From positions 419 to 64,418 of the forward strand of contig CAMAXU010000003.1 of NCBI GenBank assembly GCA_945862455.1: 64,000 nucleotides of DNA, written 5' to 3'. The translations under genes were made by a program, and so were the position numbers. The notes beneath the pieces were generated by a model. It made no database searches and had not been told where the DNA came from. It was given only the letters and a program-made list of their open reading frames with translations. This DNA comes from Rickettsia typhi. Its GTDB lineage: Bacteria > Pseudomonadota > Alphaproteobacteria > Rickettsiales > UBA1997. Below, one piece after another: positions 1 to 64,000 of this stretch; within the stretch, counting starts at the first letter, position 1, and the number at the start of each line of letters is the position of its first letter.

Positions 1-1
1 T

Positions 2-982
2 TGTGTGCTTGGATGTACGATTCCAGCGGGAAGTGGGACTTCTACAACACTTGTTGCACCAAGCACTACAACAGCAACTTGTAATTCATCTGGTTACTCA
101 GGAACGATGACTTTTAGCTGTAATCCGGGAAATGCAGTAAATATTACAACAGCTTGTGTCCAATCTTGTACAGCAAGTGGTGGAGTTACAGCTGATACTA
201 CTACAGTTCCGGGATCTAGTATATTTAAGTTTAATACGGTTGGGAGTTATACGCTTACATGTCCTAGTGCTAAAACTGCACAAGTTTTAGTTGTGGGCGG
301 AGGCGGAGGCGGCGGCAATGGTTTTGGTCAAAATGGCGGCGGTGGTGGTGGAGCTGGTGGCTTGGTTTACGCGGGATCTTATCCAATTACTGCAAATGTA
401 TCATACACAGTAACGGTTGGAGCTGGTGGTTCTACACAAACCACTGAAGGTGCTGCTGGAAATATTGGTTCTAATTCTGTATTTGGAGTCATCACCGCTT
501 ATGGCGGCGGTGGCGGTGGCTACAAAAATGGTGCATCGTCACCTCCGGGACCTGCAACTATAGGCGGTTCTGGTGGTGGTGGACCATTCAACGGACAAGG
601 AGCTGCTGCAACTCAAACTGCACAAACCTACCAAATGTATCACTTCGGAAATGCTGGCGGAAATGGACATCCTACTTCCCTATATATTACGGGCGGCGGT
701 GGCGGAGCTGGCGGAGCTGGAGGAAATGGATTGGTTTCAACTGGCGGATCTGGAGGTATAGGAGTGCAATTAGATATTACGGGAGTTAGTCTTTATTATG
801 CTGCTGGCGGCGGCGGAGCTGCTGGAAACTATACCAACCAAGGTATTGGAGGAAGTGGTATTGGCGGCAATGGCTCTACTACTAGCGGCACTTCAGGAAC
901 TGCAAATACTGGAAGTGGCGGCGGCGGTGGCGTTGGCAATGGAGGAGCGGGCGGTTCTGGAATTGTGATTGTACGTTATTAA
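2..982 (+). CDS. Glycine-rich repeat protein, 5'-truncated by the window edge (326 codons seen)
   Basis: The frame is open from nt 2, so the GTG at 5 is probably internal. An N-terminal Cys/Thr-rich part (CNSSGYSGTMTFSCNPGNAVNITTACVQSC) is followed by 'VLVVGGGGGGGNG' and many GGxGGxG runs. It ends in 'GSGIVIVRY', typical of bacterial/phage glycine-rich domain proteins. A strong terminator follows. Confidence 0.7.
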   Translation, partial: CVLGCTIPAGSGTSTTLVAPSTTTATCNSSGYSGTMTFSCNPGNAVNITTACVQSCTASGGVTADTTTVPGSSIFKFNTVGSYTLTCPSAKTAQVLVVGGGGGGGNGFGQNGGGGGGAGGLVYAGSYPITANVSYTVTVGAGGSTQTTEGAAGNIGSNSVFGVITAYGGGGGGYKNGASSPPGPATIGGSGGGGPFNGQGAAATQTAQTYQMYHFGNAGGNGHPTSLYITGGGGGAGGAGGNGLVSTGGSGGIGVQLDITGVSLYYAAGGGGAAGNYTNQGIGGSGIGGNGSTTSGTSGTANTGSGGGGGVGNGGAGGSGIVIVRY

Positions 983-1005
983 AACTAAAGAATTGGCGTA
1001 AAAAA

Positions 1006-1040
1006 GGGAGTGAGAAATTAAAATTCTCACTCCCTTTTTA
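1006..1040 (+). terminator. Rho-independent terminator of the glycine-rich protein gene
   Basis: Perfect 11-bp stem gggagtgagaa/ttctcactccc with a 7-nt loop, followed by a T-run, 24 nt after the stop codon. Confidence 0.85.
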
Positions 1041-1066
1041 TGCCTGAAGCTCTAAATTTCATTTGT

Positions 1067-1130
1067 ATAATGAGTCTGTCGCAAATCAAAAATTTCTTAG
1101 AAAATTTTGATTTGCGACAGACTCATAATT
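1067..1130. repeat. Family-A palindromic element, internally deleted mini copy
   Basis: Near-perfect palindrome. Arms gtctgtcgcaaatcaa / ttgatttgcgacagac match the termini of the ~145-bp family-A copies, and the core aaatttcttagaaaa is also shared. Confidence 0.75.
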
Positions 1131-1147
1131 CGACGATTCAAAAGCGA

Positions 1148-1252
1148 TATACCAAATTAACTATCTCTTGATAGCGCTAACGAAGTATTTCTGAGCAAAT
1201 TTTTACCAAAAAGACAAAGTTGTGGCTATCAAGAGATAGTTAATTTGGTATA
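1148..1252. repeat. Family-B palindromic (MITE/RPE-like) element
   Basis: Perfect 28-bp terminal inverted repeat tataccaaattaactatctcttgatagc / gctatcaagagatagttaatttggtata around a ~49-nt centre. Single copy in this window. Confidence 0.8.
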
Positions 1253-1285
1253 TGTCACTAAAAAACATTTTAATTACTTTACAAA

Positions 1286-1324
1286 GCCGACCAACCATCA
1301 AAAAATGGGAGGTCGGTTTTTTTT
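1286..1324 (+). terminator. Orphan terminator-like hairpin with no upstream ORF
   Basis: ccgacc(aa)ccat - caaaaa - atgg(ga)ggtcgg followed by an 8-T run. No coding region lies upstream, so it may belong to a small RNA or to a decayed element. Confidence 0.4.
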
Positions 1325-1330
1325 GAAATA

Positions 1331-1480
1331 ATGGCACTGTCGCGTAAATCAACTTTTTCGTCGAACTTTTCGCAATTCTAAATTTTTTAAAAACGCACGT
1401 ACATCTAGGTACGCTTACCTTTCAAAAAATTTAGAATCACAAAAATTTCTTAGAAAAACTTGATTTACGTGACAGTGCCA
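1331..1480 (+). repeat. Family-A palindromic element (RPE/MITE-like), copy A1
   Basis: ~150 bp with ~22-bp TIR atggcactgtcgcgtaaatcaa / ttgatttacgtgacagtgccat. An internal second palindrome is attctaaatttttt...aaaaaatttagaat. The core is near-identical to 2217..2361 and 50979..51117. Confidence 0.9.
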
Positions 1481-1494
1481 TAATCTATAAATTT

Positions 1495-2193
1495 ATGAAA
1501 AAATTTCTTTTATTTTCTGTGCTGGTTTTTGTTTCTTCATGCACTGGAAGTTGGAATTATGAAGGGCGCGGGGCTCCAAAAAATTGGGGAGATCTGAAAG
1601 AAGAATTCAAGTTTTGTAAAATCGGTTACAACCAATCACCAATTAATGTTACGTCTCAATTTGTCGAAAATGAGTTAAAATTTTCTTACAATAATTCTGA
1701 TGTAGAAAAGCAGCGCGTTGATCATGTGATGCAAATAATATATGACAGTAAAAATTTAGTGCTGCGCGGCAAAAAGAAATATTTTTTACGCAAAATTGAA
1801 TTTCATCATCCAAGTGAGCATTTAGTAAATGGCGAAGCGTCTTCAATGGAAATGCAAATTTATCATAAAAGTGAAGATGAACAATGGTTGGCTTTGGCGG
1901 TTTTTATGGAAATTGGTCAAGAAAATTTGGAAATTAAAAACATAATAAAATTGCTGCAAAGCAAAGAAAAACAAGGGAAATTGGATTTGTCAAAAATCAT
2001 TAAAGAAAAAGATCAAATATTTTTTTACGATGGTTCATTCACCACGCCGCCATGCAAAGAAGGCGTGAAATGGTATGTGATGAAAACTTTGATTACTGTT
2101 TCAAAAGAGCAGATGAATCAAATTATAAAATTGGGAATTTTTGCTAAATCAAACGCCAGACCGGTGCAAGAATTTCATCCGGAGAAATATTAA
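1495..2193 (+). CDS. Alpha-class carbonic anhydrase homologue, secreted, with a degenerate zinc triad
   Basis: Signal peptide/lipobox-like N-terminus (LVFVSSC). Alpha-CA hallmarks are present: SPINV, PSEH, GSFTTPPCKEGVKW, NARPVQ. The segment YFLRKIEFHHPSEHLVNGEASSMEMQIYH aligns to the bacterial alpha-CA consensus ..QFHFHAPSE......ME.H.VH. Confidence 0.85.
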   Translation: MKKFLLFSVLVFVSSCTGSWNYEGRGAPKNWGDLKEEFKFCKIGYNQSPINVTSQFVENELKFSYNNSDVEKQRVDHVMQIIYDSKNLVLRGKKKYFLRKIEFHHPSEHLVNGEASSMEMQIYHKSEDEQWLALAVFMEIGQENLEIKNIIKLLQSKEKQGKLDLSKIIKEKDQIFFYDGSFTTPPCKEGVKWYVMKTLITVSKEQMNQIIKLGIFAKSNARPVQEFHPEKY

Positions 2194-2216
2194 TCGAATG
2201 CGCGATAGATCCTAAA

Positions 2217-2361
2217 GGCGCTATCGCAAATCAACTTTTTCGTCGAACTTTTTGCAATTCTAAATTTTTTAAAAACGCACGTACATCTAGGTACGCTTAC
2301 CTTTCAAAAAATTTAGAATCACAAAAATTTCTTAGAAAAACTTGATTTACGCAACAGCGCC
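2217..2361 (+). repeat. Family-A palindromic element, copy A2
   Basis: Same orientation as A1. The internal ~110 bp differs from A1 by about 1 nt, and the termini are ggcgctatcgcaaatcaa / ttgatttacgcaacagcgcc. Confidence 0.9.
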
Positions 2362-2364
2362 TAA

Positions 2365-2429
2365 AACAAGTTCAGGATGACGGAGTTTGTTTTGGCTCGA
2401 TGCTCTCACATCTTCATCCTGAACTTGTT
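2365..2429. repeat. Long hairpin (16-bp perfect stem) upstream of uvrD
   Basis: aacaagttcaggatga ... tcatcctgaacttgtt with a 33-nt loop, abutting copy A2. Confidence 0.7.
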
Positions 2430-2462
2430 TCAGGATTTATCTCTACTTAAACAAAAATAAAA

Positions 2463-4640
2463 ATGTCCTTTCAAAATCTAAATTCTCCTCAACTTGAAGC
2501 TGTTCAACATACTGATGGTCCGGTTTTAGTGCTTGCTGGTGCTGGAACTGGCAAAACTAAAGTTTTGACTTCACGCGTAATAAATATCGTAAATTCGCAT
2601 TTAGCATCACCTTTACAAATTCTGTGTGTAACCTTTACCAACAAGGCTGCAGCGGAAATGAAAAAGCGTATCGGCGAAACAATCGGCGATCAGGTTCATA
2701 ATTTATGGGTCGGAACTTTTCACTCAATTGCGGCTAAAATTTTACGTCGTCATCCTGAAGTTGTAGGATTACGCAGTGATTTTACGATTATCGATGATGA
2801 TGACCAAACTCGTTTGCTCAAACAAATTCTCGGCGATTTTAATATCGACACCAAACAATTTGCGCCCAAAGCCTATTTAAACAAAATCTCGCGTTTGAAA
2901 GATAAAGTTGTATCACCATCAGCCCTTGAATCTGTTGGTTTTGAAGTTTCTCTGCCCAAGTTAAAAGAAGTTTACACAATTTACCAAGCGCGTCTTAAAG
3001 CTATGAATGCCACCGATTTTGGCGATTTATTAACATTAAATCTCGAGCTTTTTAATTCTGCGCCAGAAATTTTGGCTTATTATCAGGACAAGTTTCGTTA
3101 TGTTTTGGTTGACGAATATCAAGATACCAACAATGCCCAATATCAATGGCTTTTGAAATTGGCGGCAGTTCATAAAAATATTTGCTGCGTTGGTGATGAT
3201 GATCAATCAATCTATAGCTGGCGCGGTGCTAACATTGCTAATATTTTACGTTTTGAAAAAGATTTTACCAACGCCAAAGTAATTCGTCTTGAACAAAATT
3301 ATCGCTCAACTTCACGCATTTTAAAAGCGGCAGATTCTGTAATTTCCAACAATAAAGAACGCCATGGTAAAACATTGTGGACAGATGCTGGCGCTGGTGA
3401 AAAAGTTAAAGTTTTATCATTCTTAGACGACAGATCAGAATCGAGCACAATTGCTGCAATGATAAAAAATTTCATCGCGATGCAGAAATTTAAGCCATCG
3501 CAAATAGCGATTTTAGTGCGCGCAGGCTATCAAACTCGTTCTTTTGAAGAATCCTTTATTCACAGCTCTTTGCCTTATAAAGTTATCGGCGGCATGAAAT
3601 TTTATGAGCGTTTAGAAATTCGCGACGCGATTGCTTATTTAAGAATTTGCGCCAATCCCGACGATGATTTGGCTTTAAGCAGAATTATTAATGTGCCAAA
3701 AAGAGGAGCGGGCGATGCAGCAATTTCGGCGCTTTATGAGAAATCGAAACAAGAAGGAATTTCGTTTTTTGCGGCGGTGAAAAAATCAATTGATGAAAAT
3801 TCGTTAAAAGGAAAAGCGCGTGATTTATTAAAAATTTTGATTGATCAAATCATAAAAATTAATGGTCGAATTGGCAGCGATAATCTTTCCGAGCTTGCTA
3901 AATCTATTCTCACCGAAAGCGGTTATATCGCGATGTGGAAAGCGGAAAACACTTTGGAATCGCAAGGTCGTTTGGAAAATATTGAAGAATTTATCAGCAG
4001 TCTTGCTGATTTTTCGAGCATGGTTGAGTTTTTAGAATATGTTTCGTTGATCGAAGCGCGCGAAGATAAAAACCTGATTGAAGCTGTGACTGTAATGACG
4101 GTTCATGCGGCGAAAGGTTTAGAATTTGATCTGGTTTTTGTGCCGGGTTTGGAAGATGGTTTATTTCCAAGTGGCAAATCAATTGACGAAAGAAATGGAT
4201 TGGAAGAAGAGCGGCGTTTGATGTATGTTGCGATTACGCGCGCCAAAAAGCAGTTGATTTTATCTTCAGCAAAAACGCGTTATGTTTTTGGCGATTACCA
4301 AATGCAAATGCCGTCGCGCTTTTTGAAAGAATTGCCACAATCAGAAATTGAGTTCGAAGAAGTTTCTTACGGTTCAAATTATCTTTATAATAAAAGAAGT
4401 GAAACCGCGTCGCCAACCAGATTTATCGCGCCCAATTGGCAAAAATCTTCAGCGCCAGTGGCGATGGTTTCAAACACTTATTCCAAAGCAAAAATGGATG
4501 ATGGAATGTCGGGAAAAAGAGTTTTTCACCAGAAATTTGGTTATGGAAAAGTGACAAATGTCGATGGCAATAAATTGGAAATTGCCTTTGAAAAAAGCGG
4601 AACAAAAACCGTGATTAAGGATTTTGTTTCTTTGGCTTGA
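2463..4640 (+). CDS. uvrD: ATP-dependent DNA helicase, UvrD/PcrA/Rep (SF1) family
   Basis: 725 aa. Walker A AGAGTGKT, motif II VDEYQDTN, and also QNYRST and VHAAKGLEFD motifs. Confidence 0.9.
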   Translation: MSFQNLNSPQLEAVQHTDGPVLVLAGAGTGKTKVLTSRVINIVNSHLASPLQILCVTFTNKAAAEMKKRIGETIGDQVHNLWVGTFHSIAAKILRRHPEVVGLRSDFTIIDDDDQTRLLKQILGDFNIDTKQFAPKAYLNKISRLKDKVVSPSALESVGFEVSLPKLKEVYTIYQARLKAMNATDFGDLLTLNLELFNSAPEILAYYQDKFRYVLVDEYQDTNNAQYQWLLKLAAVHKNICCVGDDDQSIYSWRGANIANILRFEKDFTNAKVIRLEQNYRSTSRILKAADSVISNNKERHGKTLWTDAGAGEKVKVLSFLDDRSESSTIAAMIKNFIAMQKFKPSQIAILVRAGYQTRSFEESFIHSSLPYKVIGGMKFYERLEIRDAIAYLRICANPDDDLALSRIINVPKRGAGDAAISALYEKSKQEGISFFAAVKKSIDENSLKGKARDLLKILIDQIIKINGRIGSDNLSELAKSILTESGYIAMWKAENTLESQGRLENIEEFISSLADFSSMVEFLEYVSLIEAREDKNLIEAVTVMTVHAAKGLEFDLVFVPGLEDGLFPSGKSIDERNGLEEERRLMYVAITRAKKQLILSSAKTRYVFGDYQMQMPSRFLKELPQSEIEFEEVSYGSNYLYNKRSETASPTRFIAPNWQKSSAPVAMVSNTYSKAKMDDGMSGKRVFHQKFGYGKVTNVDGNKLEIAFEKSGTKTVIKDFVSLA

Positions 4641-4879
4641 GAGCTTTTTTAAATTGACAATCTCGATGCCATATCAAATTCTTTGGACTTCGTTATATAT
4701 TTATTTTTTACTCGACACGAGTCCTATCCAGACTTGCGGGGAAACCAATAGCAAAGCAAACTTCGGTCGAGTTTCAAGTAGCTTTGGTTATAAATCGATT
4801 TAATAAATAAAATCTTGATGACATCGAAGAGAGTTCGATATCTTCAAATAGATTATTTTAAGAACAATCACCGATATTT

Positions 4880-5356
4880 TTACGGATGTAAATTTACCGA
4901 TTTTGTTTGATCATCTCGGAATTTCTTTAATTTTTCTGCCAAAACTTCATCTGACAAAGCTAAAATTGCAATTGCTAAGAGAGCGGCATTTTTGGCGCCA
5001 GCTTCACCAATTGCCAAGCATCCAACCGGAATTCCTGCTGGCATTTGAACTATCGAAAGTAACGAATCCATTCCTTTAAGCGCGCGGCTTTCAACTGGAA
5101 CGCCAAGAACCGGAAGTTCAGTCATTGCGGCGGTCATTCCCGGCAAATGAGCGGCACCACCGGCACCAGCGATTATTACTTTTATGCCATTTTCTTTTGC
5201 CGATTCACAAAATTCGTAAAGTCTTTTTGGAGTGCGATGTGCAGAAACAATTTTTGTTTCGTAAGAAACAGCAAAATTATCAAGAATTTTGCAGGCATGT
5301 TCCATGGTCGCAAAATCTGATTTGCTGCCCATGATGATTGAAACTTTGGTTATCAT
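4880..5356 (-). CDS. purE: N5-carboxyaminoimidazole ribonucleotide mutase
   Basis: 158 aa. IMGSKSD and [10 protein letters not shown] motifs, typical PurE length. Confidence 0.9.
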
Positions 5357-5379
5357 AAAATATTAAAAAATTGTGAATT

Positions 5380-8300
5380 TTAAGGACACATGCCTGTGCA
5401 ACCTGCGCTGTTAAGAATTAGGGCATTATCAATACATTTTACTTCAAAATCTCCGTACATATTCCAGTTTCTTTTGCAGCCAAATCCATTGTCGACGCTG
5501 TCATGATTAGACTCTTTGCATGTATAAGTTTGATAATGATTTAATGATGATGAGACGCAGTTGCTATTAAAATGCACATATAATGTTCTATATTTGTCGC
5601 AGCCAGATATATCTCTTTCATAAGATGTTCTAACGCCATTTGGGTTTGATGCTGTTCCTCTGCTGCAACCTCTACAAGCTGAGCAAGCATTAGAAACTGA
5701 TCCCCAAGATCCGCTTGCGCTGCAAGTTATTGTTGGAGATATGTCTGTTCTATCATATGCATTTCTTCCACAGCTATTGTCATAACTTCCAGAAGTTCCT
5801 CCATCCACAGCTTTTCCATATCCAGATGCGCAGTTCAGAGTTATTGTAGTGCCTGCTGCGATATAAGTGTTGCCGAAGTAAGTTTGTCCGCTGGGAATAT
5901 CGTTTTTATTGCAATATTTTATACATTTCTTGCCACTATTTTCTATGGCATCAAAATAGAGTTGATCAATGTAATTAAGTCCATTTGACGCGTATGAACA
6001 TGTATAATTTGTGATCGCTGATTTATTAGTAGAGTCAATATAATCTGATTCCACATATCCACTTTTACAACTGCTTGTAGTTGGCGAACTGCCAAGTGGA
6101 ACATAGTGATTGGTTGTATCATAATTTGCATTACTATCAATATCATCACTAGAAGTTACAGTGCCATTGTCATCGACGATCATGCCATTATTGGCAACAC
6201 ATTGAGGTACAACATCATCCCATTTATGAGTAATTTCGTTACATTTTCTTGCCAAAGCATAATAACCAACGCCACTGGAAGCGCCAAGTCGATCTCTTTG
6301 ATAATGAACAGCATTTTGACCAGTAAGGATAGGATTAGTTATATAGGCTGTAACTCCAAAATTTGTATCAGGCCAGTTAACGGTAAGAGTTAATCCGCTA
6401 TTTGTTCCATCATTTGCCGAGATTAAATGTTGAGTTCGACCAGCTCCAATTCTTGAATCTCCGCTTCCGACACCAGTATCAGAATTTACGGAATAGCCGA
6501 TACATTTATTAATACAGCTTGAAGAAGTAGTGCTCCAAACATTTGCAGTTCCATTTGTAATGATAACCGAACGACAAACTCTTTGTGGGCGAGTCTCAAC
6601 TGCTCGAGTATCATTAGCAAGGTTGGTGGGAATTGTTCTTAATGCGCTATTTGCTCCACTGTCGGTGCGGTAAGGTCCACTGTTGCTAATTGTAAATGGA
6701 GTGCCGTCTTTATCATTAAGTGCTTGATATGGATATGGATAATAGTCGCTTTCACAACCGTCATTTCCAGAAGCTGTTGTGATCACACCATCAACCTGAC
6801 CATTCAAAGGAACTCCGATTACTTTGTTCCAATAAGCCATACCGCTTCCTGGAGAAGTTGTTATTGTGGCATCACATTGAGTAGTGCAAGGATTTATAAC
6901 TGGACCCCAATTTCCCATGTGATCACAATTGCGTGTTGGGTTAATGCCGCTATTTGGATCAGAAGAAGTTTGGTTAACTCTAAAGAAGCCCAAAGATTGA
7001 TTTCCACCGCCACATGATCCAGTTGCAACTGATTCTGTTTGAATGCGAAGTGGGCTTCTTGAAGCATTTGTGGTCGGGAATGTTGCGCCACCTGAATTAT
7101 ACCATTGTTGCCAATCAGATGTAGATGAAGGATTTGATGGCGGATTAATAGCCGGACATTGAATTCTTACGCAGGCATTTGTAACAGTTCCCCATTGACC
7201 AAGTTGGTTGCAAGATCTAGTTGGAGTAGTTCCTCCAGTATAATCTTGAATTGGCCCAAAGAATGGTCCACCGGGAACCAAAGGTGTTGCAACTTTACTG
7301 CCCGTATTAGTTGAAGTTGATCCAGTTCTTTTAAAGCCTGTAATGCAAGAAACGAAAGGGTTTGGAGAAGTTGGCGTTTCTAGAAAATCATTGGCTTTAG
7401 TGTAAGATGTCCAAGTAGCAAAACCATGTCCCGATCCTCTCGTACCAGAAAGGGCGCTCAAAGATTGATAAGTTGCTTCATTAACTTCAAGCGCTCCGTA
7501 ACCACCTTGATAAAGACCAGTTGCATCTGGTCCGGTTGTTGAAACTTCGTCACATGTATAGCGTATGCAAGGATTGGTAACTGCTGCATCCCATTGCGCT
7601 GCTCCATTAACATTCAGACAGCTTCTTTTTGGCGGAGTAACTACGCCGGCACCATTTTTAGCAGGGCGCCAGAATCCGGTGCAAGTTCCTTCAATATCAG
7701 ACATGCCAAAAACTCCAAGTGGGAATTCAGCATGGCCAGTTCCGGCACTGCGTAATTGATGTGAAATATGAACGACATTACTTGTAACTGAAGATGAGGC
7801 GCCGTAAGTAGAATAACCTAATGAAGATTGAGTAAAATCAGGATCGCTCGGGTTTGAAGTGTTTGCAGTGGTGTTATAATCAATTGCGCTGCAAATTTGT
7901 GGAACTGGCATGGTAACGCAAAGACCAGCTTCATGAAGAGTCTCAGTTCTAGCTATTTGATTATCTGCAAGTGTAGTTCCATCTATATAATCTATACATT
8001 TACAATTAGGAGTCTTACCGCCTTCTGGACAAGAAGAGGGATTGGCTACTAGACATTTGCCTCGAGTTCCGTCCGTCATTTTGTAGGCTATAATATTTCT
8101 TAATTTTGTTGCAAAACCAGAGCTGACACAAATTTCATTAAACCAGCCGTAATAATTACCGGTTGCAGCAGCAGAAAGGTTGGTATTGGTGATGGTCGAA
8201 GTGTCAGAAGTAGTGTTCCCTTTTTTCTTATTGCATAGCGGTAGCAGAATCTCGTTACAATTTTTTCTAACTGCAAGATATGAATCTATTGATCGTCCGG

Positions 8301-11172
8301 CATTTTTCTCGGTTTGCATCCTTACTTCATTGACAATGCATTCATTATTAAGTTGCGAACATTCTTCGCGTTGAACGCAAAGATTATATGATTCGGTCGT
8401 GGAGCTACAGGTTGGAATATTAACATCACTATTAGTCAATTTTATTTCTGCGCTACAGGCATCATCAACTGTGCAACTATTATCAATTCCATTAGCACCA
8501 AATCCACCTAAGTAACGAATTATAATAGAGGAATTGCTGTAAGTGCTTGCTGGGTCGAGAGAAAGCAGTATTTTTTTAGGACCCGTTTCTGGCAATGGTG
8601 ATGTAGCAGTATTGTTAATTTCCGGTAAAATTCTATCAACGCATCCGATTCTCATTGGGTTAAGGTATGTGCCGTTAATGTCTTTAATTTTACGGTAAAG
8701 GCAGAAAATTGGTTTTGATCCTGCATCATCATATTCTTTGCGTACAAAAGTTTCTAAAGAATAGGTAGCATTATTTACAGTGGTGCTTATTGTAGCGCTA
8801 CCATTAGAATCGCCACCAGTATTTTCATATCCGGTATATCCTATACCTAAACTAAGTTTTTTTGTAGTGGCGCCAAATTGAACAGTAATTTCTGGATAGT
8901 GGAAATCAGTCGGTCCATATTGTTCACTAGTTGCGTTAGAAATTGAGCCACCACGAACTATAGAAGAATTTAGAATATAAAGTGGCGGAGTAAAAAGTTT
9001 CAAAGAATTTGTAATATTTGCTAAATTAGAAAAACGAGGCGTGCCAATTCTTAATGCAGTTTTGATACATTCTTGCTCTGGAAATAATTGCCCGTCTTTA
9101 TCTAAATATCCCCTTACCGCGCTACCTGATGGTCGATTATTTTTAATATAAGGAATATGGTTTGATCCACCAAGCTTGATGGCTCGCCATTTTGTGGCTT
9201 CAGATTTGTTGTCAAAAGAACTTTTGCCACCATCGCATGATCCATCAGATTTGCGCAAGCCGGAAATACAAGTTCCATCACTTAATTTTTCAGAAGCATC
9301 AAGAAAATTCAAGGGATTGGAGTCTGGATAGGCTAATTGTCCTTTAACATCAAGGAAAGTACAAATTCGGTTATCGGGATATTTCACCGCTCTGATTCTA
9401 AGATAATTATCAATAATACTAGCGCATTTTTTGTTGTTAGCATTGGGATTTTGGGGATTTTGAAACATATCATTATTCATCATACATTCAGTTGGGGCAG
9501 TATCGGTTACGCTAAGTTCGCGACAAACGTCATAGCCGCAAACCTGATTTCTACAGACGTCAAATGCGCAACTAATACCGCATTCACGGGAACCACAGGT
9601 TTCAGATTTGCCGTCATCGGGACGCATTGCATTTTTAAAGCGCAAACAAACAACTAATTTATGGGTTCCAGAATTCTTAGTAAAGGTAGTTGAAACATAA
9701 CCTTTGTGGTAGGCAGTGTAATCAGAAACATTGGAATATAAGCTTCCACCGTTGCCGCAAAGATAAATATAACCATTGCCGCGGGAACCATCACGAATAC
9801 CACCACACAGACCAGGAGATCTGGTCTGGTCTGGTGATAAATAAGAATGATAATATCCCAGATCAATTGTTCCTAAAGGTTCCAAATCAATTCTCGGATG
9901 TGCACCCCAACCAAAGCTGTCCATTTGTGATTTACTATAACATAAACTACTATTCATGTTTCTCAATATTCCGCTATTATTAGTTGATTTATTCATCGGC
10001 TGAGGTCTATAAAACCATGAATTCATGGTATCAGAATTTGAGCCAATTGTTCCGTCATCAGATGGAGTTGAGGTTATGCATTCGGGTTGGGAGTTATTGG
10101 AAGATTGATTGCAATCAATTGTAAGATAACAATAGCTATTGGCGCAAGTTGCTCCTGCTCCGCTTGAATCACAAGAATTATTTCTTACCGTAGGTGTAGT
10201 GGCTTCATTTGGGGTGCAGCGATATTGTCTTTTTATGACCGGTTTGCAAGTAACAGCTGAACAAATCCCTGTTCCTAAGTCATAATTGGCATTAACATAT
10301 CTTTTATAATCTGCGACGTAAGATGTTCCTTGATTGGTAATATTTAAAGTATCATCAGTTCCACAAGTGGAAGATGAAGGAGGGCAATTGTGAATTTTGC
10401 ATGTGGTGTTTAAAACCATGTAAGGTAATTGTGCCTGAGTGAATTTATAGCATTTTAAAGTTGAGCCATCTGTAGCGGTATCGCCATTACAATATTTTTT
10501 TGGTATGTAAGATGAGTTTTCTGTCACTTTATCGAATTCTTTTTTAAATTTTGAATCATTTAGCTCATCAGGAGTCAATAAATTACAAGGAAGTAAATCA
10601 CAATTTACAGTTGGAGATGGTGAGCTAGTTTGATGACAGCTTCTACCAATAGAATTAGAAGTAGTTACAGTTATGCCTGATTCCGGAGTATCTTTAAATC
10701 TGATGCAATCGCGATTATGTACGGCATAATCAACGCCTCTGATATTTTGGGGTTCGCGGCTTGGATTAGGATCGGTAAAAGATGCGTCACTACATTCTCT
10801 AACGCAATTTTTTCCAGGATTAGCGGTGTTACCAGAGTCAATATCGCTGCATAAAGGCAAGTCGGACAAGTCAGCACAATTATAGCGGTGAATTTGACCG
10901 GAAGTTAAAACATAGGCTGAACTGACGGCATAAGAAGCGCTTGGAATTGTTTGGCAAAGTGGCTTTCCAAAAAATCCGCAACCACCATTTGCAGTGTCAG
11001 CGTAACCTGGTTTTGGAGTTCCTGCAACATTGGCGCAATCAGGAAGAGTAATGGAATGAGTTTGGGGAGAATAGAAAAAAAGTGAAATCCCGAAAATTAA
11101 AACGCCAAAACCCGACAAGCGTTTTGCAGCTTTTATGAATTTAGCGATTTTTTCAGGATTTATATAATTCAT
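5380..11172 (-). CDS. Giant secreted cysteine-rich protein (~1,930 aa), function unknown
   Basis: The 5,955-nt ORF is trimmed to the ATG at 11172 (MNYINPEKIAKFIKAAKRLSGFGVLIFGISLFFYS = basic n-region plus hydrophobic core). The upstream 54 codons overlap murD and look non-coding. About 92 Cys by manual count, rich in S/T/N/G, with repeated C..G[FY]...C...G.W....C modules in the C-terminal third. Confidence 0.8.
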   Translation of the reverse strand: MNYINPEKIAKFIKAAKRLSGFGVLIFGISLFFYSPQTHSITLPDCANVAGTPKPGYADTANGGCGFFGKPLCQTIPSASYAVSSAYVLTSGQIHRYNCADLSDLPLCSDIDSGNTANPGKNCVRECSDASFTDPNPSREPQNIRGVDYAVHNRDCIRFKDTPESGITVTTSNSIGRSCHQTSSPSPTVNCDLLPCNLLTPDELNDSKFKKEFDKVTENSSYIPKKYCNGDTATDGSTLKCYKFTQAQLPYMVLNTTCKIHNCPPSSSTCGTDDTLNITNQGTSYVADYKRYVNANYDLGTGICSAVTCKPVIKRQYRCTPNEATTPTVRNNSCDSSGAGATCANSYCYLTIDCNQSSNNSQPECITSTPSDDGTIGSNSDTMNSWFYRPQPMNKSTNNSGILRNMNSSLCYSKSQMDSFGWGAHPRIDLEPLGTIDLGYYHSYLSPDQTRSPGLCGGIRDGSRGNGYIYLCGNGGSLYSNVSDYTAYHKGYVSTTFTKNSGTHKLVVCLRFKNAMRPDDGKSETCGSRECGISCAFDVCRNQVCGYDVCRELSVTDTAPTECMMNNDMFQNPQNPNANNKKCASIIDNYLRIRAVKYPDNRICTFLDVKGQLAYPDSNPLNFLDASEKLSDGTCISGLRKSDGSCDGGKSSFDNKSEATKWRAIKLGGSNHIPYIKNNRPSGSAVRGYLDKDGQLFPEQECIKTALRIGTPRFSNLANITNSLKLFTPPLYILNSSIVRGGSISNATSEQYGPTDFHYPEITVQFGATTKKLSLGIGYTGYENTGGDSNGSATISTTVNNATYSLETFVRKEYDDAGSKPIFCLYRKIKDINGTYLNPMRIGCVDRILPEINNTATSPLPETGPKKILLSLDPASTYSNSSIIIRYLGGFGANGIDNSCTVDDACSAEIKLTNSDVNIPTCSSTTESYNLCVQREECSQLNNECIVNEVRMQTEKNAGRSIDSYLAVRKNCNEILLPLCNKKKGNTTSDTSTITNTNLSAAATGNYYGWFNEICVSSGFATKLRNIIAYKMTDGTRGKCLVANPSSCPEGGKTPNCKCIDYIDGTTLADNQIARTETLHEAGLCVTMPVPQICSAIDYNTTANTSNPSDPDFTQSSLGYSTYGASSSVTSNVVHISHQLRSAGTGHAEFPLGVFGMSDIEGTCTGFWRPAKNGAGVVTPPKRSCLNVNGAAQWDAAVTNPCIRYTCDEVSTTGPDATGLYQGGYGALEVNEATYQSLSALSGTRGSGHGFATWTSYTKANDFLETPTSPNPFVSCITGFKRTGSTSTNTGSKVATPLVPGGPFFGPIQDYTGGTTPTRSCNQLGQWGTVTNACVRIQCPAINPPSNPSSTSDWQQWYNSGGATFPTTNASRSPLRIQTESVATGSCGGGNQSLGFFRVNQTSSDPNSGINPTRNCDHMGNWGPVINPCTTQCDATITTSPGSGMAYWNKVIGVPLNGQVDGVITTASGNDGCESDYYPYPYQALNDKDGTPFTISNSGPYRTDSGANSALRTIPTNLANDTRAVETRPQRVCRSVIITNGTANVWSTTSSSCINKCIGYSVNSDTGVGSGDSRIGAGRTQHLISANDGTNSGLTLTVNWPDTNFGVTAYITNPILTGQNAVHYQRDRLGASSGVGYYALARKCNEITHKWDDVVPQCVANNGMIVDDNGTVTSSDDIDSNANYDTTNHYVPLGSSPTTSSCKSGYVESDYIDSTNKSAITNYTCSYASNGLNYIDQLYFDAIENSGKKCIKYCNKNDIPSGQTYFGNTYIAAGTTITLNCASGYGKAVDGGTSGSYDNSCGRNAYDRTDISPTITCSASGSWGSVSNACSACRGCSRGTASNPNGVRTSYERDISGCDKYRTLYVHFNSNCVSSSLNHYQTYTCKESNHDSVDNGFGCKRNWNMYGDFEVKCIDNALILNSAGCTGMCP

Positions 11173-12538
11173 CAAAAAGCTTACAGAAGTAGTCTCCGCG
11201 TTGTTCAAAATTTTTCCATTGATCAAAAGACGCGCAAGCCGGTGAAAGTAAAATGTTCTTTTCAGATAAGCTAATATTTTTTGCATCAAAAAATGCTTTT
11301 TTAAAAGCACTCTCCAAATCACCGCATTTTTCAAAAGCGACGGAATTTTCTTTTAAGGTTTTAGCAAATTCTTCGCTGGCATCGCCAATTAAATAAGCTT
11401 TATGAATTTTATGAAAAAATGGTGTTAAAATTGCAATGCCACCTTCTTTGGATTTGCCGCCTAAAATCCAGAAAATTTTATCATAAGCTTTTAATGCATT
11501 TTCGGTTGATTCAGCATTAGTTGCTTTGCTGTCATTAATAAATTTGATGCCATCAATTTCACCAAGCAATTGCAAACGATGACGCAAGCCACGGAATTTT
11601 TTGATGGCAGAAATTATTTTTTCTTCATCGCATTTTTGTGAATTTCTGAGAAAATGACAGTAAGTTATGGCAAAAGCAAAAGCCATATTTTGGTTATTAT
11701 GTTCGCCGCGCAGGAAATCAGATTTTAATTCTAAAAATGAGTTAGAGCCTTTGATTTTGTTATATAAATTGCCACCAAAAAGTGTGACACCATTTTCCTG
11801 AATTTTTTTGGTCGAAATCGGAACTAAACTAGCATGAAAATTTTTATCTTTTTTTAATTCATCGTAAACTTTTTTGGAATTTTCATTATCCACGTCAATT
11901 AAAGCAAAATCATCAACGATTTGGTTTTGAAAAATTCTTTTTTTTACTTCAATATAATTCGCAAGCGAGCCGTGGCGATCAATATGATCTGGCGTGATAT
12001 TTAAAAGTGCGGCGACTTTGAAATGTGACTGCCCAAAAAGATCAAGTTGGTAAGAAGAAGTTTCAAAAATATAAGAAAATTTTTTCTGATTTTGAGGTAA
12101 ATCAAAACAAGGAATACCAATATTGCCGCCAATTTCTGAAGCAATTTCAAGTTCTTTAAAAATAAAACCGCTTAATGCTGTGGTTGTTGATTTGCCGTTA
12201 GTTCCAGTGATGGCGATGAAATTATTATTTTGGCAATTTTTGCGATAAAAAATTTCTAGATCGCAAGCTAAAGTAGCGCCAGTTTTTTGACAGATTTCTA
12301 AAATTTTATGCGGTTGCGGGTAATAAAGTGGAATGCCGGGAGAAAATACTATTACAGTGTCTTTGTCATATTTAATTTCATCTGCTTTGGCAAATTTGAT
12401 GTGAGGGTTTTTGGTGCTAGCATTAACAAGTGATTTTTCATTGTCGTCGGTTGCAATAACTTCTTCGCCATTTTGGGCGAGAAAATTTACTGTAGAAATT
12501 CCGGAAATTCCCAGACCGTAAACAACGTATTTTGTCAT
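11153..12538 (-). CDS. murD: UDP-N-acetylmuramoylalanine--D-glutamate ligase
   Basis: 461 aa. Mur ligase P-loop GTNGKSTT, typical MurD N-terminus (GLGISG) and length. Confidence 0.9.
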   Translation of the reverse strand: MTKYVVYGLGISGISTVNFLAQNGEEVIATDDNEKSLVNASTKNPHIKFAKADEIKYDKDTVIVFSPGIPLYYPQPHKILEICQKTGATLACDLEIFYRKNCQNNNFIAITGTNGKSTTTALSGFIFKELEIASEIGGNIGIPCFDLPQNQKKFSYIFETSSYQLDLFGQSHFKVAALLNITPDHIDRHGSLANYIEVKKRIFQNQIVDDFALIDVDNENSKKVYDELKKDKNFHASLVPISTKKIQENGVTLFGGNLYNKIKGSNSFLELKSDFLRGEHNNQNMAFAFAITYCHFLRNSQKCDEEKIISAIKKFRGLRHRLQLLGEIDGIKFINDSKATNAESTENALKAYDKIFWILGGKSKEGGIAILTPFFHKIHKAYLIGDASEEFAKTLKENSVAFEKCGDLESAFKKAFFDAKNISLSEKNILLSPACASFDQWKNFEQRGDYFCKLFDELYKS

Positions 12539-12657
12539 ATATCTGAAATTAAATTGTCTTTTATCCCTTCGGGATACGGAAACGCGACACGAGTCTCGCC
12601 CCGCTTTGCGGCGATCCCCATCCCTTATGTCTATGGGACATACGGGATTAAGTTTGA

Positions 12658-13299
12658 TTAAGCGCGCAATTTTTTAATCGCACCAGCGTAATCTCCAGAA
12701 CCAAAAATATAAGATCCTGAAACTAAAACATCAGCTCCAGCTGAAGCTGCGATTTTAGAAGTTTCTTCATTAATTCCGCCATCAACTTCTAACTCAATTT
12801 TTTTGCCGATTTTATCAATTTTTTTCCGCAAATTTTCAATTTTTCTTAATTGCGAAGATAAAAATTTCTGCCCGCCAAATCCGGGATTAACGGTCATCAC
12901 CAAAATTAAATCGAGTTTTTCTAAAACATAATCCAAAACATCTTCATGAGTTGAAGGAACAATCGAAACCCCAACTTTTTTGCCGAAAGATTTAATCAAA
13001 TCAAGTGAGCGATCCAAGTGAATTGAAGCTTCCGCATGAATTGTGATAATATCAGAACCAGCGTCAGCAAAGGCTTTAATGTGATTATCGGGATTATTAA
13101 TCATTAAATGAACATCAAAAGGCAGCGCAGTTTTTTTACGCAGATTTTTTACAACTTCATTTCCAATTGTGATATTGGGAACAAAGCTTCCATCCATTAC
13201 ATCGAGATGAATGTAGTCAGCGCCAGCTTTTTCAATGTTTTGGATTTCTTCTCCGAGGCGTGAGAAATCAGCGGAGAGAATGGAAGGAGAAATTTTCAT
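12658..13299 (-). CDS. rpe: Ribulose-phosphate 3-epimerase
   Basis: 213 aa. SILSADF, HLDVMDGSFVPN and MTVNPGFGGQKF motifs. Confidence 0.92.
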   Translation of the reverse strand: MKISPSILSADFSRLGEEIQNIEKAGADYIHLDVMDGSFVPNITIGNEVVKNLRKKTALPFDVHLMINNPDNHIKAFADAGSDIITIHAEASIHLDRSLDLIKSFGKKVGVSIVPSTHEDVLDYVLEKLDLILVMTVNPGFGGQKFLSSQLRKIENLRKKIDKIGKKIELEVDGGINEETSKIAASAGADVLVSGSYIFGSGDYAGAIKKLRA

Positions 13300-13309
13300 A
13301 GATTTAGAA

Positions 13310-13735
13310 TTATTTGTTCTTACAGCTTAGAGCTGTCAAATCGTAGATCGGATGTTCTAATCCTGAAATTGAAGGGCTTGAGGCAAACATCCAACCGTAA
13401 AAAATTCTTTTTGGATTTTCACCGGATTTATTTTCAAAAACTTCTAACAAAATTTTGCTTTCCGGTTTTTGATCGAGAGATGATTGCCAGCATTTATGAG
13501 CTATGATTGAAATTTGACCGAAATTAATTTTTTCTTCAATGCGAATTTCTATTAGTGAAGATTTGGCGGTAGTTTTATTCATTCCTTGAATTACGGCGGT
13601 GTTGTAGAAGCGCGAAGGATCTGCTTTATCTACAATATTTAATTCAGGCTCTTCAAGTTTTGTTGTTTCTTGCGCTGTAGCAATCGAAGAAAAAAAGCTA
13701 CAAATTAGAAATACAGAAAAAATTTTATTTTTCAT
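13310..13735 (-). CDS. DUF2155-family periplasmic protein
   Basis: Start trimmed to MKNKIFSVFLICSFF (signal peptide). The conserved C-terminal FYGWMFASSPSISGLEHPIYD matches alphaproteobacterial DUF2155. It sits in the conserved NDUFA12-like/mlaD/DUF2155 synteny. Confidence 0.75.
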   Translation of the reverse strand: MKNKIFSVFLICSFFSSIATAQETTKLEEPELNIVDKADPSRFYNTAVIQGMNKTTAKSSLIEIRIEEKINFGQISIIAHKCWQSSLDQKPESKILLEVFENKSGENPKRIFYGWMFASSPSISGLEHPIYDLTALSCKNK

Positions 13736-14210
13736 TTTCCTCAACTTTTTTATTATTGTTTTTATCATTACTGCTGAAAATAAATTTTCCTAAAAGATCT
13801 TCAAAATTTAATGAAGATTGAGTGAATTGAATTTCTTCGCCTTCTTTTAAAAAATCTTCATCGCCACCGGGCGTAATTGAAAGATATTTTGAACCCAGCA
13901 AACCTTCAGATGAAACTTTGGCGGAACTATCGGTGGGAATTTTCAGGTTTGGATCAATCTTAATTTTTAAAGTGGCACGAAAATCTTTTTCATCAAGAAA
14001 CTGATTTTCAACTGTACCGATTTTTACACCAGAAATTTTGACATCGCTGCCGCTGACAAGGCCATCAATATTTTCAAATTTTGCAATTAAATGATAACCG
14101 CCAATACCACTTACTTTAGCGCTTTTAAGAGAGTTGAATAGAAAAAAAGCTGCGCATCCTAAAACAAAAGTTCCAACGATTATTTCGAAATAATTATTTG
14201 CTTTGTACAT
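13725..14210 (-). CDS. mlaD: Outer-membrane lipid asymmetry protein MlaD (MCE domain)
   Basis: 161 aa with an N-terminal TM helix and an MCE-domain pattern (GLVSGSDVKISGVKIGTV). Confidence 0.8.
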   Translation of the reverse strand: MYKANNYFEIIVGTFVLGCAAFFLFNSLKSAKVSGIGGYHLIAKFENIDGLVSGSDVKISGVKIGTVENQFLDEKDFRATLKIKIDPNLKIPTDSSAKVSSEGLLGSKYLSITPGGDEDFLKEGEEIQFTQSSLNFEDLLGKFIFSSNDKNNNKKVEENEK

Positions 14211-14222
14211 AGAAATGATTGC

Positions 14223-14549
14223 TTAATTGTTGGGATTCCACGCTTCATATTCAGCATTGGTTTTTTTTACTATAGAATTTTTCGGTGAGTGAGCGCCTTT
14301 GGTTCCGGTTAAATTTGGTAAGTGAATTTTTTGCCAAGAAAAGCGGTGTGTGTTAATATTTACCGGTACGATGTTTGTGCTGTAATGAATCCAGCCATGC
14401 CATTCTGATGGGATTTTCGAAGGTTCAGCAATTCCTTTGTAAGCTACAAATCTTTTGCCGCGTTTATTTTGAAAATACTCGTTTCCAAATTCATCGTTGC
14501 CTATTTTTTGGCAAGAAAATTTAATATAAAAATTATTGAGAAAGTTCAT
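14223..14549 (-). CDS. NDUFA12-like (NADH:ubiquinone oxidoreductase subunit 17.2-related) protein
   Basis: 108 aa. GNDEFGNEYF...RFV.Y and IPSEWHGWIHY motifs typical of alphaproteobacterial NDUFA12 homologues. Confidence 0.75.
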   Translation of the reverse strand: MNFLNNFYIKFSCQKIGNDEFGNEYFQNKRGKRFVAYKGIAEPSKIPSEWHGWIHYSTNIVPVNINTHRFSWQKIHLPNLTGTKGAHSPKNSIVKKTNAEYEAWNPNN

Positions 14550-14740
14550 TTTTCCTGATTTGTTTATTTTTAATAACCTATGCGCAACTTAAGAAAGCGG
14601 GTTTCAAAAATCAAAGTGAAATTTACACCTTTAATCTGTTTAAAAAGATTTTTTCGTTTAAAGCTTTTTTAAGTTTGTCTTTTGAAAAGAATAATGAAAA
14701 AATCTTCTAACTTTTATTTTCAAAAATTAATTTTTCCAAA

Positions 14741-16858
14741 GTGCAAAAATTTTATACTGCCTCAAAAGCTTTTCTGACGCTTATTGCCGTAGTTTTTTTT
14801 ATTTTTAGTTTTGATGTCGCAGCAAAAGACATGCGTCCAGTTTCACAAAAATTATGGCAGGGAATTACCGCAGAAGATCTAGAAAATATCAAACAAATCA
14901 CTCTATCTATTAATCGTAACGATTATGAGGAAGCCTTAAAATATGCCCAAAAATTGCAAAAATCCCAAGCTCAATTAGTGGTTCAAGAACAAAGTCAAAT
15001 CATTAAAACCAAGCCCGATTTTTCAGAGGCAGCTACTGACATTATTTTATGGAATAAATATAGTGGGAAAATTGATTCGAAAAATATTTCCTTCAGCGAT
15101 ATTTCACGTTTTGCGGTCGATAATGTTTTTTATCCAAATATCAGCGAATTGCGACGCAATGTTGAGAAAGTAGCAATTGCTAACAATATTTCTTACCAAT
15201 CAAGTGAACAATATTTTAACTCAAATCCGGCGGGAACGACGGAATCGAAAATTTATTTGCTGAAATCAAAAATTAACTTTTTGACTCGTTCTAAACTTAC
15301 AGAAAGCGAAAAGGAAAAAGCGCGCCTCGAAATTCATGCTTTGATTTCATTAATTTGGGTAAAAGAAAATTTTACTATGGAAGACGAGAAAATTTTTCTT
15401 GACAAATATCAAGAACAGTTAAGTCAGATTGATCATGTAAACAGAATAGATCGTTTGCTTTGGGACGGCAAGATTGTTGATGCCACGCGCATCATGAACT
15501 TTGTTGACAAAGATTACCAAAAACTTTTTTCCGCTGTAATCGAATTACAAAATTCTCCGAAATATATTGATAAAATTGTGCTAGAAGCGCCTCGCAAATT
15601 AAGGTCGAATGAAGGTTTAACTTATCGCCGAGTTTTGTGGTATAAATCAAAAGATAAAGTCGACGATCTTTTAGATTTAATGAAAGATTTAACTCCAAAA
15701 TCAAGATTCCCGGAAAAATGGTGGAGCTTGCGCCGACTTTATGGACGCGAGATGATCAAGCAAAAAAAATTCAAAATCGCTTATAATTTAATTGCCAACC
15801 ATAATTTACCAACTACATCTTCTGATTATTGGGAAGCTGAATGGACGGCAGGTTGGATTGCGCTGCGTTTCATGGATGAGCCAAAAGTTGGTTACGCGCA
15901 TTTTGAAAATCTTTATAAAAATGTAACTCAACCCGTAACAATTTCGCGCGCTACTTATTGGCTGGGAATGGCTGCAGATGCGATGGGTGAAAAGCAAAAA
16001 GCAATTGAATGGTATAAAATGTCGGCAAAATATCCGATATTTTTCTACGGTCAGCTTGGCATTCACAAGCATCGCCTGCTTGATGATTTGGGTGCGCAAG
16101 ATGATATTATTTTGCCAAAAGATCCAGAAATTACTGCACGCGATCTAAAGAAAATTTCTGAAAATAAAGCGGCGCAAGTAGCTTATTTGCTTGCTTTAAC
16201 TGGAGACAAAACTGCGGCCGGAAAAATATTTGAATGGGTTGTAAGTAACGCCAGCAGTGATGGACAAATTGCAGTGGTGATGAAATTGATTAATGAAATT
16301 GGTGATCGCCAACTTGACGCAAAAATCTCAAGAGTTGCTGCCAAGAAAAATGTCTTTTTCATCAAAGATAAATTCCAGATTGTTAAAGAAATTATAAATG
16401 ATGAATATGCGCCTTTGGTTCATGCAATTGTTAAGCAAGAAAGTGGTTTTGCGCCTACAGCTGTAAGTCAAGTTGGCGCTCTTGGTTTTATGCAGTTAAT
16501 GCCGGGAACTGCAAAATTAGTGGCTAAAGATATTGGTATTCCTTACGACAAAGTAAAACTTTCCAGTGACATTAAATATAACGTGCGTCTTGGTTCACAT
16601 TATATCAAAAAATTGATTGATCGTTTTGATGGTTCCGAAATGTTGGCAATTGCTTCATATAACGCTGGACCAAATGCGACGCAGCGTTGGATTAATGAAT
16701 TTTATGATCCACGCAAAGAAAAAGATCTTGATAAAGTGGTTGATTGGATTGAACTCATTACTTACTCTGAAACCAGAAACTATGTACAACGCATCATGGA
16801 AAATTTGATTGTTTACAAATATCTGATGTCACGCGCAAATTATGATGCGGTTCAGTAG
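14741..16858 (+). CDS. Soluble lytic murein transglycosylase (Slt70-like)
   Basis: 705 aa with a GTG start and a signal peptide. A superhelical N-terminal region is followed by the C-terminal SLT motif VKQESGF..MQLMPGTA..ASYNAGP. Confidence 0.85.
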   Translation: MQKFYTASKAFLTLIAVVFFIFSFDVAAKDMRPVSQKLWQGITAEDLENIKQITLSINRNDYEEALKYAQKLQKSQAQLVVQEQSQIIKTKPDFSEAATDIILWNKYSGKIDSKNISFSDISRFAVDNVFYPNISELRRNVEKVAIANNISYQSSEQYFNSNPAGTTESKIYLLKSKINFLTRSKLTESEKEKARLEIHALISLIWVKENFTMEDEKIFLDKYQEQLSQIDHVNRIDRLLWDGKIVDATRIMNFVDKDYQKLFSAVIELQNSPKYIDKIVLEAPRKLRSNEGLTYRRVLWYKSKDKVDDLLDLMKDLTPKSRFPEKWWSLRRLYGREMIKQKKFKIAYNLIANHNLPTTSSDYWEAEWTAGWIALRFMDEPKVGYAHFENLYKNVTQPVTISRATYWLGMAADAMGEKQKAIEWYKMSAKYPIFFYGQLGIHKHRLLDDLGAQDDIILPKDPEITARDLKKISENKAAQVAYLLALTGDKTAAGKIFEWVVSNASSDGQIAVVMKLINEIGDRQLDAKISRVAAKKNVFFIKDKFQIVKEIINDEYAPLVHAIVKQESGFAPTAVSQVGALGFMQLMPGTAKLVAKDIGIPYDKVKLSSDIKYNVRLGSHYIKKLIDRFDGSEMLAIASYNAGPNATQRWINEFYDPRKEKDLDKVVDWIELITYSETRNYVQRIMENLIVYKYLMSRANYDAVQ

Positions 16859-16906
16859 ACATTTTATTTTGAATACAGACTCTAGTTAAAACTTATCGAT
16901 CTTCTA

Positions 16907-17069
16907 AGAGCCTGTCCCAAATCTTTTTTAATCCTATATTTCGTCCTATTTTTGCTTATTTTTTGACAAAATTACTCCAAGTATATCCAGATACTCGTCA
17001 TAATTTTGTCAAAAAAGCGCTAAAAATATGCCAAAATCTGGGATTAAAAAAAGATTTAAGACAGGCTCT
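16907..17069. repeat. Family-C palindromic element, full-length copy
   Basis: TIR agagcctgtcccaaatcttttttaatcc / ggattaaaaaaagatttaagacaggctct, with a nested inner palindrome ttttttgacaaaatta...taattttgtcaaaaaa. A mini copy lies at 43408..43454. Confidence 0.85.
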
Positions 17070-17090
17070 AAAAAAATAAAATCTATTGTG

Positions 17091-17169
17091 GATGCGGCGA
17101 TTCACTCGCCGCGAAGCAATTCAAAACAAACCCAAATTTGACGCAAGTCGAATTTGATTAAGTATATAT
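17091..17169 (+). repeat. Family-F leader element, copy directly upstream of the purF ATG
   Basis: ~80 bp, about 93% identical to the reverse complement of 20150..20228. Hairpin 1 is gcggcga-ttcac-tcgccgc. Hairpin 2 is aaatttgac-GCAA-gtcgaattt (GNRA loop). Confidence 0.85.
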
Positions 17170-17171
17170 CT

Positions 17172-18599
17172 ATGCCTCTTGACGAACTACATGAAGAATG
17201 TGGAATTTTTGCAATTCACGGATCTCCTGATGCTGCCGTAAATACCGCACTTGGTTTGCATGCTTTACAACATCGCGGACAAGAAGCCGCAGGCATTGTC
17301 ACTATGACGGGAGATCTTTATTCAGTGCATTTTGCCGATGGTTTAGTTGCCGATAATTTTACTTCACAAAAAGTTGTAAAAAAACTCGAAGGCACTTCAG
17401 CAATTGGTCACGTTCGCTATTCAACTGCCGGTAAAAAAACCGCCCGTAATTACCAACCAATTTACGCCCAGCTTTCCTGCGGCTTTATGGCCTTAGCTCA
17501 CAATGGTAATCTTACAAATGCCAACACATTGCGTAAAAGATTAATTAATCGCGGTGCGATTTTTCAATCAACTATGGATACCGAAGTTATCATTCATCTA
17601 ATCGCGCTTAGCTTAAAACCAACTCTTACTGAAAAAATTATTGACGCCACTTCGCAAATTGAAGGAGCATTTTCTTTGGTGATTATTCATGAAGGAAAAA
17701 TTATTGCGCTGCGCGACCCTTACGGTGTTCGTCCTTTGGTTCTTGGAAAATTGGGCGATGCTTATGTTGTGGCTTCTGAAACCTGTGCTTTTGATATTAT
17801 CGGCGCTAAATTTGAACGCGATATTGGGCATGGTGAAATGATTCTTATTGATGAAAATGGCGTAAAATCCTTAAAGCCATTTCCGGAAAAACCATCAAAA
17901 TTTTGTATTTTTGAATATGTTTATTTCGCGCGTCCCGACAGCTCAATCGAAGGGAAAAATGTTTATGAAATGCGTAAAAATATTGGCATTGAATTAGCAC
18001 GTGAAATTAAAATTGATGCAGATGTTATTGTTCCAATCCCTGATTCTGGAGTTCCGGCGGCAATTGGTTATGCGATGGAGTCAAAAATTCCTTTCGAACT
18101 TGGAATTATCAGAAACCATTATGTTGGCAGAACTTTTATTGAACCTACGGATAAAATCCGCCACTTTGGAGTGAAATTAAAACATAATGCTAATTTGTCG
18201 GTAATTAAAGACAAAAGAGTGGTGCTAATTGATGACAGTATTGTGCGCGGAACTACTTCGAAAAAAATCGTGCAAATGATTCGTGATGCAGGAGCAAAAG
18301 AAGTTCACATGTTAATCGCTAGCCCACCAACAATTTCACCATGTTTTTATGGCGTTGATACGCCGGATAAAAAAGATTTGATCGCTTCAAGCTCTTCAAT
18401 TGAACAGATCAAAAATATAATTGGCGCAGATCATTTGGGTTATATTTCAATTGATGGACTTTATCGCGCGATTGCTCAGACCAAGCGTGATAATGCTAAT
18501 CCGCAATATTGTGATGCTTGTTTCAGTGACGATTATCCAATTCGCTTAACTGACAAAGAAGGAGCAGAGGCTCCACTTTTGGAATATATGAAAAAATAA
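17172..18599 (+). CDS. purF: Amidophosphoribosyltransferase ([4Fe-4S] type with propeptide)
   Basis: MPLDELHEECGIFAI (propeptide plus catalytic Cys), PRPP loop VVLIDDSIVRGTT, and cluster cysteines (CFYG, CDAC). The ATG at 17172 is preferred over the TTG at 17154, which lies inside the repeat. Confidence 0.9.
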   Translation: MPLDELHEECGIFAIHGSPDAAVNTALGLHALQHRGQEAAGIVTMTGDLYSVHFADGLVADNFTSQKVVKKLEGTSAIGHVRYSTAGKKTARNYQPIYAQLSCGFMALAHNGNLTNANTLRKRLINRGAIFQSTMDTEVIIHLIALSLKPTLTEKIIDATSQIEGAFSLVIIHEGKIIALRDPYGVRPLVLGKLGDAYVVASETCAFDIIGAKFERDIGHGEMILIDENGVKSLKPFPEKPSKFCIFEYVYFARPDSSIEGKNVYEMRKNIGIELAREIKIDADVIVPIPDSGVPAAIGYAMESKIPFELGIIRNHYVGRTFIEPTDKIRHFGVKLKHNANLSVIKDKRVVLIDDSIVRGTTSKKIVQMIRDAGAKEVHMLIASPPTISPCFYGVDTPDKKDLIASSSSIEQIKNIIGADHLGYISIDGLYRAIAQTKRDNANPQYCDACFSDDYPIRLTDKEGAEAPLLEYMKK

Positions 18600-18606
18600 A
18601 ATCTTT

Positions 18607-18825
18607 ATGACTGAAAAACCTCTAAAACCTCTCGAGAAAAAAATTGCAAAAATGTCATTTGAAGATGCGATGACAAGGCTTGAAGAAATTGTAGAAACCC
18701 TTTCTTCCCAAAAAATAAATCTCGATTCAATGATCGAACTTCATGAAGAAGGAACTGCTCTCAAAGAGCATTGCGCCAAAAGATTGGAAGAAGCGAAGAT
18801 GAAAATTGAAACAATCAAAAATTAA
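18607..18825 (+). CDS. xseB: Exodeoxyribonuclease VII small subunit
   Basis: 72 aa, helical, SFEDAMTRLEEIVETL motif. Confidence 0.8.
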   Translation: MTEKPLKPLEKKIAKMSFEDAMTRLEEIVETLSSQKINLDSMIELHEEGTALKEHCAKRLEEAKMKIETIKN

Positions 18826-18918
18826 TTGCGCCAAATTAAACAAATATCAATTGACCAATTAGTAAAATCATTAAATTGATCTTTTTAAACCGCTAAATTC
18901 CTGCTATTGAAATTCGCA

Positions 18919-19521
18919 ATGAAACAAATCCCAAATTTCCTTACTTCATTTCGTCTCCTAGTAATTCCTATTCTCATCCTCTCTTTTTATATTCCGGGCA
19001 TGGTTGCAAATGTGGTGGTTGCAGTGCTTTTTGCGATTGCGGCAATTACTGATTATTTTGATGGCTATTTTGCGCGCTCATTAAAAGCCCAATCTAATTT
19101 TGGAAAGTGCCTTGATCCAATCGCCGACAAGCTTCTGGTAATTGTTGCAATTGTGATGTTGATTAATTTTAGCAACCGCGACTTGTGGATTTTAATTCCG
19201 GGTTTAATCATTATTTGTCGTGAAGTTTTGGTTTCTGGATTGCGTGAATTTTTAGCTGAACTTCATGTCAGCGTTCCGGTAAGTAAATTAGCAAAATACA
19301 AAACCGCTGTTCAAATGACGGCAATTACCGGTTTGTTACTTGGTGAAAAAGGTTCGGCTTATACACTATATTATTGGTTGAGCGGCTGGAGTGAAATGGA
19401 CATCAAATTTTTATTGGTGAGTTTTGTAGTGTTTGCTTCAAAAATTCTTTTTACTTTGGCAGCAATTTTGACGGTTGTTACTGGCTATGCTTATTTCCGA
19501 GTTGGGTTTAAGAACATGTAA
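18919..19521 (+). CDS. pgsA: CDP-diacylglycerol--glycerol-3-phosphate 3-phosphatidyltransferase
   Basis: CDP-alcohol phosphatidyltransferase motif DYFDGYFAR..(x)..G..LDPIADK, multi-TM. The ATG at 18919 is preferred over the TTG at 18907. Confidence 0.85.
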   Translation: MKQIPNFLTSFRLLVIPILILSFYIPGMVANVVVAVLFAIAAITDYFDGYFARSLKAQSNFGKCLDPIADKLLVIVAIVMLINFSNRDLWILIPGLIIICREVLVSGLREFLAELHVSVPVSKLAKYKTAVQMTAITGLLLGEKGSAYTLYYWLSGWSEMDIKFLLVSFVVFASKILFTLAAILTVVTGYAYFRVGFKNM

Positions 19522-19526
19522 TTCTT

Positions 19527-20141
19527 TTAGTTATTTGATTTTCTTCTCTTAAAAAATATATAAACTGCCAAAATCCCAACGCAAATCGCAACGCATCCGA
19601 GTACAATTCCCTGTAGATTGTCTTTAATCAATTCCTGATTTCCGCCGATAAAATATCCCAATCCAACCAAAACAATTGTCCAAATTGTTGAACCTAAGGT
19701 TGTGTAAAAATAAAAAGCTTTAATATCCATTTTGGCAATTCCGGCTGGAAGAGAAATGAAATGGCGGAATCCGGGTAAAAGACGGCCAATAAAAACTGAG
19801 ATTGGTCCGTGATTTTTAAAGAATTTTTCTATTTTGATAATGGTTTTTGGTTTTACCAAAAAATATTTTCCAATCCGAAGTAGAATAGGGCGGCCAATTG
19901 TGGCGGCTAAATAATAACTAAAAATTGCACCCAAAACATTTCCAAAAACTCCTACCAAAACTAAAAGATAAATATTCATGCTTCCTTGTTGCGCGGCAAT
20001 TCCGGCGGGAATCATGATTAATTCGCTCGGAATCGGTATTAATGTGCTTTCGAGAAACATGCCGATGAAGATTCCGATATAGCCAATTTGGTTGATAAAG
20101 TTTAGAAGAAAATGAATGGTGGAATCGAAAAGTGCGTGCAT
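19527..20141 (-). CDS. DedA-family inner membrane protein
   Basis: Multi-TM with a GRLLPGFRHFISLPAG signature. The ATG at 20141 is preferred; the TTG at 20165 lies inside the family-F repeat. Confidence 0.8.
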   Translation of the reverse strand: MHALFDSTIHFLLNFINQIGYIGIFIGMFLESTLIPIPSELIMIPAGIAAQQGSMNIYLLVLVGVFGNVLGAIFSYYLAATIGRPILLRIGKYFLVKPKTIIKIEKFFKNHGPISVFIGRLLPGFRHFISLPAGIAKMDIKAFYFYTTLGSTIWTIVLVGLGYFIGGNQELIKDNLQGIVLGCVAICVGILAVYIFFKRRKSNN

Positions 20142-20149
20142 TGAATCTG

Positions 20150-20228
20150 ATTTATATTTAATCAAATTCGACTTTCGTCGAATTTGGGTTTATTTTGAAT
20201 TGCTACGCGGCGAGTGAATCGCCGCATC
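20150..20228 (-). repeat. Family-F leader element, copy directly upstream of the dedA ATG
   Basis: Reverse complement matches 17091..17169. Hairpin 2 here is aaattcgac-GAAA-gtcgaattt: a perfect stem with the GNRA loop retained through a different sequence. Confidence 0.85.
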
Positions 20229-20239
20229 AAGAACTTATC

Positions 20240-20869
20240 CTAACTCTTCAATTGTTCCGCAACCAATTTCGACAAGTCATACTTACTTTGTCTCGCAACT
20301 TTTTTAGCCTCAATAATTGAGCGAATTTTTTGATAAGTGCTGTTCAAATCATCGTTAACTAAAACGAAATCATATTCATTATAATGACTGATTTCATCGC
20401 GCGCTTTTTTCATGCGACTTTGCACAATTTCTTCCGGATCTTGCGCTCGTGAACGCAATCTTCTTTCCAACTCTTGAATTGAAGGCGGCAGAATGAAAAT
20501 TGAAACTATAGAATCTTTGTCAAACTTTTCTTTAATTTGTCGCGCGCCTTGCCAATCAATATCAAACAAAACGCAATGACCATTTTTTAATTCGCTATCA
20601 ACCATTTTTCTTGGCGTGCCGTAATTATAATCGAACACTTCGGCATGTTCTAAAAATTCATCATTTTTTTTCATCGTCACAAATTCATCAACATTAGTGA
20701 AAAAATAATGTTGACCGTGAACTTCTTGCGGTCTTTGTTTTCTAGTAGTTGCGGAAACCGAAAGTCGGATTAACGGATCATTTTGAATTGTCATGCGACA
20801 AAGAGTGGATTTTCCGGCACCCGATGGAGAGGAAATGATAATGAGGAAGGGATGGTGATTTATGAACAT
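20240..20869 (-). CDS. gmk: Guanylate kinase
   Basis: 209 aa, P-loop SSPSGAGKST, TTR..R..E..G..Y.F pattern. Confidence 0.9.
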   Translation of the reverse strand: MFINHHPFLIIISSPSGAGKSTLCRMTIQNDPLIRLSVSATTRKQRPQEVHGQHYFFTNVDEFVTMKKNDEFLEHAEVFDYNYGTPRKMVDSELKNGHCVLFDIDWQGARQIKEKFDKDSIVSIFILPPSIQELERRLRSRAQDPEEIVQSRMKKARDEISHYNEYDFVLVNDDLNSTYQKIRSIIEAKKVARQSKYDLSKLVAEQLKS

Positions 20870-20871
20870 TT

Positions 20872-21030
20872 AGTGATTTAAGATTTAAGAGAATTTAGGA
20901 TTTAAAAGAATTTAGAATTTGGAATTTTAGTTATTTCTAACGTAATCGATGTAACCCTTCGACAAGCTCAGGGTGATATCTAAAATCCTAAATTCCCCTA
21001 AATCTTAAATTCTTTAAATCCTAAATTTTC
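20872..21030. repeat. AT-rich palindromic element built from aatttaggattt motifs
   Basis: The arms contain reiterated taaatcctaaat / atttaggattta units around a unique, more GC-rich core (cgatgtaacccttcgacaagctcagggtg). One arm-like motif recurs at ~25270. Confidence 0.6.
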
Positions 21031-21031
21031 T

Positions 21032-21856
21032 TTACTCGCTTTCGCCTTCTCTAACAATGTTGATGTCTGGTGCATCCGGAGCTTTCATGCCAACTACGTG
21101 GTAACCAGCGTCAACGTGTAAAGTTTCACCAGTAACGCCATTTCCTAAATCAGAAAGAAGGAAAACGCCAGCACCGCCAACATCTTGTAAAGATACGTTG
21201 CGACGAAGTGGAGAGTTATATTCGTTCCATTTGAAGATTAGTCTGAAATCACCAATTCCACTTGCAGCTAAAGTTTTAACTGGACCTGCAGAAATTGCGT
21301 TAACGCGAATATTATCTTTGCCCATATCCATTGAAAGGTAACGAACTGAAGCTTCAAGAGCAGCTTTAGCAACACCCATTACGTTATAATGAGGCATAAC
21401 TTTTTCGGCACCGTAATAACTCAAAGTTATAATACTTCCGCCACCAGCTTTTTTCATCAAAGGTTCAGCTTCTTTAGAAACTGCAACTAATGAAAATGCA
21501 GAGATATTCATTGTGTTAGTAAAATTTGCCGGAGAAGTATTTAAATATTTGCCGCGTAATTCTTCTTTGTCAGAATAAGCGATGGCATGAACCAGAAAAT
21601 CTAATTTTCCCCACTTTTTTTCAAGTTCAGCAAAAACTGCCTTAACTGATTCGGGATCAGTAACGTCGCAAGGCAAAACGATATCTGATCCAACAGATGC
21701 AGCTAAAGGCTCAACGCGTTTTTGTAAAGCTTCGCCTTGATAAGTGAAGGCAAGTTCAGCGCCATATTTTTTTGCTTCTTCCGCAATGCCCCAAGCAATT
21801 GAACGGTTATTGGCAACGCCCATGATTAAACCTTTTTTTCCTGCTAGAATTGTCAT
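21032..21856 (-). CDS. fabI: Enoyl-[acyl-carrier-protein] reductase (NADH)
   Basis: 274 aa. GVANNRSIAWGIA and the Y-x6-K segment (PHYNVMGVAKAALE). Confidence 0.9.
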   Translation of the reverse strand: MTILAGKKGLIMGVANNRSIAWGIAEEAKKYGAELAFTYQGEALQKRVEPLAASVGSDIVLPCDVTDPESVKAVFAELEKKWGKLDFLVHAIAYSDKEELRGKYLNTSPANFTNTMNISAFSLVAVSKEAEPLMKKAGGGSIITLSYYGAEKVMPHYNVMGVAKAALEASVRYLSMDMGKDNIRVNAISAGPVKTLAASGIGDFRLIFKWNEYNSPLRRNVSLQDVGGAGVFLLSDLGNGVTGETLHVDAGYHVVGMKAPDAPDINIVREGESE

Positions 21857-21879
21857 GTTTTTTTGAATTTTATTATTAA

Positions 21880-22491
21880 TTAGTTATTTTTGTAGAGCCA
21901 AGGGGTAACTTGCCTATTACGAGTTTCGAAATTGGTGATTTGTTCTCCTTTTTGTAAGGTTAATCCGATATCGTCAAGCCCTTCAATCAAGCAATGCTTT
22001 CTAAAAGGATCAACTTCAAATTTATAGATTTTATTTGCAGCGCGAACTTCCTGTTTGACTAAGTCAACAGTAACGCTGTTATTTTCATCTTTTGCCAGTT
22101 CGAGTAAATCATCAACTTGATCGTGAGGCAAAATAATTGGTAAAATGCTGTTTTTAAAACAGTTGTTAAAAAAAATGTCGGCAAAAGATGGCGCAATAAT
22201 TGCGTGAATTCCAAAATCATTTAAAGCCCAAGGAGCATGTTCACGACTTGATCCACAACCAAAATTATCGCGTGCGATCAGAATTTTTGCATTGCGGTAA
22301 GGTATTTTATTCAAGATAAAATCAGGAATTTCTTTTTCATTTAAATCATAACGCATTTCATGAAAAAGATTTTTACCAAGACCAGTTCTTTTAATAGTTT
22401 TTAAAAACTGTTTTGGAATGATCATATCAGTATCGATATTAATCAAAGCCATAGGCGCTGCAACTGATGTAATTGAGGTAAATTTTTCCAT
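21880..22491 (-). CDS. leuD: 3-isopropylmalate dehydratase small subunit
   Basis: 203 aa. [15 protein letters not shown] and [13 protein letters not shown] motifs. Confidence 0.88.
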
Positions 22492-22575
22492 TTGTTTGGA
22501 TTGTTTATTCGATATGAGAAGAATTAAAAATAAATCAACAAACCTCTAAAATACAAGTCTATTTTGTAGGGCTAT

Positions 22576-23499
22576 TCAATAAGACGCTCTCACATCAATT
22601 AAAATCTGCTTTTTTAGCTCTTCAATTGAGGAAAATTTTTTTTCATCGCGTATAAAATCTATAAATTCGACAAATATTTTTTTGCCATAAAGATTTTCGC
22701 TAAAATTTAAAATATGAGTTTCAAATAGTTGAATTGAATCTCCGCTGATTGTTGGTTTGATTCCAAAATTAGTAATTGATGGAAATTTTTTCCCTAAATG
22801 CAAAATAAAAGTTTCGGTTTTATAAACCCCAAATTTCAATTTCATCATATGCGGTTTAACCACTAAATTAGCAGTCGGAAATCCAAGTTGTGAAGCTAGC
22901 TTTCTGCCATTGGTTACAATTCCTGCAATCGTAAAATTTCGACCCAAAAATTTATTAGCTTCGGTAATTTTTCCATCAACTATTAGCTTTCGGATTAAAC
23001 TTGAAGAACAAGTTTGTTCGTCAATTTTAATTGCTGAAATTTCGCTTAAATCAAAACCAAGTTTTTCTGATTTTTCTTCCAAAAGCTGAAAATTTCCTTG
23101 GCGATTTTTACCAAAAATAAAATCATAACCAATTGTTAAATGCTTTACATTCAAGATTTTAGCGAGAATTTCTTCAATAAAATCATCGGCAGAAATAACG
23201 GAAAATTTTTGGTTAAAAGGTAAAATAATTACAAAATCAATTTGCTGTTCTTTAAAAATTTTTAATTTTTGCGCCAGACTACCAATCCTGAAATCACGCG
23301 GTTTATCAGCTTTTAAAAAAGTAATCGGATGCGGTTCAAAAGTTAAAACCGCGGAAGATAATTTTTTTTCTTTGGCGATTTTTTTTACTTCACTTAGAAT
23401 TTGCAAATGTCCTAAATGAACGCCATCAAAATTGCCTATTGTAAGCGCAAGGTCGGGAAGTGAGGTTTTTATTTGATTTAGATTTCGGATTATTTGCAT
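22576..23499 (-). CDS. ribF: Bifunctional riboflavin kinase / FMN adenylyltransferase
   Basis: 307 aa. GNFDGVHLGH nucleotidyltransferase motif plus a C-terminal riboflavin kinase domain (GFPTANL). Confidence 0.9.
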   Translation of the reverse strand: MQIIRNLNQIKTSLPDLALTIGNFDGVHLGHLQILSEVKKIAKEKKLSSAVLTFEPHPITFLKADKPRDFRIGSLAQKLKIFKEQQIDFVIILPFNQKFSVISADDFIEEILAKILNVKHLTIGYDFIFGKNRQGNFQLLEEKSEKLGFDLSEISAIKIDEQTCSSSLIRKLIVDGKITEANKFLGRNFTIAGIVTNGRKLASQLGFPTANLVVKPHMMKLKFGVYKTETFILHLGKKFPSITNFGIKPTISGDSIQLFETHILNFSENLYGKKIFVEFIDFIRDEKKFSSIEELKKQILIDVRASY

Positions 23500-23565
23500 T
23501 TGAGAATAAAAATGTGAAATAGATCCTGAATTTGTTTTGGGATCTATTTTTAATTATTTAAACGA

Positions 23566-25269
23566 ATGAAATTTTTTTTGCGAATTTTTTTCTTGGTTTT
23601 TTTTCTTTCTCAAAAAACCTTCGCTGACGATCAATTTCGCCACGGCATTTCAACATTTGGCGATTTAAAATATCCAAAAAATTTTACCCATTTTAACTAC
23701 GTAAACAAAAATGCACCCAAAGGTGGCAGTATCAAATTCGGTGCTGAAGGTGGATTTAACAACCTAAACCAATTCATTTTAAAAGGCATTGCGCCATCAG
23801 GATTGGCTTATCTTTACGATAGTTTAATGGAAGGCAGCGATGATGAAATTTCGGCGCGTTATGGCTTGGTTGCAGAAAGTGTAAAATTGGCAAAAGATAA
23901 AATGTCGATTGAATTTCGTTTAAGAAAAAACGCCCGTTTTCATGATAATTTTCCAATCACTGCTGATGATGTTGTTTTTACTTTTAATAAATTAATTTCT
24001 GATGGTCATCCAACTTACAAAATGGCTTTTCGCGATGTAAAAGAAGTTAAAAAAATTAATGATTATGAAGTGAAATTTTACTTCAAAAATAACCATAATC
24101 GCGAACTTCCAATTTTGGTTTCAAGTTTGCCGATTTTGCCGAAACATTATTACGAAAAAGTTGATTTTTCTAAAACAACCCTAACTCCACCTTTGGGTTC
24201 CGGACCTTACAAGGTGAAAGAAGTTCAAGCAAATCGTTCAATTATTTTTGAGCGGGTAAAAAATTATTGGGCTAAAGATTTGCCAGTGAATCGCGGTCGT
24301 TATAATTTTGATAAAATCACTTTTGATTTTTATCGCGATGTCAATGTTTTGGTCGAAGCTTTTAAGTCGCAAAAATATGATTTACGTCAGGAAAATGTGG
24401 CGCGCAATTGGGTTAATTCATATAATATCGAAGCCATAAAAAATGGCGAAATAATCAAAAAAGAAATCACTCATCAATTGCCAGCGCCAATGCAAAGTTT
24501 TGTGATGAATTTGCGTCGTGCAAAATTCCAAAATCTGGCGCTGCGTCAGGCTCTTACTTATGCCTTTGATTTTGAATGGCTGCGCGATCATATTTTTTAC
24601 GGCGCTTATAAACGCACCGAAAGTTATTTTGCTAATTCTGATTTTGCTTTCAAAGATTTTCATTTACCAAAATCAAACGGTGACGGATTTAACCGTGAAA
24701 ATTTACTGCAAGCTAAAAAAATTCTCGATGAAGCAGGATATAAAATTATTGATGAAATTTTGCGTGATCCCAAAACTGGTGAAAAAATTTCAATCGAATT
24801 TTTAATCAACAGCGAATCTTTCGAAATGATTATCGCGCCTTTTGTAAAAAATTTACGCAAACTTGGAATTGATGCAAAAATGCGTTTTGTTGAGGAAAAT
24901 CAATATCAAACGCGGGTTAATAATTTTGATTTTGATATAATTGTCGCAGTTTTTGGTCAATCTTTAATTCCGGGCGATGAGCTTTTTTCTTATTTTCATT
25001 CTTCGCAAAAAAACATAAAAGGCGGTCGAAATTTAGCGGGTTTGGATGATAAGATAATTGATGAATTGGTTGAAAAAATTACGCGTGCTAAAAACAAAAA
25101 AGAATTAAAAAATCTTTGTCAAAAACTTGACCAAAGAATGCTTGAAAATTACTATACAACGCCACAATGGCACAACAATACTTATCGCATTTTATATCGT
25201 GATATTTTCGGCATGCCGGAAGTTTCGGCCAAATATTCTTTGGCCGTTGATTCGTGGTGGTACAAATGA
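23566..25269 (+). CDS. ABC transporter substrate-binding protein, family 5 (YejA/peptide-like)
   Basis: 567 aa with a signal peptide. Length and motif pattern match family-5 SBPs. No permease or ATPase genes are adjacent. Confidence 0.7.
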   Translation: MKFFLRIFFLVFFLSQKTFADDQFRHGISTFGDLKYPKNFTHFNYVNKNAPKGGSIKFGAEGGFNNLNQFILKGIAPSGLAYLYDSLMEGSDDEISARYGLVAESVKLAKDKMSIEFRLRKNARFHDNFPITADDVVFTFNKLISDGHPTYKMAFRDVKEVKKINDYEVKFYFKNNHNRELPILVSSLPILPKHYYEKVDFSKTTLTPPLGSGPYKVKEVQANRSIIFERVKNYWAKDLPVNRGRYNFDKITFDFYRDVNVLVEAFKSQKYDLRQENVARNWVNSYNIEAIKNGEIIKKEITHQLPAPMQSFVMNLRRAKFQNLALRQALTYAFDFEWLRDHIFYGAYKRTESYFANSDFAFKDFHLPKSNGDGFNRENLLQAKKILDEAGYKIIDEILRDPKTGEKISIEFLINSESFEMIIAPFVKNLRKLGIDAKMRFVEENQYQTRVNNFDFDIIVAVFGQSLIPGDELFSYFHSSQKNIKGGRNLAGLDDKIIDELVEKITRAKNKKELKNLCQKLDQRMLENYYTTPQWHNNTYRILYRDIFGMPEVSAKYSLAVDSWWYK

Positions 25270-25295
25270 TTTCTTAAATCCTAAATTTATTTCCA

Positions 25296-25859
25296 ATGTT
25301 CATCCAAACCGAAGAAACCCCAAATCCTGCAACATTAAAATTTATTCCAGACGGTTTAATAGTTCTAGAATCCGGAACTGCTGAATTTAAAAATCAAAAA
25401 CAAGCGGCAACAAAATCTCCATTGGCTTTGCAGCTTCTAGAAATCAAAGGAATTGAAGCTATTTTTTTTGGTCGGGATTTTATAACTGTGACTAAATCAG
25501 CCGATATTCAATGGCCACAATTAAAAGCAGAAATTCTGTCAATAATCATGGATTTTTATGTTTCAGGAAAGCCGATAATGTTTGAACAAAAAGCTGCTGA
25601 AAATGGCGTAGTTGAAGAAGATGATGAAATCGTAAAACAAATTAAAGAATTAATTGAAGTTAAAGTGCGCCCAGCTGTAGCAATGGATGGCGGCGATATT
25701 ATTTTCCATTCTTTTGAAGATGGAATTGTAAAATTACAGTTAAAAGGTTCTTGCTCTGGTTGCCCGAGTTCAACAATTACTTTGAAAAACGGCATTGAAA
25801 ATATGCTTAAGCATTACATTCCGGAAGTTGTTTCGGTAGAGCAAGTTGAGGACGATTAA
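25296..25859 (+). CDS. NifU/Nfu-type Fe-S cluster assembly protein (Nfu_N + NifU C-terminal domain)
   Basis: [17 protein letters not shown]-terminal domain and a CSGCPSS motif in the C-terminal domain. Confidence 0.85.
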
Positions 25860-25867
25860 TTTAAATC

Positions 25868-25944
25868 GCATCCGTAGCTCAACTGGATAGAGTGTTGCTT
25901 TCCGAAGGCAAAGGTTGTGGGTTCAAATCCCGCCGGATGCACCA
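25868..25944 (+). tRNA. tRNA-Arg (anticodon CCG)
   Basis: Manual cloverleaf: 7-bp acceptor gcatccg/cggatgc, D arm gctc/gagt, anticodon stem ttgct/ggcaa with loop tt-CCG-aa, T arm gtggg-ttcaaat-cccgc, discriminator A, encoded CCA. Confidence 0.9.
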
Positions 25945-25974
25945 AAGTTTTGTAAGTGAGATTGAGAGTTTTTT

Positions 25975-26058
25975 AACCAGAGTGGACCCCGTCGTAAAGA
26001 CGGGATGACAATCCCAAATCTGTGTCACCCCGTCTTTACGACGGGGTCCACTCTGGTT
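25975..26058. repeat. Family-D palindromic element, short copy
   Basis: ~29-bp TIR aaccagagtggaccccgtcgtaaagacgg / ccgtctttacgacggggtccactctggtt. It shares the ggaccccgtcgt.aagacgg arms and gtgtcacccc core with 61056..61186. Confidence 0.85.
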
Positions 26059-26087
26059 TTAGTTACGGATAAAAATTTAAAATAAAA

Positions 26088-26834
26088 ATGACTCAGAAAA
26101 CCATAACTGCAGCGTTAATAATCATCGGTGACGAAATTCTTTCGGGACGTACCAAGGATGAAAATCTTAATTTTCTGGCTGTTGGCCTTGGAGAAATCGG
26201 TGTAAATCTAAAAGAAGTGCGCGTTGTAATTGATGGTGAGGAAGAAATTATTGAAGCCGTAAACGTGCTTCGTAAAAAACATGATTATGTCTTTACCAGT
26301 GGTGGCGTTGGTCCAACTCACGATGATATTACATCGGCGGCAATTGCTAAAGCTTTTGATGATGAATATCTTGTAAACGAAGAAGCAAAAACGATTTTAG
26401 AAAATTATTACGGTCACGGAAATTTAAATGAAGCGCGTTTAAAAATGGCATTCATGCCAAGTAAAGCTACTTTAATTCAAAATGAAATTAATGCCGCTTC
26501 TGGTTTTAAAATTGAAAATGTTTTTGTTCTAGCTGGCATTCCGAAAATTTTCCGCATCATGTTTGAAGGCGCTAAAACAGAGCTTCAAGGTGGCGCTAAA
26601 ACAAAAATGCAGGAAATAAAAATTACTTTAACTGAAAGTGTAATCGCAAAAGATTTTGCTAATTTACAGCAAAAATATCCGCAAATTATCATGGGAAGTT
26701 ATCCGAGTGAAGCTACAACTTCATTGGTTTTTCGTGGTACTGATTACGAAATTTTAGAAAAATCGGTAAATGAAATGATTTTAATTTTAAAAAACCTGCA
26801 AAGCGACTGCGTGCTTGCGGTTGTAAAATCTTAA
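26088..26834 (+). CDS. CinA-like molybdopterin-binding (MoCF_biosynth) domain protein
   Basis: 248 aa. IIIGDEILSGRTKDEN and TSGGVGPTHDDIT motifs. Confidence 0.75.
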   Translation: MTQKTITAALIIIGDEILSGRTKDENLNFLAVGLGEIGVNLKEVRVVIDGEEEIIEAVNVLRKKHDYVFTSGGVGPTHDDITSAAIAKAFDDEYLVNEEAKTILENYYGHGNLNEARLKMAFMPSKATLIQNEINAASGFKIENVFVLAGIPKIFRIMFEGAKTELQGGAKTKMQEIKITLTESVIAKDFANLQQKYPQIIMGSYPSEATTSLVFRGTDYEILEKSVNEMILILKNLQSDCVLAVVKS

Positions 26835-26852
26835 AAAAGCTATTTTTAAAAA

Positions 26853-27686
26853 ATGGAACAAAAGCTTGAAGAAATCAAAAACGAAAATCGCCAAGAAGCT
26901 GACGAATATTTTGATTTCATCAAAAAATCTGTTGATGACGGTAGTTATTTTAAGGATGCCGTAAACTGGTATTTCTTTCGTTACGTTACCCCAATTTGCG
27001 ATCGTACCTTGTTGATTTTTGGCGCGATGATTGCATTCGTAGTTTTGTTTTTTTTGATTCAGATGGTGCGAAGCGCCTTTCCTTTGGTTGAACAAGTGCC
27101 GATTTTTATTCAAGCTGGAGATCGTTCACTTACATTTCCTAATCTTATCAATTTAAAACCAAAAAAAGGGCAGGATGGATATGATCCGCAAATTACAACT
27201 GTGGATGAAGCAGTAGCTAAATACCTAATTACGGATTATGTGAAAGAGCGCGAATCTTTTGATTTTAGAAGAGGTGAAATTGAAGATGTAAACAATAAAC
27301 TAAATCACATTAGAAATATTTCGACGGATAATGAATATAAGATTTTTAGATTGACAATGAGTAAGGATAATCCGGACAGTCCGATTAATTTTTATGGTCA
27401 AAATGTAGTTAAAAATATCCAGATCGATTCAATAAAATTAGTTAAAATAGAGCCAAAAGATTTTGCTCAAAAAGCACGTCAATATTTATCCAACAAAATT
27501 CCAACTGAAGCCGAAGTGCGCTTTAGTGCCAATACTAAATCTATTGATTTGGAAACTGGAGTAGTAACCGAGAAAAAAGATCGTTATATTGTTAAAATAA
27601 AATTTGCTTTTGATGGCGTTAAAAAAGGCGAAAAAGGCGTTATTAATTTCTTGGTCAATGGCTATAAACTCTATAAGGTAAAATGA
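26853..27686 (+). CDS. virB8: Type IV secretion system protein VirB8 family (Rickettsiales rvh-like)
   Basis: 277 aa with a cytoplasmic N-terminus, one TM (LLIFGAMIAFVVLFFLI) and a periplasmic domain with a YLITDYVKERESFDF motif. It is ATGA-coupled to the virB9 homologue downstream. Confidence 0.7.
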   Translation: MEQKLEEIKNENRQEADEYFDFIKKSVDDGSYFKDAVNWYFFRYVTPICDRTLLIFGAMIAFVVLFFLIQMVRSAFPLVEQVPIFIQAGDRSLTFPNLINLKPKKGQDGYDPQITTVDEAVAKYLITDYVKERESFDFRRGEIEDVNNKLNHIRNISTDNEYKIFRLTMSKDNPDSPINFYGQNVVKNIQIDSIKLVKIEPKDFAQKARQYLSNKIPTEAEVRFSANTKSIDLETGVVTEKKDRYIVKIKFAFDGVKKGEKGVINFLVNGYKLYKVK

Positions 27687-28633
27687 AAAAATTTCTATTT
27701 TGTTTTTTGGCAATTTGCTGCTTTTCTTCAATGGCTCAAGCTGTTCAATTGCCACGTTATCTTGGAACTGAAAAAAAATTCCGCAGCTATATTTACAATC
27801 CAAATGATGTTTACCGCTATATCGGGCATTATACTTACCAAGGTTTTATTGAATTTGAGGAAGGGGAAACTATCAGCACGATTTCAATGGGAGACCCATC
27901 TTTATGGTTGATTGAGAATTTGGGAAATCGTCTTTTCTTAAAACCAGTTGGCGAAGATAATTCTGAAACCAATATGACGGTTATTAGCAACAAGCGCGTT
28001 TATCATTTTGAATTAATGGCTAAAGAAGCGAAAGGTATTGCTGACAAAGATTTAATCTTCGTTGCTAAATTTGTTTATCCTGATGAAAAAGATAAAAACA
28101 TCGTAGAATTTCCAAAATCTTCACCATCTGATGAACCTGATATGCGTGATTTATCGCTTTATAATTTCGATTATCAATATACGGGAGAGCCAGCAATTGC
28201 ACCAGTCAAAGTTTTTGACAATGGTGAATTTACCTACTTCCAATTTACTAAGAAAAACGCGGAAATTCCGGCAATTTTCTCAGTTGACACTGGTGGTTTT
28301 GAATCGCTAGTTAACTTCAGATCTGCGGGCAGTTATATCATTGTTGAGCGCGTTTCGCCTCAATATACTTTGAGAAGCGGCAGCGACATTGTCTGTGTTT
28401 ATAACACCGATCTTTACACTAATGGTCGTGCTCGACAATCAACTTTAAAAAACAAAGATGGCGCGCCGCCGCAACCAACCAGTTTTGGCGCCCCATCTGC
28501 AGGAGGATCTTCTTCGGGCGGATCTTCAATGCCAGTGATGTTAGATAATACTTCGCAAGGTTCACAAGGTATGCCAGTAGGTATGCCAGCTGAAATGTCG
28601 CAAATGCCTAGAATGCCGGGTCAAGCTTATTAA
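27683..28633 (+). CDS. virB9: Type IV secretion system protein VirB9 family with a low-complexity C-terminal tail
   Basis: Signal peptide. N-domain (YIYNPNDVYRY...RVYHFEL) and C-domain (VFDNGEFTYFQF...SLVNFR...IIVERV) patterns of VirB9/CagX. An extra ~65-aa G/S/P/M-rich tail ends in MPVGMPAEMSQMPRMPGQAY. Confidence 0.8.
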   Translation: MKKFLFCFLAICCFSSMAQAVQLPRYLGTEKKFRSYIYNPNDVYRYIGHYTYQGFIEFEEGETISTISMGDPSLWLIENLGNRLFLKPVGEDNSETNMTVISNKRVYHFELMAKEAKGIADKDLIFVAKFVYPDEKDKNIVEFPKSSPSDEPDMRDLSLYNFDYQYTGEPAIAPVKVFDNGEFTYFQFTKKNAEIPAIFSVDTGGFESLVNFRSAGSYIIVERVSPQYTLRSGSDIVCVYNTDLYTNGRARQSTLKNKDGAPPQPTSFGAPSAGGSSSGGSSMPVMLDNTSQGSQGMPVGMPAEMSQMPRMPGQAY

Positions 28634-28650
28634 AAATCTAAATAGAAAAA

Positions 28651-31233
28651 ATGAACACAATTCCAAACTATAACCACAAAACTGCTGAAAAAAAATGGCA
28701 GCAAAGCTGGGAAGAAAAAGCGATTTTTAAATTTGACGAAAATTCTGCTAAAGAAAAATATTATGTGCTGGAAATGTTTCCTTATCCATCAGGAAAAATT
28801 CACATGGGACATTTGCGCAACTATACAATAGGCGATGCCATCGCCCGTTTTAAAAAGTTGCAAGGTTTTAATGTTCTTCATCCAATGGGTTTTGATGCTT
28901 TTGGCTTACCGGCAGAAAACGCTGCTTTAGAGCATAAAGTTCATCCAGAAAAATGGACTTTGGAAAATATTAAAACTATGAGTGCCGATTTAAAATCAAT
29001 CGGTTTGTCATTGGATTGGAGTCGCCAAGTTGTAACTTGTTTGCCCGATTATTACAAACATGAGCAAAAAATTTTCATCGATTTTTTAAAAGCTGGTTTG
29101 GCTTATCAAAAAGAATCTTTCGTAAATTGGGATCCGATTGACCAAACAGTTTTGGCAAATGAACAAGTAATTGATGGTCGCGGTTGGCGAAGTGGCGCGT
29201 TGGTGGAAAAGAAAAAATTGAATCAATGGTTTTTAAAAGTTTCTGATTTTTCAGAAGAACTTTTAGCTGAATTAAAAAACCTCAAAGGTTGGGACGAACG
29301 CGTTTTAACCATGCAAGAAAGATGGATTGGCAAAAGCGAAGGTCAAATTATCGATTTTAAACTTGCTGATTCTGCTGCGAAAATTTCAGTTTATACAACT
29401 CGTCCCGACACTTTATTCGGCGCTTCATTCATTGGAATTTCACCGCATCATCCAATTGCGCAAGAATTGGCGCAAAAAAACTCGGAAATAAAAACCTTCA
29501 TTGAAACTTGTAATCGCAATGCTGTTGACGAACAAACCATCGAAAAACAAGAAAAAACCGGCATTAAAACTGGTTTGCAAGTTGTTCATCCGCTAGATCG
29601 AAATTGGAAACTTGATGTTTATATCGCCAATTTCGTTTTAATGGAATATGGCACGGGAGCAATATTTGCCTGCCCAGCGCACGATGTTCGCGATTTTGAA
29701 TTTGCTAAAAAATATAATTTACCAATTAAGCAAGTTGTTGGGTCGGTTGTAGTTCATAATTCTGAAAATTTAATTCCAAATATTTTGGTTGAACCGCTTG
29801 ATGACAACGAGCGTTTGAAAGAATTAAATCTGCCTTATCTTGAAGATGGCATCATCATTAATTCTGATTTTTTAAACGGCTTAACTTGCGCGCAAGCGAA
29901 AGAAAAAGTTTTTGAAATTTTATCGGCAAAAAATGAAGCGACAAAAAAAATAAATTATCGTTTGCGCGATTGGGGCGTTTCGCGCCAGCGTTATTGGGGT
30001 TGCCCGATTCCAATTCTTTATTTGGAAGATGGAACAATTGTTCCAGTTCCAGAAGAAGAACTTCCGGTTGAATTGCCTAAAGATGTTGAATTTAATGGCT
30101 TGGGAAATCCTCTCGCACAACATCCGACTTGGAAATATACAACTTACAAAGGTAAAAAAGCGATTCGTGAAACCGACACTTTTGACACTTTTTTTGAAAG
30201 CTCTTGGTATTATTTGCGCTATATTTCTCAGCCTCAAGACCAAGCTTTTGATAAAGATGCGGCGAATAAATTCATGGCGGTCGATCAATATATTGGTGGC
30301 GTTGAACATGCGGTGTTGCATTTACTTTACGCTCGTTTTTTCACCAAAGCGCTAAAAAAATGCAGCTATTTAGATATTTCTGAACCTTTCGCGAACCTGC
30401 TTACACAAGGCATGGTTTGCCACCAAACTTTCAAAGATAAAGCTACGGGAAAATGGATTTTTCCAAATGATGCCGCAGCGCGCAGTGCTGACGAAGTGAT
30501 TTTAGGTCGCAGCGAAAAAATGAGTAAATCTAAAAAAAACGTAGTTGATCCATCGCACATTGTTGAAAGTTACGGTGCAGATACCGCGCGCCTTTTCATG
30601 CTTTCTGACACTCCGGCTTCGCGTGATTTAGATTGGTCGGAAGGCGGAATTGATGGCGCTTGGAAATATATAAATCGTTTGTGGAAATTGGTTATGTCAA
30701 ATATTGACAACAAAGGTGAGGGCGAAATTTCGCCAAGTCATCCAATAACTAAACTTACGCATAAAACCATTGCCATTGTCAAAGAAGAATTTGAAAAAAT
30801 GGGCTTTAACCGCTCAATTGCTAAGATCCGCGAATTTTCAAACGCTTTAGAAAAATTTGAACCAAAATCGACAATTGACAAAAAAGTAATGAATTTTGCT
30901 TTGAATAATTTGGTGATTTTAATTTCTCCAATCATGCCGCATTTAGCAGAAGAGCTTTGGGAAAAATTGGGAAATAGAACTTTGGTAAGTGCTGAAAAAT
31001 TCCCTGATTTTAATCCAGCTTTAATTTTGGAAGATGAAGTTGGAGTTGCAATTCAAGTTGCAGGAAAGCTACGCGCCGTAATTCAAATGCCAAAAGGAAC
31101 CACAAAAGAAGAAATGGAAAAATTGGCTTTTGAAAATGAAAATGTGAAGAAATTTATCGAAGGTAAGGAAGTTAAAAAAGTGATTTCAGTGCCGGATAAA
31201 TTGGTGAATATTGTGGTTGCAGGATCTATCTGA
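28651..31233 (+). CDS. leuS: Leucine--tRNA ligase
   Basis: 860 aa. HMGHLRNY (HIGH) and KMSKSKKN (KMSKS) motifs. Confidence 0.95.
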   Translation: MNTIPNYNHKTAEKKWQQSWEEKAIFKFDENSAKEKYYVLEMFPYPSGKIHMGHLRNYTIGDAIARFKKLQGFNVLHPMGFDAFGLPAENAALEHKVHPEKWTLENIKTMSADLKSIGLSLDWSRQVVTCLPDYYKHEQKIFIDFLKAGLAYQKESFVNWDPIDQTVLANEQVIDGRGWRSGALVEKKKLNQWFLKVSDFSEELLAELKNLKGWDERVLTMQERWIGKSEGQIIDFKLADSAAKISVYTTRPDTLFGASFIGISPHHPIAQELAQKNSEIKTFIETCNRNAVDEQTIEKQEKTGIKTGLQVVHPLDRNWKLDVYIANFVLMEYGTGAIFACPAHDVRDFEFAKKYNLPIKQVVGSVVVHNSENLIPNILVEPLDDNERLKELNLPYLEDGIIINSDFLNGLTCAQAKEKVFEILSAKNEATKKINYRLRDWGVSRQRYWGCPIPILYLEDGTIVPVPEEELPVELPKDVEFNGLGNPLAQHPTWKYTTYKGKKAIRETDTFDTFFESSWYYLRYISQPQDQAFDKDAANKFMAVDQYIGGVEHAVLHLLYARFFTKALKKCSYLDISEPFANLLTQGMVCHQTFKDKATGKWIFPNDAAARSADEVILGRSEKMSKSKKNVVDPSHIVESYGADTARLFMLSDTPASRDLDWSEGGIDGAWKYINRLWKLVMSNIDNKGEGEISPSHPITKLTHKTIAIVKEEFEKMGFNRSIAKIREFSNALEKFEPKSTIDKKVMNFALNNLVILISPIMPHLAEELWEKLGNRTLVSAEKFPDFNPALILEDEVGVAIQVAGKLRAVIQMPKGTTKEEMEKLAFENENVKKFIEGKEVKKVISVPDKLVNIVVAGSI

Positions 31234-31293
31234 TTTCAGCATAATTAAAAAATGGGGACTTCCCCCCAAAAAATTTTCAAACTAACTCACAGT

Positions 31294-31427
31294 CATGAAT
31301 GACCGCGAGTTTTTTTGTTAGATTCTATACCAAAGTAAAAATCTATTGAGTTAGAGAAGTTATTGAAAAGAATTGGTAAAAGAAGAAAGCTGATTTTTAG
31401 ACTCTCACTTTTTTAATTATGCCCAAG
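31294..31427 (+). repeat. Family-E intergenic repeat, copy 1
   Basis: Colinear similarity to 47947..48075: catgaatgaccgcgagttttttt, ttagagaagttattgaaa, aaagctgatttttag, tttttaattatgccca. Confidence 0.75.
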
Positions 31428-31466
31428 ATCTATAGAGTATTAACCAGCTAATAAAATAATCTTAAT

Positions 31467-32138
31467 TTAAGAAACTACTCCATCCTTAATCGAAACCACG
31501 CGGTCGGCTTTTTTTGCCAGTTCCATATTATGCGTAACCACCAAACATCCAATCTGATAAGTCTTAACCAAATTTTGCAAAAGCTCAAAAATTTTACCGG
31601 CAAATTCTGAATCCAGATTTCCTGTCGGCTCGTCCGCCAGAATCAATGAAGGCTTAGTTACAACAGCGCGAGCTAAAGCTACTCTTTGTTGCTGACCGCC
31701 AGATAATTCAGAAGGTTTATGATTTAAGCGATTGGATAATCCAACTTCTGCTAAAATTTTTTCAGCAATTTCAAAAGCTTCTTTGCGGCTTTTTTCCTGA
31801 ATCAAAAGTGGTAAAGCCACATTTTCTAAAGCTGAAAATTCCGGCAATAAATTATGAAATTGATAAACAAATCCAACGTGATTTTTTCTAATTTCAGTGC
31901 GAGTTTTGTCATTGGCTTTTGAAGAATCGATTTCGCCAATTAAAATCTGACCTGAAGTTGCATTGTCAAGCAAACCTGCAATTTGCAGCAAAGTGGTTTT
32001 GCCAGAGCCGGAAGGTCCGATCAAAGCCACTAATTCGCCCTTTTTAATTTCAAGATTAATACCTTTTAGGACTTCAATTTTTTGATCAGCTTGAAAAAAA
32101 TTCTTTTCAATATCGAGAAGTTTTAAAACTGTTGGCAT
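31467..32138 (-). CDS. lolD: Lipoprotein-releasing ABC transporter ATP-binding protein
   Basis: 223 aa. Walker A GPSGSGKTT, signature LSGGQQQRVALARA, Walker B LILADEPTGNLD. The LolD/MacB-type N-terminus is consistent; lolD is assigned by family resemblance. Confidence 0.7.
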   Translation of the reverse strand: MPTVLKLLDIEKNFFQADQKIEVLKGINLEIKKGELVALIGPSGSGKTTLLQIAGLLDNATSGQILIGEIDSSKANDKTRTEIRKNHVGFVYQFHNLLPEFSALENVALPLLIQEKSRKEAFEIAEKILAEVGLSNRLNHKPSELSGGQQQRVALARAVVTKPSLILADEPTGNLDSEFAGKIFELLQNLVKTYQIGCLVVTHNMELAKKADRVVSIKDGVVS

Positions 32139-32161
32139 GACTTTTTATAATTTAAACAATT

Positions 32162-32187
32162 CCAGCCATCAAATTCATGATGGCTGG
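32162..32187 (-). terminator. Hairpin between the carD stop and the lolD start (possible terminator/attenuator)
   Basis: 10-bp perfect stem ccagccatca/tgatggctgg with a 6-nt loop. The downstream U-run on the minus strand is weak. Confidence 0.45.
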
Positions 32188-32197
32188 GAAATAATGA

Positions 32198-33427
32198 TTA
32201 GCGTTTTTTTCTTTTTTTAGGTTTGTCATCATCATCGTAATCATCATCGTAATCATCGTCGCCATCTTCATCTTCTTCATCTTCGCTTTCTTCATCTTCC
32301 TCTTCTCCATCTTCTTCTTCGTCTCTTTCGATGCCATCAATTTCAAACTCATCAAATTCGTCTTTTTGAATAATTTTTCCTTCCGAATTTAATTTATCTT
32401 TGGCGGTTAATGTAACTTTGTCTTTAGCCTCTTCGAAATCAATTCCGTAGATTGCGCTATATTCGCTGGCTAAGCGGTTAATTGCAGTTTCGTAAATGAT
32501 TCGTTCGGAATAAGATCTTTCGCCATCTTCAATATCGCGGGTTAAATCGCGTAAAACTTCAGCTAAAAGCATGATGTCGCCAGAATTGATTTTTGTTTCA
32601 TATTCTTGCGCGCGACGGCTCCACATGCCTTTTAATTTTTTAACACCACTTCTTAAAATACTGAAAACTTCATCCATTTGCGATTTGGAAATTAAATGAC
32701 GCAAACCGATTTTTTCAGCACTATTCATTGGGATTTTAATCGTGAGTTTTTCTTTTTCGAAATACATCAAGTAGCAGCTGAGATCTTGACCCAAAACTAG
32801 GGTTTTTTCAATATCAACAATTTTACCGATTCCGTGAGAAGGATAAACCGCATAATCATCGGCTTTAAAAGTTGCTTTGAAACGGTTTTCCAATTTTTTA
32901 GTAAAGATCGCTTTTTGCGGAGCGTCATTTTTTCTTTCAACTGGTTTTTCAACCTCAATCTTTTTATCGCCGGTTTTGGCAAGAATGCTTTTAGCGAGCA
33001 TTGTTCCATGCTTAACTTTAGTTAGATCTTTTTCTTTTATTTTTGGTAAAGTTTTTACTTTTGCCGGTTTCTTAGCAATTTCTTTTTTAGTTTTTATAAC
33101 TTTTTTAGGCTGGATTTTTGGAGCTTTTTTTTTGGATACAGGTTTTTTAACTGCTTTTTTGCTAATTTTTTTAGCAGGTTTTTTAACTGCTTTGATTTTT
33201 TTTGGTGCAACTTTTTTTGACTTAATCGCAATTTTCTTTTTTGGAGCTACTTTCTTTACAACTTTTGCTGCCGGTTTTTTAACTATTTTTTGGGCAACTT
33301 TTTTTACCACTTTTTTTATGGGTTTTTTAATAGAAGTTTTTTTATTAGTTGCTGAAGTTTTGATAGTTTTCTTAACTGCTTTTTTCACTTCTTTTTTTAT
33401 GGGTTTTTTTAATTTTTTTGCCGGCAT
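32198..33427 (-). CDS. CarD/CdnL-family RNAP-binding regulator with a histone-H1-like N-terminal extension and an acidic C-terminal tail
   Basis: 409 aa. Residues ~1-135 are KKP/AKK/VKK repeats. Residues ~186-345 form the CarD_CdnL_TRCF core (DYAVYPSHGIGKIVDIE ... WSRRAQEYETKINSGD). Residues ~355-401 are D/E-only and the protein ends in KPKKRKKR. Confidence 0.85.
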   Translation of the reverse strand: MPAKKLKKPIKKEVKKAVKKTIKTSATNKKTSIKKPIKKVVKKVAQKIVKKPAAKVVKKVAPKKKIAIKSKKVAPKKIKAVKKPAKKISKKAVKKPVSKKKAPKIQPKKVIKTKKEIAKKPAKVKTLPKIKEKDLTKVKHGTMLAKSILAKTGDKKIEVEKPVERKNDAPQKAIFTKKLENRFKATFKADDYAVYPSHGIGKIVDIEKTLVLGQDLSCYLMYFEKEKLTIKIPMNSAEKIGLRHLISKSQMDEVFSILRSGVKKLKGMWSRRAQEYETKINSGDIMLLAEVLRDLTRDIEDGERSYSERIIYETAINRLASEYSAIYGIDFEEAKDKVTLTAKDKLNSEGKIIQKDEFDEFEIDGIERDEEEDGEEEDEESEDEEDEDGDDDYDDDYDDDDKPKKRKKR

Positions 33428-33659
33428 AAAATTTTAAATTATTAATTATAGGATTTTTTTTCAATATCGAAGGACGGGCTTCAACTAGATTTCGAACCCG
33501 CATAATACCTGCTTTTTGACTTGGTGCAAGAATTTTTTTTAAAAAAAATATTCTCATTTAAAAAAAGTTAAATAACGTGCGCACTCCTTAAATCTAAGAC
33601 ACTTTACTTAGCCTAAGCGCCACACCATATTTGACCTCCTAATAACCTTCCTTACTTCA

Positions 33660-35057
33660 TTGAAAGATATCATTAATAAACTGAAGAAATTGGATAAAAT
33701 GCAGATTTTATCTATGGTCGATCGCGCCATAGAACATCGCCTGTTTAAGCCTGTTGTTATTTCAATAATCACCAGCTTCGTTTTATTTCGCGGCGGCGCT
33801 TACATCCAAAACTTGGTGATTGATTACCGAGAATCTTCAGTACAAAAACTTCATAAAACACCAATCAAAATCAATCTCTCTTCCGAGGGAAAAAATTTTG
33901 ATATTGATGAAGAGCAAATCGTTGAACATAATGTTAAATCGGGCGACACAATGCTGAAAATCCTTGTCGATACTGGTGCGGATGAGCAAGATGTTTTTTC
34001 TATTTTAACTGCGATGAAAAAAGTTTTTAATCCTAAGTCAATTACCAGCGGGGATCGAGTTATCATAAAATATAGAGTCAAAGTTGCTTATGATTCTAAC
34101 CAAGCCAAAGAATCTGATAACGTAGCGCGCAATACTACAATTGATTCTGTAGAAATTTCTCCATCTCCGGAAGAGCGAATTATGGTTTCGAGAAAAAGTG
34201 ATGGCGAATATGATGCTCGTCAAATCCAAGTTAAATTGTTGCGTTACGTTTCTCGATATTTTGGAACTATAAAAAACGGGCTTTTTTCTGACGGAGTTGA
34301 ATCTGGTATTTCACCAAATTCAATGATGAATATGATCAATCTTTATAGCTACGATATCGACTTCCAGCGCGATCTACACGATGGCGACAAGTTTGAAATG
34401 TTAGTTGAAAGTTTTTACACCGAAGACGGCAAAAAAGTTAAAGATGGCAGCGTGTTATTTTCTTCGATTACTTTGCAAAATCGTGCTATCGAAATTTACA
34501 TGCATAAAGTTGACGGCAAGCCGGAATATTTTGATTCCAAAGGTAATAGTGTGCGTAAATCATTGCTTAGAACTCCAATTAACGGCGCTCGCGTTTCGTC
34601 GGGATTTGGCATGAGGCATCATCCTGTTCTTGGCTATTCTAAAATGCATAAGGGAATTGACTTCGCAGCTTCAACTGGTACGCCAATTCTGGCGGCGGGC
34701 AGCGGAACAATTATTCATTTTAGTGTTAAAGGTGGTTATGGAAATTTCGTCCAAATTAAACACAATGCTGATTATTCAACTGGCTATGGTCACGCTAGCA
34801 GATTTAATACAAAATTTCGCAATGGTTCAAAAGTTAAACAAGGAGATGTTGTTGCTTATGTTGGAACGACAGGTCGTTCAACTGGACCACATTTGCACTT
34901 TGAAGTAATTTATAAAGGACAACAAATTAATCCGTCAAAAGTTAAAGCTACTTCAGGTTTAAGGCTTGCTGGCAAAGAGTTGGCGCGTTTTGAGGCTGAC
35001 AAAGCAGAAATTAATAAATATCGCAAAAATATTCCAAATCAGATTAAAAATAAATAA
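33660..35057 (+). CDS. M23-family peptidoglycan DD-metalloendopeptidase
   Basis: 465 aa. HKGIDFAA and GPHLHFEV zinc motifs, plus a LysM/OapA-like segment (VKSGDTMLKIL). The TTG start at 33660 is uncertain; the next ATG is at 33699. Confidence 0.85.
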   Translation: MKDIINKLKKLDKMQILSMVDRAIEHRLFKPVVISIITSFVLFRGGAYIQNLVIDYRESSVQKLHKTPIKINLSSEGKNFDIDEEQIVEHNVKSGDTMLKILVDTGADEQDVFSILTAMKKVFNPKSITSGDRVIIKYRVKVAYDSNQAKESDNVARNTTIDSVEISPSPEERIMVSRKSDGEYDARQIQVKLLRYVSRYFGTIKNGLFSDGVESGISPNSMMNMINLYSYDIDFQRDLHDGDKFEMLVESFYTEDGKKVKDGSVLFSSITLQNRAIEIYMHKVDGKPEYFDSKGNSVRKSLLRTPINGARVSSGFGMRHHPVLGYSKMHKGIDFAASTGTPILAAGSGTIIHFSVKGGYGNFVQIKHNADYSTGYGHASRFNTKFRNGSKVKQGDVVAYVGTTGRSTGPHLHFEVIYKGQQINPSKVKATSGLRLAGKELARFEADKAEINKYRKNIPNQIKNK

Positions 35058-35058
35058 G

Positions 35059-36150
35059 ATGAAAATTATAAATATTCTTTTTAACCACAAAAGTTCTGCT
35101 CACGATAATAAAATTTTAGGAGTAGAAAGATGTTTTATAGATTACGCCAAATATCTGATTGCAAACGGCAATACTGTGGTTTCAGTAGCAAAACCAAACA
35201 TGGTTTATCAGCAAGATGTAAAAAAAACTGGGTGCAGGCTTTTTGAGCTTTCTAATTTTGGTCGCTTCGATATTTTTGCAATGTCGCGTTTGGCGCTTTT
35301 ATTTTTATCATTTAAACCTGACGCTATAATTTGTCACTCAGGACGAGCTTTATATCTGGCTCGCGCCGCGCGTTTTTTACGCGGCAGAAAAACCCCAATT
35401 ATTGTGATTGATCACGGAATTAATCCAAAAAAATTCCTTAAAGCTGATTATGTTTTAACTGTAAATTCCTTTTTCAGTAAAGAGTTGATCAAAGCCGGAA
35501 AAGCACCTGATACTGCTTTTGTAATTCCAAATATGATGGAAGTTCCGGCTGCTTTTATTGATCTTGAAAAAAAGCCATTTCAAAAAGTGATTAAACTTGG
35601 TTCTTTAGGTCGTCTTTATCCAGAAAAATATTTTGACAAGGTTTTGAAGGCGATGGCAATTTTGCGTAATCGCGGCATTGAATCGGACTATGTTATTGGC
35701 GGAGTGGGGCCAATGGAAAATCATCTTAACAATCTTGCGAAAGAGCTGGATTTACAAAAGAATTTTAAAATTCTTGGCTGGACTGACGATAAAAGAAAAT
35801 TTTTTGATAATATTGATATTTTTATTTTACCTTCTTTTGCCGAAACATTTGGAATTGTTTTGCTTGAAGCAATGCTTTATTCAACACCAATTATCACCAG
35901 CAATTCTTGGGGTCCGGACGAGGTTATTTTTAATGAAGTTGATGGTTTAAAAGTTTCTAAAGATGACGAAGCTAAAATGCCGGAATTATTAGCAGATGCG
36001 ATTGAGAGACTAATCGATGATGAAAATTTTGCTAAGAAAATGGCAGTTGCAGCAAAAGAAAAATTTTATGCAAATTATTCTGCAGAAATGGTTGGTAAAC
36101 AGTTAAACAGAATTATCGCCGCGATTGTTGAAAGGGAAAATAAAAAATGA
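35059..36150 (+). CDS. Glycosyltransferase family 4 (GT-B, group 1)
   Basis: Trimmed to the ATG at 35059, 1 nt after the M23 stop. E-x7-E region LPSFAETFGIVLLEAM. Confidence 0.8.
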   Translation: MKIINILFNHKSSAHDNKILGVERCFIDYAKYLIANGNTVVSVAKPNMVYQQDVKKTGCRLFELSNFGRFDIFAMSRLALLFLSFKPDAIICHSGRALYLARAARFLRGRKTPIIVIDHGINPKKFLKADYVLTVNSFFSKELIKAGKAPDTAFVIPNMMEVPAAFIDLEKKPFQKVIKLGSLGRLYPEKYFDKVLKAMAILRNRGIESDYVIGGVGPMENHLNNLAKELDLQKNFKILGWTDDKRKFFDNIDIFILPSFAETFGIVLLEAMLYSTPIITSNSWGPDEVIFNEVDGLKVSKDDEAKMPELLADAIERLIDDENFAKKMAVAAKEKFYANYSAEMVGKQLNRIIAAIVERENKK

Positions 36151-36258
36151 AGCAACAAATAAAAGGCTTGATAGAGAATTAAAAATGAACTCAAAAAATC
36201 AAATTTTTAGTAAAATGTTGGCTTGGAGTATGAATTTGTGTTTGGTATAATTAAAAAA

Positions 36259-37266
36259 CTACTTCTGAATTAATGAGGTCACATCAAGCATTCTCAAAGA
36301 AAATGCCCATTCATTATCATACCAAGAAGCAACCTTAACTAAATTACCGCCCATAACTCTGGTTTGAGTTGTGTCGAAGCAAGAGCTAAAACCAGTGTGG
36401 TTGAAATCGATTGAAACCAAAGGTTCATCAATGATTTGCAGAACTTCTTTCATTCTGCCTGAGGCAGCTTTTTTGACAGCTTCATTCACTTCTTCTTTAG
36501 TTGTATTGCGTTTAGCGATGAAGTTTAAATCAACCATTGAAACGTTAGCAGTTGGAACGCGAATCGCATTGCCATCCAATTTACCTTTTAGTTCAGGCAA
36601 AACTAAACCAATTGCTTTTGCCGCGCCAGTTGAAGTTGGAATCATCGACATTGCACAAGCTCTGGCTCTGCGTAAATCTTTGTGTGAATTATCAACAATA
36701 TTTTGATCGTTTGTGTAAGCGTGAATTGTGGTCATAAAACCTTTCTCAATTCCGATGGCATCGTTAATTGCTTTGGCGATTGGAGCCAAACAGTTTGTGG
36801 TGCAAGAGCCAACTGAAATAACTTTGTCATCGGCATTTAGCGAATCGTCATTAACGCCGTAAACAATTGTTTTCACATTATCTTCTTTCGCCGGAGCTGA
36901 AATAATAACTTTTTTGGCACCTGCATCAATATGTTGGTGTGCATCAGCATATTGAGTGAAAACACCTGTGCACTCAAGAACCACATCGATTTTCAAATCA
37001 GCCCAAGGCAATTTTTTTGGATCACGCTCACCAAAAAGGCGAACTTTTTTGCCATCGATTACTAGAAAATTTCCATCAGCTTCAACGCTTTTTGAAAAGC
37101 GACCGTGGATTGAATCATATTTTAAAAGATGTTTTTGAGTTGCGATTTCTGCTGGACCGTTAACCGCAACAAGTTCGATGTTAGAATAACGAGCATCTTC
37201 AAAAATTGCTCTGGTAACGCAGCGGCCAATTCTGCCAAGACCATTAATTGCGACGCGAATTGTCAT
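36259..37266 (-). CDS. gap: Glyceraldehyde-3-phosphate dehydrogenase
   Basis: 335 aa. INGLGRIGR NAD motif and catalytic SCTTNCLAP. Confidence 0.95.
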   Translation of the reverse strand: MTIRVAINGLGRIGRCVTRAIFEDARYSNIELVAVNGPAEIATQKHLLKYDSIHGRFSKSVEADGNFLVIDGKKVRLFGERDPKKLPWADLKIDVVLECTGVFTQYADAHQHIDAGAKKVIISAPAKEDNVKTIVYGVNDDSLNADDKVISVGSCTTNCLAPIAKAINDAIGIEKGFMTTIHAYTNDQNIVDNSHKDLRRARACAMSMIPTSTGAAKAIGLVLPELKGKLDGNAIRVPTANVSMVDLNFIAKRNTTKEEVNEAVKKAASGRMKEVLQIIDEPLVSIDFNHTGFSSCFDTTQTRVMGGNLVKVASWYDNEWAFSLRMLDVTSLIQK

Positions 37267-37281
37267 ATTTTATTAATTTAA

Positions 37282-37797
37282 TTATTTTGAAGAAACTCGA
37301 GAATTGTAGTAAGTTAAAGCATTTCTAAAATCTTTGAGACTGATTTTAACTGTAATGTCTTTATCTGAGCCGCGCACGCTAAATCTCAAATACAAAAAGT
37401 CACCATTTTTCATTTGGCGGTAAAGAGTATTTTTTTGCTCATCATCAAGCGGAATAAGTCCGAAATCTTTGGCACCAAGAGTGCGCGAAAGAATTAAATC
37501 ATTGCGATCAACGCGAATTTTTACGAAAGTAGCAATTTGAATTTGAGGAATTACCAAGTAAAGTTGGCTTAAATATTTTAATGTAGGTTCAATCGTTATA
37601 ACTGAAGTATTGTCATAAAATTTTGAAGCAACTTTGCAGTGAGCCAAATCCATCATCGCATCGATTTCACAAAAAACTTTCCAGTCGCCAAAAGTTTTTT
37701 CTTCATTTTGAATATCGATTATTTCGCTAAAGGCGTTATTAATGCTTGTTAGCTGAAAAAACGTCGCTAAAAAAAATCCAAAAAAAATTTTTTTCAT
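37282..37797 (-). CDS. Secreted protein, possibly invasion-associated locus B (IalB) family
   Basis: 171 aa with a signal peptide. The GDWKVFCEIDAMMDLAHCKV pattern (W..C....C) is reminiscent of IalB; this is a weak, motif-level call only. Confidence 0.45.
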   Translation of the reverse strand: MKKIFFGFFLATFFQLTSINNAFSEIIDIQNEEKTFGDWKVFCEIDAMMDLAHCKVASKFYDNTSVITIEPTLKYLSQLYLVIPQIQIATFVKIRVDRNDLILSRTLGAKDFGLIPLDDEQKNTLYRQMKNGDFLYLRFSVRGSDKDITVKISLKDFRNALTYYNSRVSSK

Positions 37798-37798
37798 T

Positions 37799-38092
37799 AT
37801 GAGTTTTATTTATTTACTGATTTACGGATTATTGATTTTCTTATGCTTGGTCGGGCTTTGTGGTTTGTTTCTTTTTCAAGAATATATTAGAAAAATTTCC
37901 TGCCTTTCAGTTTCTTACAGCAGTTTTCTTATTTTAATTACGGTTTTGGCTTTGAAAAATCCCCGCTTAAACGAAGTTTTGGTAATTATGGTTAGTATTT
38001 TGGCGATTTTTTCGGTGAATCTTTTAATCGGAATCGGAATTGCGCGCTCAATTGCTGAGGCGCAACTCGAAAAGGGAAAACCAAGCGCTTAA
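37799..38092 (+). CDS. Small hydrophobic protein (3 predicted TM helices), hypothetical
   Basis: 97 aa, strongly hydrophobic. Its start codon lies only 1 nt from the divergent start of the neighbouring gene, which lowers confidence. Confidence 0.35.
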   Translation: MSFIYLLIYGLLIFLCLVGLCGLFLFQEYIRKISCLSVSYSSFLILITVLALKNPRLNEVLVIMVSILAIFSVNLLIGIGIARSIAEAQLEKGKPSA

Positions 38093-38269
38093 TTAAATGT
38101 TATCTAATTTTAAATGAACTGCTTCAGTTTTTGGCTTTAATTCTGCGATTAATTTCTTTCTTAAAGCTGCTGTATGATTTTCGATTTGATCAAGAATATC
38201 AAGGATTTGCAGCGCTTCTTGAGATAATTCATTGATGCTTTGTTGCTCTTTTGTAATGGCGTTATTCAT
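38093..38269 (-). CDS. Small (58 aa) helical/coiled-coil protein, hypothetical
   Basis: Not in the ORF track because it is under 60 aa. MNNAITKEQQSINELSQEALQILDILDQIENHTAALRKKLIAELKPKTEAVHLKLDNI. It lies downstream of tolA on the same strand. No family is recognised with confidence. Confidence 0.35.
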   Translation of the reverse strand: MNNAITKEQQSINELSQEALQILDILDQIENHTAALRKKLIAELKPKTEAVHLKLDNI

Positions 38270-38399
38270 AAAAATTTAATTAGAAATTAAGACTTAGGAC
38301 CAAGTGAGAGAAGAGTGTTTGGTTTTTGTGAGATGTCAAATAAATTTTGATTATAAAGTTGGTAATTAAAAATCGGATTATAAATCCTGAATCGAAATA

Positions 38400-39287
38400 T
38401 TATTTAGCATCTTCCCCATCAAACTCTAAAACCACTTCTTTCCAAATATCATATTTATCTAACGGTAAATTCCGCAGCGGACTACACAAATCAAGCGCTC
38501 TTCTAACATTATCAACCCCGATTTTATACAAAGTTTCTGCAGGATCATTATAGCGATCAATGTCAATTGCTTCATCTAAATCTGAATCAATATAACCATC
38601 TTCACTAACGCGCACTTTAATCAAAATTTTAGTTTTACTTTGCATTTTAGTTTCATCGCGCGCGCGGCGATAACATCTTTTTAACTGTGATTGAATATTA
38701 AATTTTTCGCGTGCTGAAAGATCAAGATTTTCCAGATTATTTGCCGTGTCAACCGAATCAGATTTTGTTGGTTCTTTTTTCTCGCTGATTTCTTCCTCTT
38801 TTTCATCTTCTTTTTTGGAGCCAAAATCTTTTTCCTTTTGCGAAGTTTTGTTTTGCTCTTCATCCTGATTCTCATTTGCTTCTTCATCTTCTTTCGCTTT
38901 GTCAACTTCTTTTTGATTTTCCTCCGGTTTTTCTTCCAGCTGTTTAAATTCGCGAGCTTCTTCGGCAACAGGCTTGGCTACTGATTTTGCAGGCTTTGAC
39001 TTTGCCAGTTTTTTCGGCTGTTCTTTTACTTTATTTTTCGGCGATTTTTTCTTTGATTTTGCTTCGGCAGCTTCTTTTTTAATTTCTTTGGAGTTTGATT
39101 CTTTTTCCGCTTTAGCTTCTGAGGTTGGTTTAGCTTTGTTGGAAGTGTCATCACCATTTATTGCTACCAGACTTACAGAAACCTCACTGGTTTTGCTTTC
39201 ATCCACAGTTTTTAAATCGAAATTAGCATAAATGGCAAGCAGCAATAGGAAGTGGAGAAATAGTGAATAAAGTAGGTTTTTAATCAT
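38400..39287 (-). CDS. tolA: TolA-like cell envelope integrity protein
   Basis: N-terminal TM anchor, a long K/E-rich helical linker and a small C-terminal globular domain. ATGA-coupled to the upstream tolR/exbD gene. Confidence 0.65.
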   Translation of the reverse strand: MIKNLLYSLFLHFLLLLAIYANFDLKTVDESKTSEVSVSLVAINGDDTSNKAKPTSEAKAEKESNSKEIKKEAAEAKSKKKSPKNKVKEQPKKLAKSKPAKSVAKPVAEEAREFKQLEEKPEENQKEVDKAKEDEEANENQDEEQNKTSQKEKDFGSKKEDEKEEEISEKKEPTKSDSVDTANNLENLDLSAREKFNIQSQLKRCYRRARDETKMQSKTKILIKVRVSEDGYIDSDLDEAIDIDRYNDPAETLYKIGVDNVRRALDLCSPLRNLPLDKYDIWKEVVLEFDGEDAK

Positions 39288-39703
39288 TGCGCCAATTCAG
39301 TTGCTAAAACCACTTGATTAAAGCCAGCGACGCTGACAATTCTAACCACTTCCATTACGCGGCCATAATCAAGATTTTTGTCAGCGCGAACGTAAATTTT
39401 ATTGCTTAAATTATTGCCGGTGATTTGTAAAAGTCGCGAGGGAATGGTGGCGAGTTTTATAGACTCGTCTTGTAAAAAAATTGAACCGTCTGATTTTACC
39501 GAAATAGAAATAGGTTGGATTTTTTCATTGGATGGAGTTGCAGCGCCTTTTGGAAGATCGATGTTGATTGAGCTTGTCATCATTGGAGCTGCAACCATAA
39601 AAATAATCAACAAAACTAAAAGCACATCAACGAAAGGCGTGATGTTAATGTCGCTGACGATGCGACGTTTTTTACTATTTTTGGAATCAAAAGAGAAAGC
39701 CAT
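39284..39703 (-). CDS. tolR: Biopolymer transport protein TolR/ExbD family
   Basis: 139 aa. DINITPFVDVLLVLLIIFMV motif and a periplasmic domain. Confidence 0.75.
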   Translation of the reverse strand: MAFSFDSKNSKKRRIVSDINITPFVDVLLVLLIIFMVAAPMMTSSINIDLPKGAATPSNEKIQPISISVKSDGSIFLQDESIKLATIPSRLLQITGNNLSNKIYVRADKNLDYGRVMEVVRIVSVAGFNQVVLATELAQ

Positions 39704-39743
39704 TTATAAAAAAGAGATTTTGAAATTATTAAGCAAAGTCAAA

Positions 39744-40406
39744 TTAATTAGATGCCTTTTTAAGCACGAACATTTTATCCGAAATTGGGCTAATAAAATC
39801 AATGTCTGAAAGCGTCACTCGAATTGTTTGATCTAAATCATTTTTAACTTCCATTTTGTCAAAACGCAGCGGATTAGTAGAGAAAATTAAACTAAATTCC
39901 CCAGCTTCTTTGCGATTTTTTTTCATCACTGAAATTTTAATTTGTCCGGTAGTTTTTTTAACATTAGTAATTTCAACATCTTTGGCGCTGAAAGAAATAT
40001 TCTCGCGAGTCAAGAAAGACGCGGGAGTTGTATTGGTGCTGAGTCGAGAAATTTCATCTAGCTCAACATCAAAATAAGAGAGAACAGCGCCATTTACTAC
40101 GACAATCACTTTAGGTTTAGTGCTATATTCAATGCGCATTTTCCCGGGGCGCGAAAGCAAAAATTTTCCTTCAACCAAATTTCCCTCGGCAGATTCCTGA
40201 ACAAATTTTGCCGAAAGATTTTTTATATTGTTTAAGTAATTTTCAACTTGCTGCAAATCGCTTTTATAGATTTCCGCGAGATCTTGTTTTTTTTCTGCAG
40301 CTACTGCTTCAAGCGAAAAAAAAGCTACGCAAGTAACGATACTTGCGTAGCTGATTAATGCTTTGAATGTTTTACTAAATGTTTTTTGCGTAGTAAGTTT
40401 TTTCAT
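39744..40406 (-). CDS. lolA: Outer-membrane lipoprotein carrier protein LolA
   Basis: 220 aa with a signal peptide. LSAKFVQES...GKFLLSRPGKMRIEY pattern. Confidence 0.75.
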   Translation of the reverse strand: MKKLTTQKTFSKTFKALISYASIVTCVAFFSLEAVAAEKKQDLAEIYKSDLQQVENYLNNIKNLSAKFVQESAEGNLVEGKFLLSRPGKMRIEYSTKPKVIVVVNGAVLSYFDVELDEISRLSTNTTPASFLTRENISFSAKDVEITNVKKTTGQIKISVMKKNRKEAGEFSLIFSTNPLRFDKMEVKNDLDQTIRVTLSDIDFISPISDKMFVLKKASN

Positions 40407-41601
40407 CCAATGAACCTTCTGATTTATCTACAATTAAAGTGATCGCGCTGTCGCCAGTGATGTTAATGGTAGTTCTTACCATGTCCAAAATTCTGTCAAC
40501 ACCAAGAATGATTCCGATGCCTTCGATTGGCAAGCCAACAGAAGTTAAAACCATGCTCATGAAAATGATCGCGCCAGCTGGAATTCCTGCAGCGCCAATT
40601 GAGCCAAGAGTGCAGGTTAAAACTAGCATCATATAGTTTTGCATTGTAAGGTCGATTCCATAGGCTTGAGCGAAGAATAGAGCGCAAATTCCAAGATAGA
40701 TCGCAGTTCCATCCATGTTGATACAAACGCCAAGTGGCATCAAAAAGTTAGAGTTAACTTTTGAAACGCCCATTCTTTCTTGCAATTGACTCATCGCAGT
40801 AGAAAGAGTTGCTTTACTGCTGCTGGTTGCAAAAGCGATTGATTGGGTAAGTAAAATTTTGCGATAGAAAGGAAGTGGCGACATGCGAGCGAAGACCAAA
40901 ATCATCAATCCGAAAATGATATATTGGAAAGCGCATGCTGCTAAAACTGCGACAATCAATTTTGCCAAAGCTTCAAGAATTTCCATACCTTGAGTTCCGA
41001 TGATCCAAGCGATAAAGCCAAATACACCAAGTGGAGCTAATTTGATGATGATTTCGATCATTTTGAAAGAAACGGCAGAACCGGCAACGATTACATCTTT
41101 AAGCGGTCTAGCTTTTTCGCCAATTAAATTAATTACGATACCGGTGAAAATAGAGAAGATGATGATTTGCAAGAAATTGTCATCCACCATTGATTTAATT
41201 GGATTGGTTGGAATCAAGCCAAGCAAAAATTCAGTGATTGTTGGAGGAGTTTTTGCAACTGTTACAGGTGCTTGACCTGTAGTTTCAAGGATCATGTGTA
41301 AATCAACGCCGGTTCCCGGATGGAAAACAGTTCCTGCAGTTAAGCCGATAATAACGGCAAAAATCGCGGTTAAAATGTATGTACCAAAACCTTTAATACC
41401 AACTCTGGTAAAGTTTCCTTGACCATGCATGGAGGTGATTCCAGAAAGTAGTGCGAAGAAGATTAGTGGCACGATCACCATTTTAATAAGACTAATGAAA
41501 ATGGTACCAAAGATTTTTAGACCAGCGGCTTTCTCTCCTAAAACTATTCCCGAAATGATGCCTAAAATTAGGCCAATAAGAACCTGTTGCCAAAGTTTCA
41601 T
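40375..41601 (-). CDS. Dicarboxylate/amino acid:cation symporter (DAACS/GltP family)
   Basis: 408 aa, multi-TM. SSSKATL and NMDGTA motifs. Confidence 0.85.
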   Translation of the reverse strand: MKLWQQVLIGLILGIISGIVLGEKAAGLKIFGTIFISLIKMVIVPLIFFALLSGITSMHGQGNFTRVGIKGFGTYILTAIFAVIIGLTAGTVFHPGTGVDLHMILETTGQAPVTVAKTPPTITEFLLGLIPTNPIKSMVDDNFLQIIIFSIFTGIVINLIGEKARPLKDVIVAGSAVSFKMIEIIIKLAPLGVFGFIAWIIGTQGMEILEALAKLIVAVLAACAFQYIIFGLMILVFARMSPLPFYRKILLTQSIAFATSSSKATLSTAMSQLQERMGVSKVNSNFLMPLGVCINMDGTAIYLGICALFFAQAYGIDLTMQNYMMLVLTCTLGSIGAAGIPAGAIIFMSMVLTSVGLPIEGIGIILGVDRILDMVRTTINITGDSAITLIVDKSEGSLDEKTYYAKNI

Positions 41602-41922
41602 AATCTTAATTTTTAAATTGATATTTGGTTAATGAGTATGGTGATGTTTGATAACGACCGTAACTTGTTAAACGCTCTTTTGTACGAAAAGAATTGCTAT
41701 TTCTAATGTGCTTGAAGGAAGTGCTTATTTCTTGATCGAAATCTAATTTCGGGAAAAATACTTAGTTGATGGTTTTTTTAATGTCAAAAAAATTTTGATA
41801 AATTTCTGACTTCATAATTACTCATTCGAGAAAGATTTTGACTTTTAAAAAAAGTGACGAATTTTAAATCCGCTTTTTTCTGTTTCTTGTACACATATCC
41901 TAAAAATATTCTGAAATTCCAA

Positions 41923-42894
41923 ATGAAAAAAATATTCACACTTCTTCTATTAAGCTCATCTTTGCTAGGTTTTGCTAATGAATCAATGGCGGCAACCAAA
42001 TATGTTTCAATTGGAACTGGTGCAATCACCGGCGTTTATTATCCAGCTGGTGGCGCAATCTGCAGACTTCTAAATCGCGGTAGAAAAGAACATGGAATCA
42101 GATGCTCAGTTGAATCAACAGGCGGATCAGTTTCCAACCTTAATGCCATTCGCAACGGTGCGATTGATTTCGGTATCGTTCAATCTGACTGGCAATATGC
42201 AGCTTATAACGGAACTGGCTTTTTCGCTGATCAAAAACCTTTCAAAGAATTACGCTCAGTTTTTTCTCTTTACACCGAAACTTTCACAATCGCAGTTTTA
42301 GAAAAATCAGAAATTAAAAAATTAGACGACATAATAGGAAAAAGAATCAACTTCGGTCCCCAAGGTTCTGGCATGTATGCTACAATGGAAGTTTTAATGG
42401 CCGCAAAAAATTGGACTAAACAAAATTTTTCAATAGTTACCTACTTACAACCATCTGAACAACCAAAAGCTTTATGCGAAGGTAAAATTGATGTAATGGT
42501 TTATGCTTCAGGAAATCCGAATGGCGTTCTTCAAGAAGCAACTCAAGCTTGTAAAGTTCGAATCATCGCAATCGATCGCGAAACTATCGACAAATTAGTT
42601 TCAATGAATGCCTTCTATGTAAAAGCAATCATTCCAGGTGGAATGTACGCTGGCAACCCAGGAAATATTGAAACTTTCGGCGTTAAAGCAAGTTTAGTAA
42701 CTTCAGAAAAAGCAAATCTAGACGTTGTTTATAATGTTACTAAAGCTGCTTTTGAAAACTTCGATAACTTCAAAACTTTGCACCCAGTTTTTTCTTCACT
42801 TAAAAAAGAAGAAATGGTTAAAGAAGGAAATTCAGCCCCAATTCATCCGGGCGCTATGAAATATTTCAAAGAAGCCAAATTGATCAAAGAATAA
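41923..42894 (+). CDS. TAXI-family TRAP transporter solute receptor
   Basis: Trimmed to MKKIFTLLLLSSSLLGFA (signal peptide). GTGAITGVYYPAGGAIC and HPGAMKYFKE motifs. No TRAP permease gene is adjacent. Confidence 0.75.
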   Translation: MKKIFTLLLLSSSLLGFANESMAATKYVSIGTGAITGVYYPAGGAICRLLNRGRKEHGIRCSVESTGGSVSNLNAIRNGAIDFGIVQSDWQYAAYNGTGFFADQKPFKELRSVFSLYTETFTIAVLEKSEIKKLDDIIGKRINFGPQGSGMYATMEVLMAAKNWTKQNFSIVTYLQPSEQPKALCEGKIDVMVYASGNPNGVLQEATQACKVRIIAIDRETIDKLVSMNAFYVKAIIPGGMYAGNPGNIETFGVKASLVTSEKANLDVVYNVTKAAFENFDNFKTLHPVFSSLKKEEMVKEGNSAPIHPGAMKYFKEAKLIKE

Positions 42895-42920
42895 TTTTCT
42901 TTTGAACTTATTTTTAAAAA

Positions 42921-42957
42921 AGCGCCTGATGAAAAATGCATCAGGCGCTTTTTTTTG
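42921..42957 (+). terminator. Rho-independent terminator after the TAXI receptor gene
   Basis: Stem gcgcctgatg/catcaggcgc followed by an 8-T run, flanked by an upstream A-run and therefore potentially bidirectional. Confidence 0.85.
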
Positions 42958-42976
42958 ATTTTAATAAAAAATAACC

Positions 42977-43408
42977 ATGAAAAATCATCTTTTGAAATTA
43001 TTAATTTTAACTATCGCGACTCTTTCAATTTCTTCTTGTTCTTATCGCCCAATTCTCGATCATAATGACAAATATAATGCCGTTGGTGAAGAAAAAGCGG
43101 ATGCTGATATTAAAACCTGTAAAAAAGAAGCTGCCGATTATCTCGATAAATATAAAGCTGAGCGCGTTGCCAAAGAAGCTGGTCGAAAAGCTATTATTGG
43201 AAGTGTGATCGGAACTGCGGCTGGTTTAATTTGGGGTGGTGGAATAAGATCAATTTTAGGCGGAGCTGCAATCGGAGCTGGAGCTGGCGGTGCAATTGGC
43301 GGGCTTTCAGAAGCAGGAAAAGGAAAAGTTAATCCTGATGAAATTAAACAACGCTACATGACAAATTGCCTGACAGGAAAAGGTTATTCTGTTATTGGTT
43401 GGATCTAA
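42977..43408 (+). CDS. Lipoprotein with a C-terminal glycine-zipper segment
   Basis: Lipobox LSISSC and a glycine-zipper run GSVIGTAAGLIWGGG...GGAAIGAGAGGAIGG. Confidence 0.65.
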   Translation: MKNHLLKLLILTIATLSISSCSYRPILDHNDKYNAVGEEKADADIKTCKKEAADYLDKYKAERVAKEAGRKAIIGSVIGTAAGLIWGGGIRSILGGAAIGAGAGGAIGGLSEAGKGKVNPDEIKQRYMTNCLTGKGYSVIGWI

Positions 43409-43454
43409 GAGCCTGTCCTAAATCTGGGATTAAAAAAGATTTAAGACAGGCTCT
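43408..43454. repeat. Family-C palindromic element, mini copy (hairpin)
   Basis: agagcctgtcctaaatct-gggattaaaaaagatttaagacaggctct, i.e. the two termini of the 163-bp copy joined. It starts on the last base of the lipoprotein stop codon, between convergent genes. Confidence 0.8.
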
Positions 43455-43543
43455 AACCAAAAAAAAATTTTTTCGATAAAATTTCTCTAAATTTTAATTT
43501 TATTGCGATCTTTTTTTGATTAGGGCGTTTATTTTTTAATTTT

Positions 43544-43714
43544 TTAACAGCAGCGATTAATTTTTTTCCATTTACATTTTTGGCGGTCGCGTAAGAAGGA
43601 TTTTTTGTCTAAAGCATTTTGTTGCGGATGATTTTTTTGGTGATGTTCAATGTATTTTTTATAAGCAAAATCGCCGTTTATATAATCTCGTAAAAGTTGG
43701 AAAAAGTTTTTCAT
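43544..43714 (-). CDS. YbdD/YjiX-family small protein (CstA-associated, DUF466)
   Basis: Not in the ORF track (56 aa). MKNFFQLLRDYINGDFAYKKYIEHHQKNHPQQNALDKKSFLRDRQKCKWKKINRCC. It has the characteristic Y..Y.EH....HP......F.R.RQ core and terminal RCC, and is ATGA-coupled to the cstA stop. Confidence 0.8.
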   Translation of the reverse strand: MKNFFQLLRDYINGDFAYKKYIEHHQKNHPQQNALDKKSFLRDRQKCKWKKINRCC

Positions 43715-45708
43715 TTATTTGTTTGTTTTTTAATCTTAACGCAACTTCGAACTGCATCTGCAACTACAACCCAAAGAATCGCCATAAAACTTAGGGCAAT
43801 TCCCGAAACTAATTTCTGATTAAAAATCATGCGTTTTATATTTGAAATTTGATCATTGGCGATTAATCCAGAATCAATTTTAAATTGCGCTGCATTTGCC
43901 AGCGCTAAAAATCCAATTTTTACATCAGCAGAAAAAACTTTTTCAATCACCGCCCAACTAATTGTCGCAAGTAAAAAACACAAAGGAATTGCCGTGATAA
44001 AAAAGAATTTTTGGCGTTCACTTTTATAAATAATTACAGTGACCAAAGTCAGTGCAATTCCTGCCAGCATTTGATTCGACATGCCGAAAAGCGGCCATAA
44101 AATATTAACGCCGCCATTTGGATCAAGCACGCCCATATATAAAAAATAACCCCAAGCGCCAACAATTAAAAAACTTGAAAAAAGGGAAGCGATTATTGAT
44201 TCATGAAGTTTGCGATCGCGGAATTTTAATAAATCTTCAAGCATGAATCGCGCCACGCGAGTTCCAGCATCAAGGGTGGTTAAAATAAAAATCGCCTCAA
44301 ACATAATCGCAAAATGATACCACATTGAAAGCATGTTGCTGCCAAAAGCAGATGAAAAAATATTAGCCATTCCAACAGCTAAAGACGGAGCTCCGCCAGT
44401 TCTGGAAAATAAAGTTTTTTCTCCCATTTGATCAGCAAGATTTTGCATTGTCGAATTTTCTAGTGGAAATCCCCAAGAAGAAATCGTTTGCGCTGCATCA
44501 ACTCCAAGAGCTGCGGCGGGAGAATTTATGGCGAAGAAAATTCCCGGTTCCAAAACGCAAGCCGCAATCATTGCCATAATTGCAACAGATCCTTCAAGCA
44601 ACATGCTGCCATAGCCAATTAAACGAACGTCACGTTCATCAGAAATAATTTTTGGAGTTGTGCCAGAAGAAACTAAAGCGTGAAATCCCGAGATTGCGCC
44701 GCAGGCAATTGTGATAAATAAAAAGGGGAAAACTTTGCCGCTAAAAATCGGACCAGTTCCATCAATAAATTTGGTTAATGCTGGCATTTGAATTTGTGGA
44801 TGAAAAACCAGTAGCGCGATTGCTAGTAATAAAATTGTTCCTAATTTTAAAAATGAAGAAAGATAATCTCGTGGAGCCAATAATAGCCAAACTGGAAGCG
44901 TTGCCGCAGCAAAGCCATAAATTATAATTGATATTGCTAAAAACTTGCCGCTGCGATCAAAAATCAGCGATAAATTTTCATTATAATGTACAATTTTTCC
45001 GCCATAAACTGCGAGTAAAAATAATGCGATTCCCACTAAACTTGCTTCAATCACGCCGTTAGGACGAATATAATAAAGATAAATTCCAACTAGCATCGCA
45101 ATTGGAATTGTCATTAAAACCGTGAAAGAGCCCCACGAACTATGCATCAAAGCTTTCACGACGACGAGTCCAAGAACGGCAATTAATATTATAATAATTG
45201 CCAGAGTTCCAATCATTGCGGCGTAACCGGCGGTTTTTCCGATTTCATCTTTGATTAATTGTCCCAAAGATTTTCCGTCGTGACGCATTGAGGAAAATAA
45301 AATTATCATATCTTGCACGGCGCCTGCAAAAACTGAGCCGATTAAAATCCATAAAGTTCCCGGTAAATATCCAAATTGCGCCGCGAGAGTAGGTCCAATT
45401 AGCGGGCCCGGTCCGGCGATTGCGGCAAAGTGATGTCCAAAAACAATCCATTTATTTGTTGGCACAAAATCTTTGCCGTCATTAATTCTATTGGCGGGAG
45501 TCGTGCGGCGACCATCGACATGTAAAATTTTTGCTGCAATCCAAGCGCTATAAAAACGATAAGCTACAAGTTGAGTGCAAACGCAGGCGGTTAAAAACCA
45601 GAGCGAGGAAATTTTTTCATCGCGAATCAGTGCAATTCCACCAAAAGAAGTGGCGCCGATAAATCCAATTGCGATCCATATAAACAGGTTTAAAAAATCT
45701 TTTTTCAT
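43711..45708 (-). CDS. cstA: Carbon starvation protein A (pyruvate/peptide transporter)
   Basis: 665 aa, multi-TM. GHHFAAIAGPGPLIGP and TTPK motifs. Confidence 0.9.
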   Translation of the reverse strand: MKKDFLNLFIWIAIGFIGATSFGGIALIRDEKISSLWFLTACVCTQLVAYRFYSAWIAAKILHVDGRRTTPANRINDGKDFVPTNKWIVFGHHFAAIAGPGPLIGPTLAAQFGYLPGTLWILIGSVFAGAVQDMIILFSSMRHDGKSLGQLIKDEIGKTAGYAAMIGTLAIIIILIAVLGLVVVKALMHSSWGSFTVLMTIPIAMLVGIYLYYIRPNGVIEASLVGIALFLLAVYGGKIVHYNENLSLIFDRSGKFLAISIIIYGFAAATLPVWLLLAPRDYLSSFLKLGTILLLAIALLVFHPQIQMPALTKFIDGTGPIFSGKVFPFLFITIACGAISGFHALVSSGTTPKIISDERDVRLIGYGSMLLEGSVAIMAMIAACVLEPGIFFAINSPAAALGVDAAQTISSWGFPLENSTMQNLADQMGEKTLFSRTGGAPSLAVGMANIFSSAFGSNMLSMWYHFAIMFEAIFILTTLDAGTRVARFMLEDLLKFRDRKLHESIIASLFSSFLIVGAWGYFLYMGVLDPNGGVNILWPLFGMSNQMLAGIALTLVTVIIYKSERQKFFFITAIPLCFLLATISWAVIEKVFSADVKIGFLALANAAQFKIDSGLIANDQISNIKRMIFNQKLVSGIALSFMAILWVVVADAVRSCVKIKKQTNK

Positions 45709-45826
45709 TTTATTTCATTTGTGTTGTAATTTTTGCTTCGATGAAAAAAATCACTTACTTAACTCTCAAATTTTTTTTCATAATCTTGCTTCAGAGCAGT
45801 AAAATCAACATCTTATAAAGGTTTTC

Positions 45827-47365
45827 ATGGCAGAAAAAAATACTCTTTCCATTTTGGAAACTATCAAGAAAAAAATGCACAAGCTTGATCAAAAAAGCGA
45901 AAAAATTGTTGCGCCCACAAATAGTAACGAAGAGTTTCAATATATATCTTCAGCCTTGAAAGTAGAAGCTGCAGTTGTTTCAGAAATAAAAGTTTCTGAG
46001 CAAAAAATTGATACAACAATGTCGAAATTTGAAGATGATTTGAACTTAGAAGATTTGGAAACAGAAGCAGTTCCGCCAACTTCAAACATTCCACCAATTG
46101 AAAATAAACAATCTGAAGCTCTTGATGATTTTAATCTCGATGATTTTGATCTTGACAGCGAAGCAAAAATTCCGGCTACAGATTCTCCAACAGAGAAAAC
46201 GAAGCAAAATGAAGTAGATGATTTTAATGAAGATGAAATTGAAGATTTCGAAGATGAAATTGATATCGCAGAAGATGAAGTAGTTGAACAAGAAATTGAA
46301 GAAGAGTCCGAAGGTGAAGCGCCTGGAGATGTTGATTGGCTCGGAAATAAAATTATTAATGATGAGATAGAAGAAATTCCAGCAGTTGTTGCGCCAAAAG
46401 TTGATGATCTTGATTTAACTTTTAATGAAGAAGCCCATGAAGCAGAAAATGCGGAAGAAGATGTTCTTGATTTAAAAGATGGTGATTTAGAGTTAAAGCA
46501 TCTTGATGAAGAAGAGTATAATGAAGAGGAATATGATGATAAAGATGTTCTAGATTCAGAAGCGCAGGAAGAAGATGTTCTTGATTTAGAAAATCATGAA
46601 GAAGAACCGTCGCTAAAAGAACTTGTTGAAGAGGATGATTTAGATTTTGCTGAATTGAAAAAACATGAAGAAACCCCCCCAACAATGGAAATCAAAGAAG
46701 AATCTTATGAAGATGATGATTTAAATTTCGATGATTTAGAAAATTTATCACCGAAAAAATTGGAACCACAAATTCATAAAGATTTGGATGATGATTTGGA
46801 TTTAGAATTGAAATTGGCAGATAAAAAACCAGAAGCCCTAAAAATCAAAACTCCGTCAGTTATGGCTTCGAAAAATCCAATTGATTTTTTTGATTTAGAA
46901 ATGAAGGAAAAATCAATATCGCAAACAGTTTTAAAAACATCTTCAAACGATGAAATTGATCTGGAATTTGAAAAAGAAATAATGGGTTTAAAACCAGCGC
47001 TACTTCCGGAAAAACTAGTTGAAGATTTTATTAGCAATCCTGCGCCGCTTCAACCTCAAGCAGCGCAGCAAAATTATGACTCTCAAAGTCAGGTTTCTGT
47101 TGTGAATGCATCAAAAGGAGCAAATAATATGGGTAATGGAATTTACGATTCAACGCTGCGTCAGGTCGGTGATTCGCTAAGAAAATTAGTTGATGCAAAA
47201 AATGTAGTTTCGGGAATTTCAACTTTCTCGCAAGGTCCAGCTTTTGTGGAATTAGCAACTCATTTGATGGAACCTAAGTTAGAAAAATGGTTGAATGAGC
47301 ATTTACCAGACTTGGTTGAAAAGATTGTTCGCGAAGAGATTAAAAAAATTATTCCGAAGGATTAG
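45827..47365 (+). CDS. popZ: PopZ-like polar organizing protein (DUF2497) with an expanded acidic linker
   Basis: The C-terminus LMEPKLEKWLNEHLPDLVEKIVREEIKKI closely matches the Caulobacter PopZ C-terminus (LLRPLLKEWLDQNLPRIVE..VEEEV). The N-terminal TLSILETIKKKM resembles the PopZ MEEILASIRRII helix. About 400 aa of D/E-rich linker separate them. Confidence 0.7.
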   Translation: MAEKNTLSILETIKKKMHKLDQKSEKIVAPTNSNEEFQYISSALKVEAAVVSEIKVSEQKIDTTMSKFEDDLNLEDLETEAVPPTSNIPPIENKQSEALDDFNLDDFDLDSEAKIPATDSPTEKTKQNEVDDFNEDEIEDFEDEIDIAEDEVVEQEIEEESEGEAPGDVDWLGNKIINDEIEEIPAVVAPKVDDLDLTFNEEAHEAENAEEDVLDLKDGDLELKHLDEEEYNEEEYDDKDVLDSEAQEEDVLDLENHEEEPSLKELVEEDDLDFAELKKHEETPPTMEIKEESYEDDDLNFDDLENLSPKKLEPQIHKDLDDDLDLELKLADKKPEALKIKTPSVMASKNPIDFFDLEMKEKSISQTVLKTSSNDEIDLEFEKEIMGLKPALLPEKLVEDFISNPAPLQPQAAQQNYDSQSQVSVVNASKGANNMGNGIYDSTLRQVGDSLRKLVDAKNVVSGISTFSQGPAFVELATHLMEPKLEKWLNEHLPDLVEKIVREEIKKIIPKD

Positions 47366-47486
47366 ATTTAAAAAACCGAGCGAATTCTTAAGTCATCGAG
47401 CAAAGCCCGCTTCAACGCATCTTCAAAACGATCGCGTGATTAGGCGCTGTTACATATAGAGACTAAATATGGACAACGTTCAAGAG

Positions 47487-47894
47487 TTAATAGTAGTCGT
47501 AAATTAAGAAGACAAAACACGCGACCATAAATAAAACCGGCAAACACCACAAAAAAAACCGGCCGTTTTTTTGATTAGTGCTGGTTAGAATATCTTCGCC
47601 AAATTCTTTTACTAATTTGGTTTTAATTTCTTCATTTGTTAATCCGCTAGAAATTTTCTGGCGGATTAACTTTCTCATTTCGTAAGAAAATTCTGTATTT
47701 GAATTCTCAATAACTTGCCCGCCGCAGATTAAGCAGCGCACTTCTAAAAAAAGCTCCATGGCTCGTTGTTCTTGGGCTTCATCTGGAAGTCTTGCTTCGG
47801 GGGAAAGTGCAAAAGCGGAGAGAGAGAAAAAGATTAAAGTTAGGGTAAGAAATAGAGTTAAGCGGGTAAAAAGTTTCGTGAATGATATACTCAT
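47487..47894 (-). CDS. ccmH: Cytochrome c-type biogenesis protein CcmH
   Basis: 135 aa with a signal peptide, an RCLIC (CXXC) motif followed by ENSN, and a C-terminal TM helix. Confidence 0.75.
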   Translation of the reverse strand: MSISFTKLFTRLTLFLTLTLIFFSLSAFALSPEARLPDEAQEQRAMELFLEVRCLICGGQVIENSNTEFSYEMRKLIRQKISSGLTNEEIKTKLVKEFGEDILTSTNQKNGRFFLWCLPVLFMVACFVFLIYDYY

Positions 47895-47946
47895 TTACAT
47901 TTTAAAAAATTCTTAGTTAATCTGTCAGTGAATTAGGTAACCTTTA

Positions 47947-48075
47947 CATGGATGACCACATGGATGACCACGAGTTTTTTGCTAGTTTCTAATCTGCTAA
48001 TTAGAGAAGTTTTTGAAAGTCTTGAGAATAAAAAAAGCTGATTTTTAGTCAGCCATTTTTTTAATTATTCCCAGT
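47947..48075 (+). repeat. Family-E intergenic repeat, copy 2
   Basis: Colinear with 31294..31427. It begins with a tandem duplication, catggatgacca x2. Confidence 0.75.
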
Positions 48076-48798
48076 TTAAGATATCGCCTTTTTCATCTTT
48101 TTAATTACCGATCCAAGCCCTTCAAATATAGCTTCGCCAATAATGAAGTGACCAATATTTAGTTCTATTATTTGTGGAATTTGAGCAATTATTTTAGCAG
48201 TTTTGTAGTTTAATCCGTGTCCGGCGTGGCATTCTAAACCAAGTTCTTCGCAAAGCGCAGCGCAGATTTTTATTTTTTCAAATTCAGTTTTACATTTTTC
48301 TTTCAAAGCGTGGCAAAATTCGCCAGTGTGAAGTTCAACAATGTCTGCGCCAATTTTTTTAGCAGTGCGAATTTGTTTTTCATTAGCATCAACAAAAAGC
48401 GACACACGAATTTTTTTGGCGCGAATTTTTTTAATCATGGCGGCTAAAATTTTTTCATTTTTCACCACATCAAGCCCACCTTCAGTTGTAACCTCTTGTC
48501 TTTTTTCTGGTACAATACAAACCGCATGGGGCTTGGTTTTAAGAGCAATTGCCAACATTTCTTTGGTTGCGGCCATTTCTAAATTTATCGGCAAATTTAT
48601 TTCTTTTTTTAAGCGTTTTAAATCTTCATCGCGAATGTGGCGGCGATCTTCGCGTAAATGAATTGTAATTCCGTGCGCTCCATTTTTTTGCGCTAAAATT
48701 GCCGCATCAATCGGGTCGGGATGAGTTCCGCCGCGAGCGTTTCTGATTGTGGCAACGTGATCAATATTTACGCCTAGCCTAATTAATCTTTTTTTCAT
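48076..48798 (-). CDS. pdxJ: Pyridoxine 5'-phosphate synthase
   Basis: 240 aa. LGVNIDHVATIRNARG and HLREDRRHI motifs. Confidence 0.92.
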   Translation of the reverse strand: MKKRLIRLGVNIDHVATIRNARGGTHPDPIDAAILAQKNGAHGITIHLREDRRHIRDEDLKRLKKEINLPINLEMAATKEMLAIALKTKPHAVCIVPEKRQEVTTEGGLDVVKNEKILAAMIKKIRAKKIRVSLFVDANEKQIRTAKKIGADIVELHTGEFCHALKEKCKTEFEKIKICAALCEELGLECHAGHGLNYKTAKIIAQIPQIIELNIGHFIIGEAIFEGLGSVIKKMKKAIS

Positions 48799-49930
48799 AA
48801 ATTACTAAAAAAGTTAAATAACAAATACAACTCAATATCATCGCAAATGGAAAGCCATTGGCGCCAAAAAAACTAAATAAAATTCCGCCAAATAAGCTGC
48901 CAAAAAAAGATCCAGCAGATCCAATTAATTGAAAAGTAGAATTGGCAGCAACTAATCTAGTTTTGGAATAATCATCATTACAAATTTTAAAAACCGAAAC
49001 AAAAATGCAGGCAATAAAAATGCCAAAAATGAAATAAATTACTATCAGAAGTAGATAAGGTTGATGAAAAAATAATATAGTTAAAAAGCAGCATAAACAG
49101 CCGATGAAACCAAATTTTATGGTTTGGTAAGGATTCCATTTTTTAAGAGCAAAACCAACTAAAACATCAAAAAATCCACTCGCCATATAAGCGCTAATTA
49201 AAAGGCCGGCAGTTTCACTTGGTAAACCAATATTAACACCAAAAACTACGGTGAAAGTTAGTAAAAGATAAGTTTGAAAATCGAGAAAAAAACGCGCCAA
49301 AAAAGAACGTGGATTATGTTGAAAAAATTCACGAAGATTAATGCGCTCAGATTCTAATTTGGGTTGCGGACTTTTTCTTAAGGGCGTCAAGCAATAAAAA
49401 GATGCAATTGCCAAAAGTGCAGAAATTGCGAATGAAATATAATGCGCAGCGCCCGTAACGCTTACTATTACTGGTCCCAGCGCAACTCCAGCGGAAATTA
49501 TCATGCTAAAAATTCCGGTGGCGACACCGCGTTGATTATTTTTGACTAAAATGTTCATCCAAGATTGACGAGTGATTACATACATAAACCACAAAGATCC
49601 CATCATGAAAGCAAGTGCCGCCCACAGGTAAAAATTTTGATAAAAATAAATCAGAAAAATAATTGCCGCGTAACCAAATGAACTAAATTTTAACACCCGC
49701 ATCATGGTGAAATATGAAACCAAGCGGCTCAAAAAAAATGACATTAAAACGCCGCCAAAAGTGTCAATCGTAAATGCAATACCAATACGAGCTGCATCAA
49801 CGCCGTGCAAGGTTAAAATGGTGGGGAAAGTAACTAAATTAATTCCCATCGCTATTGCAAAAAGCAAAATACTTAAAAAGAGAAAATTAAGCTCTCGGGG
49901 AAAAGTTAGTTGTTGAAAAACTTGTTGCAC
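48779..49930 (-). CDS. MFS transporter
   Basis: 383 aa, about 12 hydrophobic segments, GTG start. Substrate unknown. Confidence 0.7.
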   Translation of the reverse strand: MQQVFQQLTFPRELNFLFLSILLFAIAMGINLVTFPTILTLHGVDAARIGIAFTIDTFGGVLMSFFLSRLVSYFTMMRVLKFSSFGYAAIIFLIYFYQNFYLWAALAFMMGSLWFMYVITRQSWMNILVKNNQRGVATGIFSMIISAGVALGPVIVSVTGAAHYISFAISALLAIASFYCLTPLRKSPQPKLESERINLREFFQHNPRSFLARFFLDFQTYLLLTFTVVFGVNIGLPSETAGLLISAYMASGFFDVLVGFALKKWNPYQTIKFGFIGCLCCFLTILFFHQPYLLLIVIYFIFGIFIACIFVSVFKICNDDYSKTRLVAANSTFQLIGSAGSFFGSLFGGILFSFFGANGFPFAMILSCICYLTFLVIYEKKIN

Positions 49931-50083
49931 TTTTGGTGGTAAGTTTTGGTTAAATTGGGGAGATTTTGGTTTTAATAAATAAGAATCAAATATCCTACAA
50001 AAATTTATTTTGACTTATTTTATATAAAAAATATATCGCGTCTTCTTTTTGCTTTGAATTGTAATGAATTTTATGAGGTTTTT

Positions 50084-50725
50084 ATGTTTAAAAGAGTTTT
50101 TGGTATTCAACCTAAGTTTGTTAGTCCAATTCACAATTCCCATTTTTTCACTACAATTTCTAAAAAAGGATATGAATCTTTAGAGAAAAAATCTCTCGAA
50201 GAGTTGAGAAAAGAGGCTTGTTATAAAATTGCCAAAGACGTTTTTTTGCCAGAATATTGGAAGATTTATAAAGAAACTCTTCCATCGGAGCCTTGTAAAT
50301 TAGAAGATCGCTTCGATGTTATAGTTAATTCTTTAGGAAAAAAATTAGAAAAATTTTTCAATGCGCAAGAATCTAAATCCGCAGATGATATGGTCAAATC
50401 TAATGGTTACAAAAATTTACTGAATCGTCCACAAGTTATTGCCCATCCAAATATGGAATTGCCAATCTCAATAACTTCAAAACAGCCATTTAGAGGAAGA
50501 TTGGAATATAATATTTCTAATCCAGAAGATGTTAAAAAAGTTCAAGAAAGCTATCTTTCGAACTTTTCATTTGGATTTCCTCTTCCAGAAATTTCACAAA
50601 AAATTGAATTAGAAAGAATGGCGCGAGAAGATGCTATTAAAGACTCTAAGCCTACAAATTTTCCAGCGTTAAATACCGCTTTGAAATTGCAACCGGTAGA
50701 AAAACAAGCAACTCCAAATACTTAG
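50084..50725 (+). CDS. Hypothetical protein (213 aa), no recognisable family
   Basis: Intact ORF with the ATG at 50084 preferred over the TTG at 50054. It is hydrophilic, with no signal peptide or motif I recognise. Confidence 0.5.
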   Translation: MFKRVFGIQPKFVSPIHNSHFFTTISKKGYESLEKKSLEELRKEACYKIAKDVFLPEYWKIYKETLPSEPCKLEDRFDVIVNSLGKKLEKFFNAQESKSADDMVKSNGYKNLLNRPQVIAHPNMELPISITSKQPFRGRLEYNISNPEDVKKVQESYLSNFSFGFPLPEISQKIELERMAREDAIKDSKPTNFPALNTALKLQPVEKQATPNT

Positions 50726-50891
50726 AGTCTATCTAAAATCCTAAGCAGGACGGGTTTTGCAACCACTACCGTCCGGTTAAGAAATTACTAAAACCCTACC
50801 AACCCTTGTAAGTCAAAGATTTAGATGGGGTAAAAAGTTTTTTCAATCTAGAAATGATTCCTGAACTATCCTTTTAAAAAAGAAGAAATTC

Positions 50892-50980
50892 ATGAATCGC
50901 AATTCGGGTAAATTTGTTTTTAGTCACATCTTGAAATTCATGCTGAAGCATGAGTTTGATCAATGTGTTTTGCGTCACGG
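50892..50980 (+). pseudogene. Remnant of an IS4-family transposase N-terminus (DUF4372-like), truncated by a family-A repeat
   Basis: MNRNSGKFVFSHILKFMLKHEFDQCVLRHGGNYR resembles the conserved N-terminus of DUF4372-containing IS4-family transposases (..G.YVFSQ......EFDKCV.RY.GD...). The reading frame then runs into repeat copy A3 and stops. No DDE domain follows. Confidence 0.6.
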
Positions 50981-51117
50981 CGGTAATTATCGATATCTTA
51001 TGCGAACTTTTTGCAATTCTAAATTTTTTGAAACGGACGTACATCTAGCTACGCTTAACTTTCAAAAAATTTAGAATCACAAAAATTTCTTAGAAAAACT
51101 TGATTTGCGACAGCGCC
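50979..51117 (+). repeat. Family-A palindromic element, copy A3 (diverged left end)
   Basis: The core gaactttttgcaattctaaatttttt...aaaaaatttagaatcacaaaaatttcttagaaaaacttgatttgcgacagcgcc is colinear with A1/A2, with a few substitutions. Confidence 0.85.
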
Positions 51118-51298
51118 ATTATGGTGATAATTTGATTTGAGGTTTTAATTCAAAGATTTGAAATTTTTTTAAAATAAATATGGATTTTAAAACTTTTAAC
51201 TTTTCTAGATAAACATTTCTTAATTTGTTTTGTTGAAAGCATTCGCGTCGGCTTTACTTTAACTAAAATCGATTTCACTTCTTCTATTTCCAAAAAAA

Positions 51299-53224
51299 AT
51301 GTCAGAAAAATCCAAAACACCTTTACTTGATAAAGTTAAAATCCCTGCCGATTTAAAGCGCTATTCGCTGCCTGAAATTAAGCAGATTTCTGATGAATTG
51401 CGCATTGCTACAATTGACTCCGTTTCACAAACGGGTGGGCATTTGGGCGCGGGTTTGGGAGTTGTTGAAATCACTACAGCACTGCATTATGTTTTTGATA
51501 CGCCGCATGACAAAATTATTTGGGATGTTGGTCATCAAGCATATCCGCATAAAATTTTAACTAATCGGCGCGAGCGCATGAACACAATTCGCCAGCCCTC
51601 TGGGCTTGCTGGTTTTACGCGTCGTGCTGAAAGCGAATATGATGTTTTTGGAGCGGGACATAGCTCAACTTCTATCTCCGCGGCACTTGGAATTTCGGTT
51701 GCTAAAAAATTCAAAAAAGAAAAATCGCATGTAATTGCGGTAATAGGCGACGGCGCAATGTCGGCAGGAATGGCTTATGAGGCCATGAATAACGCCGGCG
51801 CTTTAGAAGATGAATTTTTTCATGACAATCGTTTAGTGGTGATTTTAAACGACAATGACATGTCGATTGCACCACCAACTGGTGCAATGTCGCATTATTT
51901 TTCACGTCTGGCTGCTTCCAAATCCTATTTAAAAATTCGTGGTTTAACCAAAAAACTTTCGCATAAATTGCCCGATTCTTTATCGCGCTTCCCCCGCAAA
52001 TTCGAAAAAGCCGCCAAAGAATGGTGGATGGGCGGTAATGTTTTTGAAGAAATGGGTTTTTATTATATCGGTCCAATTGACGGGCATGATTTGGATGTTT
52101 TGGTTCCGATTTTAAAAAATATTCAAGCTGATCATTCAACCGATCCTATTTTAATTCACTGCGTCACCGAGAAAGGTCGCGGTTATGTTGAAACCATGAA
52201 GTCGGATGATAAATTACACGCGGTGGCGAAATTTAATCCTGAAACTGGTGAACAAGAAAAAGCAGTTTCAAAATTCTTAAGTTATTCAAAAATTTTCGGA
52301 AATAGGCTTTCTGAGTTGGCAAAAAAAGATGACAAAATTTTAGCAATAACCGCCGCAATGCCGAGTGGAACTGGTTTGGATGGTTTTGCTAAAGCTCATC
52401 CAAATAGAATTTTTGATGTTGGAATTGCCGAACAACATGCAGTTACATTCGCTGCGGGATTGGCTTGCGAAGGTCTGAAACCTTACGCTGCAATTTATTC
52501 AACTTTTTTACAACGAGCTTATGATCAAGTAGTTCATGATGTTGCGGTGCAAAAACTTCCCGTACGTTTTGCAATTGATCGCGCTGGTTTTGTCGGCGCT
52601 GATGGTCCAACTCATGCTGGTTCGTTTGATGTGTCATATTTAATCAACCTGCCCAACTTCGTTTTGATGGCAGCGTCTGACGGTCAGGAATTGGTCAAAA
52701 TGGTTAATACTGCAAATTCAATTAATGATCGTCCAAGCGCTTTTAGATATCCAAGAGGTGAGGCGAGTGAGGTGATAAATTTTAATGATGATGAAATTTT
52801 AGAAATCGGCAAAGCCCGCATAATTCAAGAAGGTGCGCAGATTGCGATAATTTCTTACGGCACGATTTTGGAAAATGTTTTGGCGGCGGTGAAAATTCTT
52901 GAAACCAATGAAACCATAAAAGTAACTATAGTTGACGCACGTTTTGCCAAACCTTTTGATGAAGAATTATTTTCCAATATTGCCAAAACTCACGAAATTG
53001 TGATAACAATTGAAGAGGGCGCAATTGGTGGCTTTGGTTCGGCGGTGACGCAATTTTTCTTAAATTCGGGTTTGATGAATCAGCCTAAATTTAAGTTCCG
53101 CTCACTTTTTATGGCGGATGAATTTATCGAACAAAATAAAATCGCAACAATGCGCGATGAAGCGGGAATTGGTGTTAATAATATTGTTGAATTGGTAAAA
53201 AATTTATTAATGCCATTTAAATAA
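51299..53224 (+). CDS. dxs: 1-deoxy-D-xylulose-5-phosphate synthase
   Basis: 641 aa. GGHLGAGLGVVE and GDGAMSAGMAYEAMN (TPP-binding) motifs. Confidence 0.95.
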   Translation: MSEKSKTPLLDKVKIPADLKRYSLPEIKQISDELRIATIDSVSQTGGHLGAGLGVVEITTALHYVFDTPHDKIIWDVGHQAYPHKILTNRRERMNTIRQPSGLAGFTRRAESEYDVFGAGHSSTSISAALGISVAKKFKKEKSHVIAVIGDGAMSAGMAYEAMNNAGALEDEFFHDNRLVVILNDNDMSIAPPTGAMSHYFSRLAASKSYLKIRGLTKKLSHKLPDSLSRFPRKFEKAAKEWWMGGNVFEEMGFYYIGPIDGHDLDVLVPILKNIQADHSTDPILIHCVTEKGRGYVETMKSDDKLHAVAKFNPETGEQEKAVSKFLSYSKIFGNRLSELAKKDDKILAITAAMPSGTGLDGFAKAHPNRIFDVGIAEQHAVTFAAGLACEGLKPYAAIYSTFLQRAYDQVVHDVAVQKLPVRFAIDRAGFVGADGPTHAGSFDVSYLINLPNFVLMAASDGQELVKMVNTANSINDRPSAFRYPRGEASEVINFNDDEILEIGKARIIQEGAQIAIISYGTILENVLAAVKILETNETIKVTIVDARFAKPFDEELFSNIAKTHEIVITIEEGAIGGFGSAVTQFFLNSGLMNQPKFKFRSLFMADEFIEQNKIATMRDEAGIGVNNIVELVKNLLMPFK

Positions 53225-53237
53225 TGCAGAAAATTCC

Positions 53238-54563
53238 ATGAAAAACCGCCCGCTCGCAGATCTTTTGCGCCCCGAAAATTTAGAAGATGTAATTGGTCAA
53301 GATCATCTTTTTGGCGAATCTGGCGCTTTAAATATGATAATAAAATCAAAAAATGTTCCTTCGATGATTCTTTGGGGGCCATCGGGAGTTGGAAAAACCA
53401 CGATTGCCAAAGCTTTAGCCAAAATTTCTCAGGCTGATTTTATTTCAATCTCCGCCATAAATTCTGGTGCGGCTGATATTAGAAAAGTTATTGAACAAGC
53501 CAAATTACGCCAAATTCGTAGCAATGATTTTGAAAATTTGTTGGATGTTGTTGAGCATAAATCGAGCAAAACTATTTTGATGATTGACGAAATTCACCAT
53601 TTTAACAAAACGCAGCAGGATCTTTTTTTGCCATTTATTGAAGATGGCACGATAATTTTGATTGGTACTACAACTGAAAATCCTTCATTCCAGCTTAACT
53701 CGGCGTTACTTTCGCGTTGTAAAGTTGTAACCTTAAAAATTCTTGATGAAGCAGCGCTAGAAAAAATTATTGAGCGCGCAGAAAAAATTATAAAAAAGAA
53801 ATTACCAATTTCAAAAGATGCGCGGTGCAGCTTGTTAAGCTTGGCTTGCGGCGATGCGCGTTATTTGCTTAACGCTTGCGAAGAATTATTTTTGCTCGAT
53901 TTAAAAAAAGAAATTTCTGCTAATCAACTGTTAGATATAGTTTCCAAACGCGCGGCCCATTTTGATAAAAAAGGTGATTTTCATTATAATTTAATCAGCG
54001 CTTTTCACAAAAGCCTGCGCGGCTCTGATGTTGATGCCGCGCTTTATTATTTGGCGCGCATGATTGAAGCTAAACAAGATCCTTATTATATTTTGCGTCG
54101 TCTCGCGCGCTTTGCTACCGAAGACGTTGGAATGGCTGATCCAAATGCGCTTTTACAAGTTATGGCGGCGAAAGAAAATTATGATTTTTTAGGTCATCCT
54201 GAAGGTGATTATGCTTTAAGTCACGCCACGATTTATTTGGCAACCGCGCCAAAATCTAACGCTAGTTATTTGGCGCATAATGCTGCAATTGTAGCGGCTT
54301 CTCAAACTACAAAATTAATGCCGCCAAAAAATATTTTAAACGCGCCAACTAAAATGATGAAAGAGCAGGGTTTTGGGCAAGGTTATATTTACGATCACGA
54401 CACGCCAAATTGCTTTTCAGGACAAGAATTTTTTCCACCAGAATTGTTGAAAAAAGAGCGCCCAAAATTCTATGAACCAAATGAGCGTGGCTTTGAAAGA
54501 GATGTGAAAAAGCGAGTGGAATATTGGGAAAATTTGCGCAATAAAATTCGTGGTGAAGATTAA
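53238..54563 (+). CDS. rarA: Replication-associated recombination protein A (AAA+ ATPase)
   Basis: 441 aa. GPSGVGKTT Walker A, MIDEIHHFNK Walker B/sensor, and a MgsA C-terminal domain (ALYYLARMIEA..DP). Confidence 0.9.
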   Translation: MKNRPLADLLRPENLEDVIGQDHLFGESGALNMIIKSKNVPSMILWGPSGVGKTTIAKALAKISQADFISISAINSGAADIRKVIEQAKLRQIRSNDFENLLDVVEHKSSKTILMIDEIHHFNKTQQDLFLPFIEDGTIILIGTTTENPSFQLNSALLSRCKVVTLKILDEAALEKIIERAEKIIKKKLPISKDARCSLLSLACGDARYLLNACEELFLLDLKKEISANQLLDIVSKRAAHFDKKGDFHYNLISAFHKSLRGSDVDAALYYLARMIEAKQDPYYILRRLARFATEDVGMADPNALLQVMAAKENYDFLGHPEGDYALSHATIYLATAPKSNASYLAHNAAIVAASQTTKLMPPKNILNAPTKMMKEQGFGQGYIYDHDTPNCFSGQEFFPPELLKKERPKFYEPNERGFERDVKKRVEYWENLRNKIRGED

Positions 54564-54602
54564 TTTATAAGATTCTATTGAGATGACACTCTATTGAAAT
54601 GC

Positions 54603-55487
54603 TTAACGACGAACAGCATCAATTCTGGGTGACAACCTTTTTCTTTTGGTTTGCTGTTCTGTATCGCTGTCTGAAGCACTTCTTGTAGCATCGATTATTT
54701 CATCCGAAAGCCTAGTTACTATTGCGCTTGAAGAGAAGATACTATTTGGAATGCTTCTTTGATTTAACAAAGCTTCTATTTCCTCAAAACCTTCTGACTC
54801 TCTTAATTGCAGATTTAAATTTTCGCGAGCGTTAGCATCAATTATAATTTCTTGTTGCTGTAAAAGAAGTTTTGAAATTTCTAGGTTTCCGCTTCCAATT
54901 GCTGTTGCGAGAACTGAGTTGCCATTATGGTTTATGGCATTGATGTCGGCACCTTTTTGAATAAGGGAAAACGTGATTTCCGCATTATCGGAATTGCTAT
55001 CTGCGATATAATGCAAAGCAGTATTGCCGTTTCGATTGGTGAATTTTACATCGGCATTTTGTGAAATTAAAAAACTCGCAACATCAAAATTTTTGCAATA
55101 GATTGCGAGTATTAATGCAGAAAAGCTTTCTGTTGTTGAGTCAATTAAATCAGGCCTTTTTTCAATTATTAAACTGCTTACTTCCAAACTACCAAATCCA
55201 AAATGAAGTTCATTATAACCGGCATTAGTTGGATTTCCTAAAACTGCGCCTCGATCTATTAAAAATCGCAAAGCATCAACTTGCGAATGACGTGCTGCAA
55301 AATGGGTAGCAGCAGCGTCATATAGATCATCACAGCGATTAATATCTCCAGGCCTATTTCCTAAAAAACTTTCTAACCCTGCAATATTACCATTTTGGGC
55401 GGCACGCAAAAATTCAAGAAATTCATTGTCACTGGTGTGACCTAAAGATTCTTCAATTATTGCGATATTTAAATTTGCAATCGCCAT
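54603..55487 (-). CDS. Ankyrin-repeat protein
   Basis: 294 aa with about 6 ANK units (e.g. GNTALHYIADSNSDNAEITFSLIQKGADINAINHNGNSVLATAIGSGNLEISKLLL). The basic C-terminal tail is TKRKRLSPRIDAVRR. Confidence 0.85.
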   Translation of the reverse strand: MAIANLNIAIIEESLGHTSDNEFLEFLRAAQNGNIAGLESFLGNRPGDINRCDDLYDAAATHFAARHSQVDALRFLIDRGAVLGNPTNAGYNELHFGFGSLEVSSLIIEKRPDLIDSTTESFSALILAIYCKNFDVASFLISQNADVKFTNRNGNTALHYIADSNSDNAEITFSLIQKGADINAINHNGNSVLATAIGSGNLEISKLLLQQQEIIIDANARENLNLQLRESEGFEEIEALLNQRSIPNSIFSSSAIVTRLSDEIIDATRSASDSDTEQQTKRKRLSPRIDAVRR

Positions 55488-55966
55488 TATCTATTAGTTT
55501 TGCCAGTTGTAGCGAGGCTAGGAAATGTATTTTTTAAATTATCAGCTATTATTGTTTTGGCTTTTTTCTTATCATTTTGTTCTTTTCTGACTTCAGTAGT
55601 TGAATCTGGTATACAACTTAAACTTGGGATTTGAGAAGTGGAAGTGGCGCTTTCAGCGTCAATATTCATGGCATCTAAAGGAGTTTTTAAATCATCCAAT
55701 GAATCAATAACGCGTTTTTTACCGCTACCAGATGAACCTATATTATCTGTTAATTTAACTTCTTCTCTTCTAATTTTTGGAACATGGCGCTGAATGTTAA
55801 GTGGAGCTTCTGGTCTAGATTTTGTGCGTTCATCATCGGAAGATCCTCTTTCATCGAAAGAGAATTTCAAATCCTCATCTGAAAACTCTTCATCAGAACT
55901 ATTTTTAGAGGTATCTCTAAAATCTTCAAAAGGATGCCCAATAGGTTTAAAAGTATTTTTTTTCAT
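55487..55966 (-). CDS. Low-complexity acidic/Ser-rich protein, hypothetical
   Basis: 159 aa with no hydrophobic core. It has SDEEFSDED and SSDDE clusters plus basic patches (KKRVIDS, KKKAK). Its TAA stop overlaps the ATG of the ankyrin gene by 1 nt (TAATG). Confidence 0.55.
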   Translation of the reverse strand: MKKNTFKPIGHPFEDFRDTSKNSSDEEFSDEDLKFSFDERGSSDDERTKSRPEAPLNIQRHVPKIRREEVKLTDNIGSSGSGKKRVIDSLDDLKTPLDAMNIDAESATSTSQIPSLSCIPDSTTEVRKEQNDKKKAKTIIADNLKNTFPSLATTGKTNR

Positions 55967-55977
55967 ATGTTTAATAA

Positions 55978-57576
55978 TTAATTTTTAAAATTTTCGCGCA
56001 TTAATTTAAAAGTAATACTATCGTGAAGCGCGCGAAATGAAGCGTCAACGATATTTTCCGAAACACCAATTGTTGTCCATTTACTTTCACCATCTGTTGA
56101 CTCAATCTGCACTCGTGTAATCGCTTGCGTGCCATCTGATGGCGTTAAAATTCTAACTTTATAATCAGTTAATCGTACATTTTTTAAACTTGGATATTTA
56201 CGCGAAAGACTTTTGCGAAGCGCTTTATCTAAAGCATTCACCGGCCCATTTCCTTCGGCAACTGCCATTGTGGTTTTATTGCCGATTTTAATTTTTATTG
56301 TTGCCTCGGCAATGGTTAAAATTTTGCCTTTGGCATCGAATTTTCTTTCGTCCAAAACACGAAATCCAACCAAATCAAAAAAATTCGGCACAACTGAAAG
56401 TGATTTTTTAGCCAGAATCTCAAAGCTGGCGTCAGCCGCATCATAAGCGTAACCTTTGGCTTCCAACTCTTTTACTTTATTTACTAAATCTGCAATTTGG
56501 CTAACTTTTACTTCATCGCGCATATCAATGCCAATTTCTTTTAAACGTGCGATAATATTGGAACGGCCGGCTTGGTCGGAAATCATGATCTGGCGCTGAT
56601 TACCAACTTTTTCTGGTTCGATATGTTCGTAGGAAGTTGGGTTTTTAGCAACTGCCGAAACATGCAATCCGCCTTTGTGGGCGAAGGCATATTTGCCAAC
56701 ATAAGGCGCAAATTTGTCGCGTTCTTTATTCAATAAATCATCGAGAAAATTGGCGGTGTGAACCAGATTTTTTAAATGCTTTTCATCAATTCCAACATCA
56801 TAACCCATTTTCAAACAAAGAGTTGGAATGATGCTGATTAAATTAGCATTGCCGCAACGCTCACCCAAACCATTGATTGTTCCTTGAACTTGGCGAACTC
56901 CTGATTCAACGGCAGCAAGTGAATTGGCAACGGCATTTCCGGTGTCATTGTGACAATGAATTCCTAAATTTTCGCTTGGAATATGTTTGGTAACTTCTTT
57001 AACAATTTTAGAAATTTCGCTGGGCAAAGTTCCGCCGTTGGTGTCGCAAAGCACAACCCAACGCGCGCCTGCTTCGTAAGCGGTTTTAGCAGCTTTAAGG
57101 GCAAATTTTGGATTGGCTTTATAACCATCAAAAAAATGTTCGCAGTCAAACATCGCTTCCTTTTTTTTCTTCACGATATGTTTGATTGAATCAGAAATCA
57201 TTTCCAAATTTTCACTTTCAGAAATATGCAGCGCATGCTCTAAATGGAAATCCCAAGTTTTACCAACAATGCAAACTGATTTCACATCACTGTTAATTAA
57301 AGCGTTTAAACCATTGTCATTAGAGGCTGAAACGCCATTGCGGCGCGTCATACCGAAAGCAGAAAAACGGGATTTTTTTAATTTTGGTAGATTGGCAAAA
57401 AACTCATCATCAGTTGGATTTGCGCCCGGCCAGCCACCTTCAATATAATCAATTCCCAAAGCATCTAAAGCGCCGGCAATTTCAATTTTATCCTGAATAG
57501 TAAAATTCACCGTGCTAGTCTGCGCGCCGTCGCGCAAGGTTGAATCATATAAATAAACTCGTGGTTTTTTTGTCAT
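55978..57576 (-). CDS. cimA: (R)-citramalate synthase (LeuA-related, CimA subfamily)
   Basis: Trimmed to MTKKPRVYLYDSTLRDGAQ; the longer ORF overlaps mraY. IDYIEGGWPGANP, GKTWDFH, EHFFDGYKANP, HCHNDTG and GERCGNANL are typical of the ~530-aa CimA-type branch rather than classical LeuA. Confidence 0.75.
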   Translation of the reverse strand: MTKKPRVYLYDSTLRDGAQTSTVNFTIQDKIEIAGALDALGIDYIEGGWPGANPTDDEFFANLPKLKKSRFSAFGMTRRNGVSASNDNGLNALINSDVKSVCIVGKTWDFHLEHALHISESENLEMISDSIKHIVKKKKEAMFDCEHFFDGYKANPKFALKAAKTAYEAGARWVVLCDTNGGTLPSEISKIVKEVTKHIPSENLGIHCHNDTGNAVANSLAAVESGVRQVQGTINGLGERCGNANLISIIPTLCLKMGYDVGIDEKHLKNLVHTANFLDDLLNKERDKFAPYVGKYAFAHKGGLHVSAVAKNPTSYEHIEPEKVGNQRQIMISDQAGRSNIIARLKEIGIDMRDEVKVSQIADLVNKVKELEAKGYAYDAADASFEILAKKSLSVVPNFFDLVGFRVLDERKFDAKGKILTIAEATIKIKIGNKTTMAVAEGNGPVNALDKALRKSLSRKYPSLKNVRLTDYKVRILTPSDGTQAITRVQIESTDGESKWTTIGVSENIVDASFRALHDSITFKLMRENFKN

Positions 57577-57590
57577 TTCGTTATTTATTT

Positions 57591-58646
57591 TTAAACCAAA
57601 AATATCGCCATTCCAAGAATTGCAAACAAAGCCGAAGCGCTCCAGAAGGTTCTCACAACTTTCTGCTCCGACCATCCTAATTTTTCAAAATGATGATGCA
57701 GTGGTGCCATTAAAAAAATTCTTTTTTTACGAAGTTTGTAGGATCCAACTTGTAAAATTACCGAAACTGCTTCGGCAACAAACAAAATTGAAATCACAAA
57801 AAATACAAATTCTTGTTTAATAATAATCGCGATAACACCAAGGGCAGAGCCAATCGACAGACTTCCAACATCGCCCATAAAAACTTTTGCCGGCTTTAAA
57901 TTGAAAGTTAAAAATGCTAAAATAGCGCCAATTAAAGTTATGCAAAAATAAATCAATTCTTGCGAATTTTGAATGTTGGGAACGAAAAATTTTTGGTTAG
58001 TAGGATCAGGATTAGTGCCAATTAAAATCAAGGCACCAAGACAAACAGCATTAATAATTGCCGGAACTGAAACTAAGCCGTCAAGCCCATCTGTAAGGTT
58101 AACGGCGTTGGAAGTGCCGACAATTACGAAAGTTACAAATAACACATAAAGCACTATTCCAAGTGAAATCCAATGTCCCGAGCCGATTGGCAGGTAAACA
58201 CGATTTTTAAAATGAATGGCATCAACACTTCCCAGCCACACAAAAGCAGCGCCGATAATTATGAATTGAATTATTAATTTTATACTGCCGCGAAAGCCAT
58301 TGGGATTTTTGTAAATTACTTTCATCAAGTCGTCTGTAAGTCCGATAAGAGCGAAGGCTACAAAAACAAAACATACAATCCAGATGTAGGAATTGCTTAA
58401 ATCAAGAAAAAGAAAAGTTGAAATTAGAGTAGCCAAGACAATAAAAATTCCGCCCATTGTTGGGGTTTTTGTTTTTGTATGTATGTGACTTTCTGGTCCA
58501 TCTAGGCGGATTGGCTGATAAATGCTTTTAGTATTGATGAAGGAAATATATTTTTTAGTACTAAAAAATCCGATAAGATATGATGAAGCCAAACAAATAA
58601 AGGCTTTAACCCAGATATTTTGCAAAAGAACTAAACTAGTGAGCAC
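57591..58646 (-). CDS. mraY: Phospho-N-acetylmuramoyl-pentapeptide transferase
   Basis: 351 aa, about 10 TM. NAVNLTDGLDGL and MGDVGSL motifs. Confidence 0.92.
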   Translation of the reverse strand: MLTSLVLLQNIWVKAFICLASSYLIGFFSTKKYISFINTKSIYQPIRLDGPESHIHTKTKTPTMGGIFIVLATLISTFLFLDLSNSYIWIVCFVFVAFALIGLTDDLMKVIYKNPNGFRGSIKLIIQFIIIGAAFVWLGSVDAIHFKNRVYLPIGSGHWISLGIVLYVLFVTFVIVGTSNAVNLTDGLDGLVSVPAIINAVCLGALILIGTNPDPTNQKFFVPNIQNSQELIYFCITLIGAILAFLTFNLKPAKVFMGDVGSLSIGSALGVIAIIIKQEFVFFVISILFVAEAVSVILQVGSYKLRKKRIFLMAPLHHHFEKLGWSEQKVVRTFWSASALFAILGMAIFLV

Positions 58647-60060
58647 TGGTTTTATTGGTTAATTTTTCAATTATTTTTTCCATCTTTGTTCCACGCGAAC
58701 CTTTAACATAAAGAATATCGCCATCTTGCAAAAGATTCTGAATTTCAAGACTTGCCGAAGTTGAGTCGGAAAAAACTTTATAAGGATTGGATAAATTTTT
58801 TGTCATTTCAGTCATTCTTTGTCCAACTGCAACAACAAAATCAATTTTTGATTCATTTAAATATTCCGCGATTTCATTATGCAATTCAACTGATTTTTCA
58901 CCAAGTTCTAACATATCTCCAATTGCGGCGATCACACGGTTTTTGCCCAAAGCATTTTTTAGTTCAGTTGCATATTCAAATCCAGCGCGCATTGAAGGCA
59001 AACTGGCATTATAACTATCATCAATAATTGTTATGATTTTTTGATCAAAAAAAACGTCAAAAGCCTTGCCGCGACCAGCGATATTTTCTATTTTTGAAAG
59101 CTCAATAAGACCAAGATTCAAATCTTTTGTTAGCAAATCAAGAGCTGCGGCAATGATTAATGAATTAAAAATCATAATTTTGCTGCTGGCAGAAATTTTG
59201 TAGAAAATCTTAGTTTTATTTTTAGTGGCGATAGAAACTTCAGAATTATTTATGTCAATGATTTCAGATTTTTCTAGGCAATAGTTGCTTTCAAGGTTGC
59301 GGCCAAAACTCAAAATATTTTCTGTTTTTAATCCCGCGATTTCAGCCTGTTTTTTGATAAATTTAAAATGCAGATTGTCGCGATTAATTAACGCAATTCC
59401 ATCTTCATTTAATCCGGCAAAAATTTCCGATTTTGCCAGCGCGATTTCTTCTTCATTTTTGAAAAATTCTATGTGCACCGGCCCAACATTGGTAATGATT
59501 GCGAGGTGAGGGCGCGCCAATTTTGAAAGAGGTTTAATTTCATTGAAATGATTCATGCCCATTTCAAAAATTCCGAAATCGCAATCTTTCGAAAAATTAC
59601 AAAGTGAAAGCGGCAAACCAATATGGTTGTTGAGATTGCCAAAAGTCGCGAAAGTTTTTCCATAAGTTGAAAATGCTAATTTCAACATTTCTTTGGTGGT
59701 GGTTTTTCCAACTGAACCAGTAATGGCAATGATTTTTGCCAGACTTCTTTTGCGCGAAAAAGCAGCGAGTTTATAAAGCGCTTCAAAAGTGTTTTTAACT
59801 AAAAGAAAATCAGAGTTTTTAGTTTTTTCTAAAGCAGATTTATTGTGAACCAACAAAAGTTTGCAGCCATTATTTGCAGCTTGTTCAAGAAAATCATGGG
59901 CATCATTATTTTCACCTTTTAGCGCAATAAATAATCCTTTTTTGGGAGTTTTACGACTGTCAATTATAACTTCATCAATTGCTAAATTATCTGTAATTTT
60001 ATGCTCTAAAATCTCGCCAGATAATGCTTCAATTAATTCTTCTTTCGTCCAAAGTGTCAT
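58636..60060 (-). CDS. murF: UDP-N-acetylmuramoyl-tripeptide--D-alanyl-D-alanine ligase
   Basis: 474 aa. Mur ligase P-loop GSVGKTTTK; overlaps the mraY start by 11 nt. Confidence 0.9.
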   Translation of the reverse strand: MTLWTKEELIEALSGEILEHKITDNLAIDEVIIDSRKTPKKGLFIALKGENNDAHDFLEQAANNGCKLLLVHNKSALEKTKNSDFLLVKNTFEALYKLAAFSRKRSLAKIIAITGSVGKTTTKEMLKLAFSTYGKTFATFGNLNNHIGLPLSLCNFSKDCDFGIFEMGMNHFNEIKPLSKLARPHLAIITNVGPVHIEFFKNEEEIALAKSEIFAGLNEDGIALINRDNLHFKFIKKQAEIAGLKTENILSFGRNLESNYCLEKSEIIDINNSEVSIATKNKTKIFYKISASSKIMIFNSLIIAAALDLLTKDLNLGLIELSKIENIAGRGKAFDVFFDQKIITIIDDSYNASLPSMRAGFEYATELKNALGKNRVIAAIGDMLELGEKSVELHNEIAEYLNESKIDFVVAVGQRMTEMTKNLSNPYKVFSDSTSASLEIQNLLQDGDILYVKGSRGTKMEKIIEKLTNKTSAH

Positions 60061-60062
60061 GA

Positions 60063-61022
60063 TTATTTATTCCTAAAAAATTCTTGAATTTCCTCTTCTT
60101 CAAATCTTGCGCCAAATTTTTGAATAATTTTTGCCGCAATTAAATTTCCGAAATGCGCCGCTTCTTCAAGCTCAAAATCATTAGCCAAGCCATATAAAAA
60201 TCCAGCTGCAAAAGCATCGCCAGCGCCTGTTGTATCAACCAATTTTGAAATTTTGCTGGCGGGCGATGAAAATGATTTTTCTTTAAAAAAAACTTCGCAA
60301 CCTTTCTCAGCTTTTGTAATTACGGCGATTAATTTTTTATTATGTGAAAAAAGTTCTACTAAATTTTCTGAAAGCTGCAAAGCCTCGGATTCATTGGCAA
60401 AAAGAATATCTAAATCATTTTTAACTAACGATAAAAAATCATCTTTGTGACGCGAAACGCAGAAAGAATCAGATAAAGAAAATGCTACTTTTACATCATT
60501 TTTTTTGGCGAGTTTTATAGCTTTTTTCAACGCTTTAATTGTGTTTGGCGCATCCCATAAATATCCTTCTAAATATAGAATTGATGAGCCTTCAAAATCT
60601 TTTTCATCAATATCATTTTCTGTAATTTCTGATGCGCAGCCAAGAAAAGTACACATAGTTCTTTGGGCATCTGGCGTAACTAAAATAAATGATTTTGCTG
60701 AAAAGTTTGGATGCGTTTCGTTGCTCACAAACTCAGCGCCGGTTTTAGTAATTTCACTAATATATTTTTTGCCAAATTCATCATTTCCAACTTTGCCGAT
60801 GAATGATGATGCGCAACCAAGCTGTGAAAGCGCTGCGATAGTATTTCCAACTGATCCGCCAGAAGTGATTTTTTCTGATTTTAACTTAGCAAGTTTTTGA
60901 GTTGTGTCATTGTCGATTAGCGACATTGAGTTTTTTATTAAGCCATTTTCAGCTAAAAACTGATCATCGATTTTACAAAGAACATCAACAATTGCGTTGC
61001 CGATTCCGAGGATTTTATTCAT
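60063..61022 (-). CDS. PfkB-family carbohydrate/adenosine kinase
   Basis: 319 aa. GGSVGNT and DTTGAGDAFAAGF motifs. Confidence 0.8.
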   Translation of the reverse strand: MNKILGIGNAIVDVLCKIDDQFLAENGLIKNSMSLIDNDTTQKLAKLKSEKITSGGSVGNTIAALSQLGCASSFIGKVGNDEFGKKYISEITKTGAEFVSNETHPNFSAKSFILVTPDAQRTMCTFLGCASEITENDIDEKDFEGSSILYLEGYLWDAPNTIKALKKAIKLAKKNDVKVAFSLSDSFCVSRHKDDFLSLVKNDLDILFANESEALQLSENLVELFSHNKKLIAVITKAEKGCEVFFKEKSFSSPASKISKLVDTTGAGDAFAAGFLYGLANDFELEEAAHFGNLIAAKIIQKFGARFEEEEIQEFFRNK

Positions 61023-61055
61023 GTTTATTTTAAATATTTGTATTGTTTATAAATC

Positions 61056-61186
61056 GCATGGACCCCGTCGTGAAGACGGGGTGACAAGTATACTGGGGTG
61101 ACAAACATATTTGGTGTCACCCATTCGTGAATAAGGGGTGACAAACATATTTTGTGTCACCCCGTCTTTACGACGGGGTTCATGCG
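61056..61186. repeat. Family-D palindromic element, long copy with an internal duplication
   Basis: TIR cgcatggaccccgtcgtgaagacgggg / ccccgtctttacgacggggttcatgcg. The core contains the sub-hairpin ggggtgacaaacatatt(t)tg(g)tgtcaccc twice. Confidence 0.85.
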
Positions 61187-61199
61187 GATTTTAATTAAT

Positions 61200-62519
61200 T
61201 TAACTAACTATAATCTTAAAAAACTTTTTCTTCCCAATCGATAAGTCAAAATTATCGGTATTAATAATAGAATGTGAAACATCTAAAACCACCTCACCAT
61301 TGATTTTAATCGCTTTTCCTTCAATTAGTTTTTTCGCCGCACCTTTCGATTCTGCCGCACCAATTTCAAAAATAATATCGACTAATTTTTTGGTTTTTTC
61401 ATCTTCCAAAGAAATTTCTTTTTCCTCAAAAGCCGCCGTATTTTTTGCTACAAAAATTTCGCGCGCTTTTTGCAAAACTTCATTGGCAGTTTTTTCACCG
61501 TGACAAATTTTAGTTGCTTCAAAAGCTAGAATTTCCTTGGCTTGGTTGATTTCTTGATCTTTTAATTTTTCTAAATTTTCAATTTCCGAAATTTCTAAAT
61601 CACTAAAAAGTCGCAAAAATTTTCCAACATCAGCATCGTGAGTATTTCTAAAATATTGGAAATAATCAAAAGCCGAAAGCATGGTTTCATCCAGCCAAAC
61701 CGCGCCATCTGCGGTTTTACCCATTTTTTTGCCGTCGGCTGTGGTTAATAAAGGCGAAGTTAATCCGAAAACGTCCGTGCCAGCTATTTTTGATTTTCCT
61801 AAATCTTTTTTTTGTGGGGCTGTAATATCTTCAATGCTTCCCGATCCTGATCTTGATCTAAAAGTATCTTCACTGTGTTTTTTTCTTATTAACTCAACGC
61901 CATTAATAATATTTCCCCATTGATCAGAACCGCCGATTTGCAGATGGCACCCGTATTTTTTATTAAGCTCAAAAAAGTCGTAAGCTTGCAAAATCATGTA
62001 ATTAAATTCGAGAAAGCTTAAAGGTTGTTCGCGCTCCAAGCGCGTTTTAACTGAATCGAAAGTTAGCATGCGATTTATCGAAAAATGGCGACCGACATCG
62101 CGCAAGAAATCGAGGTAATTTAGGTTTTTTAACCAATCATCATTATTCACCAAAACGGCGGCGTTTGTGCCTTCAAAGCTGATAAATTTTTCTAAAGTTT
62201 TTTTAATTCCGCTTAAATTTTCTTGAATTTTTTCTGCAGTTAAAACTTGGCGCGCTTCGTCCTTTCCGCTTGGATCGCCGATTTTCGTGGTTCCGCCGCC
62301 GAGCAAAACAATTGGTCTGTGACCATGTTTTTGTAAAAGGCGCAGAATCATGATTTGAATTAAGCTTCCAGCGTGCAAGCTTTTTGCGGTGCAATCAAAG
62401 CCAATATAAGCGGTGATTGATTCGCGAGCCATTAATTCTTTTAATTCTTTTTCGTGAGTGCATTGCGCAAAAAATCCGCGCGCGTGAAATTCTTCAAGAA
62501 AATTTGATTTTAAATTCAT
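61200..62519 (-). CDS. tyrS: Tyrosine--tRNA ligase (with a ~30-aa lineage-specific insertion)
   Basis: 439 aa. HIGH-region GFDCTAKSLHAGS, GGSDQWGNI, KMSKS-like KMGKT, and a C-terminal S4-like domain. Confidence 0.92.
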   Translation of the reverse strand: MNLKSNFLEEFHARGFFAQCTHEKELKELMARESITAYIGFDCTAKSLHAGSLIQIMILRLLQKHGHRPIVLLGGGTTKIGDPSGKDEARQVLTAEKIQENLSGIKKTLEKFISFEGTNAAVLVNNDDWLKNLNYLDFLRDVGRHFSINRMLTFDSVKTRLEREQPLSFLEFNYMILQAYDFFELNKKYGCHLQIGGSDQWGNIINGVELIRKKHSEDTFRSRSGSGSIEDITAPQKKDLGKSKIAGTDVFGLTSPLLTTADGKKMGKTADGAVWLDETMLSAFDYFQYFRNTHDADVGKFLRLFSDLEISEIENLEKLKDQEINQAKEILAFEATKICHGEKTANEVLQKAREIFVAKNTAAFEEKEISLEDEKTKKLVDIIFEIGAAESKGAAKKLIEGKAIKINGEVVLDVSHSIINTDNFDLSIGKKKFFKIIVS

Positions 62520-62632
62520 TTTAGGAAGTTATATTTTAGTGAAATAAAATGCTCATGGTGACAATGAGAATGTGATGATTATTGTAAAAATATTATCAAA
62601 ACCGCGCCTAAATTAAGCAATCCATTTTTGAA

Positions 62633-63478
62633 ATGAATATTGAAGAAAAACAAAATTTAACATCGCAGTGGTTTAAAGATTTACGTGATAAAATTTGCGC
62701 CGAATTTGAAAAAATTGAAGTAGAATTTAACGCCGAAAATCCGGGAAAATTTGTTAGAAAAAACTGGGATCGTCCAGATAAATCGGGCGATGGCGGTTCT
62801 GGCGAAATGTCTTTAATGAAAGGCAATGTTTTTGAAAAAGTTGGAGTAAATTTTTCTAAAGTTTACGGCGAATTTAGTGAAGAATTTAGAAAACAAATTA
62901 CGGGTGCTGCCAAAACCGGAAAATTTTGGGCGAGCGGAATTTCTTTGGTGGCACATATGAAATCGCCTTTAGTGCCGGCGGTTCATATAAATACACGCTT
63001 TATTTGCACCGAAGAAAATTGGTTTGGTGGTGGTTCCGATTTGAATCCAATGTTTGAAGTTGCGCAAGATACCGCAGATTTTCACGCAGCTTTTAAAAAA
63101 GTTTGTGATGAAGCAGATCCTAATTATTATAAAAAATTCAAGGAATGGTGCGATGAATATTTTTTTATAAAACATCGCGGAGTTGCGCGTGGCGTGGGTG
63201 GAATTTTTTATGATAATTTAAATTCTGGTGATTTTGAAAAAGATTTTTCTTTTACCCGCAATGTTGGGCTGGCTTTTTTAGAAATTTTTCCAAAACTAGT
63301 AAGGCGCCACATGTTAGAAAAATGGAATGATGCAGAGCGCGAAGAACAGCTCAGAAAGCGCGGACTTTATGCCGAATTTAATTTAGTTTACGATCGTGGT
63401 ACAAAATTTGGTTTAATGACGGGAGGCAATGTGGAAGCAATTCTGATGTCGCTTCCGCCTTTGGCAAAATGGGATTAA
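62633..63478 (+). CDS. hemF: Oxygen-dependent coproporphyrinogen-III oxidase
   Basis: 281 aa. SLVAHMKSPLVPAVHINTRF, RGVGGIFYD and FGLMTGGN motifs. Confidence 0.92.
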   Translation: MNIEEKQNLTSQWFKDLRDKICAEFEKIEVEFNAENPGKFVRKNWDRPDKSGDGGSGEMSLMKGNVFEKVGVNFSKVYGEFSEEFRKQITGAAKTGKFWASGISLVAHMKSPLVPAVHINTRFICTEENWFGGGSDLNPMFEVAQDTADFHAAFKKVCDEADPNYYKKFKEWCDEYFFIKHRGVARGVGGIFYDNLNSGDFEKDFSFTRNVGLAFLEIFPKLVRRHMLEKWNDAEREEQLRKRGLYAEFNLVYDRGTKFGLMTGGNVEAILMSLPPLAKWD

Positions 63479-63511
63479 TTAAATAGAATTAACAAGTAAA
63501 AACTTTAACAA

Positions 63512-64000
63512 ATGCAAAAATTAGAAAAAATCTACGAAGGAAAGGCTAAACAACTTTTCGCCACTGAAGATAAAAATCTTTTGATCCAATATTTTAAAGA
63601 TGACGCCACCGCCTTTAACGCGCTAAAAAAAGCGGTTATTGAAGGGAAAGGTGTTTTAAATAATGTGATTTCGGAATATATTATGCTTGAAATAGCTAAA
63701 GCAGAAGTTCCAACACATTTTGTAAAAAGATTAAATGAGCGTGAACAATTAGTGCGTAAAGTTAAAATTATTCCTTTGGAAGTTATTGTTAGAAATGTGG
63801 CTGCAGGATCAATGGCGAAGCGTCTCGGAATTGAAGAAGGTGTTGAATTATTAGCACCGGCTTTGGAGATTTGTTTAAAAGATGATGCGCTTGGTGATCC
63901 GCTAATTAATGATGATCATGCGATTAATGTTTTAAAAGTTGTGACTCGCGAACAATTAGAAGAAATAAAAAAACATACGCTAAAAATTAACAAAATTTTG
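63512..64000 (+). CDS. purC: Phosphoribosylaminoimidazole-succinocarboxamide synthase, 3'-truncated by the window edge
   Basis: Not in the ORF track because it runs off the window. MQKLEKIYEGKAKQLFATEDKNLLIQYFKDDATAFN... is the typical SAICAR synthetase N-terminus. The frame is open to nt 64000. Confidence 0.85.
   Translation, partial: MQKLEKIYEGKAKQLFATEDKNLLIQYFKDDATAFNALKKAVIEGKGVLNNVISEYIMLEIAKAEVPTHFVKRLNEREQLVRKVKIIPLEVIVRNVAAGSMAKRLGIEEGVELLAPALEICLKDDALGDPLINDDHAINVLKVVTREQLEEIKKHTLKINKIL

Follow-up and report, generated by a model that had tools for sequence, protein, structure and literature searches.

A giant cysteine-rich protein of uncultured aquatic Rickettsiales, with probable CCP/Sushi-like modules and a C-terminal tail replaced between strains

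The window analyzed here is the whole stretch of DNA, 64,000 nt long. The giant gene that is the subject of this work lies on the minus strand between murD and purE, with its ATG at 11172 and its stop codon at 5380-5382, and encodes a product of 1,930 aa. The features of the locus are the following.

11153..12538, minus strand: murD, conserved upstream neighbor (ORF, synteny)
11153..11172, minus strand: 20-nt overlap between murD (ending in DELYKS and a stop) and the giant gene (starting with MNYINPE)
5380..11172, minus strand: coding sequence of the giant protein (ORF; start set by the 'MNY' N-terminus of homologues)
11053..11172, minus strand: signal region, residues 1-40 (n/h/c pattern by inspection, shared with 25 homologues)
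10048..11052, minus strand: Cys-dense N-terminal region, residues 41-375 (24 Cys, nearly all invariant)
7900..10047, minus strand: conserved core, residues 376-1091 (unique beta-rich domains and a helical hairpin)
7567..7893, minus strand: module M1, residues 1094-1202 (Cys 1094, 1164, 1185, 1202; Trp 1194)
7171..7554, minus strand: module M2, residues 1207-1334 (Cys 1207, 1276, 1321, 1334; Trp 1327; site of the Sushi match of homologue P0117)
6886..7158, minus strand: module M3, residues 1339-1429 (hhalign probability M2-M3, 96.7%)
6514..6876, minus strand: module M4, residues 1433-1553 (CCP/Sushi-like; site of a beta/gamma-crystallin insert in some homologues)
6205..6504, minus strand: module M5, residues 1557-1656, degenerate CCP-like (two Cys only, Trp 1651; site of the HRM and Ephrin_CRD matches of homologue P0073)
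5923..6201, minus strand: module M6, residues 1658-1750, CCP-like (four Cys, no Trp)
5683..5913, minus strand: module M7, residues 1754-1830, the most canonical (site of the Sushi and Ephrin_CRD matches of homologues P0087, P0049 and P0057)
5665..5685, minus strand: junction CSACRGC, residues 1830-1836 (family consensus CxxCRxC; border between body and tail)
5383..5664, minus strand: hypervariable tail, residues 1837-1930 (94 aa, 7 Cys, keeps KC[IVL]D[GN])
4880..5356, minus strand: purE, conserved downstream neighbor, beginning 23 nt past the stop of the giant gene

The complete open frame spans 5380..11334 on the minus strand, including the part upstream of the ATG at 11172, and this ATG was retained as the conserved start because homologues open with 'MNY' at the same position. 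A previous sequence-only reading had described a very long uninterrupted ORF from this ATG, S/T/N/G-rich, with about 92 cysteines counted by hand, and by far the longest of the window. All of this stands: the ORF is a real gene, its product contains exactly 92 Cys, S, T, G and N represent together 38% of the residues, and the runner-up ORF has 860 aa. The gene occupies about 0.5% of a genome of roughly 1 Mb. A scan of the locus for promoters and terminators gave scores no better than those of shuffled sequence.

The first 40 residues display a long basic n-region, a hydrophobic core (GFGVLIFGISLFFY) and a c-region SPQTHS, as delimited by eye. The basic n-region and hydrophobic core had been pointed out before, and inspection of 25 homologues showed that the pattern is kept in all of them, with a hydrophobic core of 13-18 residues and a small-residue c-region. 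We predict by eye a Sec-type signal that would be cleaved, the long conserved n-region leaving an uncleaved signal anchor as a possibility. A lipoprotein was discarded by inspection, as the lipobox [LVI][ASTVI][GAS]C is absent and the first Cys occurs in 'LPDC', with Asp at -1. Type V secretion (autotransporters, inverse autotransporters and two-partner secretion, TPS) was rejected, as the window protein and the 25 homologues gave no Pfam or NCBIfam match to an outer-membrane beta-barrel or TPS domain, and Foldseek no barrel match. An RTX adhesin was also dismissed, as Pfam returned no RTX, Big or cadherin match and the N-terminus is of the Sec type. Overall, the search for an outer-membrane crossing device (Pfam, NCBIfam, Foldseek, inspection) revealed neither beta-barrel, TPS domain, sorting tag nor lipobox.

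The overlap between the giant gene and murD, noted earlier as 20 nt, is exactly of this length, and identical overlaps occur in loci L008 (6001-6020), L011 (7163-7182) and L093 (10001-10020). The two genes are probably co-transcribed and translationally coupled. The gene order is NDUFA12-mlaD-DUF2155-rpe-murD-giant-purE, with murD-giant-purE maintained in about 40 of 52 loci, and a lytic transglycosylase gene is also part of the conserved neighborhood. The dcw cluster, which had been described as broken here, is interrupted between mraY and murD. This context raises the possibility of a periplasmic or envelope structural protein, i.e., a scaffold, a tether, or a cell-shape or cell-wall element kept between the membranes after Sec export, whose place after murD would reflect an envelope role. 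Such a protein would agree with a Sec-type signal accompanied by no recognizable device for outer-membrane translocation or anchoring, with the envelope genes murD, mlaD, DUF2155 and lytic transglycosylase nearby, and with a gene that is single-copy, vertically inherited and retained in small genomes. However, no LysM, OmpA or SPOR peptidoglycan-binding domain was found with Pfam, and the adjacency to murD has little functional weight because rpe, purE and NDUFA12, which are unrelated, are part of that operon too. The linkage seems to reflect a dense arrangement of housekeeping genes unrelated to one another rather than a cell-wall link, and we consider the envelope role unlikely.

Family alignments were built with 59 sequences, and the conservation of cysteines and modules was scored over 41 homologues. 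About 68 Cys are invariant across these 41 homologues, and 88 of 118 family members have an even total of Cys. Together with the signal pattern, these values support the earlier proposal of an exported, disulfide-rich giant, in which we predict that about 46 disulfides probably form.

The N-terminal half resembles nothing in the databases that were searched. Residues 41-375 consist mainly of coil and short helices with no known fold (AF2 model, Foldseek). Conservation within the family is highest in residues 376-1091. Relatives at the greatest distance (2,400-3,700 aa) share only residues ~675-1100 with the giant protein, and a Pfam scan of seven of these longer relatives gave no informative extra domain. 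The AF2 models reached a pLDDT of 85.7 for residues 36-1090 and of 83.7 for the C-terminal half. No match to residues 36-1090 was obtained in Pfam, NCBIfam, PDB or BFVD, and the N-terminal model, submitted to Foldseek with PDB and BFVD as targets, yielded only noise (probability below 0.3). PDB sequence searches were also empty, with either the single protein or a 41-sequence profile as query, and the whole window protein had zero matches in Pfam, NCBIfam, PHROGs and PADLOC. Tile-by-tile hhalign of the N-terminal half detected no internal repeat, and its comparison with the CCP modules no similarity, at ≥50% probability in both cases. About 1,000 residues are thus confidently modeled without a known fold.

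The C-terminal half has another organization. The sequence-only reading had recognized no adhesin-like periodicity, but the C-terminal 740 aa are made of seven tandem modules (residues 1094-1830), which appear as enlarged CCP/Sushi-like domains on the basis of fold matches, Pfam matches in homologues, hhalign and the Cys/Trp pattern. The four Cys of M1-M4 and M6 are kept in every aligned homologue (n = 41), and those of M7 in 83-100%. A Trp precedes the fourth Cys in six of the seven modules (W1194, W1327, W1422, W1546, W1651, W1823; 83-100% conserved), M6 being the exception. The second Cys of the modules belongs to a CxxG[YF] motif, linkers of 3-4 residues separate the modules, and profile-profile comparison shows them to be homologous to one another (hhalign, probability up to 96.7%). 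The best fold matches of the C-terminal half in PDB (Foldseek) were beta2-glycoprotein I, Crry, CD55, factor H and the EphA4 CRD; the CCP matches had probabilities of 0.8-0.9 and a best E-value of 1.3e-3, with TM scores lowered by the multidomain nature of the models. Among 25 family members scanned with Pfam, Sushi was found in 3 and the Sushi-like Ephrin_CRD in 8. For example, PF00084 scored 25.4 bits in P0087 (M7) and 25.7 bits in P0117 (M2) for a gathering cut-off of 20.7, while the window protein had 0 matches at E ≤ 1. The length of the modules (77-128 aa) departs from the ~60 aa expected for CCP/Sushi domains. From these weak sequence and model scores, the array is most likely CCP/Sushi-like. 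It shares with eukaryotic CCP/Sushi (SCR) arrays the tandem beta-rich four-Cys modules, the Trp before the last Cys, the CxxG[YF] motif and the short linkers; in contrast to these arrays of ~60-aa modules, it is bacterial, enlarged, without Pfam match in the window protein, and fused to a 1,050-aa core of no known fold and to a hypervariable tail. Sushi-like modules are rare in bacteria. The beta/gamma-crystallin insert that some homologues carry would fit an extracytoplasmic location.

The most informative feature, which had escaped the sequence-only reading, is the swappable 94-aa tail. Strains whose bodies are 91-97% identical possess tails that are merely 12-32% identical. At the DNA level, identity falls from about 97% to ~45% in window positions 5340-5680, against 95-100% on either side, and the drop coincides with the CxxCRxC border. 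The last 130 codons have a dN of 0.55 and a dS of 1.48, compared with a dN of 0.01-0.05 elsewhere, and dS is saturated within the tail cassette. Tail types and bodies are reassorted, the same types being encountered on diverged bodies, and the swap pattern was also observed in three other species clusters. The tail is replaced between strains as a cassette, which would be hard to explain if the protein was hidden in the periplasm as an envelope structural element. No second copy, silent cassette or template repeat of the tail DNA exists in the 64-kb window, and a database search with the tail alone retrieved no candidate because the 90%-identity representatives carry other tail types. The tails differ by indels, and these differences, the ~45% DNA identity and the lack of a template repeat in the window led us to reject a diversity-generating retroelement target.

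CdiA/Rhs toxins likewise have a large conserved body with a junction motif, followed by a C-terminal cassette that recombines, and the protein could be a polymorphic toxin or competition effector whose body delivers a variable C-terminal toxin, CxxCRxC marking the border as VENN does for CdiA-CT. Nevertheless, purE begins 23 nt after the stop codon, which leaves no room for an immunity gene, and follows directly or within tens of nt in loci L011, L092 and L093; no orphan cassettes were seen in the window. A variable C-terminus after a conserved junction is present, but a toxin with linked immunity was discarded, as the adjacent immunity gene is missing. Neither TPS, FHA, Rhs repeats, a PT-family domain nor a toxin domain was found with Pfam, and PADLOC gave nothing. 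Also, all tails share one Cys framework and the KC[IVL]D[GN] motif, which makes them one varying fold, a small Cys-framework domain, and not unrelated toxins. We regard the toxin explanation as very improbable.

The protein had been presented as an orphan, but our searches yielded 147 homologues at E ≤ 1e-3, more than 140 of them full-length with 27-90% identity, and the gene was found in 52 GTDB species (species-level MAGs). The family is undescribed, vertically inherited and confined to uncultured aquatic Rickettsiales; its members are annotated 'hypothetical' in every database, and literature searches on these bacteria brought up no relevant description of a giant protein that is rich in cysteine or of the Sushi type. 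Family members occur in the Gamibacteraceae MAGs RIFCSPLOWO2_01_FULL_40_26, UBA2645 and C-132, which are three of the four genomes on which Candidatus Gamibacteraceae was founded, and where the homologues are syntenic and the neighbors murD and purE are 44-73% and 73-82% identical. The gene content of the window (nucleotide and amino-acid synthesis) agrees with the description of Gamibacteraceae, and VirB3 and VirB10 genes are present on related contigs. A LeuRS scan gave at most 55% identity outside the clade and was of no help for the assignment. From the syntenic homologues, MAG names and gene content, the source lineage is probably Gamibacteraceae. This Rickettsiales family was judged, as an inference from MAGs, to be probably extracellularly host-associated (PMC10847448). 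Metagenomes are the only source of information on Gamibacteraceae and their relatives, whose host interaction is an open question (PMC9352585, PMC10847448). The former suggestion of a probable intracellular bacterium is not supported: the lineage is judged probably extracellular (PMC10847448), and the window has genes for purE, purF, citramalate synthase and dxs as well as for several transporters of nutrients. The host-interaction role proposed at the same time is strengthened by the Gamibacteraceae assignment and the hypervariable C-terminal tip.

Selection on the ORF had been argued from its length, and comparison with relatives gave a dN/dS of 0.20-0.47 in the body. The body is under purifying selection, yet it evolves several times faster than its neighbors, its dN being 3-8 times that of neighboring genes. 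Its dS is also above that of the flanking genes. The discrete tail types across diverged bodies and the saturated dS of the tail would agree with old alleles moved by recombination, and these features, like the elevated dS of the body, could be explained if the tail was mainly an escape surface: phages or predators would use the exposed end as receptor, negative frequency-dependent selection would keep many alleles, and the tail would have no binding function of its own, the protein having some conserved essential function. However, no phage is known for the lineage, and neither the viral contigs that were scanned nor PHROGs contained a relative of the giant protein. We hold this explanation to be unlikely; it overlaps the recognition fibre proposed below, both needing an exposed tip, and sequence data do not separate the two.

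We hypothesize, with a probability of about 45%, that the protein is a disulfide-stabilized fibre in which a CCP stalk connects a conserved base to a swappable recognition tip. The Sec pathway would export a lineage-specific protein, and ~46 disulfides would hold this polar fibre together. The N-terminal core of ~1,050 aa, with its unique domains, would probably be the base held in or on the envelope, and the seven tandem enlarged CCP/Sushi-like modules would be the stalk. The distal domain of ~94 aa past CxxCRxC would be swapped between strains by homologous recombination and, placed outside the cell, would bind a polymorphic partner external to the cell, or have to escape being bound by it. 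This partner would most likely be the protist-host surface of the probably ectosymbiotic Gamibacteraceae, the alternatives being phages and neighboring cells, and the fibre would then serve in attachment or recognition. Exposure at the surface, the way the fibre is oriented and the kind of ligand are what we infer from sequence.

Comparable layouts are known. In inverse autotransporter adhesins (intimin/invasin), the N-terminal signal and base are followed by a stalk of tandem beta-domains, with a variable C-terminal domain at the tip for binding. The giant protein resembles them by its signal and base, its stalk of small tandem beta-domains and its variable C-terminal end, but it differs by the lack of an outer-membrane barrel, LysM or Big domains (no Pfam or fold match), by a stalk that would be CCP-like and not Ig-like, and by its very high predicted disulfide content. 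Myxococcus TraA and F-plasmid TraN are exported, Cys-rich proteins in which a conserved part is associated with a polymorphic domain setting partner specificity. The giant protein is similarly exported, by prediction, and Cys-rich, with conserved and polymorphic parts; however, no sequence or domain similarity was detected (Pfam, NCBIfam), its size (1,930 aa) is very different, its variable part is a C-terminal cassette, and it has neither a MYXO-CTERM tag nor a conjugation context.

A bolder and rather doubtful extension of the fibre hypothesis is that of an unrecognized kind of bacterial surface recognition system. Its fibre would be fixed in the chromosome and define the family, its CCP-like stalk would be an ancient bacterial one, and its tip alleles would constitute a population-wide library exchanged at CxxCRxC, the tip type deciding for which host or partner cell extracellular Rickettsiales are specific. 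If true, the protein would be the key attachment device of a family known only from MAGs and a marker of host association as it operates before intracellularity, and several new folds would be contained in the 1,050-aa core. The Sushi-like modules, the ~46 probable disulfides and the strain-specific tip point to an interface with another organism. With a gene at one chromosomal site in at least 52 species, the giant protein is a concrete and testable candidate for an attachment or recognition device. Also, the tail type can be used as a population marker.

Our ORF scan identified the minus-strand frame 5380..11334 as the longest in the window, as the sequence-only reading had stated, and translation from the ATG at 11172 gives 1,930 residues with exactly 92 cysteines (about 92 had been counted by hand) and an S+T+G+N content of 38%. 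The murD gene (11153..12538; TIGR01087, 346 bits) shares exactly 20 nt with this giant gene, as proposed, and the same overlap was found again in other genomes. Homologues from other genomes begin with "MNY.." where ATG 11172 falls, which supports the proposed start, and the longer database versions of the protein are over-extended gene calls. The basic n-region and hydrophobic core noted earlier belong to a pattern shared by every one of the 25 homologues that we looked at: first a long basic stretch, next a hydrophobic core of 13-18 residues, a short Ser/Ala-rich region and then the first invariant cysteine, with no lipobox in any of them. By inspection, this pattern is that of a predicted Sec signal, which may be either cleaved or retained as an anchor. 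Since start, length, cysteine count, overlap and N-terminus all proved correct, so did the sequence-level observation.

An uninterrupted ORF had been taken as a sign of selection, and dN/dS analysis agrees: whole-gene values of 0.47, 0.32 and 0.20 against the three related loci L008, L001 and L002 indicate purifying selection. Compared with murD, rpe, purE and mlaD, the giant gene has a dN 3-8 times as high. Its dS against L008, the closest relative (0.115 for the whole gene, locally up to 0.16), is raised about 2-3 times over the 0.03-0.08 of the flanking genes even outside the tail (5665-11172), which hints at extra recombination across the locus.

The main new finding on the giant protein is its variable tail. 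In a sliding dN/dS comparison with the closest relative, the last ~130 codons are saturated (dN 0.55, dS 1.48), whereas the rest of the gene shows dN of 0.01-0.05 and dS of 0.03-0.16. In an alignment of 28 proteins, each at least 75% identical, the sequence is conserved as far as the motif CSACRGC (residues 1830-1836); what follows falls into at least five tail types, 94-146 aa long, that look unrelated. In the 700 residues that precede this junction, the window protein is 91% identical to homologue P0001 and 94% to P0123, and after it 27 and 32%, respectively. DNA identity to L008 drops from 95-98% upstream to about 45% at 5340-5680 and is back at 98-100% in purE. Tail types do not follow the body of the protein: P0123 shares its tail type with P0008 (72% body identity), and in P0144 a body like that of the window protein carries a tail of the P0002 group. 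The same pattern exists in three other species clusters, represented by P0053/P0150 (93% body, 26% tail), P0008/P0148 (97% body, 12% tail) and P0071/P0152 (82% body, 26% tail).

All tails retain a KC[IVL]D[GN] motif, and the junction consensus CxxCRxC is family-wide. The tail is therefore a single cysteine-framework domain whose sequence is swapped as a cassette through recombination. In 111 of 118 members it has an odd number of cysteines, one of which therefore probably pairs with a partner beyond the tail. For the whole protein the count is even in 88 of 118 members (median 96), and about 68 cysteines are invariant in a 41-homologue alignment, a pattern that fits a fully disulfide-bonded extracytoplasmic protein. 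Neither a second tail copy, a silent cassette nor a template repeat was found in the window, and no reverse transcriptase context was seen.

The protein had been called an orphan, a description that no longer applies. The recommended orthologue search recovered 147 relatives among 5.8 billion clustered proteins, nearly all of 1,800-2,200 aa, with identities of 33-90% across 90-100% of the query; none has a name other than "hypothetical". When residues 36-1100 were run exhaustively with phmmer against 1.84 billion representatives, only 121 proteins matched, essentially the same family. Some longer proteins among them, of up to 3,712 aa, have only residues ~675-1100 in common with it. The family is thus real, narrow and undescribed. 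When one genome per GTDB species was searched, the gene occurred in 52 species, all represented by MAGs, and database and literature searches found no name, Pfam domain or paper for the family, which is undescribed and restricted to uncultured Rickettsiales. The MAG CAZUPN01 holds two diverged copies (L112 and L126, 38 and 33% identical to the window protein), neither with murD or purE alongside; these may be paralogues, or the MAG a mixed bin.

AlphaFold2 models were built from 59-sequence alignments for residues 1090-1930 and 36-1100 (mean pLDDT 83.7 and 85.7; pTM ~0.5 for both, as expected for chains of domains). In the structure and domain searches suggested earlier, the C-terminal half was matched best in PDB by arrays of complement-control-protein (CCP, Sushi) modules, namely beta2-glycoprotein I, Crry, CD55, factor H and MASP/C1r, as well as by the Sushi-containing cysteine-rich region of EphA4; these matches have probabilities of 0.8-0.9 but E-values of only ~1e-3. 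In Pfam, the window protein itself has no match; homologues reach the Sushi gathering score or match the Sushi-like Ephrin_CRD and HRM models, on modules M2, M5 and M7. Residues 1094-1830 form seven tandem modules (M1-M7), with 3-4 residues between the last cysteine of one and the first of the next. Six of the seven have four cysteines; M1-M4 and M6 keep theirs in all homologues of the alignment, M7 in 83-100%. A Trp precedes the last cysteine in six, and CxxG[YF] occurs at the second cysteine in most. Profile-profile comparison (M2-M3 96.7%, M2-M4 93.5%, M3-M7 88.7%, M1-M3 88.4%) confirms, at the level of sequence profiles, that the modules are related, so the earlier reading, which recognised no repeat periodicity, was wrong on this point. 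As the modules measure 77-128 aa against a canonical ~60, and M5 and M6 are degenerate, we call them CCP-like and do not file them under PF00084. In homologues P0073 (residues 1434-1512) and P0057 (1493-1531), a beta/gamma-crystallin domain lies inside M4; the window protein lacks this insert at the matching residues, ~1450-1469.

For the first 1,050 residues, sequence searches of Pfam, NCBIfam and PDB found no match, and nothing credible emerged when the fold was compared with PDB and BFVD. Internal repeats are absent from this region, as is any similarity to the CCP modules. This half is the more conserved one, with 41-58% identity to distant members (C-terminal half, 33-49%).

The gene-bearing MAGs include RIFCSPLOWO2_01_FULL_40_26, UBA2645 and C-132, three of the four founding genomes of Candidatus Gamibacteraceae (Rickettsiales), an aquatic family with nucleotide and most amino-acid biosynthesis, without flagella and without ATP/ADP translocase (bioRxiv 10.1101/2021.08.31.458344; PMC9352585). 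It was judged likely extracellularly host-associated, as its relative Deianiraea (PMC10847448). The window encodes purE, purF, citramalate synthase, dxs, CstA, a DctA/GltP-type carrier and an oligopeptide-binding protein, as well as an ankyrin-repeat protein, and this content fits the description; the earlier view of a probable intracellular bacterium is thus unsupported. That the source organism is a probably host-associated Rickettsiales is reasonable but inferred. Ankyrin-repeat proteins of the Legionella Ank type are typical of host-associated bacteria, and two related contigs carry type IV secretion genes no more than ~10 kb from the giant gene:
54603-55487, minus strand: ankyrin-repeat protein of 294 aa, weakly similar to Legionella Ank-type T4SS effectors
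22684-22980 in locus L092: VirB3
23251-24609 in locus L093: TrbI/VirB10
The latter two fit a scattered type IV secretion system of the Rickettsiales type.

The Sec-type N-terminus, dozens of invariant cysteines, the CCP-like array and the crystallin insert of some homologues all point to a site of action outside the cytoplasm. A terminal domain swapped in near-identical strains would be the mark of a part facing another organism, so the tail might either bind a polymorphic partner or be the target of one. As the lineage probably lives in extracellular association with hosts, we tentatively favor a fibre for attachment or recognition, with partner specificity set by its tip (probability about 0.45). 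The chief weakness of this reading is that no path through the outer membrane can be seen, which leaves room for a periplasmic structural role, although we hold this to be unlikely. The idea that tail diversity is driven by escape from phages or predators overlaps with the fibre model and seems similarly improbable. In layout the protein works like intimin/invasin-type adhesins, with a base that is conserved, a stalk built of small domains in tandem and, at the C-terminus, a tip that varies, but their defining barrel was tested for and is absent, so it is not a member. Its recombination logic resembles that of CdiA/Rhs proteins, to which it does not belong either: tests for TPS and Rhs elements and for a linked immunity gene were all negative, and purE begins 23 nt after the giant-gene stop, leaving no space for an immunity gene. 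A toxin role is very unlikely. Giant modular exported proteins with a variable end are already known in general; what is new is that a CCP-like array in a bacterium is combined with a hypervariable tip, set off by a junction and without immunity gene, together with ~1,000 residues without known fold. Specialists of Rickettsiales and aquatic microbiology may find it worth pursuing this protein, whose function and localisation we infer.

The order NDUFA12-mlaD-DUF2155-rpe-murD-giant gene-purE is constant from 90% down to 27% giant-protein identity, and the gene lies between murD and purE in ~40 of 52 loci, the exceptions being mostly contig ends. The 3,712-aa distant relative has the same position, with a 203-aa ORF intervening on the murD side. 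As had been proposed, the dcw cluster is broken; the split is at mraY/murD, since murF and mraY lie 45 kb from murD and are followed by citramalate synthase where murD would be expected:
58636-60060, minus strand: murF
57591-58646, minus strand: mraY (murF-mraY-citramalate synthase stretch, 55978-60060)
As the operon mixes unrelated housekeeping genes, we read the murD linkage as probable tight packing with translational coupling, and see no evidence of cell-wall function in it. A scan for consensus promoters and terminators at the locus was uninformative. In two distant MAGs (L142, L145), murD adjoins purE and the relative of the giant protein follows purE, which suggests that the position between murD and purE arose by later rearrangement or insertion. 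Other features of the window are:
1495-2193, plus strand: alpha (eukaryotic-type) carbonic anhydrase (PF00194, E=1e-30), kept beside the uvrD-like helicase in L008
5-982, plus strand: ORF truncated at the start of the window, with a glycine-rich domain (PF21722; full gene ~514 aa in L008)
32198-33427, minus strand: CarD-family protein with an N-terminal extension of ~185 aa
The stretch holding the CarD-family gene has an unusually strong AT skew (-0.21).

What the first reader, a model, noticed from the sequence alone, without database searches (positions are those of the whole stretch)
5674..7683. Array of sushi/CCP-like cysteine modules in the C-terminal third of the giant protein
At least four modules share the pattern C-x-x-G-[FY]-...-[RT]-x-C-...-G-x-W-[GD]-x-V-x-N-x-C-x(3,4)-C. 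Module 1 (7552..7683): CTGFWRPAK...RSCLNVNGAAQWDAAVTNPCIRYTC. Module 2 (7156..7347): CITGFKRTG...RSCNQLGQWGTVTNACVRIQC. Module 3 (6874..7024): CGGGNQSLGFFRV...RNCDHMGNWGPVINPCTTQC. Module 4 (5674..5832): CASGYGKAV...ITCSASGSWGSVSNACSAC. The 'C..G[FY].L.G...C...G.W....P.C' arrangement is the hallmark of eukaryotic complement-control-protein (sushi) domains, which are rare in bacteria. More degenerate copies seem to lie between these four (e.g. ...RVCRSVIITNGTANVWSTTSSSCINKC). If confirmed, this is a eukaryote-like domain array in a probable intracellular bacterium.
Basis: partly seen in the sequence, partly recalled or inferred. Interest (0 to 1): 0.75.

Follow-up and report, generated by a model that had tools for sequence, protein, structure and literature searches.

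The report
Bacterial sushi-domain stalk with swappable tip
The last third of a 1,930-residue, cysteine-rich exported protein of an uncultured freshwater Rickettsiales-like bacterium is a chain of seven enlarged sushi (CCP) modules, a fold best known from animal complement regulators, ending in a roughly 95-residue tip that is swapped wholesale between strains.

Summary
Re-phased, aa 1148-1887 (window 5674-7893, minus strand) form seven tandem modules of 80-128 aa, joined by 3-4-residue linkers.

Evidence:
- Pfam Sushi is absent on the whole query. It reaches 20.3 bits (cut-off 20.7) on isolated CCP7 and passes the cut-off in orthologous modules of two homologues.
- A CCP7 profile hits only CCP or sushi-like chains in the PDB (CD55, E=2.9e-4). 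In 1.84 billion proteins its best hits outside the family include genuine multi-Sushi proteins.
- An AlphaFold model (pLDDT 81.5) gives Foldseek hits that are CCP proteins in the top 24 of the PDB (factor H, CD55, CD46).
- CCP5 and CCP6 rest on pattern and model only. Disulfide topology could not be checked.

The gene is bacterial, single-copy, under purifying selection, and syntenic (murD-giant-purE) in eight related genomes. "Intracellular" is not shown.

New here: the ~95 aa after Cys1890 are replaced like a cassette. Body identity is 93% against tail identity of 24%, while the same tail type occurs on a body only 46% identical.

Function, inferred only: a surface stalk carrying a polymorphic recognition tip.

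The parts
5380..11172 (-). Giant gene: 1,930-aa cysteine-rich exported protein (stop codon at 5380-5382; start M55 of the mechanical ORF 5380..11334).
   Evidence: ORF. The start follows the homologue consensus 'MNxxNxK...'. 147 homologues were found (the 120 listed are mostly 1,800-2,200 aa), none carrying a functional name. dN/dS is 0.17-0.32 against L001 and L002.
11047..11172 (-). N-terminal basic stretch plus hydrophobic segment (MNYINPEKIAKFIKAAKR-LSGFGVLIFGISLFFY-SPQTHS): probable Sec signal peptide or signal anchor.
   Evidence: Read directly from the sequence and conserved in the family consensus. No predictor was run, so this is inference.
7894..11046 (-). N-terminal ~1,050-aa region with 56 Cys, of which 48 are at least 96% conserved and all are at least 76% conserved; fold unknown.
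   Evidence: Cys conservation. AlphaFold pLDDT 79.7. No Foldseek PDB hit with probability above 0.23. No Pfam or NCBIfam hit.
7567..7893 (-). CCP1: C1148, C1218, C1239, C1256 (109 aa); Trp1248 invariant.
   Evidence: Re-phased module. hhalign to CCP3 gives 87%. Model pLDDT about 90. The CCP7 profile ends in register at C1256.
7171..7554 (-). CCP2: C1261, C1330, C1375, C1388 (128 aa, with a low-confidence insertion loop).
   Evidence: The orthologous module in P0117 passes Pfam Sushi at 25.7 bits. hhalign gives CCP2-CCP3 96.5% and CCP2-CCP4 96.1%. The CCP7 profile scores 11.4 bits at 1367-1388.
6886..7158 (-). CCP3: C1393, C1441, C1470, C1483 (91 aa); starts 'CPAINPP'.
   Evidence: hhalign to CCP7 gives 89% over 54 columns. 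The CCP7 profile scores 13.9 bits at 1423-1486. Its only PDB sequence hit is the EphA2 sushi-like region at E=4.5, which is not significant.
6514..6876 (-). CCP4: C1487, C1527, C1587, C1607 (121 aa).
   Evidence: hhalign to CCP2 gives 96.1%. pLDDT about 88. Homologues P0073 and P0057 carry a beta/gamma-crystallin domain inserted in this module.
6202..6504 (-). CCP5 (less certain): C1611, no C2, C1698. Trp1705 is invariant. C1712 lies where C4 would be.
   Evidence: Assigned from the pattern and the AlphaFold model only. hhalign to other modules is 27% or less. There is a weak HRM hit at the orthologous region of P0073.
5923..6201 (-). CCP6 (less certain): C1712 ('CVANNG...'), C1756, C1779, C1804 (93 aa); no Trp between C3 and C4.
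   Evidence: Assigned from the pattern and the AlphaFold model. hhalign is 32% or less. No PDB sequence hit.
5674..5913 (-). CCP7: C1808, C1835, C1871, then C1884 or C1887 as C4, plus one extra Cys pair involving C1855 (80 aa). This is the best sushi match.
   Evidence: Pfam Sushi E=7.5e-4, 20.3 bits. 8 of 20 orthologous modules hit Sushi. The PDB profile search finds CD55 at E=2.9e-4 and only CCP or sushi-like chains. C1855 is gained or lost together with C1884/C1887.
5383..5673 (-). Hypervariable Cys-rich C-terminal tip (aa 1888-1984; 8 Cys counted from invariant C1890). Exchanged like a cassette between lineages; fold unknown.
   Evidence: dN is 0.64-0.73 here against 0.06-0.11 in the body. 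Nucleotide identity to L001 and L002 is 0.40-0.52 here against 0.8-0.95 on both sides. Tail identity to P0001 is 24% (body 93%) and to P0050 is 67% (body 46%). No Pfam or PDB match.
11153..12538 (-). murD, immediately upstream. Its end overlaps the start of the giant gene by 20 nt.
   Evidence: Translation. A Mur ligase gene lies in the same position in L008. The order murD-giant-purE is conserved in L001-L008.
4880..5356 (-). purE, 23 nt downstream of the giant gene's stop codon. This leaves no room for an immunity-type ORF.
   Evidence: Pfam AIRC, E=2.7e-65. Synteny.

Best explanation
Residues 1148-1887 of a Sec-exported, disulfide-rich 1,930-aa protein are seven tandem, divergent members of the sushi/CCP superfamily.

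Shown or well supported:
- Each module has the C1...C2-x2-G-[FY]...C3...W...C4 layout.
- Successive modules are joined by 3-4-residue linkers (IRYT, VRIQ, TTQ, INK, IKY), as in complement regulators.
- Each module is inflated to 80-128 aa by lineage-specific loop insertions.
- The array follows a conserved ~1,050-aa cysteine-rich region of unknown fold.
- It ends in a ~95-aa cysteine-rich tip that is replaced wholesale between strains and shared between distant lineages.

Inferred:
- The protein is exported and oxidised in the periplasm.
- It is displayed on the envelope, where the CCP chain acts as a semi-rigid 'beads-on-a-string' stalk.
- The stalk presents the polymorphic tip for recognition of a variable external partner: a host or prey cell surface, kin, or a phage or grazer that selects for tip diversity.

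The confidence of 0.8 refers to the structural identity as a tandem sushi-superfamily array. The surface stalk-and-tip function is about 0.35.
For: Sequence:
- Pfam Sushi scores 20.3 bits on query CCP7, with residues 6-34 aligned to profile positions 5-33. That covers C1808-C1835 as the first half of a Sushi.
- Hits above the cut-off occur at orthologous CCP7 and CCP2 in P0087 and P0117.
- 8 of 20 CCP7 orthologues hit Sushi. All other hits are to the sushi-like HRM or Ephrin_CRD models.
- One orthologue aligns residues 3-68 to Sushi profile positions 1-52, which places the re-phased C1 on Sushi C1.
- The CCP7 profile against PDB sequences gives 52 of 52 hits that are CCP or sushi-like chains, aligned in register at C2, C3, W and C4.
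- Against 1.84 billion proteins, its best hits outside the family include proteins with 12-26 Pfam Sushi repeats: scallop CR2-like, amphioxus SVEP1-like and others.
- Modules are linked to one another: CCP7-CCP3 89%, CCP3-CCP2 96.5%, CCP3-CCP1 87%, CCP2-CCP4 96%. In-register hits of the CCP7 profile occur within the query.

Fold:
- The AlphaFold model of aa 1140-1984 has pLDDT 81.5.
- The top 24 Foldseek PDB hits are all CCP proteins: factor H E=4.9e-6 over 894 columns, and CD55 with probability 1.00.
- The top BFVD hits are herpesvirus and poxvirus complement-control proteins, the best at E=1.3e-7.

Cys parity: 56 Cys lie before C1148 and 36 from C1148 onward, so the re-phased modules are self-contained.

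Bacterial and functional:
- The murD-giant-purE synteny is conserved in eight genomes.
- dN/dS is 0.17-0.32.

Tip:
- The Cys count is even in 110 of 118 tails, which suggests a disulfide-bonded fold maintained despite sequence turnover.
Against: - Six of the seven query modules have no Pfam hit even at E<=10. The whole protein shows none.
- Profiles of CCP3 and CCP6 find nothing significant in PDB sequences.
- CCP5 and CCP6 share six Cys rather than eight, and CCP6 lacks the Trp.
- Foldseek TM-scores are low (0.1-0.47). This is expected for flexible multi-domain chains, but it means no single module was superposed on its own.
- Nothing shows surface exposure or a secretion route across the outer membrane.
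- The body is well conserved, which fits a housekeeping envelope role as well as an adhesin.
Confidence: 0.8

Rival explanations
1. The CCP array is a periplasmic or envelope scaffold with a housekeeping role, for example linked to cell-wall synthesis, rather than a displayed recognition fibre. The variable tail would then be a poorly constrained appendix.
For: - The gene sits directly after murD with a 20-nt overlap in close relatives, and in fixed synteny in eight genomes.
- It is single-copy, and purifying selection acts on the body.
- The N-terminal hydrophobic segment could be an uncleaved inner-membrane anchor.
- No outer-membrane or secretion signal was recognised.
Against: - The tail keeps an even number of Cys in 110 of 118 homologues, and a conserved C-x-D-[GN] motif.
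- The same tail type recurs on bodies only 40-47% identical. This indicates exchange and selection rather than decay.
- In more distant relatives, murD and the giant gene are separated by 85-200 nt.
- A chain of seven CCPs plus a 1,050-aa domain is long for a periplasm. This last point is inference.
Confidence: 0.2
2. The repeats are a lineage-specific four-cysteine module that only resembles sushi by convergence. The unit would be the one the reader drew: C-x2-G-[FY]...C...W...C-x3-4-C.
For: - Most query modules have no Pfam hit.
- Scores where present are marginal, at 14-25 bits.
- The modules are up to twice the canonical length.
Against: - Hits are exclusively to the Sushi, HRM and Ephrin_CRD models and to CCP chains, never to other Cys-rich families.
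- Foldseek recovers CCP proteins from two independent libraries.
Confidence: 0.07
3. The protein is a polymorphic toxin. The conserved body would deliver a variable C-terminal toxin domain, as in CdiA or Rhs proteins.
For: - There is a sharp junction after a conserved motif (C-x-x-C-R-x-C), followed by unrelated C-terminal domains.
- Tail types are exchanged between lineages.
Against: - No immunity gene is present. purE starts 23 nt after the stop codon in the window, and follows directly in L001-L003 and L005-L008.
- No toxin family or any Pfam or PADLOC-independent match was found for 34 tails, and no PDB sequence match.
- The tails are small and hold 4-14 Cys, unlike known cytoplasm-acting toxin domains. 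That comparison rests on established knowledge, not on a test here.
Confidence: 0.06
4. The sushi-like stretch is eukaryotic contamination, or a very recent transfer from an animal or protist.
For: Sushi domains are overwhelmingly eukaryotic and viral. The best hits outside the family include animal proteins.
Against: - The array lies inside one uninterrupted bacterial ORF, between murD and purE, in eight genomes with giant-protein identity of about 33-82%. One of them is on a contig of about 1 Mb.
- GC content is uniform with the flanks.
- Identity to eukaryotic sushi domains is too low for Pfam to detect most modules.
Confidence: 0.01

Closest known systems
Regulators of complement activation and other animal CCP/SCR arrays (factor H, CD55/DAF, CD46, C4BP, CR1, Crry, beta2-glycoprotein I; Pfam PF00084)
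   Same: - Tandem modules with four Cys, a Trp between C3 and C4, G-[FY] after C2, and 3-4-residue linkers.
- Best sequence-profile hits in the PDB.
- Best structural hits.
   Different: - The host is bacterial.
- Modules are 80-128 aa instead of about 60, because of loop insertions.
- Most modules fall below Pfam's threshold.
- CCP5 and CCP6 lack one disulfide between them.
- The array is attached to a 1,050-aa region of unknown fold and a hypervariable tip.
- There is no evidence of any complement-related role.
Viral complement-control proteins (gammaherpesvirus ORF4/KCP-like, poxvirus VCP/C3)
   Same: These are CCP arrays outside animals. They are the top Foldseek matches in BFVD: E=1.3e-7, 4.5e-5 and 1.7e-4, with probability at least 0.99.
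   Different: The viral proteins are recent captures from vertebrate hosts with canonical 60-aa modules. The family here is deeply divergent, and vertically inherited in a bacterial lineage.
Sushi-like domains of Eph receptors (PF25599 Ephrin_CRD) and class-B GPCR hormone-receptor domains (PF02793 HRM)
   Same: Marginal Pfam hits to these models occur at CCP7 and CCP5 of homologues. CRF-receptor ectodomains and EphA2 appear in the PDB profile searches.
   Different: In eukaryotes these are single ligand-binding domains, not 7-module arrays. All scores here are below the curated cut-offs.
Proteins with exchangeable C-terminal domains (CdiA-CT and Rhs toxins; phage tail-fibre tips; polymorphic recognition proteins such as Myxococcus TraA). 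This is a functional analogy recalled from knowledge, not tested as homology.
   Same: A conserved body, a sharp junction, and unrelated terminal domains shared across lineages.
   Different: No immunity gene, no recognised toxin or tail-fibre domain, and a tip that is small and disulfide-rich.

Membership tests
Sushi/CCP/SCR domain (Pfam PF00084 and its sushi-like relatives) | Match to the family's sequence profile at or above the curated threshold. | tested here: inconclusive
   - Whole query: no hit.
- Isolated query CCP7: 20.3 bits against a cut-off of 20.7, E=7.5e-4. The other six modules give nothing.
- Orthologous modules in homologues pass: P0087 25.4 bits and P0117 25.7 bits.
- The family profile of CCP7 hits CD55 at E=2.9e-4 and only CCP or sushi-like chains. 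It also hits multi-Sushi proteins at E down to 1e-40.
Sushi/CCP/SCR domain (Pfam PF00084 and its sushi-like relatives) | Four conserved Cys per module in the order C1...C2...C3...C4. | tested here: met
   CCP1-4 and CCP7 each have four Cys, conserved at or near 100% in 117 homologues apart from the C4 of CCP7, whose position shifts between family variants. CCP5 and CCP6 together have six, so one disulfide is missing. This caveat applies to those two modules.
Sushi/CCP/SCR domain (Pfam PF00084 and its sushi-like relatives) | Conserved Trp between C3 and C4, and a Gly-aromatic pair after C2. | tested here: met
   - Trp1248 and Trp1705 are invariant. Trp1381, Trp1476 and Trp1600 are at least 90% conserved.
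- Trp1877 is invariant among 20 CCP7 orthologues.
- CCP6 lacks the Trp.
- G-[FY] follows C2 in CCP1, 2, 3, 6 and 7.
Sushi/CCP/SCR domain (Pfam PF00084 and its sushi-like relatives) | Compact beta-sandwich fold superposable on solved CCP modules. | tested here: met
   - AlphaFold model with pLDDT 81.5.
- Foldseek top 24 PDB hits are all CCP proteins: factor H E=4.9e-6 and CD55 probability 1.00.
- Top BFVD hits are viral CCP proteins.
- The test was done on the whole array only. No single module was superposed, and TM-scores are low because of inter-module flexibility.
Sushi/CCP/SCR domain (Pfam PF00084 and its sushi-like relatives) | Disulfide topology C1-C3 and C2-C4. | not testable with these tools
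   Model coordinates are not returned. Indirect support only: alignment in register with CD55 C2, C3 and C4, alignment with Sushi C1, and even Cys parity at the array boundary.
Sushi/CCP/SCR domain (Pfam PF00084 and its sushi-like relatives) | Tandem arrangement with short (3-8 residue) linkers between C4 and the next C1. | tested here: met
   The linkers are IRYT, VRIQ, TTQ, INK and IKY, each 3-4 residues. There is no linker between CCP5 and CCP6.
Sushi/CCP/SCR domain (Pfam PF00084 and its sushi-like relatives) | Module length of about 60 residues. | tested here: not met
   C1-to-C4 spans are 109, 128, 91, 121, about 101, 93 and 77-80 aa. Compact orthologues of CCP7, with 64-70 aa, exist in other family members. 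The excess is therefore loop insertion.
Polymorphic toxin systems (CdiA/Rhs-type) | A variable C-terminal domain followed by a cognate immunity gene. | tested here: not met
   The variable C-terminal domain is present. However, purE begins 23 nt after the stop codon and follows directly in related genomes.
Polymorphic toxin systems (CdiA/Rhs-type) | A recognisable toxin domain in the variable part. | tested here: not met
   34 diverse tails have no meaningful Pfam hit and no PDB sequence hit below E=0.09.
Diversity-generating retroelement target | A template repeat near the gene that matches the variable region. | tested here: not met
   tblastn of 118 tails against the 64-kb window finds only the tail itself. 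The tails differ in length and over their whole sequence, not at scattered sites. A reverse transcriptase was not specifically searched for.

The most novel reading that the evidence does not exclude
An entire uncultured Rickettsiales-like freshwater lineage carries a core, vertically inherited surface fibre. Its stalk is built from ancient bacterial sushi modules, and its disulfide-rich tip is exchanged horizontally as a cassette. This would be a bacterial recognition system (host or prey attachment, kin discrimination, or a phage-receptor arms race) of a kind not yet described, in a group relevant to how Rickettsiales first became host-associated.
Probability: 0.25. Interest if true: 0.75.

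Novelty: new variant of a known kind. Interest (0 to 1): 0.58.

Why it matters
Sushi/CCP arrays are textbook animal, and virus-captured, protein-interaction modules. Here a seven-module array is a conserved, single-copy part of a giant envelope protein across a deep lineage of uncultured Rickettsiales-like bacteria with genomes of roughly 1 Mb. This shows the fold has been maintained in bacteria over a long time, rather than being a recent mimicry capture.

The cassette-like hypervariable tip at the end of the stalk points to a cell-surface recognition function under frequency-dependent selection. That gives a concrete, testable handle on how these organisms interact with hosts, grazers or phages.

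It also shows that Pfam thresholds miss most of these modules, so bacterial sushi-like domains may be under-counted.

Tried and rejected
- Pfam and NCBIfam on the full-length protein gave nothing relevant.
- Pfam on each isolated module hit only CCP7.
- Family profiles against PDB sequences gave little: CCP3 only EphA2 at E=4.5, CCP6 nothing, and the whole family nothing.
- The N-terminal 1,060 aa was modelled with AlphaFold (pLDDT 79.7). Foldseek found no credible match: probability 0.23 or less, with only weak beta-propeller-type names.
- I considered whether the tail is an eighth CCP, with C1890 as C1 and 'K-C-x-D-G-x-[WFY]...C' as C3-W-C4. Pfam on 34 tails and a PDB profile search gave no support, so it is left as unknown fold.
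- I searched for silent tail cassettes or a DGR template in the window and found none.
- I looked for model coordinates to measure disulfide distances. They are not exposed.
- Four literature searches found no description of this family or of sushi arrays in Rickettsiales. One apparent hit was the 'SushiLab' GitHub name.
- The metagenomic HRM/Sushi-repeat protein P0125, a possible bacterial relative, lies on a gene-sparse contig with a Ser/Thr kinase. It is probably eukaryotic or viral.
- A LeuRS search for a named relative returned only MAG labels: Rickettsiales bacterium, Pseudomonadota bacterium, and Alphaproteobacteria bacterium RIFCSPLOWO2_01_FULL_40_26.
Full report
**What is at the coordinates**

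The finding lies inside one minus-strand ORF (5380..11334). The consensus N-terminus of the homologues ('MNxxNxK...') matches Met55 at 11172, giving a 1,930-aa protein. I number residues from the mechanical ORF start, so window coordinate = 11334-3(n-1).

- module 1 at 7552-7683
- module 2 at 7156-7347
- module 4 at 5674-5832
- the 'degenerate copy' at 6502-6582

The protein has 92 Cys. In an alignment of 117 full-length homologues nearly all of them are conserved at 96-100%.

**More than chance**

The core motif [RT]-x-C...W...C-x(2-4)-C occurs three times, against a mean of 0.03 in 2,000 shuffles.

**The repeat is out of phase**

In CCP arrays, C4 of one module is followed after 3-8 residues by C1 of the next. 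Read that way, the Cys fall into groups of four:

| Module | Cys |
|---|---|
| CCP1 | 1148, 1218, 1239, 1256 |
| CCP2 | 1261, 1330, 1375, 1388 |
| CCP3 | 1393, 1441, 1470, 1483 |
| CCP4 | 1487, 1527, 1587, 1607 |
| CCP5 + CCP6 | 1611, 1698, 1712, 1756, 1779, 1804 |
| CCP7 | 1808, 1835, 1871, 1884/1887, plus an extra pair involving 1855 |

The linkers are IRYT, VRIQ, TTQ, INK and IKY.

Several results support this phase:
- Pfam Sushi aligns residues 6-34 of the isolated last module to profile positions 5-33.
- An orthologous module aligns residues 3-68 to Sushi positions 1-52, putting the re-phased C1 on Sushi C1.
- Segments after the re-phased C1 read like sushi starts: 'CPAINPP', 'CVANNGMIV', and consensus 'CPxI' and 'CPG'.
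- 56 Cys precede C1148 and 36 follow from it.

**Is it sushi? Sequence evidence**

- The whole query has no Sushi hit. NCBIfam finds nothing.
- Isolated CCP7 scores 20.3 bits, E=7.5e-4, just under the 20.7 cut-off. The other six modules and the tail give nothing even at E<=10.
- In homologues, Sushi passes the cut-off at positions orthologous to CCP7 (P0087, 25.4 bits) and CCP2 (P0117, 25.7 bits).
- Of 20 CCP7 orthologues, 8 hit Sushi, 7 hit Ephrin_CRD and 2 hit HRM, and no other family appears.
- A profile of these 20 modules, searched against all PDB sequences, returns 52 hits. Every one is a CCP protein or a sushi-like receptor ectodomain. The best are CD55 (E=2.9e-4) and C4BP (1.5e-3), aligned in register at C2, C3, Trp and C4.
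- The same profile, searched against 1.84 billion representative proteins, gives 107 hits at E<=1e-3. The best outside the family (E=1e-40 to 1e-11) carry 9-26 Pfam Sushi repeats or HRM/Sushi repeats. Those with names are scallop CR2-like, amphioxus SVEP1-like and another SVEP1-like protein; a frog hemicentin-like protein is also hit but was not scanned with Pfam.
- Within the query, this profile also hits CCP3 (13.9 bits) and CCP2 (11.4 bits). It touches CCP1, CCP4 and CCP6 weakly but in register.
- hhalign links CCP7-CCP3 (89%), CCP3-CCP2 (96.5%), CCP3-CCP1 (87%) and CCP2-CCP4 (96%).
- CCP5 and CCP6 are not linked at sequence level, with 35% or less.

**Structural evidence**

AlphaFold2 on aa 1140-1984, with 39 homologues, gave mean pLDDT 81.5. 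Per-module means are about 78-90, and the tail about 65.

Foldseek against the PDB puts CCP proteins in all of the top 24 places:
- full-length factor H, E=4.9e-6 over 894 columns
- CD55, E=2.7e-4, probability 1.00
- CD46, Crry, beta2-GPI, factor B, CR1 and MASPs

Against BFVD, the top three hits are gammaherpesvirus complement-binding/ORF4 proteins (E=1.3e-7 to 1.7e-4, probability at least 0.99). Another herpesvirus regulator and a poxvirus complement-control protein follow.

TM-scores are low, as expected for flexible bead chains. Coordinates are not exposed, so I could not test the 1-3/2-4 disulfide topology or superpose single modules.

**Membership verdict**

These are divergent members of the sushi superfamily, enlarged to 80-128 aa by loop insertions. 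Compact orthologues of CCP7 with 64-70 aa exist in other family members. Two homologues even carry a beta/gamma-crystallin domain inserted in CCP4. CCP5 and CCP6 rest on pattern and the model only.

**The rest of the protein**

The N-terminus has a basic stretch and a 16-residue hydrophobic segment followed by 'SPQTHS'. I read this as a Sec signal peptide or anchor; no predictor was run.

Residues ~97-1147 hold 56 Cys, all at least 76% conserved and most invariant. They were modelled at pLDDT 79.7. There is no credible structural match (probability 0.23 or less) and no family hit.

**Genomic and organismal context**

The neighbouring genes are murD (its end overlaps the giant gene's start by 20 nt) and purE (23 nt after the stop codon).

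The order purF-SLT-NDUFA12-MlaD-DUF2155-rpe-murD-giant-purE is kept, as far as each contig extends, in seven GTDB species representatives. All are lake or other environmental alphaproteobacterial MAGs, with giant-protein identity of 33-82%. The NDUFA12-to-purE part is also kept on a 0.95-Mb contig.

dN/dS against two relatives is 0.17-0.32 in both the N-terminal region and the CCP array. This is a real, vertically inherited bacterial gene, not contamination.

The window also encodes VirB8 and VirB9 next to leuS, together with purE, purF, leuD, GAPDH, CstA and transporters. The nearest named LeuRS relatives are only MAG labels such as 'Rickettsiales bacterium'. The Rickettsiales-type T4SS is also reported in putatively free-living deep-branching Rickettsiales (PMC9352585). 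An intracellular lifestyle is therefore possible but not shown.

**An unexpected feature: the tip**

After invariant Cys1890 the last ~95 aa behave differently from the rest.
- dN is 0.64-0.73 here, against 0.06-0.11 elsewhere.
- Nucleotide identity to L001 and L002 is 0.8-0.95 through CCP4-7 and again in purE. It drops to 0.40-0.52 at 5400-5600.
- The query's body is 93% identical to P0001 but the tails are 24% identical.
- The query's tail is 67% identical to that of P0050, whose body is only 46% identical. P0001 and P0046 show the same pattern.
- The breakpoint falls right after 'C-x-x-C-R-x-C-S'.
- The 118 tails fall into 74 clusters at 40% identity or more, of which 53 are singletons. Yet 110 of 118 keep an even Cys count, and nearly all keep a 'C-x-D-[GN]' motif.
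- No silent copies lie elsewhere in the window.
- No Pfam or PDB sequence match exists for the tails.
- There is no room for an immunity gene.

**Mechanism**

Shown:
- a tandem sushi-superfamily array with short linkers
- a conserved body
- a tip that is replaced like a cassette

Inferred:
- export by Sec and oxidative folding
- display on the envelope, with the CCP chain as a semi-rigid stalk
- a polymorphic tip that either binds a variable external partner, or is itself the target of phage or grazer recognition that selects for diversity

I give about 0.35 to this function. Rivals are a periplasmic scaffold tied to cell-wall genes (0.2), convergence rather than homology (0.07), a polymorphic toxin (0.06) and contamination (0.01).

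**Novelty**

I found no description of this family. Sushi domains in bacteria are listed in databases but rarely studied; that statement rests on my own knowledge.

I rate this a new variant of a known kind. The fold is known, but three things are new: the enlarged modules, the lineage-wide bacterial conservation, and the attachment to an unknown 1,050-aa region and a horizontally exchanged tip.

Noticed in passing
window 5383-5673 (minus strand), aa 1888-1984: The C-terminal ~95 aa are hypervariable and exchanged like a cassette. Tail identity to P0001 is 24% (body 93%), but 67% to P0050 (body 46%). Nucleotide identity to L001 and L002 falls to 0.40-0.52 between conserved CCP7 and purE. There are 74 tail clusters among 118 homologues, and the Cys count is even in 110 of 118.
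   Followed up: yes
window 7894-11046 (minus strand), aa ~97-1147: The N-terminal two-thirds of the giant protein holds 56 Cys, nearly all invariant in the family. It was modelled at pLDDT 79.7 but has no Pfam, NCBIfam, PDB sequence or credible Foldseek match. It may be an undescribed disulfide-rich fold or folds.
   Followed up: partly
window 11153-11172; loci L001-L008: The murD stop overlaps the giant gene's start by 20 nt. The gene order purF-SLT-NDUFA12-MlaD-DUF2155-rpe-murD-giant-purE is conserved across eight genomes whose giant proteins are about 33-82% identical. In distant relatives the murD-giant gap is 85-200 nt.
   Followed up: partly
homologues P0073 (aa 1434-1512) and P0057 (aa 1493-1531), inserted at query aa ~1505-1509 (window ~6810-6822): Some family members carry a beta/gamma-crystallin domain (PF00030; 25.3 bits against a cut-off of 25 in P0073) inserted in a loop of CCP4. 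The module loops therefore tolerate whole-domain insertions.
   Followed up: partly
window 26853-28633 (+): VirB8-like and VirB9/CagX-like genes sit directly upstream of leuS. This is a scattered T4SS island of the kind seen in Rickettsiales, and it is the main hint about the organism's affiliation.
   Followed up: partly
window 28651-31233 (+) and its homologues: The window's LeuRS is 860 aa. Many related MAGs have a LeuRS of 1,010-1,090 aa with an added transglutaminase-like domain (PF01841).
   Followed up: no
window 1495-2193 (+): An alpha-class ('eukaryotic-type', PF00194) carbonic anhydrase of 232 aa lies near the giant gene.
   Followed up: no
window 4700-4880 versus L001 and L002: Synteny with the two closest species representatives ends just beyond purE, where nucleotide identity drops to about 0.41. 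The giant gene's tail and purE therefore sit next to a second variable junction.
   Followed up: no
window 5-982 (+): An ORF with a glycine-rich domain (PF21722 Gly_rich_2, E=8.6e-26) lies at the window edge. Its function is unknown.
   Followed up: no
window 32198-33427 (-): A CarD-family protein carries a ~185-aa N-terminal extension, with the CarD domains at aa 187-338 of 409. It lies in a stretch with strongly negative AT skew (-0.21 at 32001-34000).
   Followed up: no
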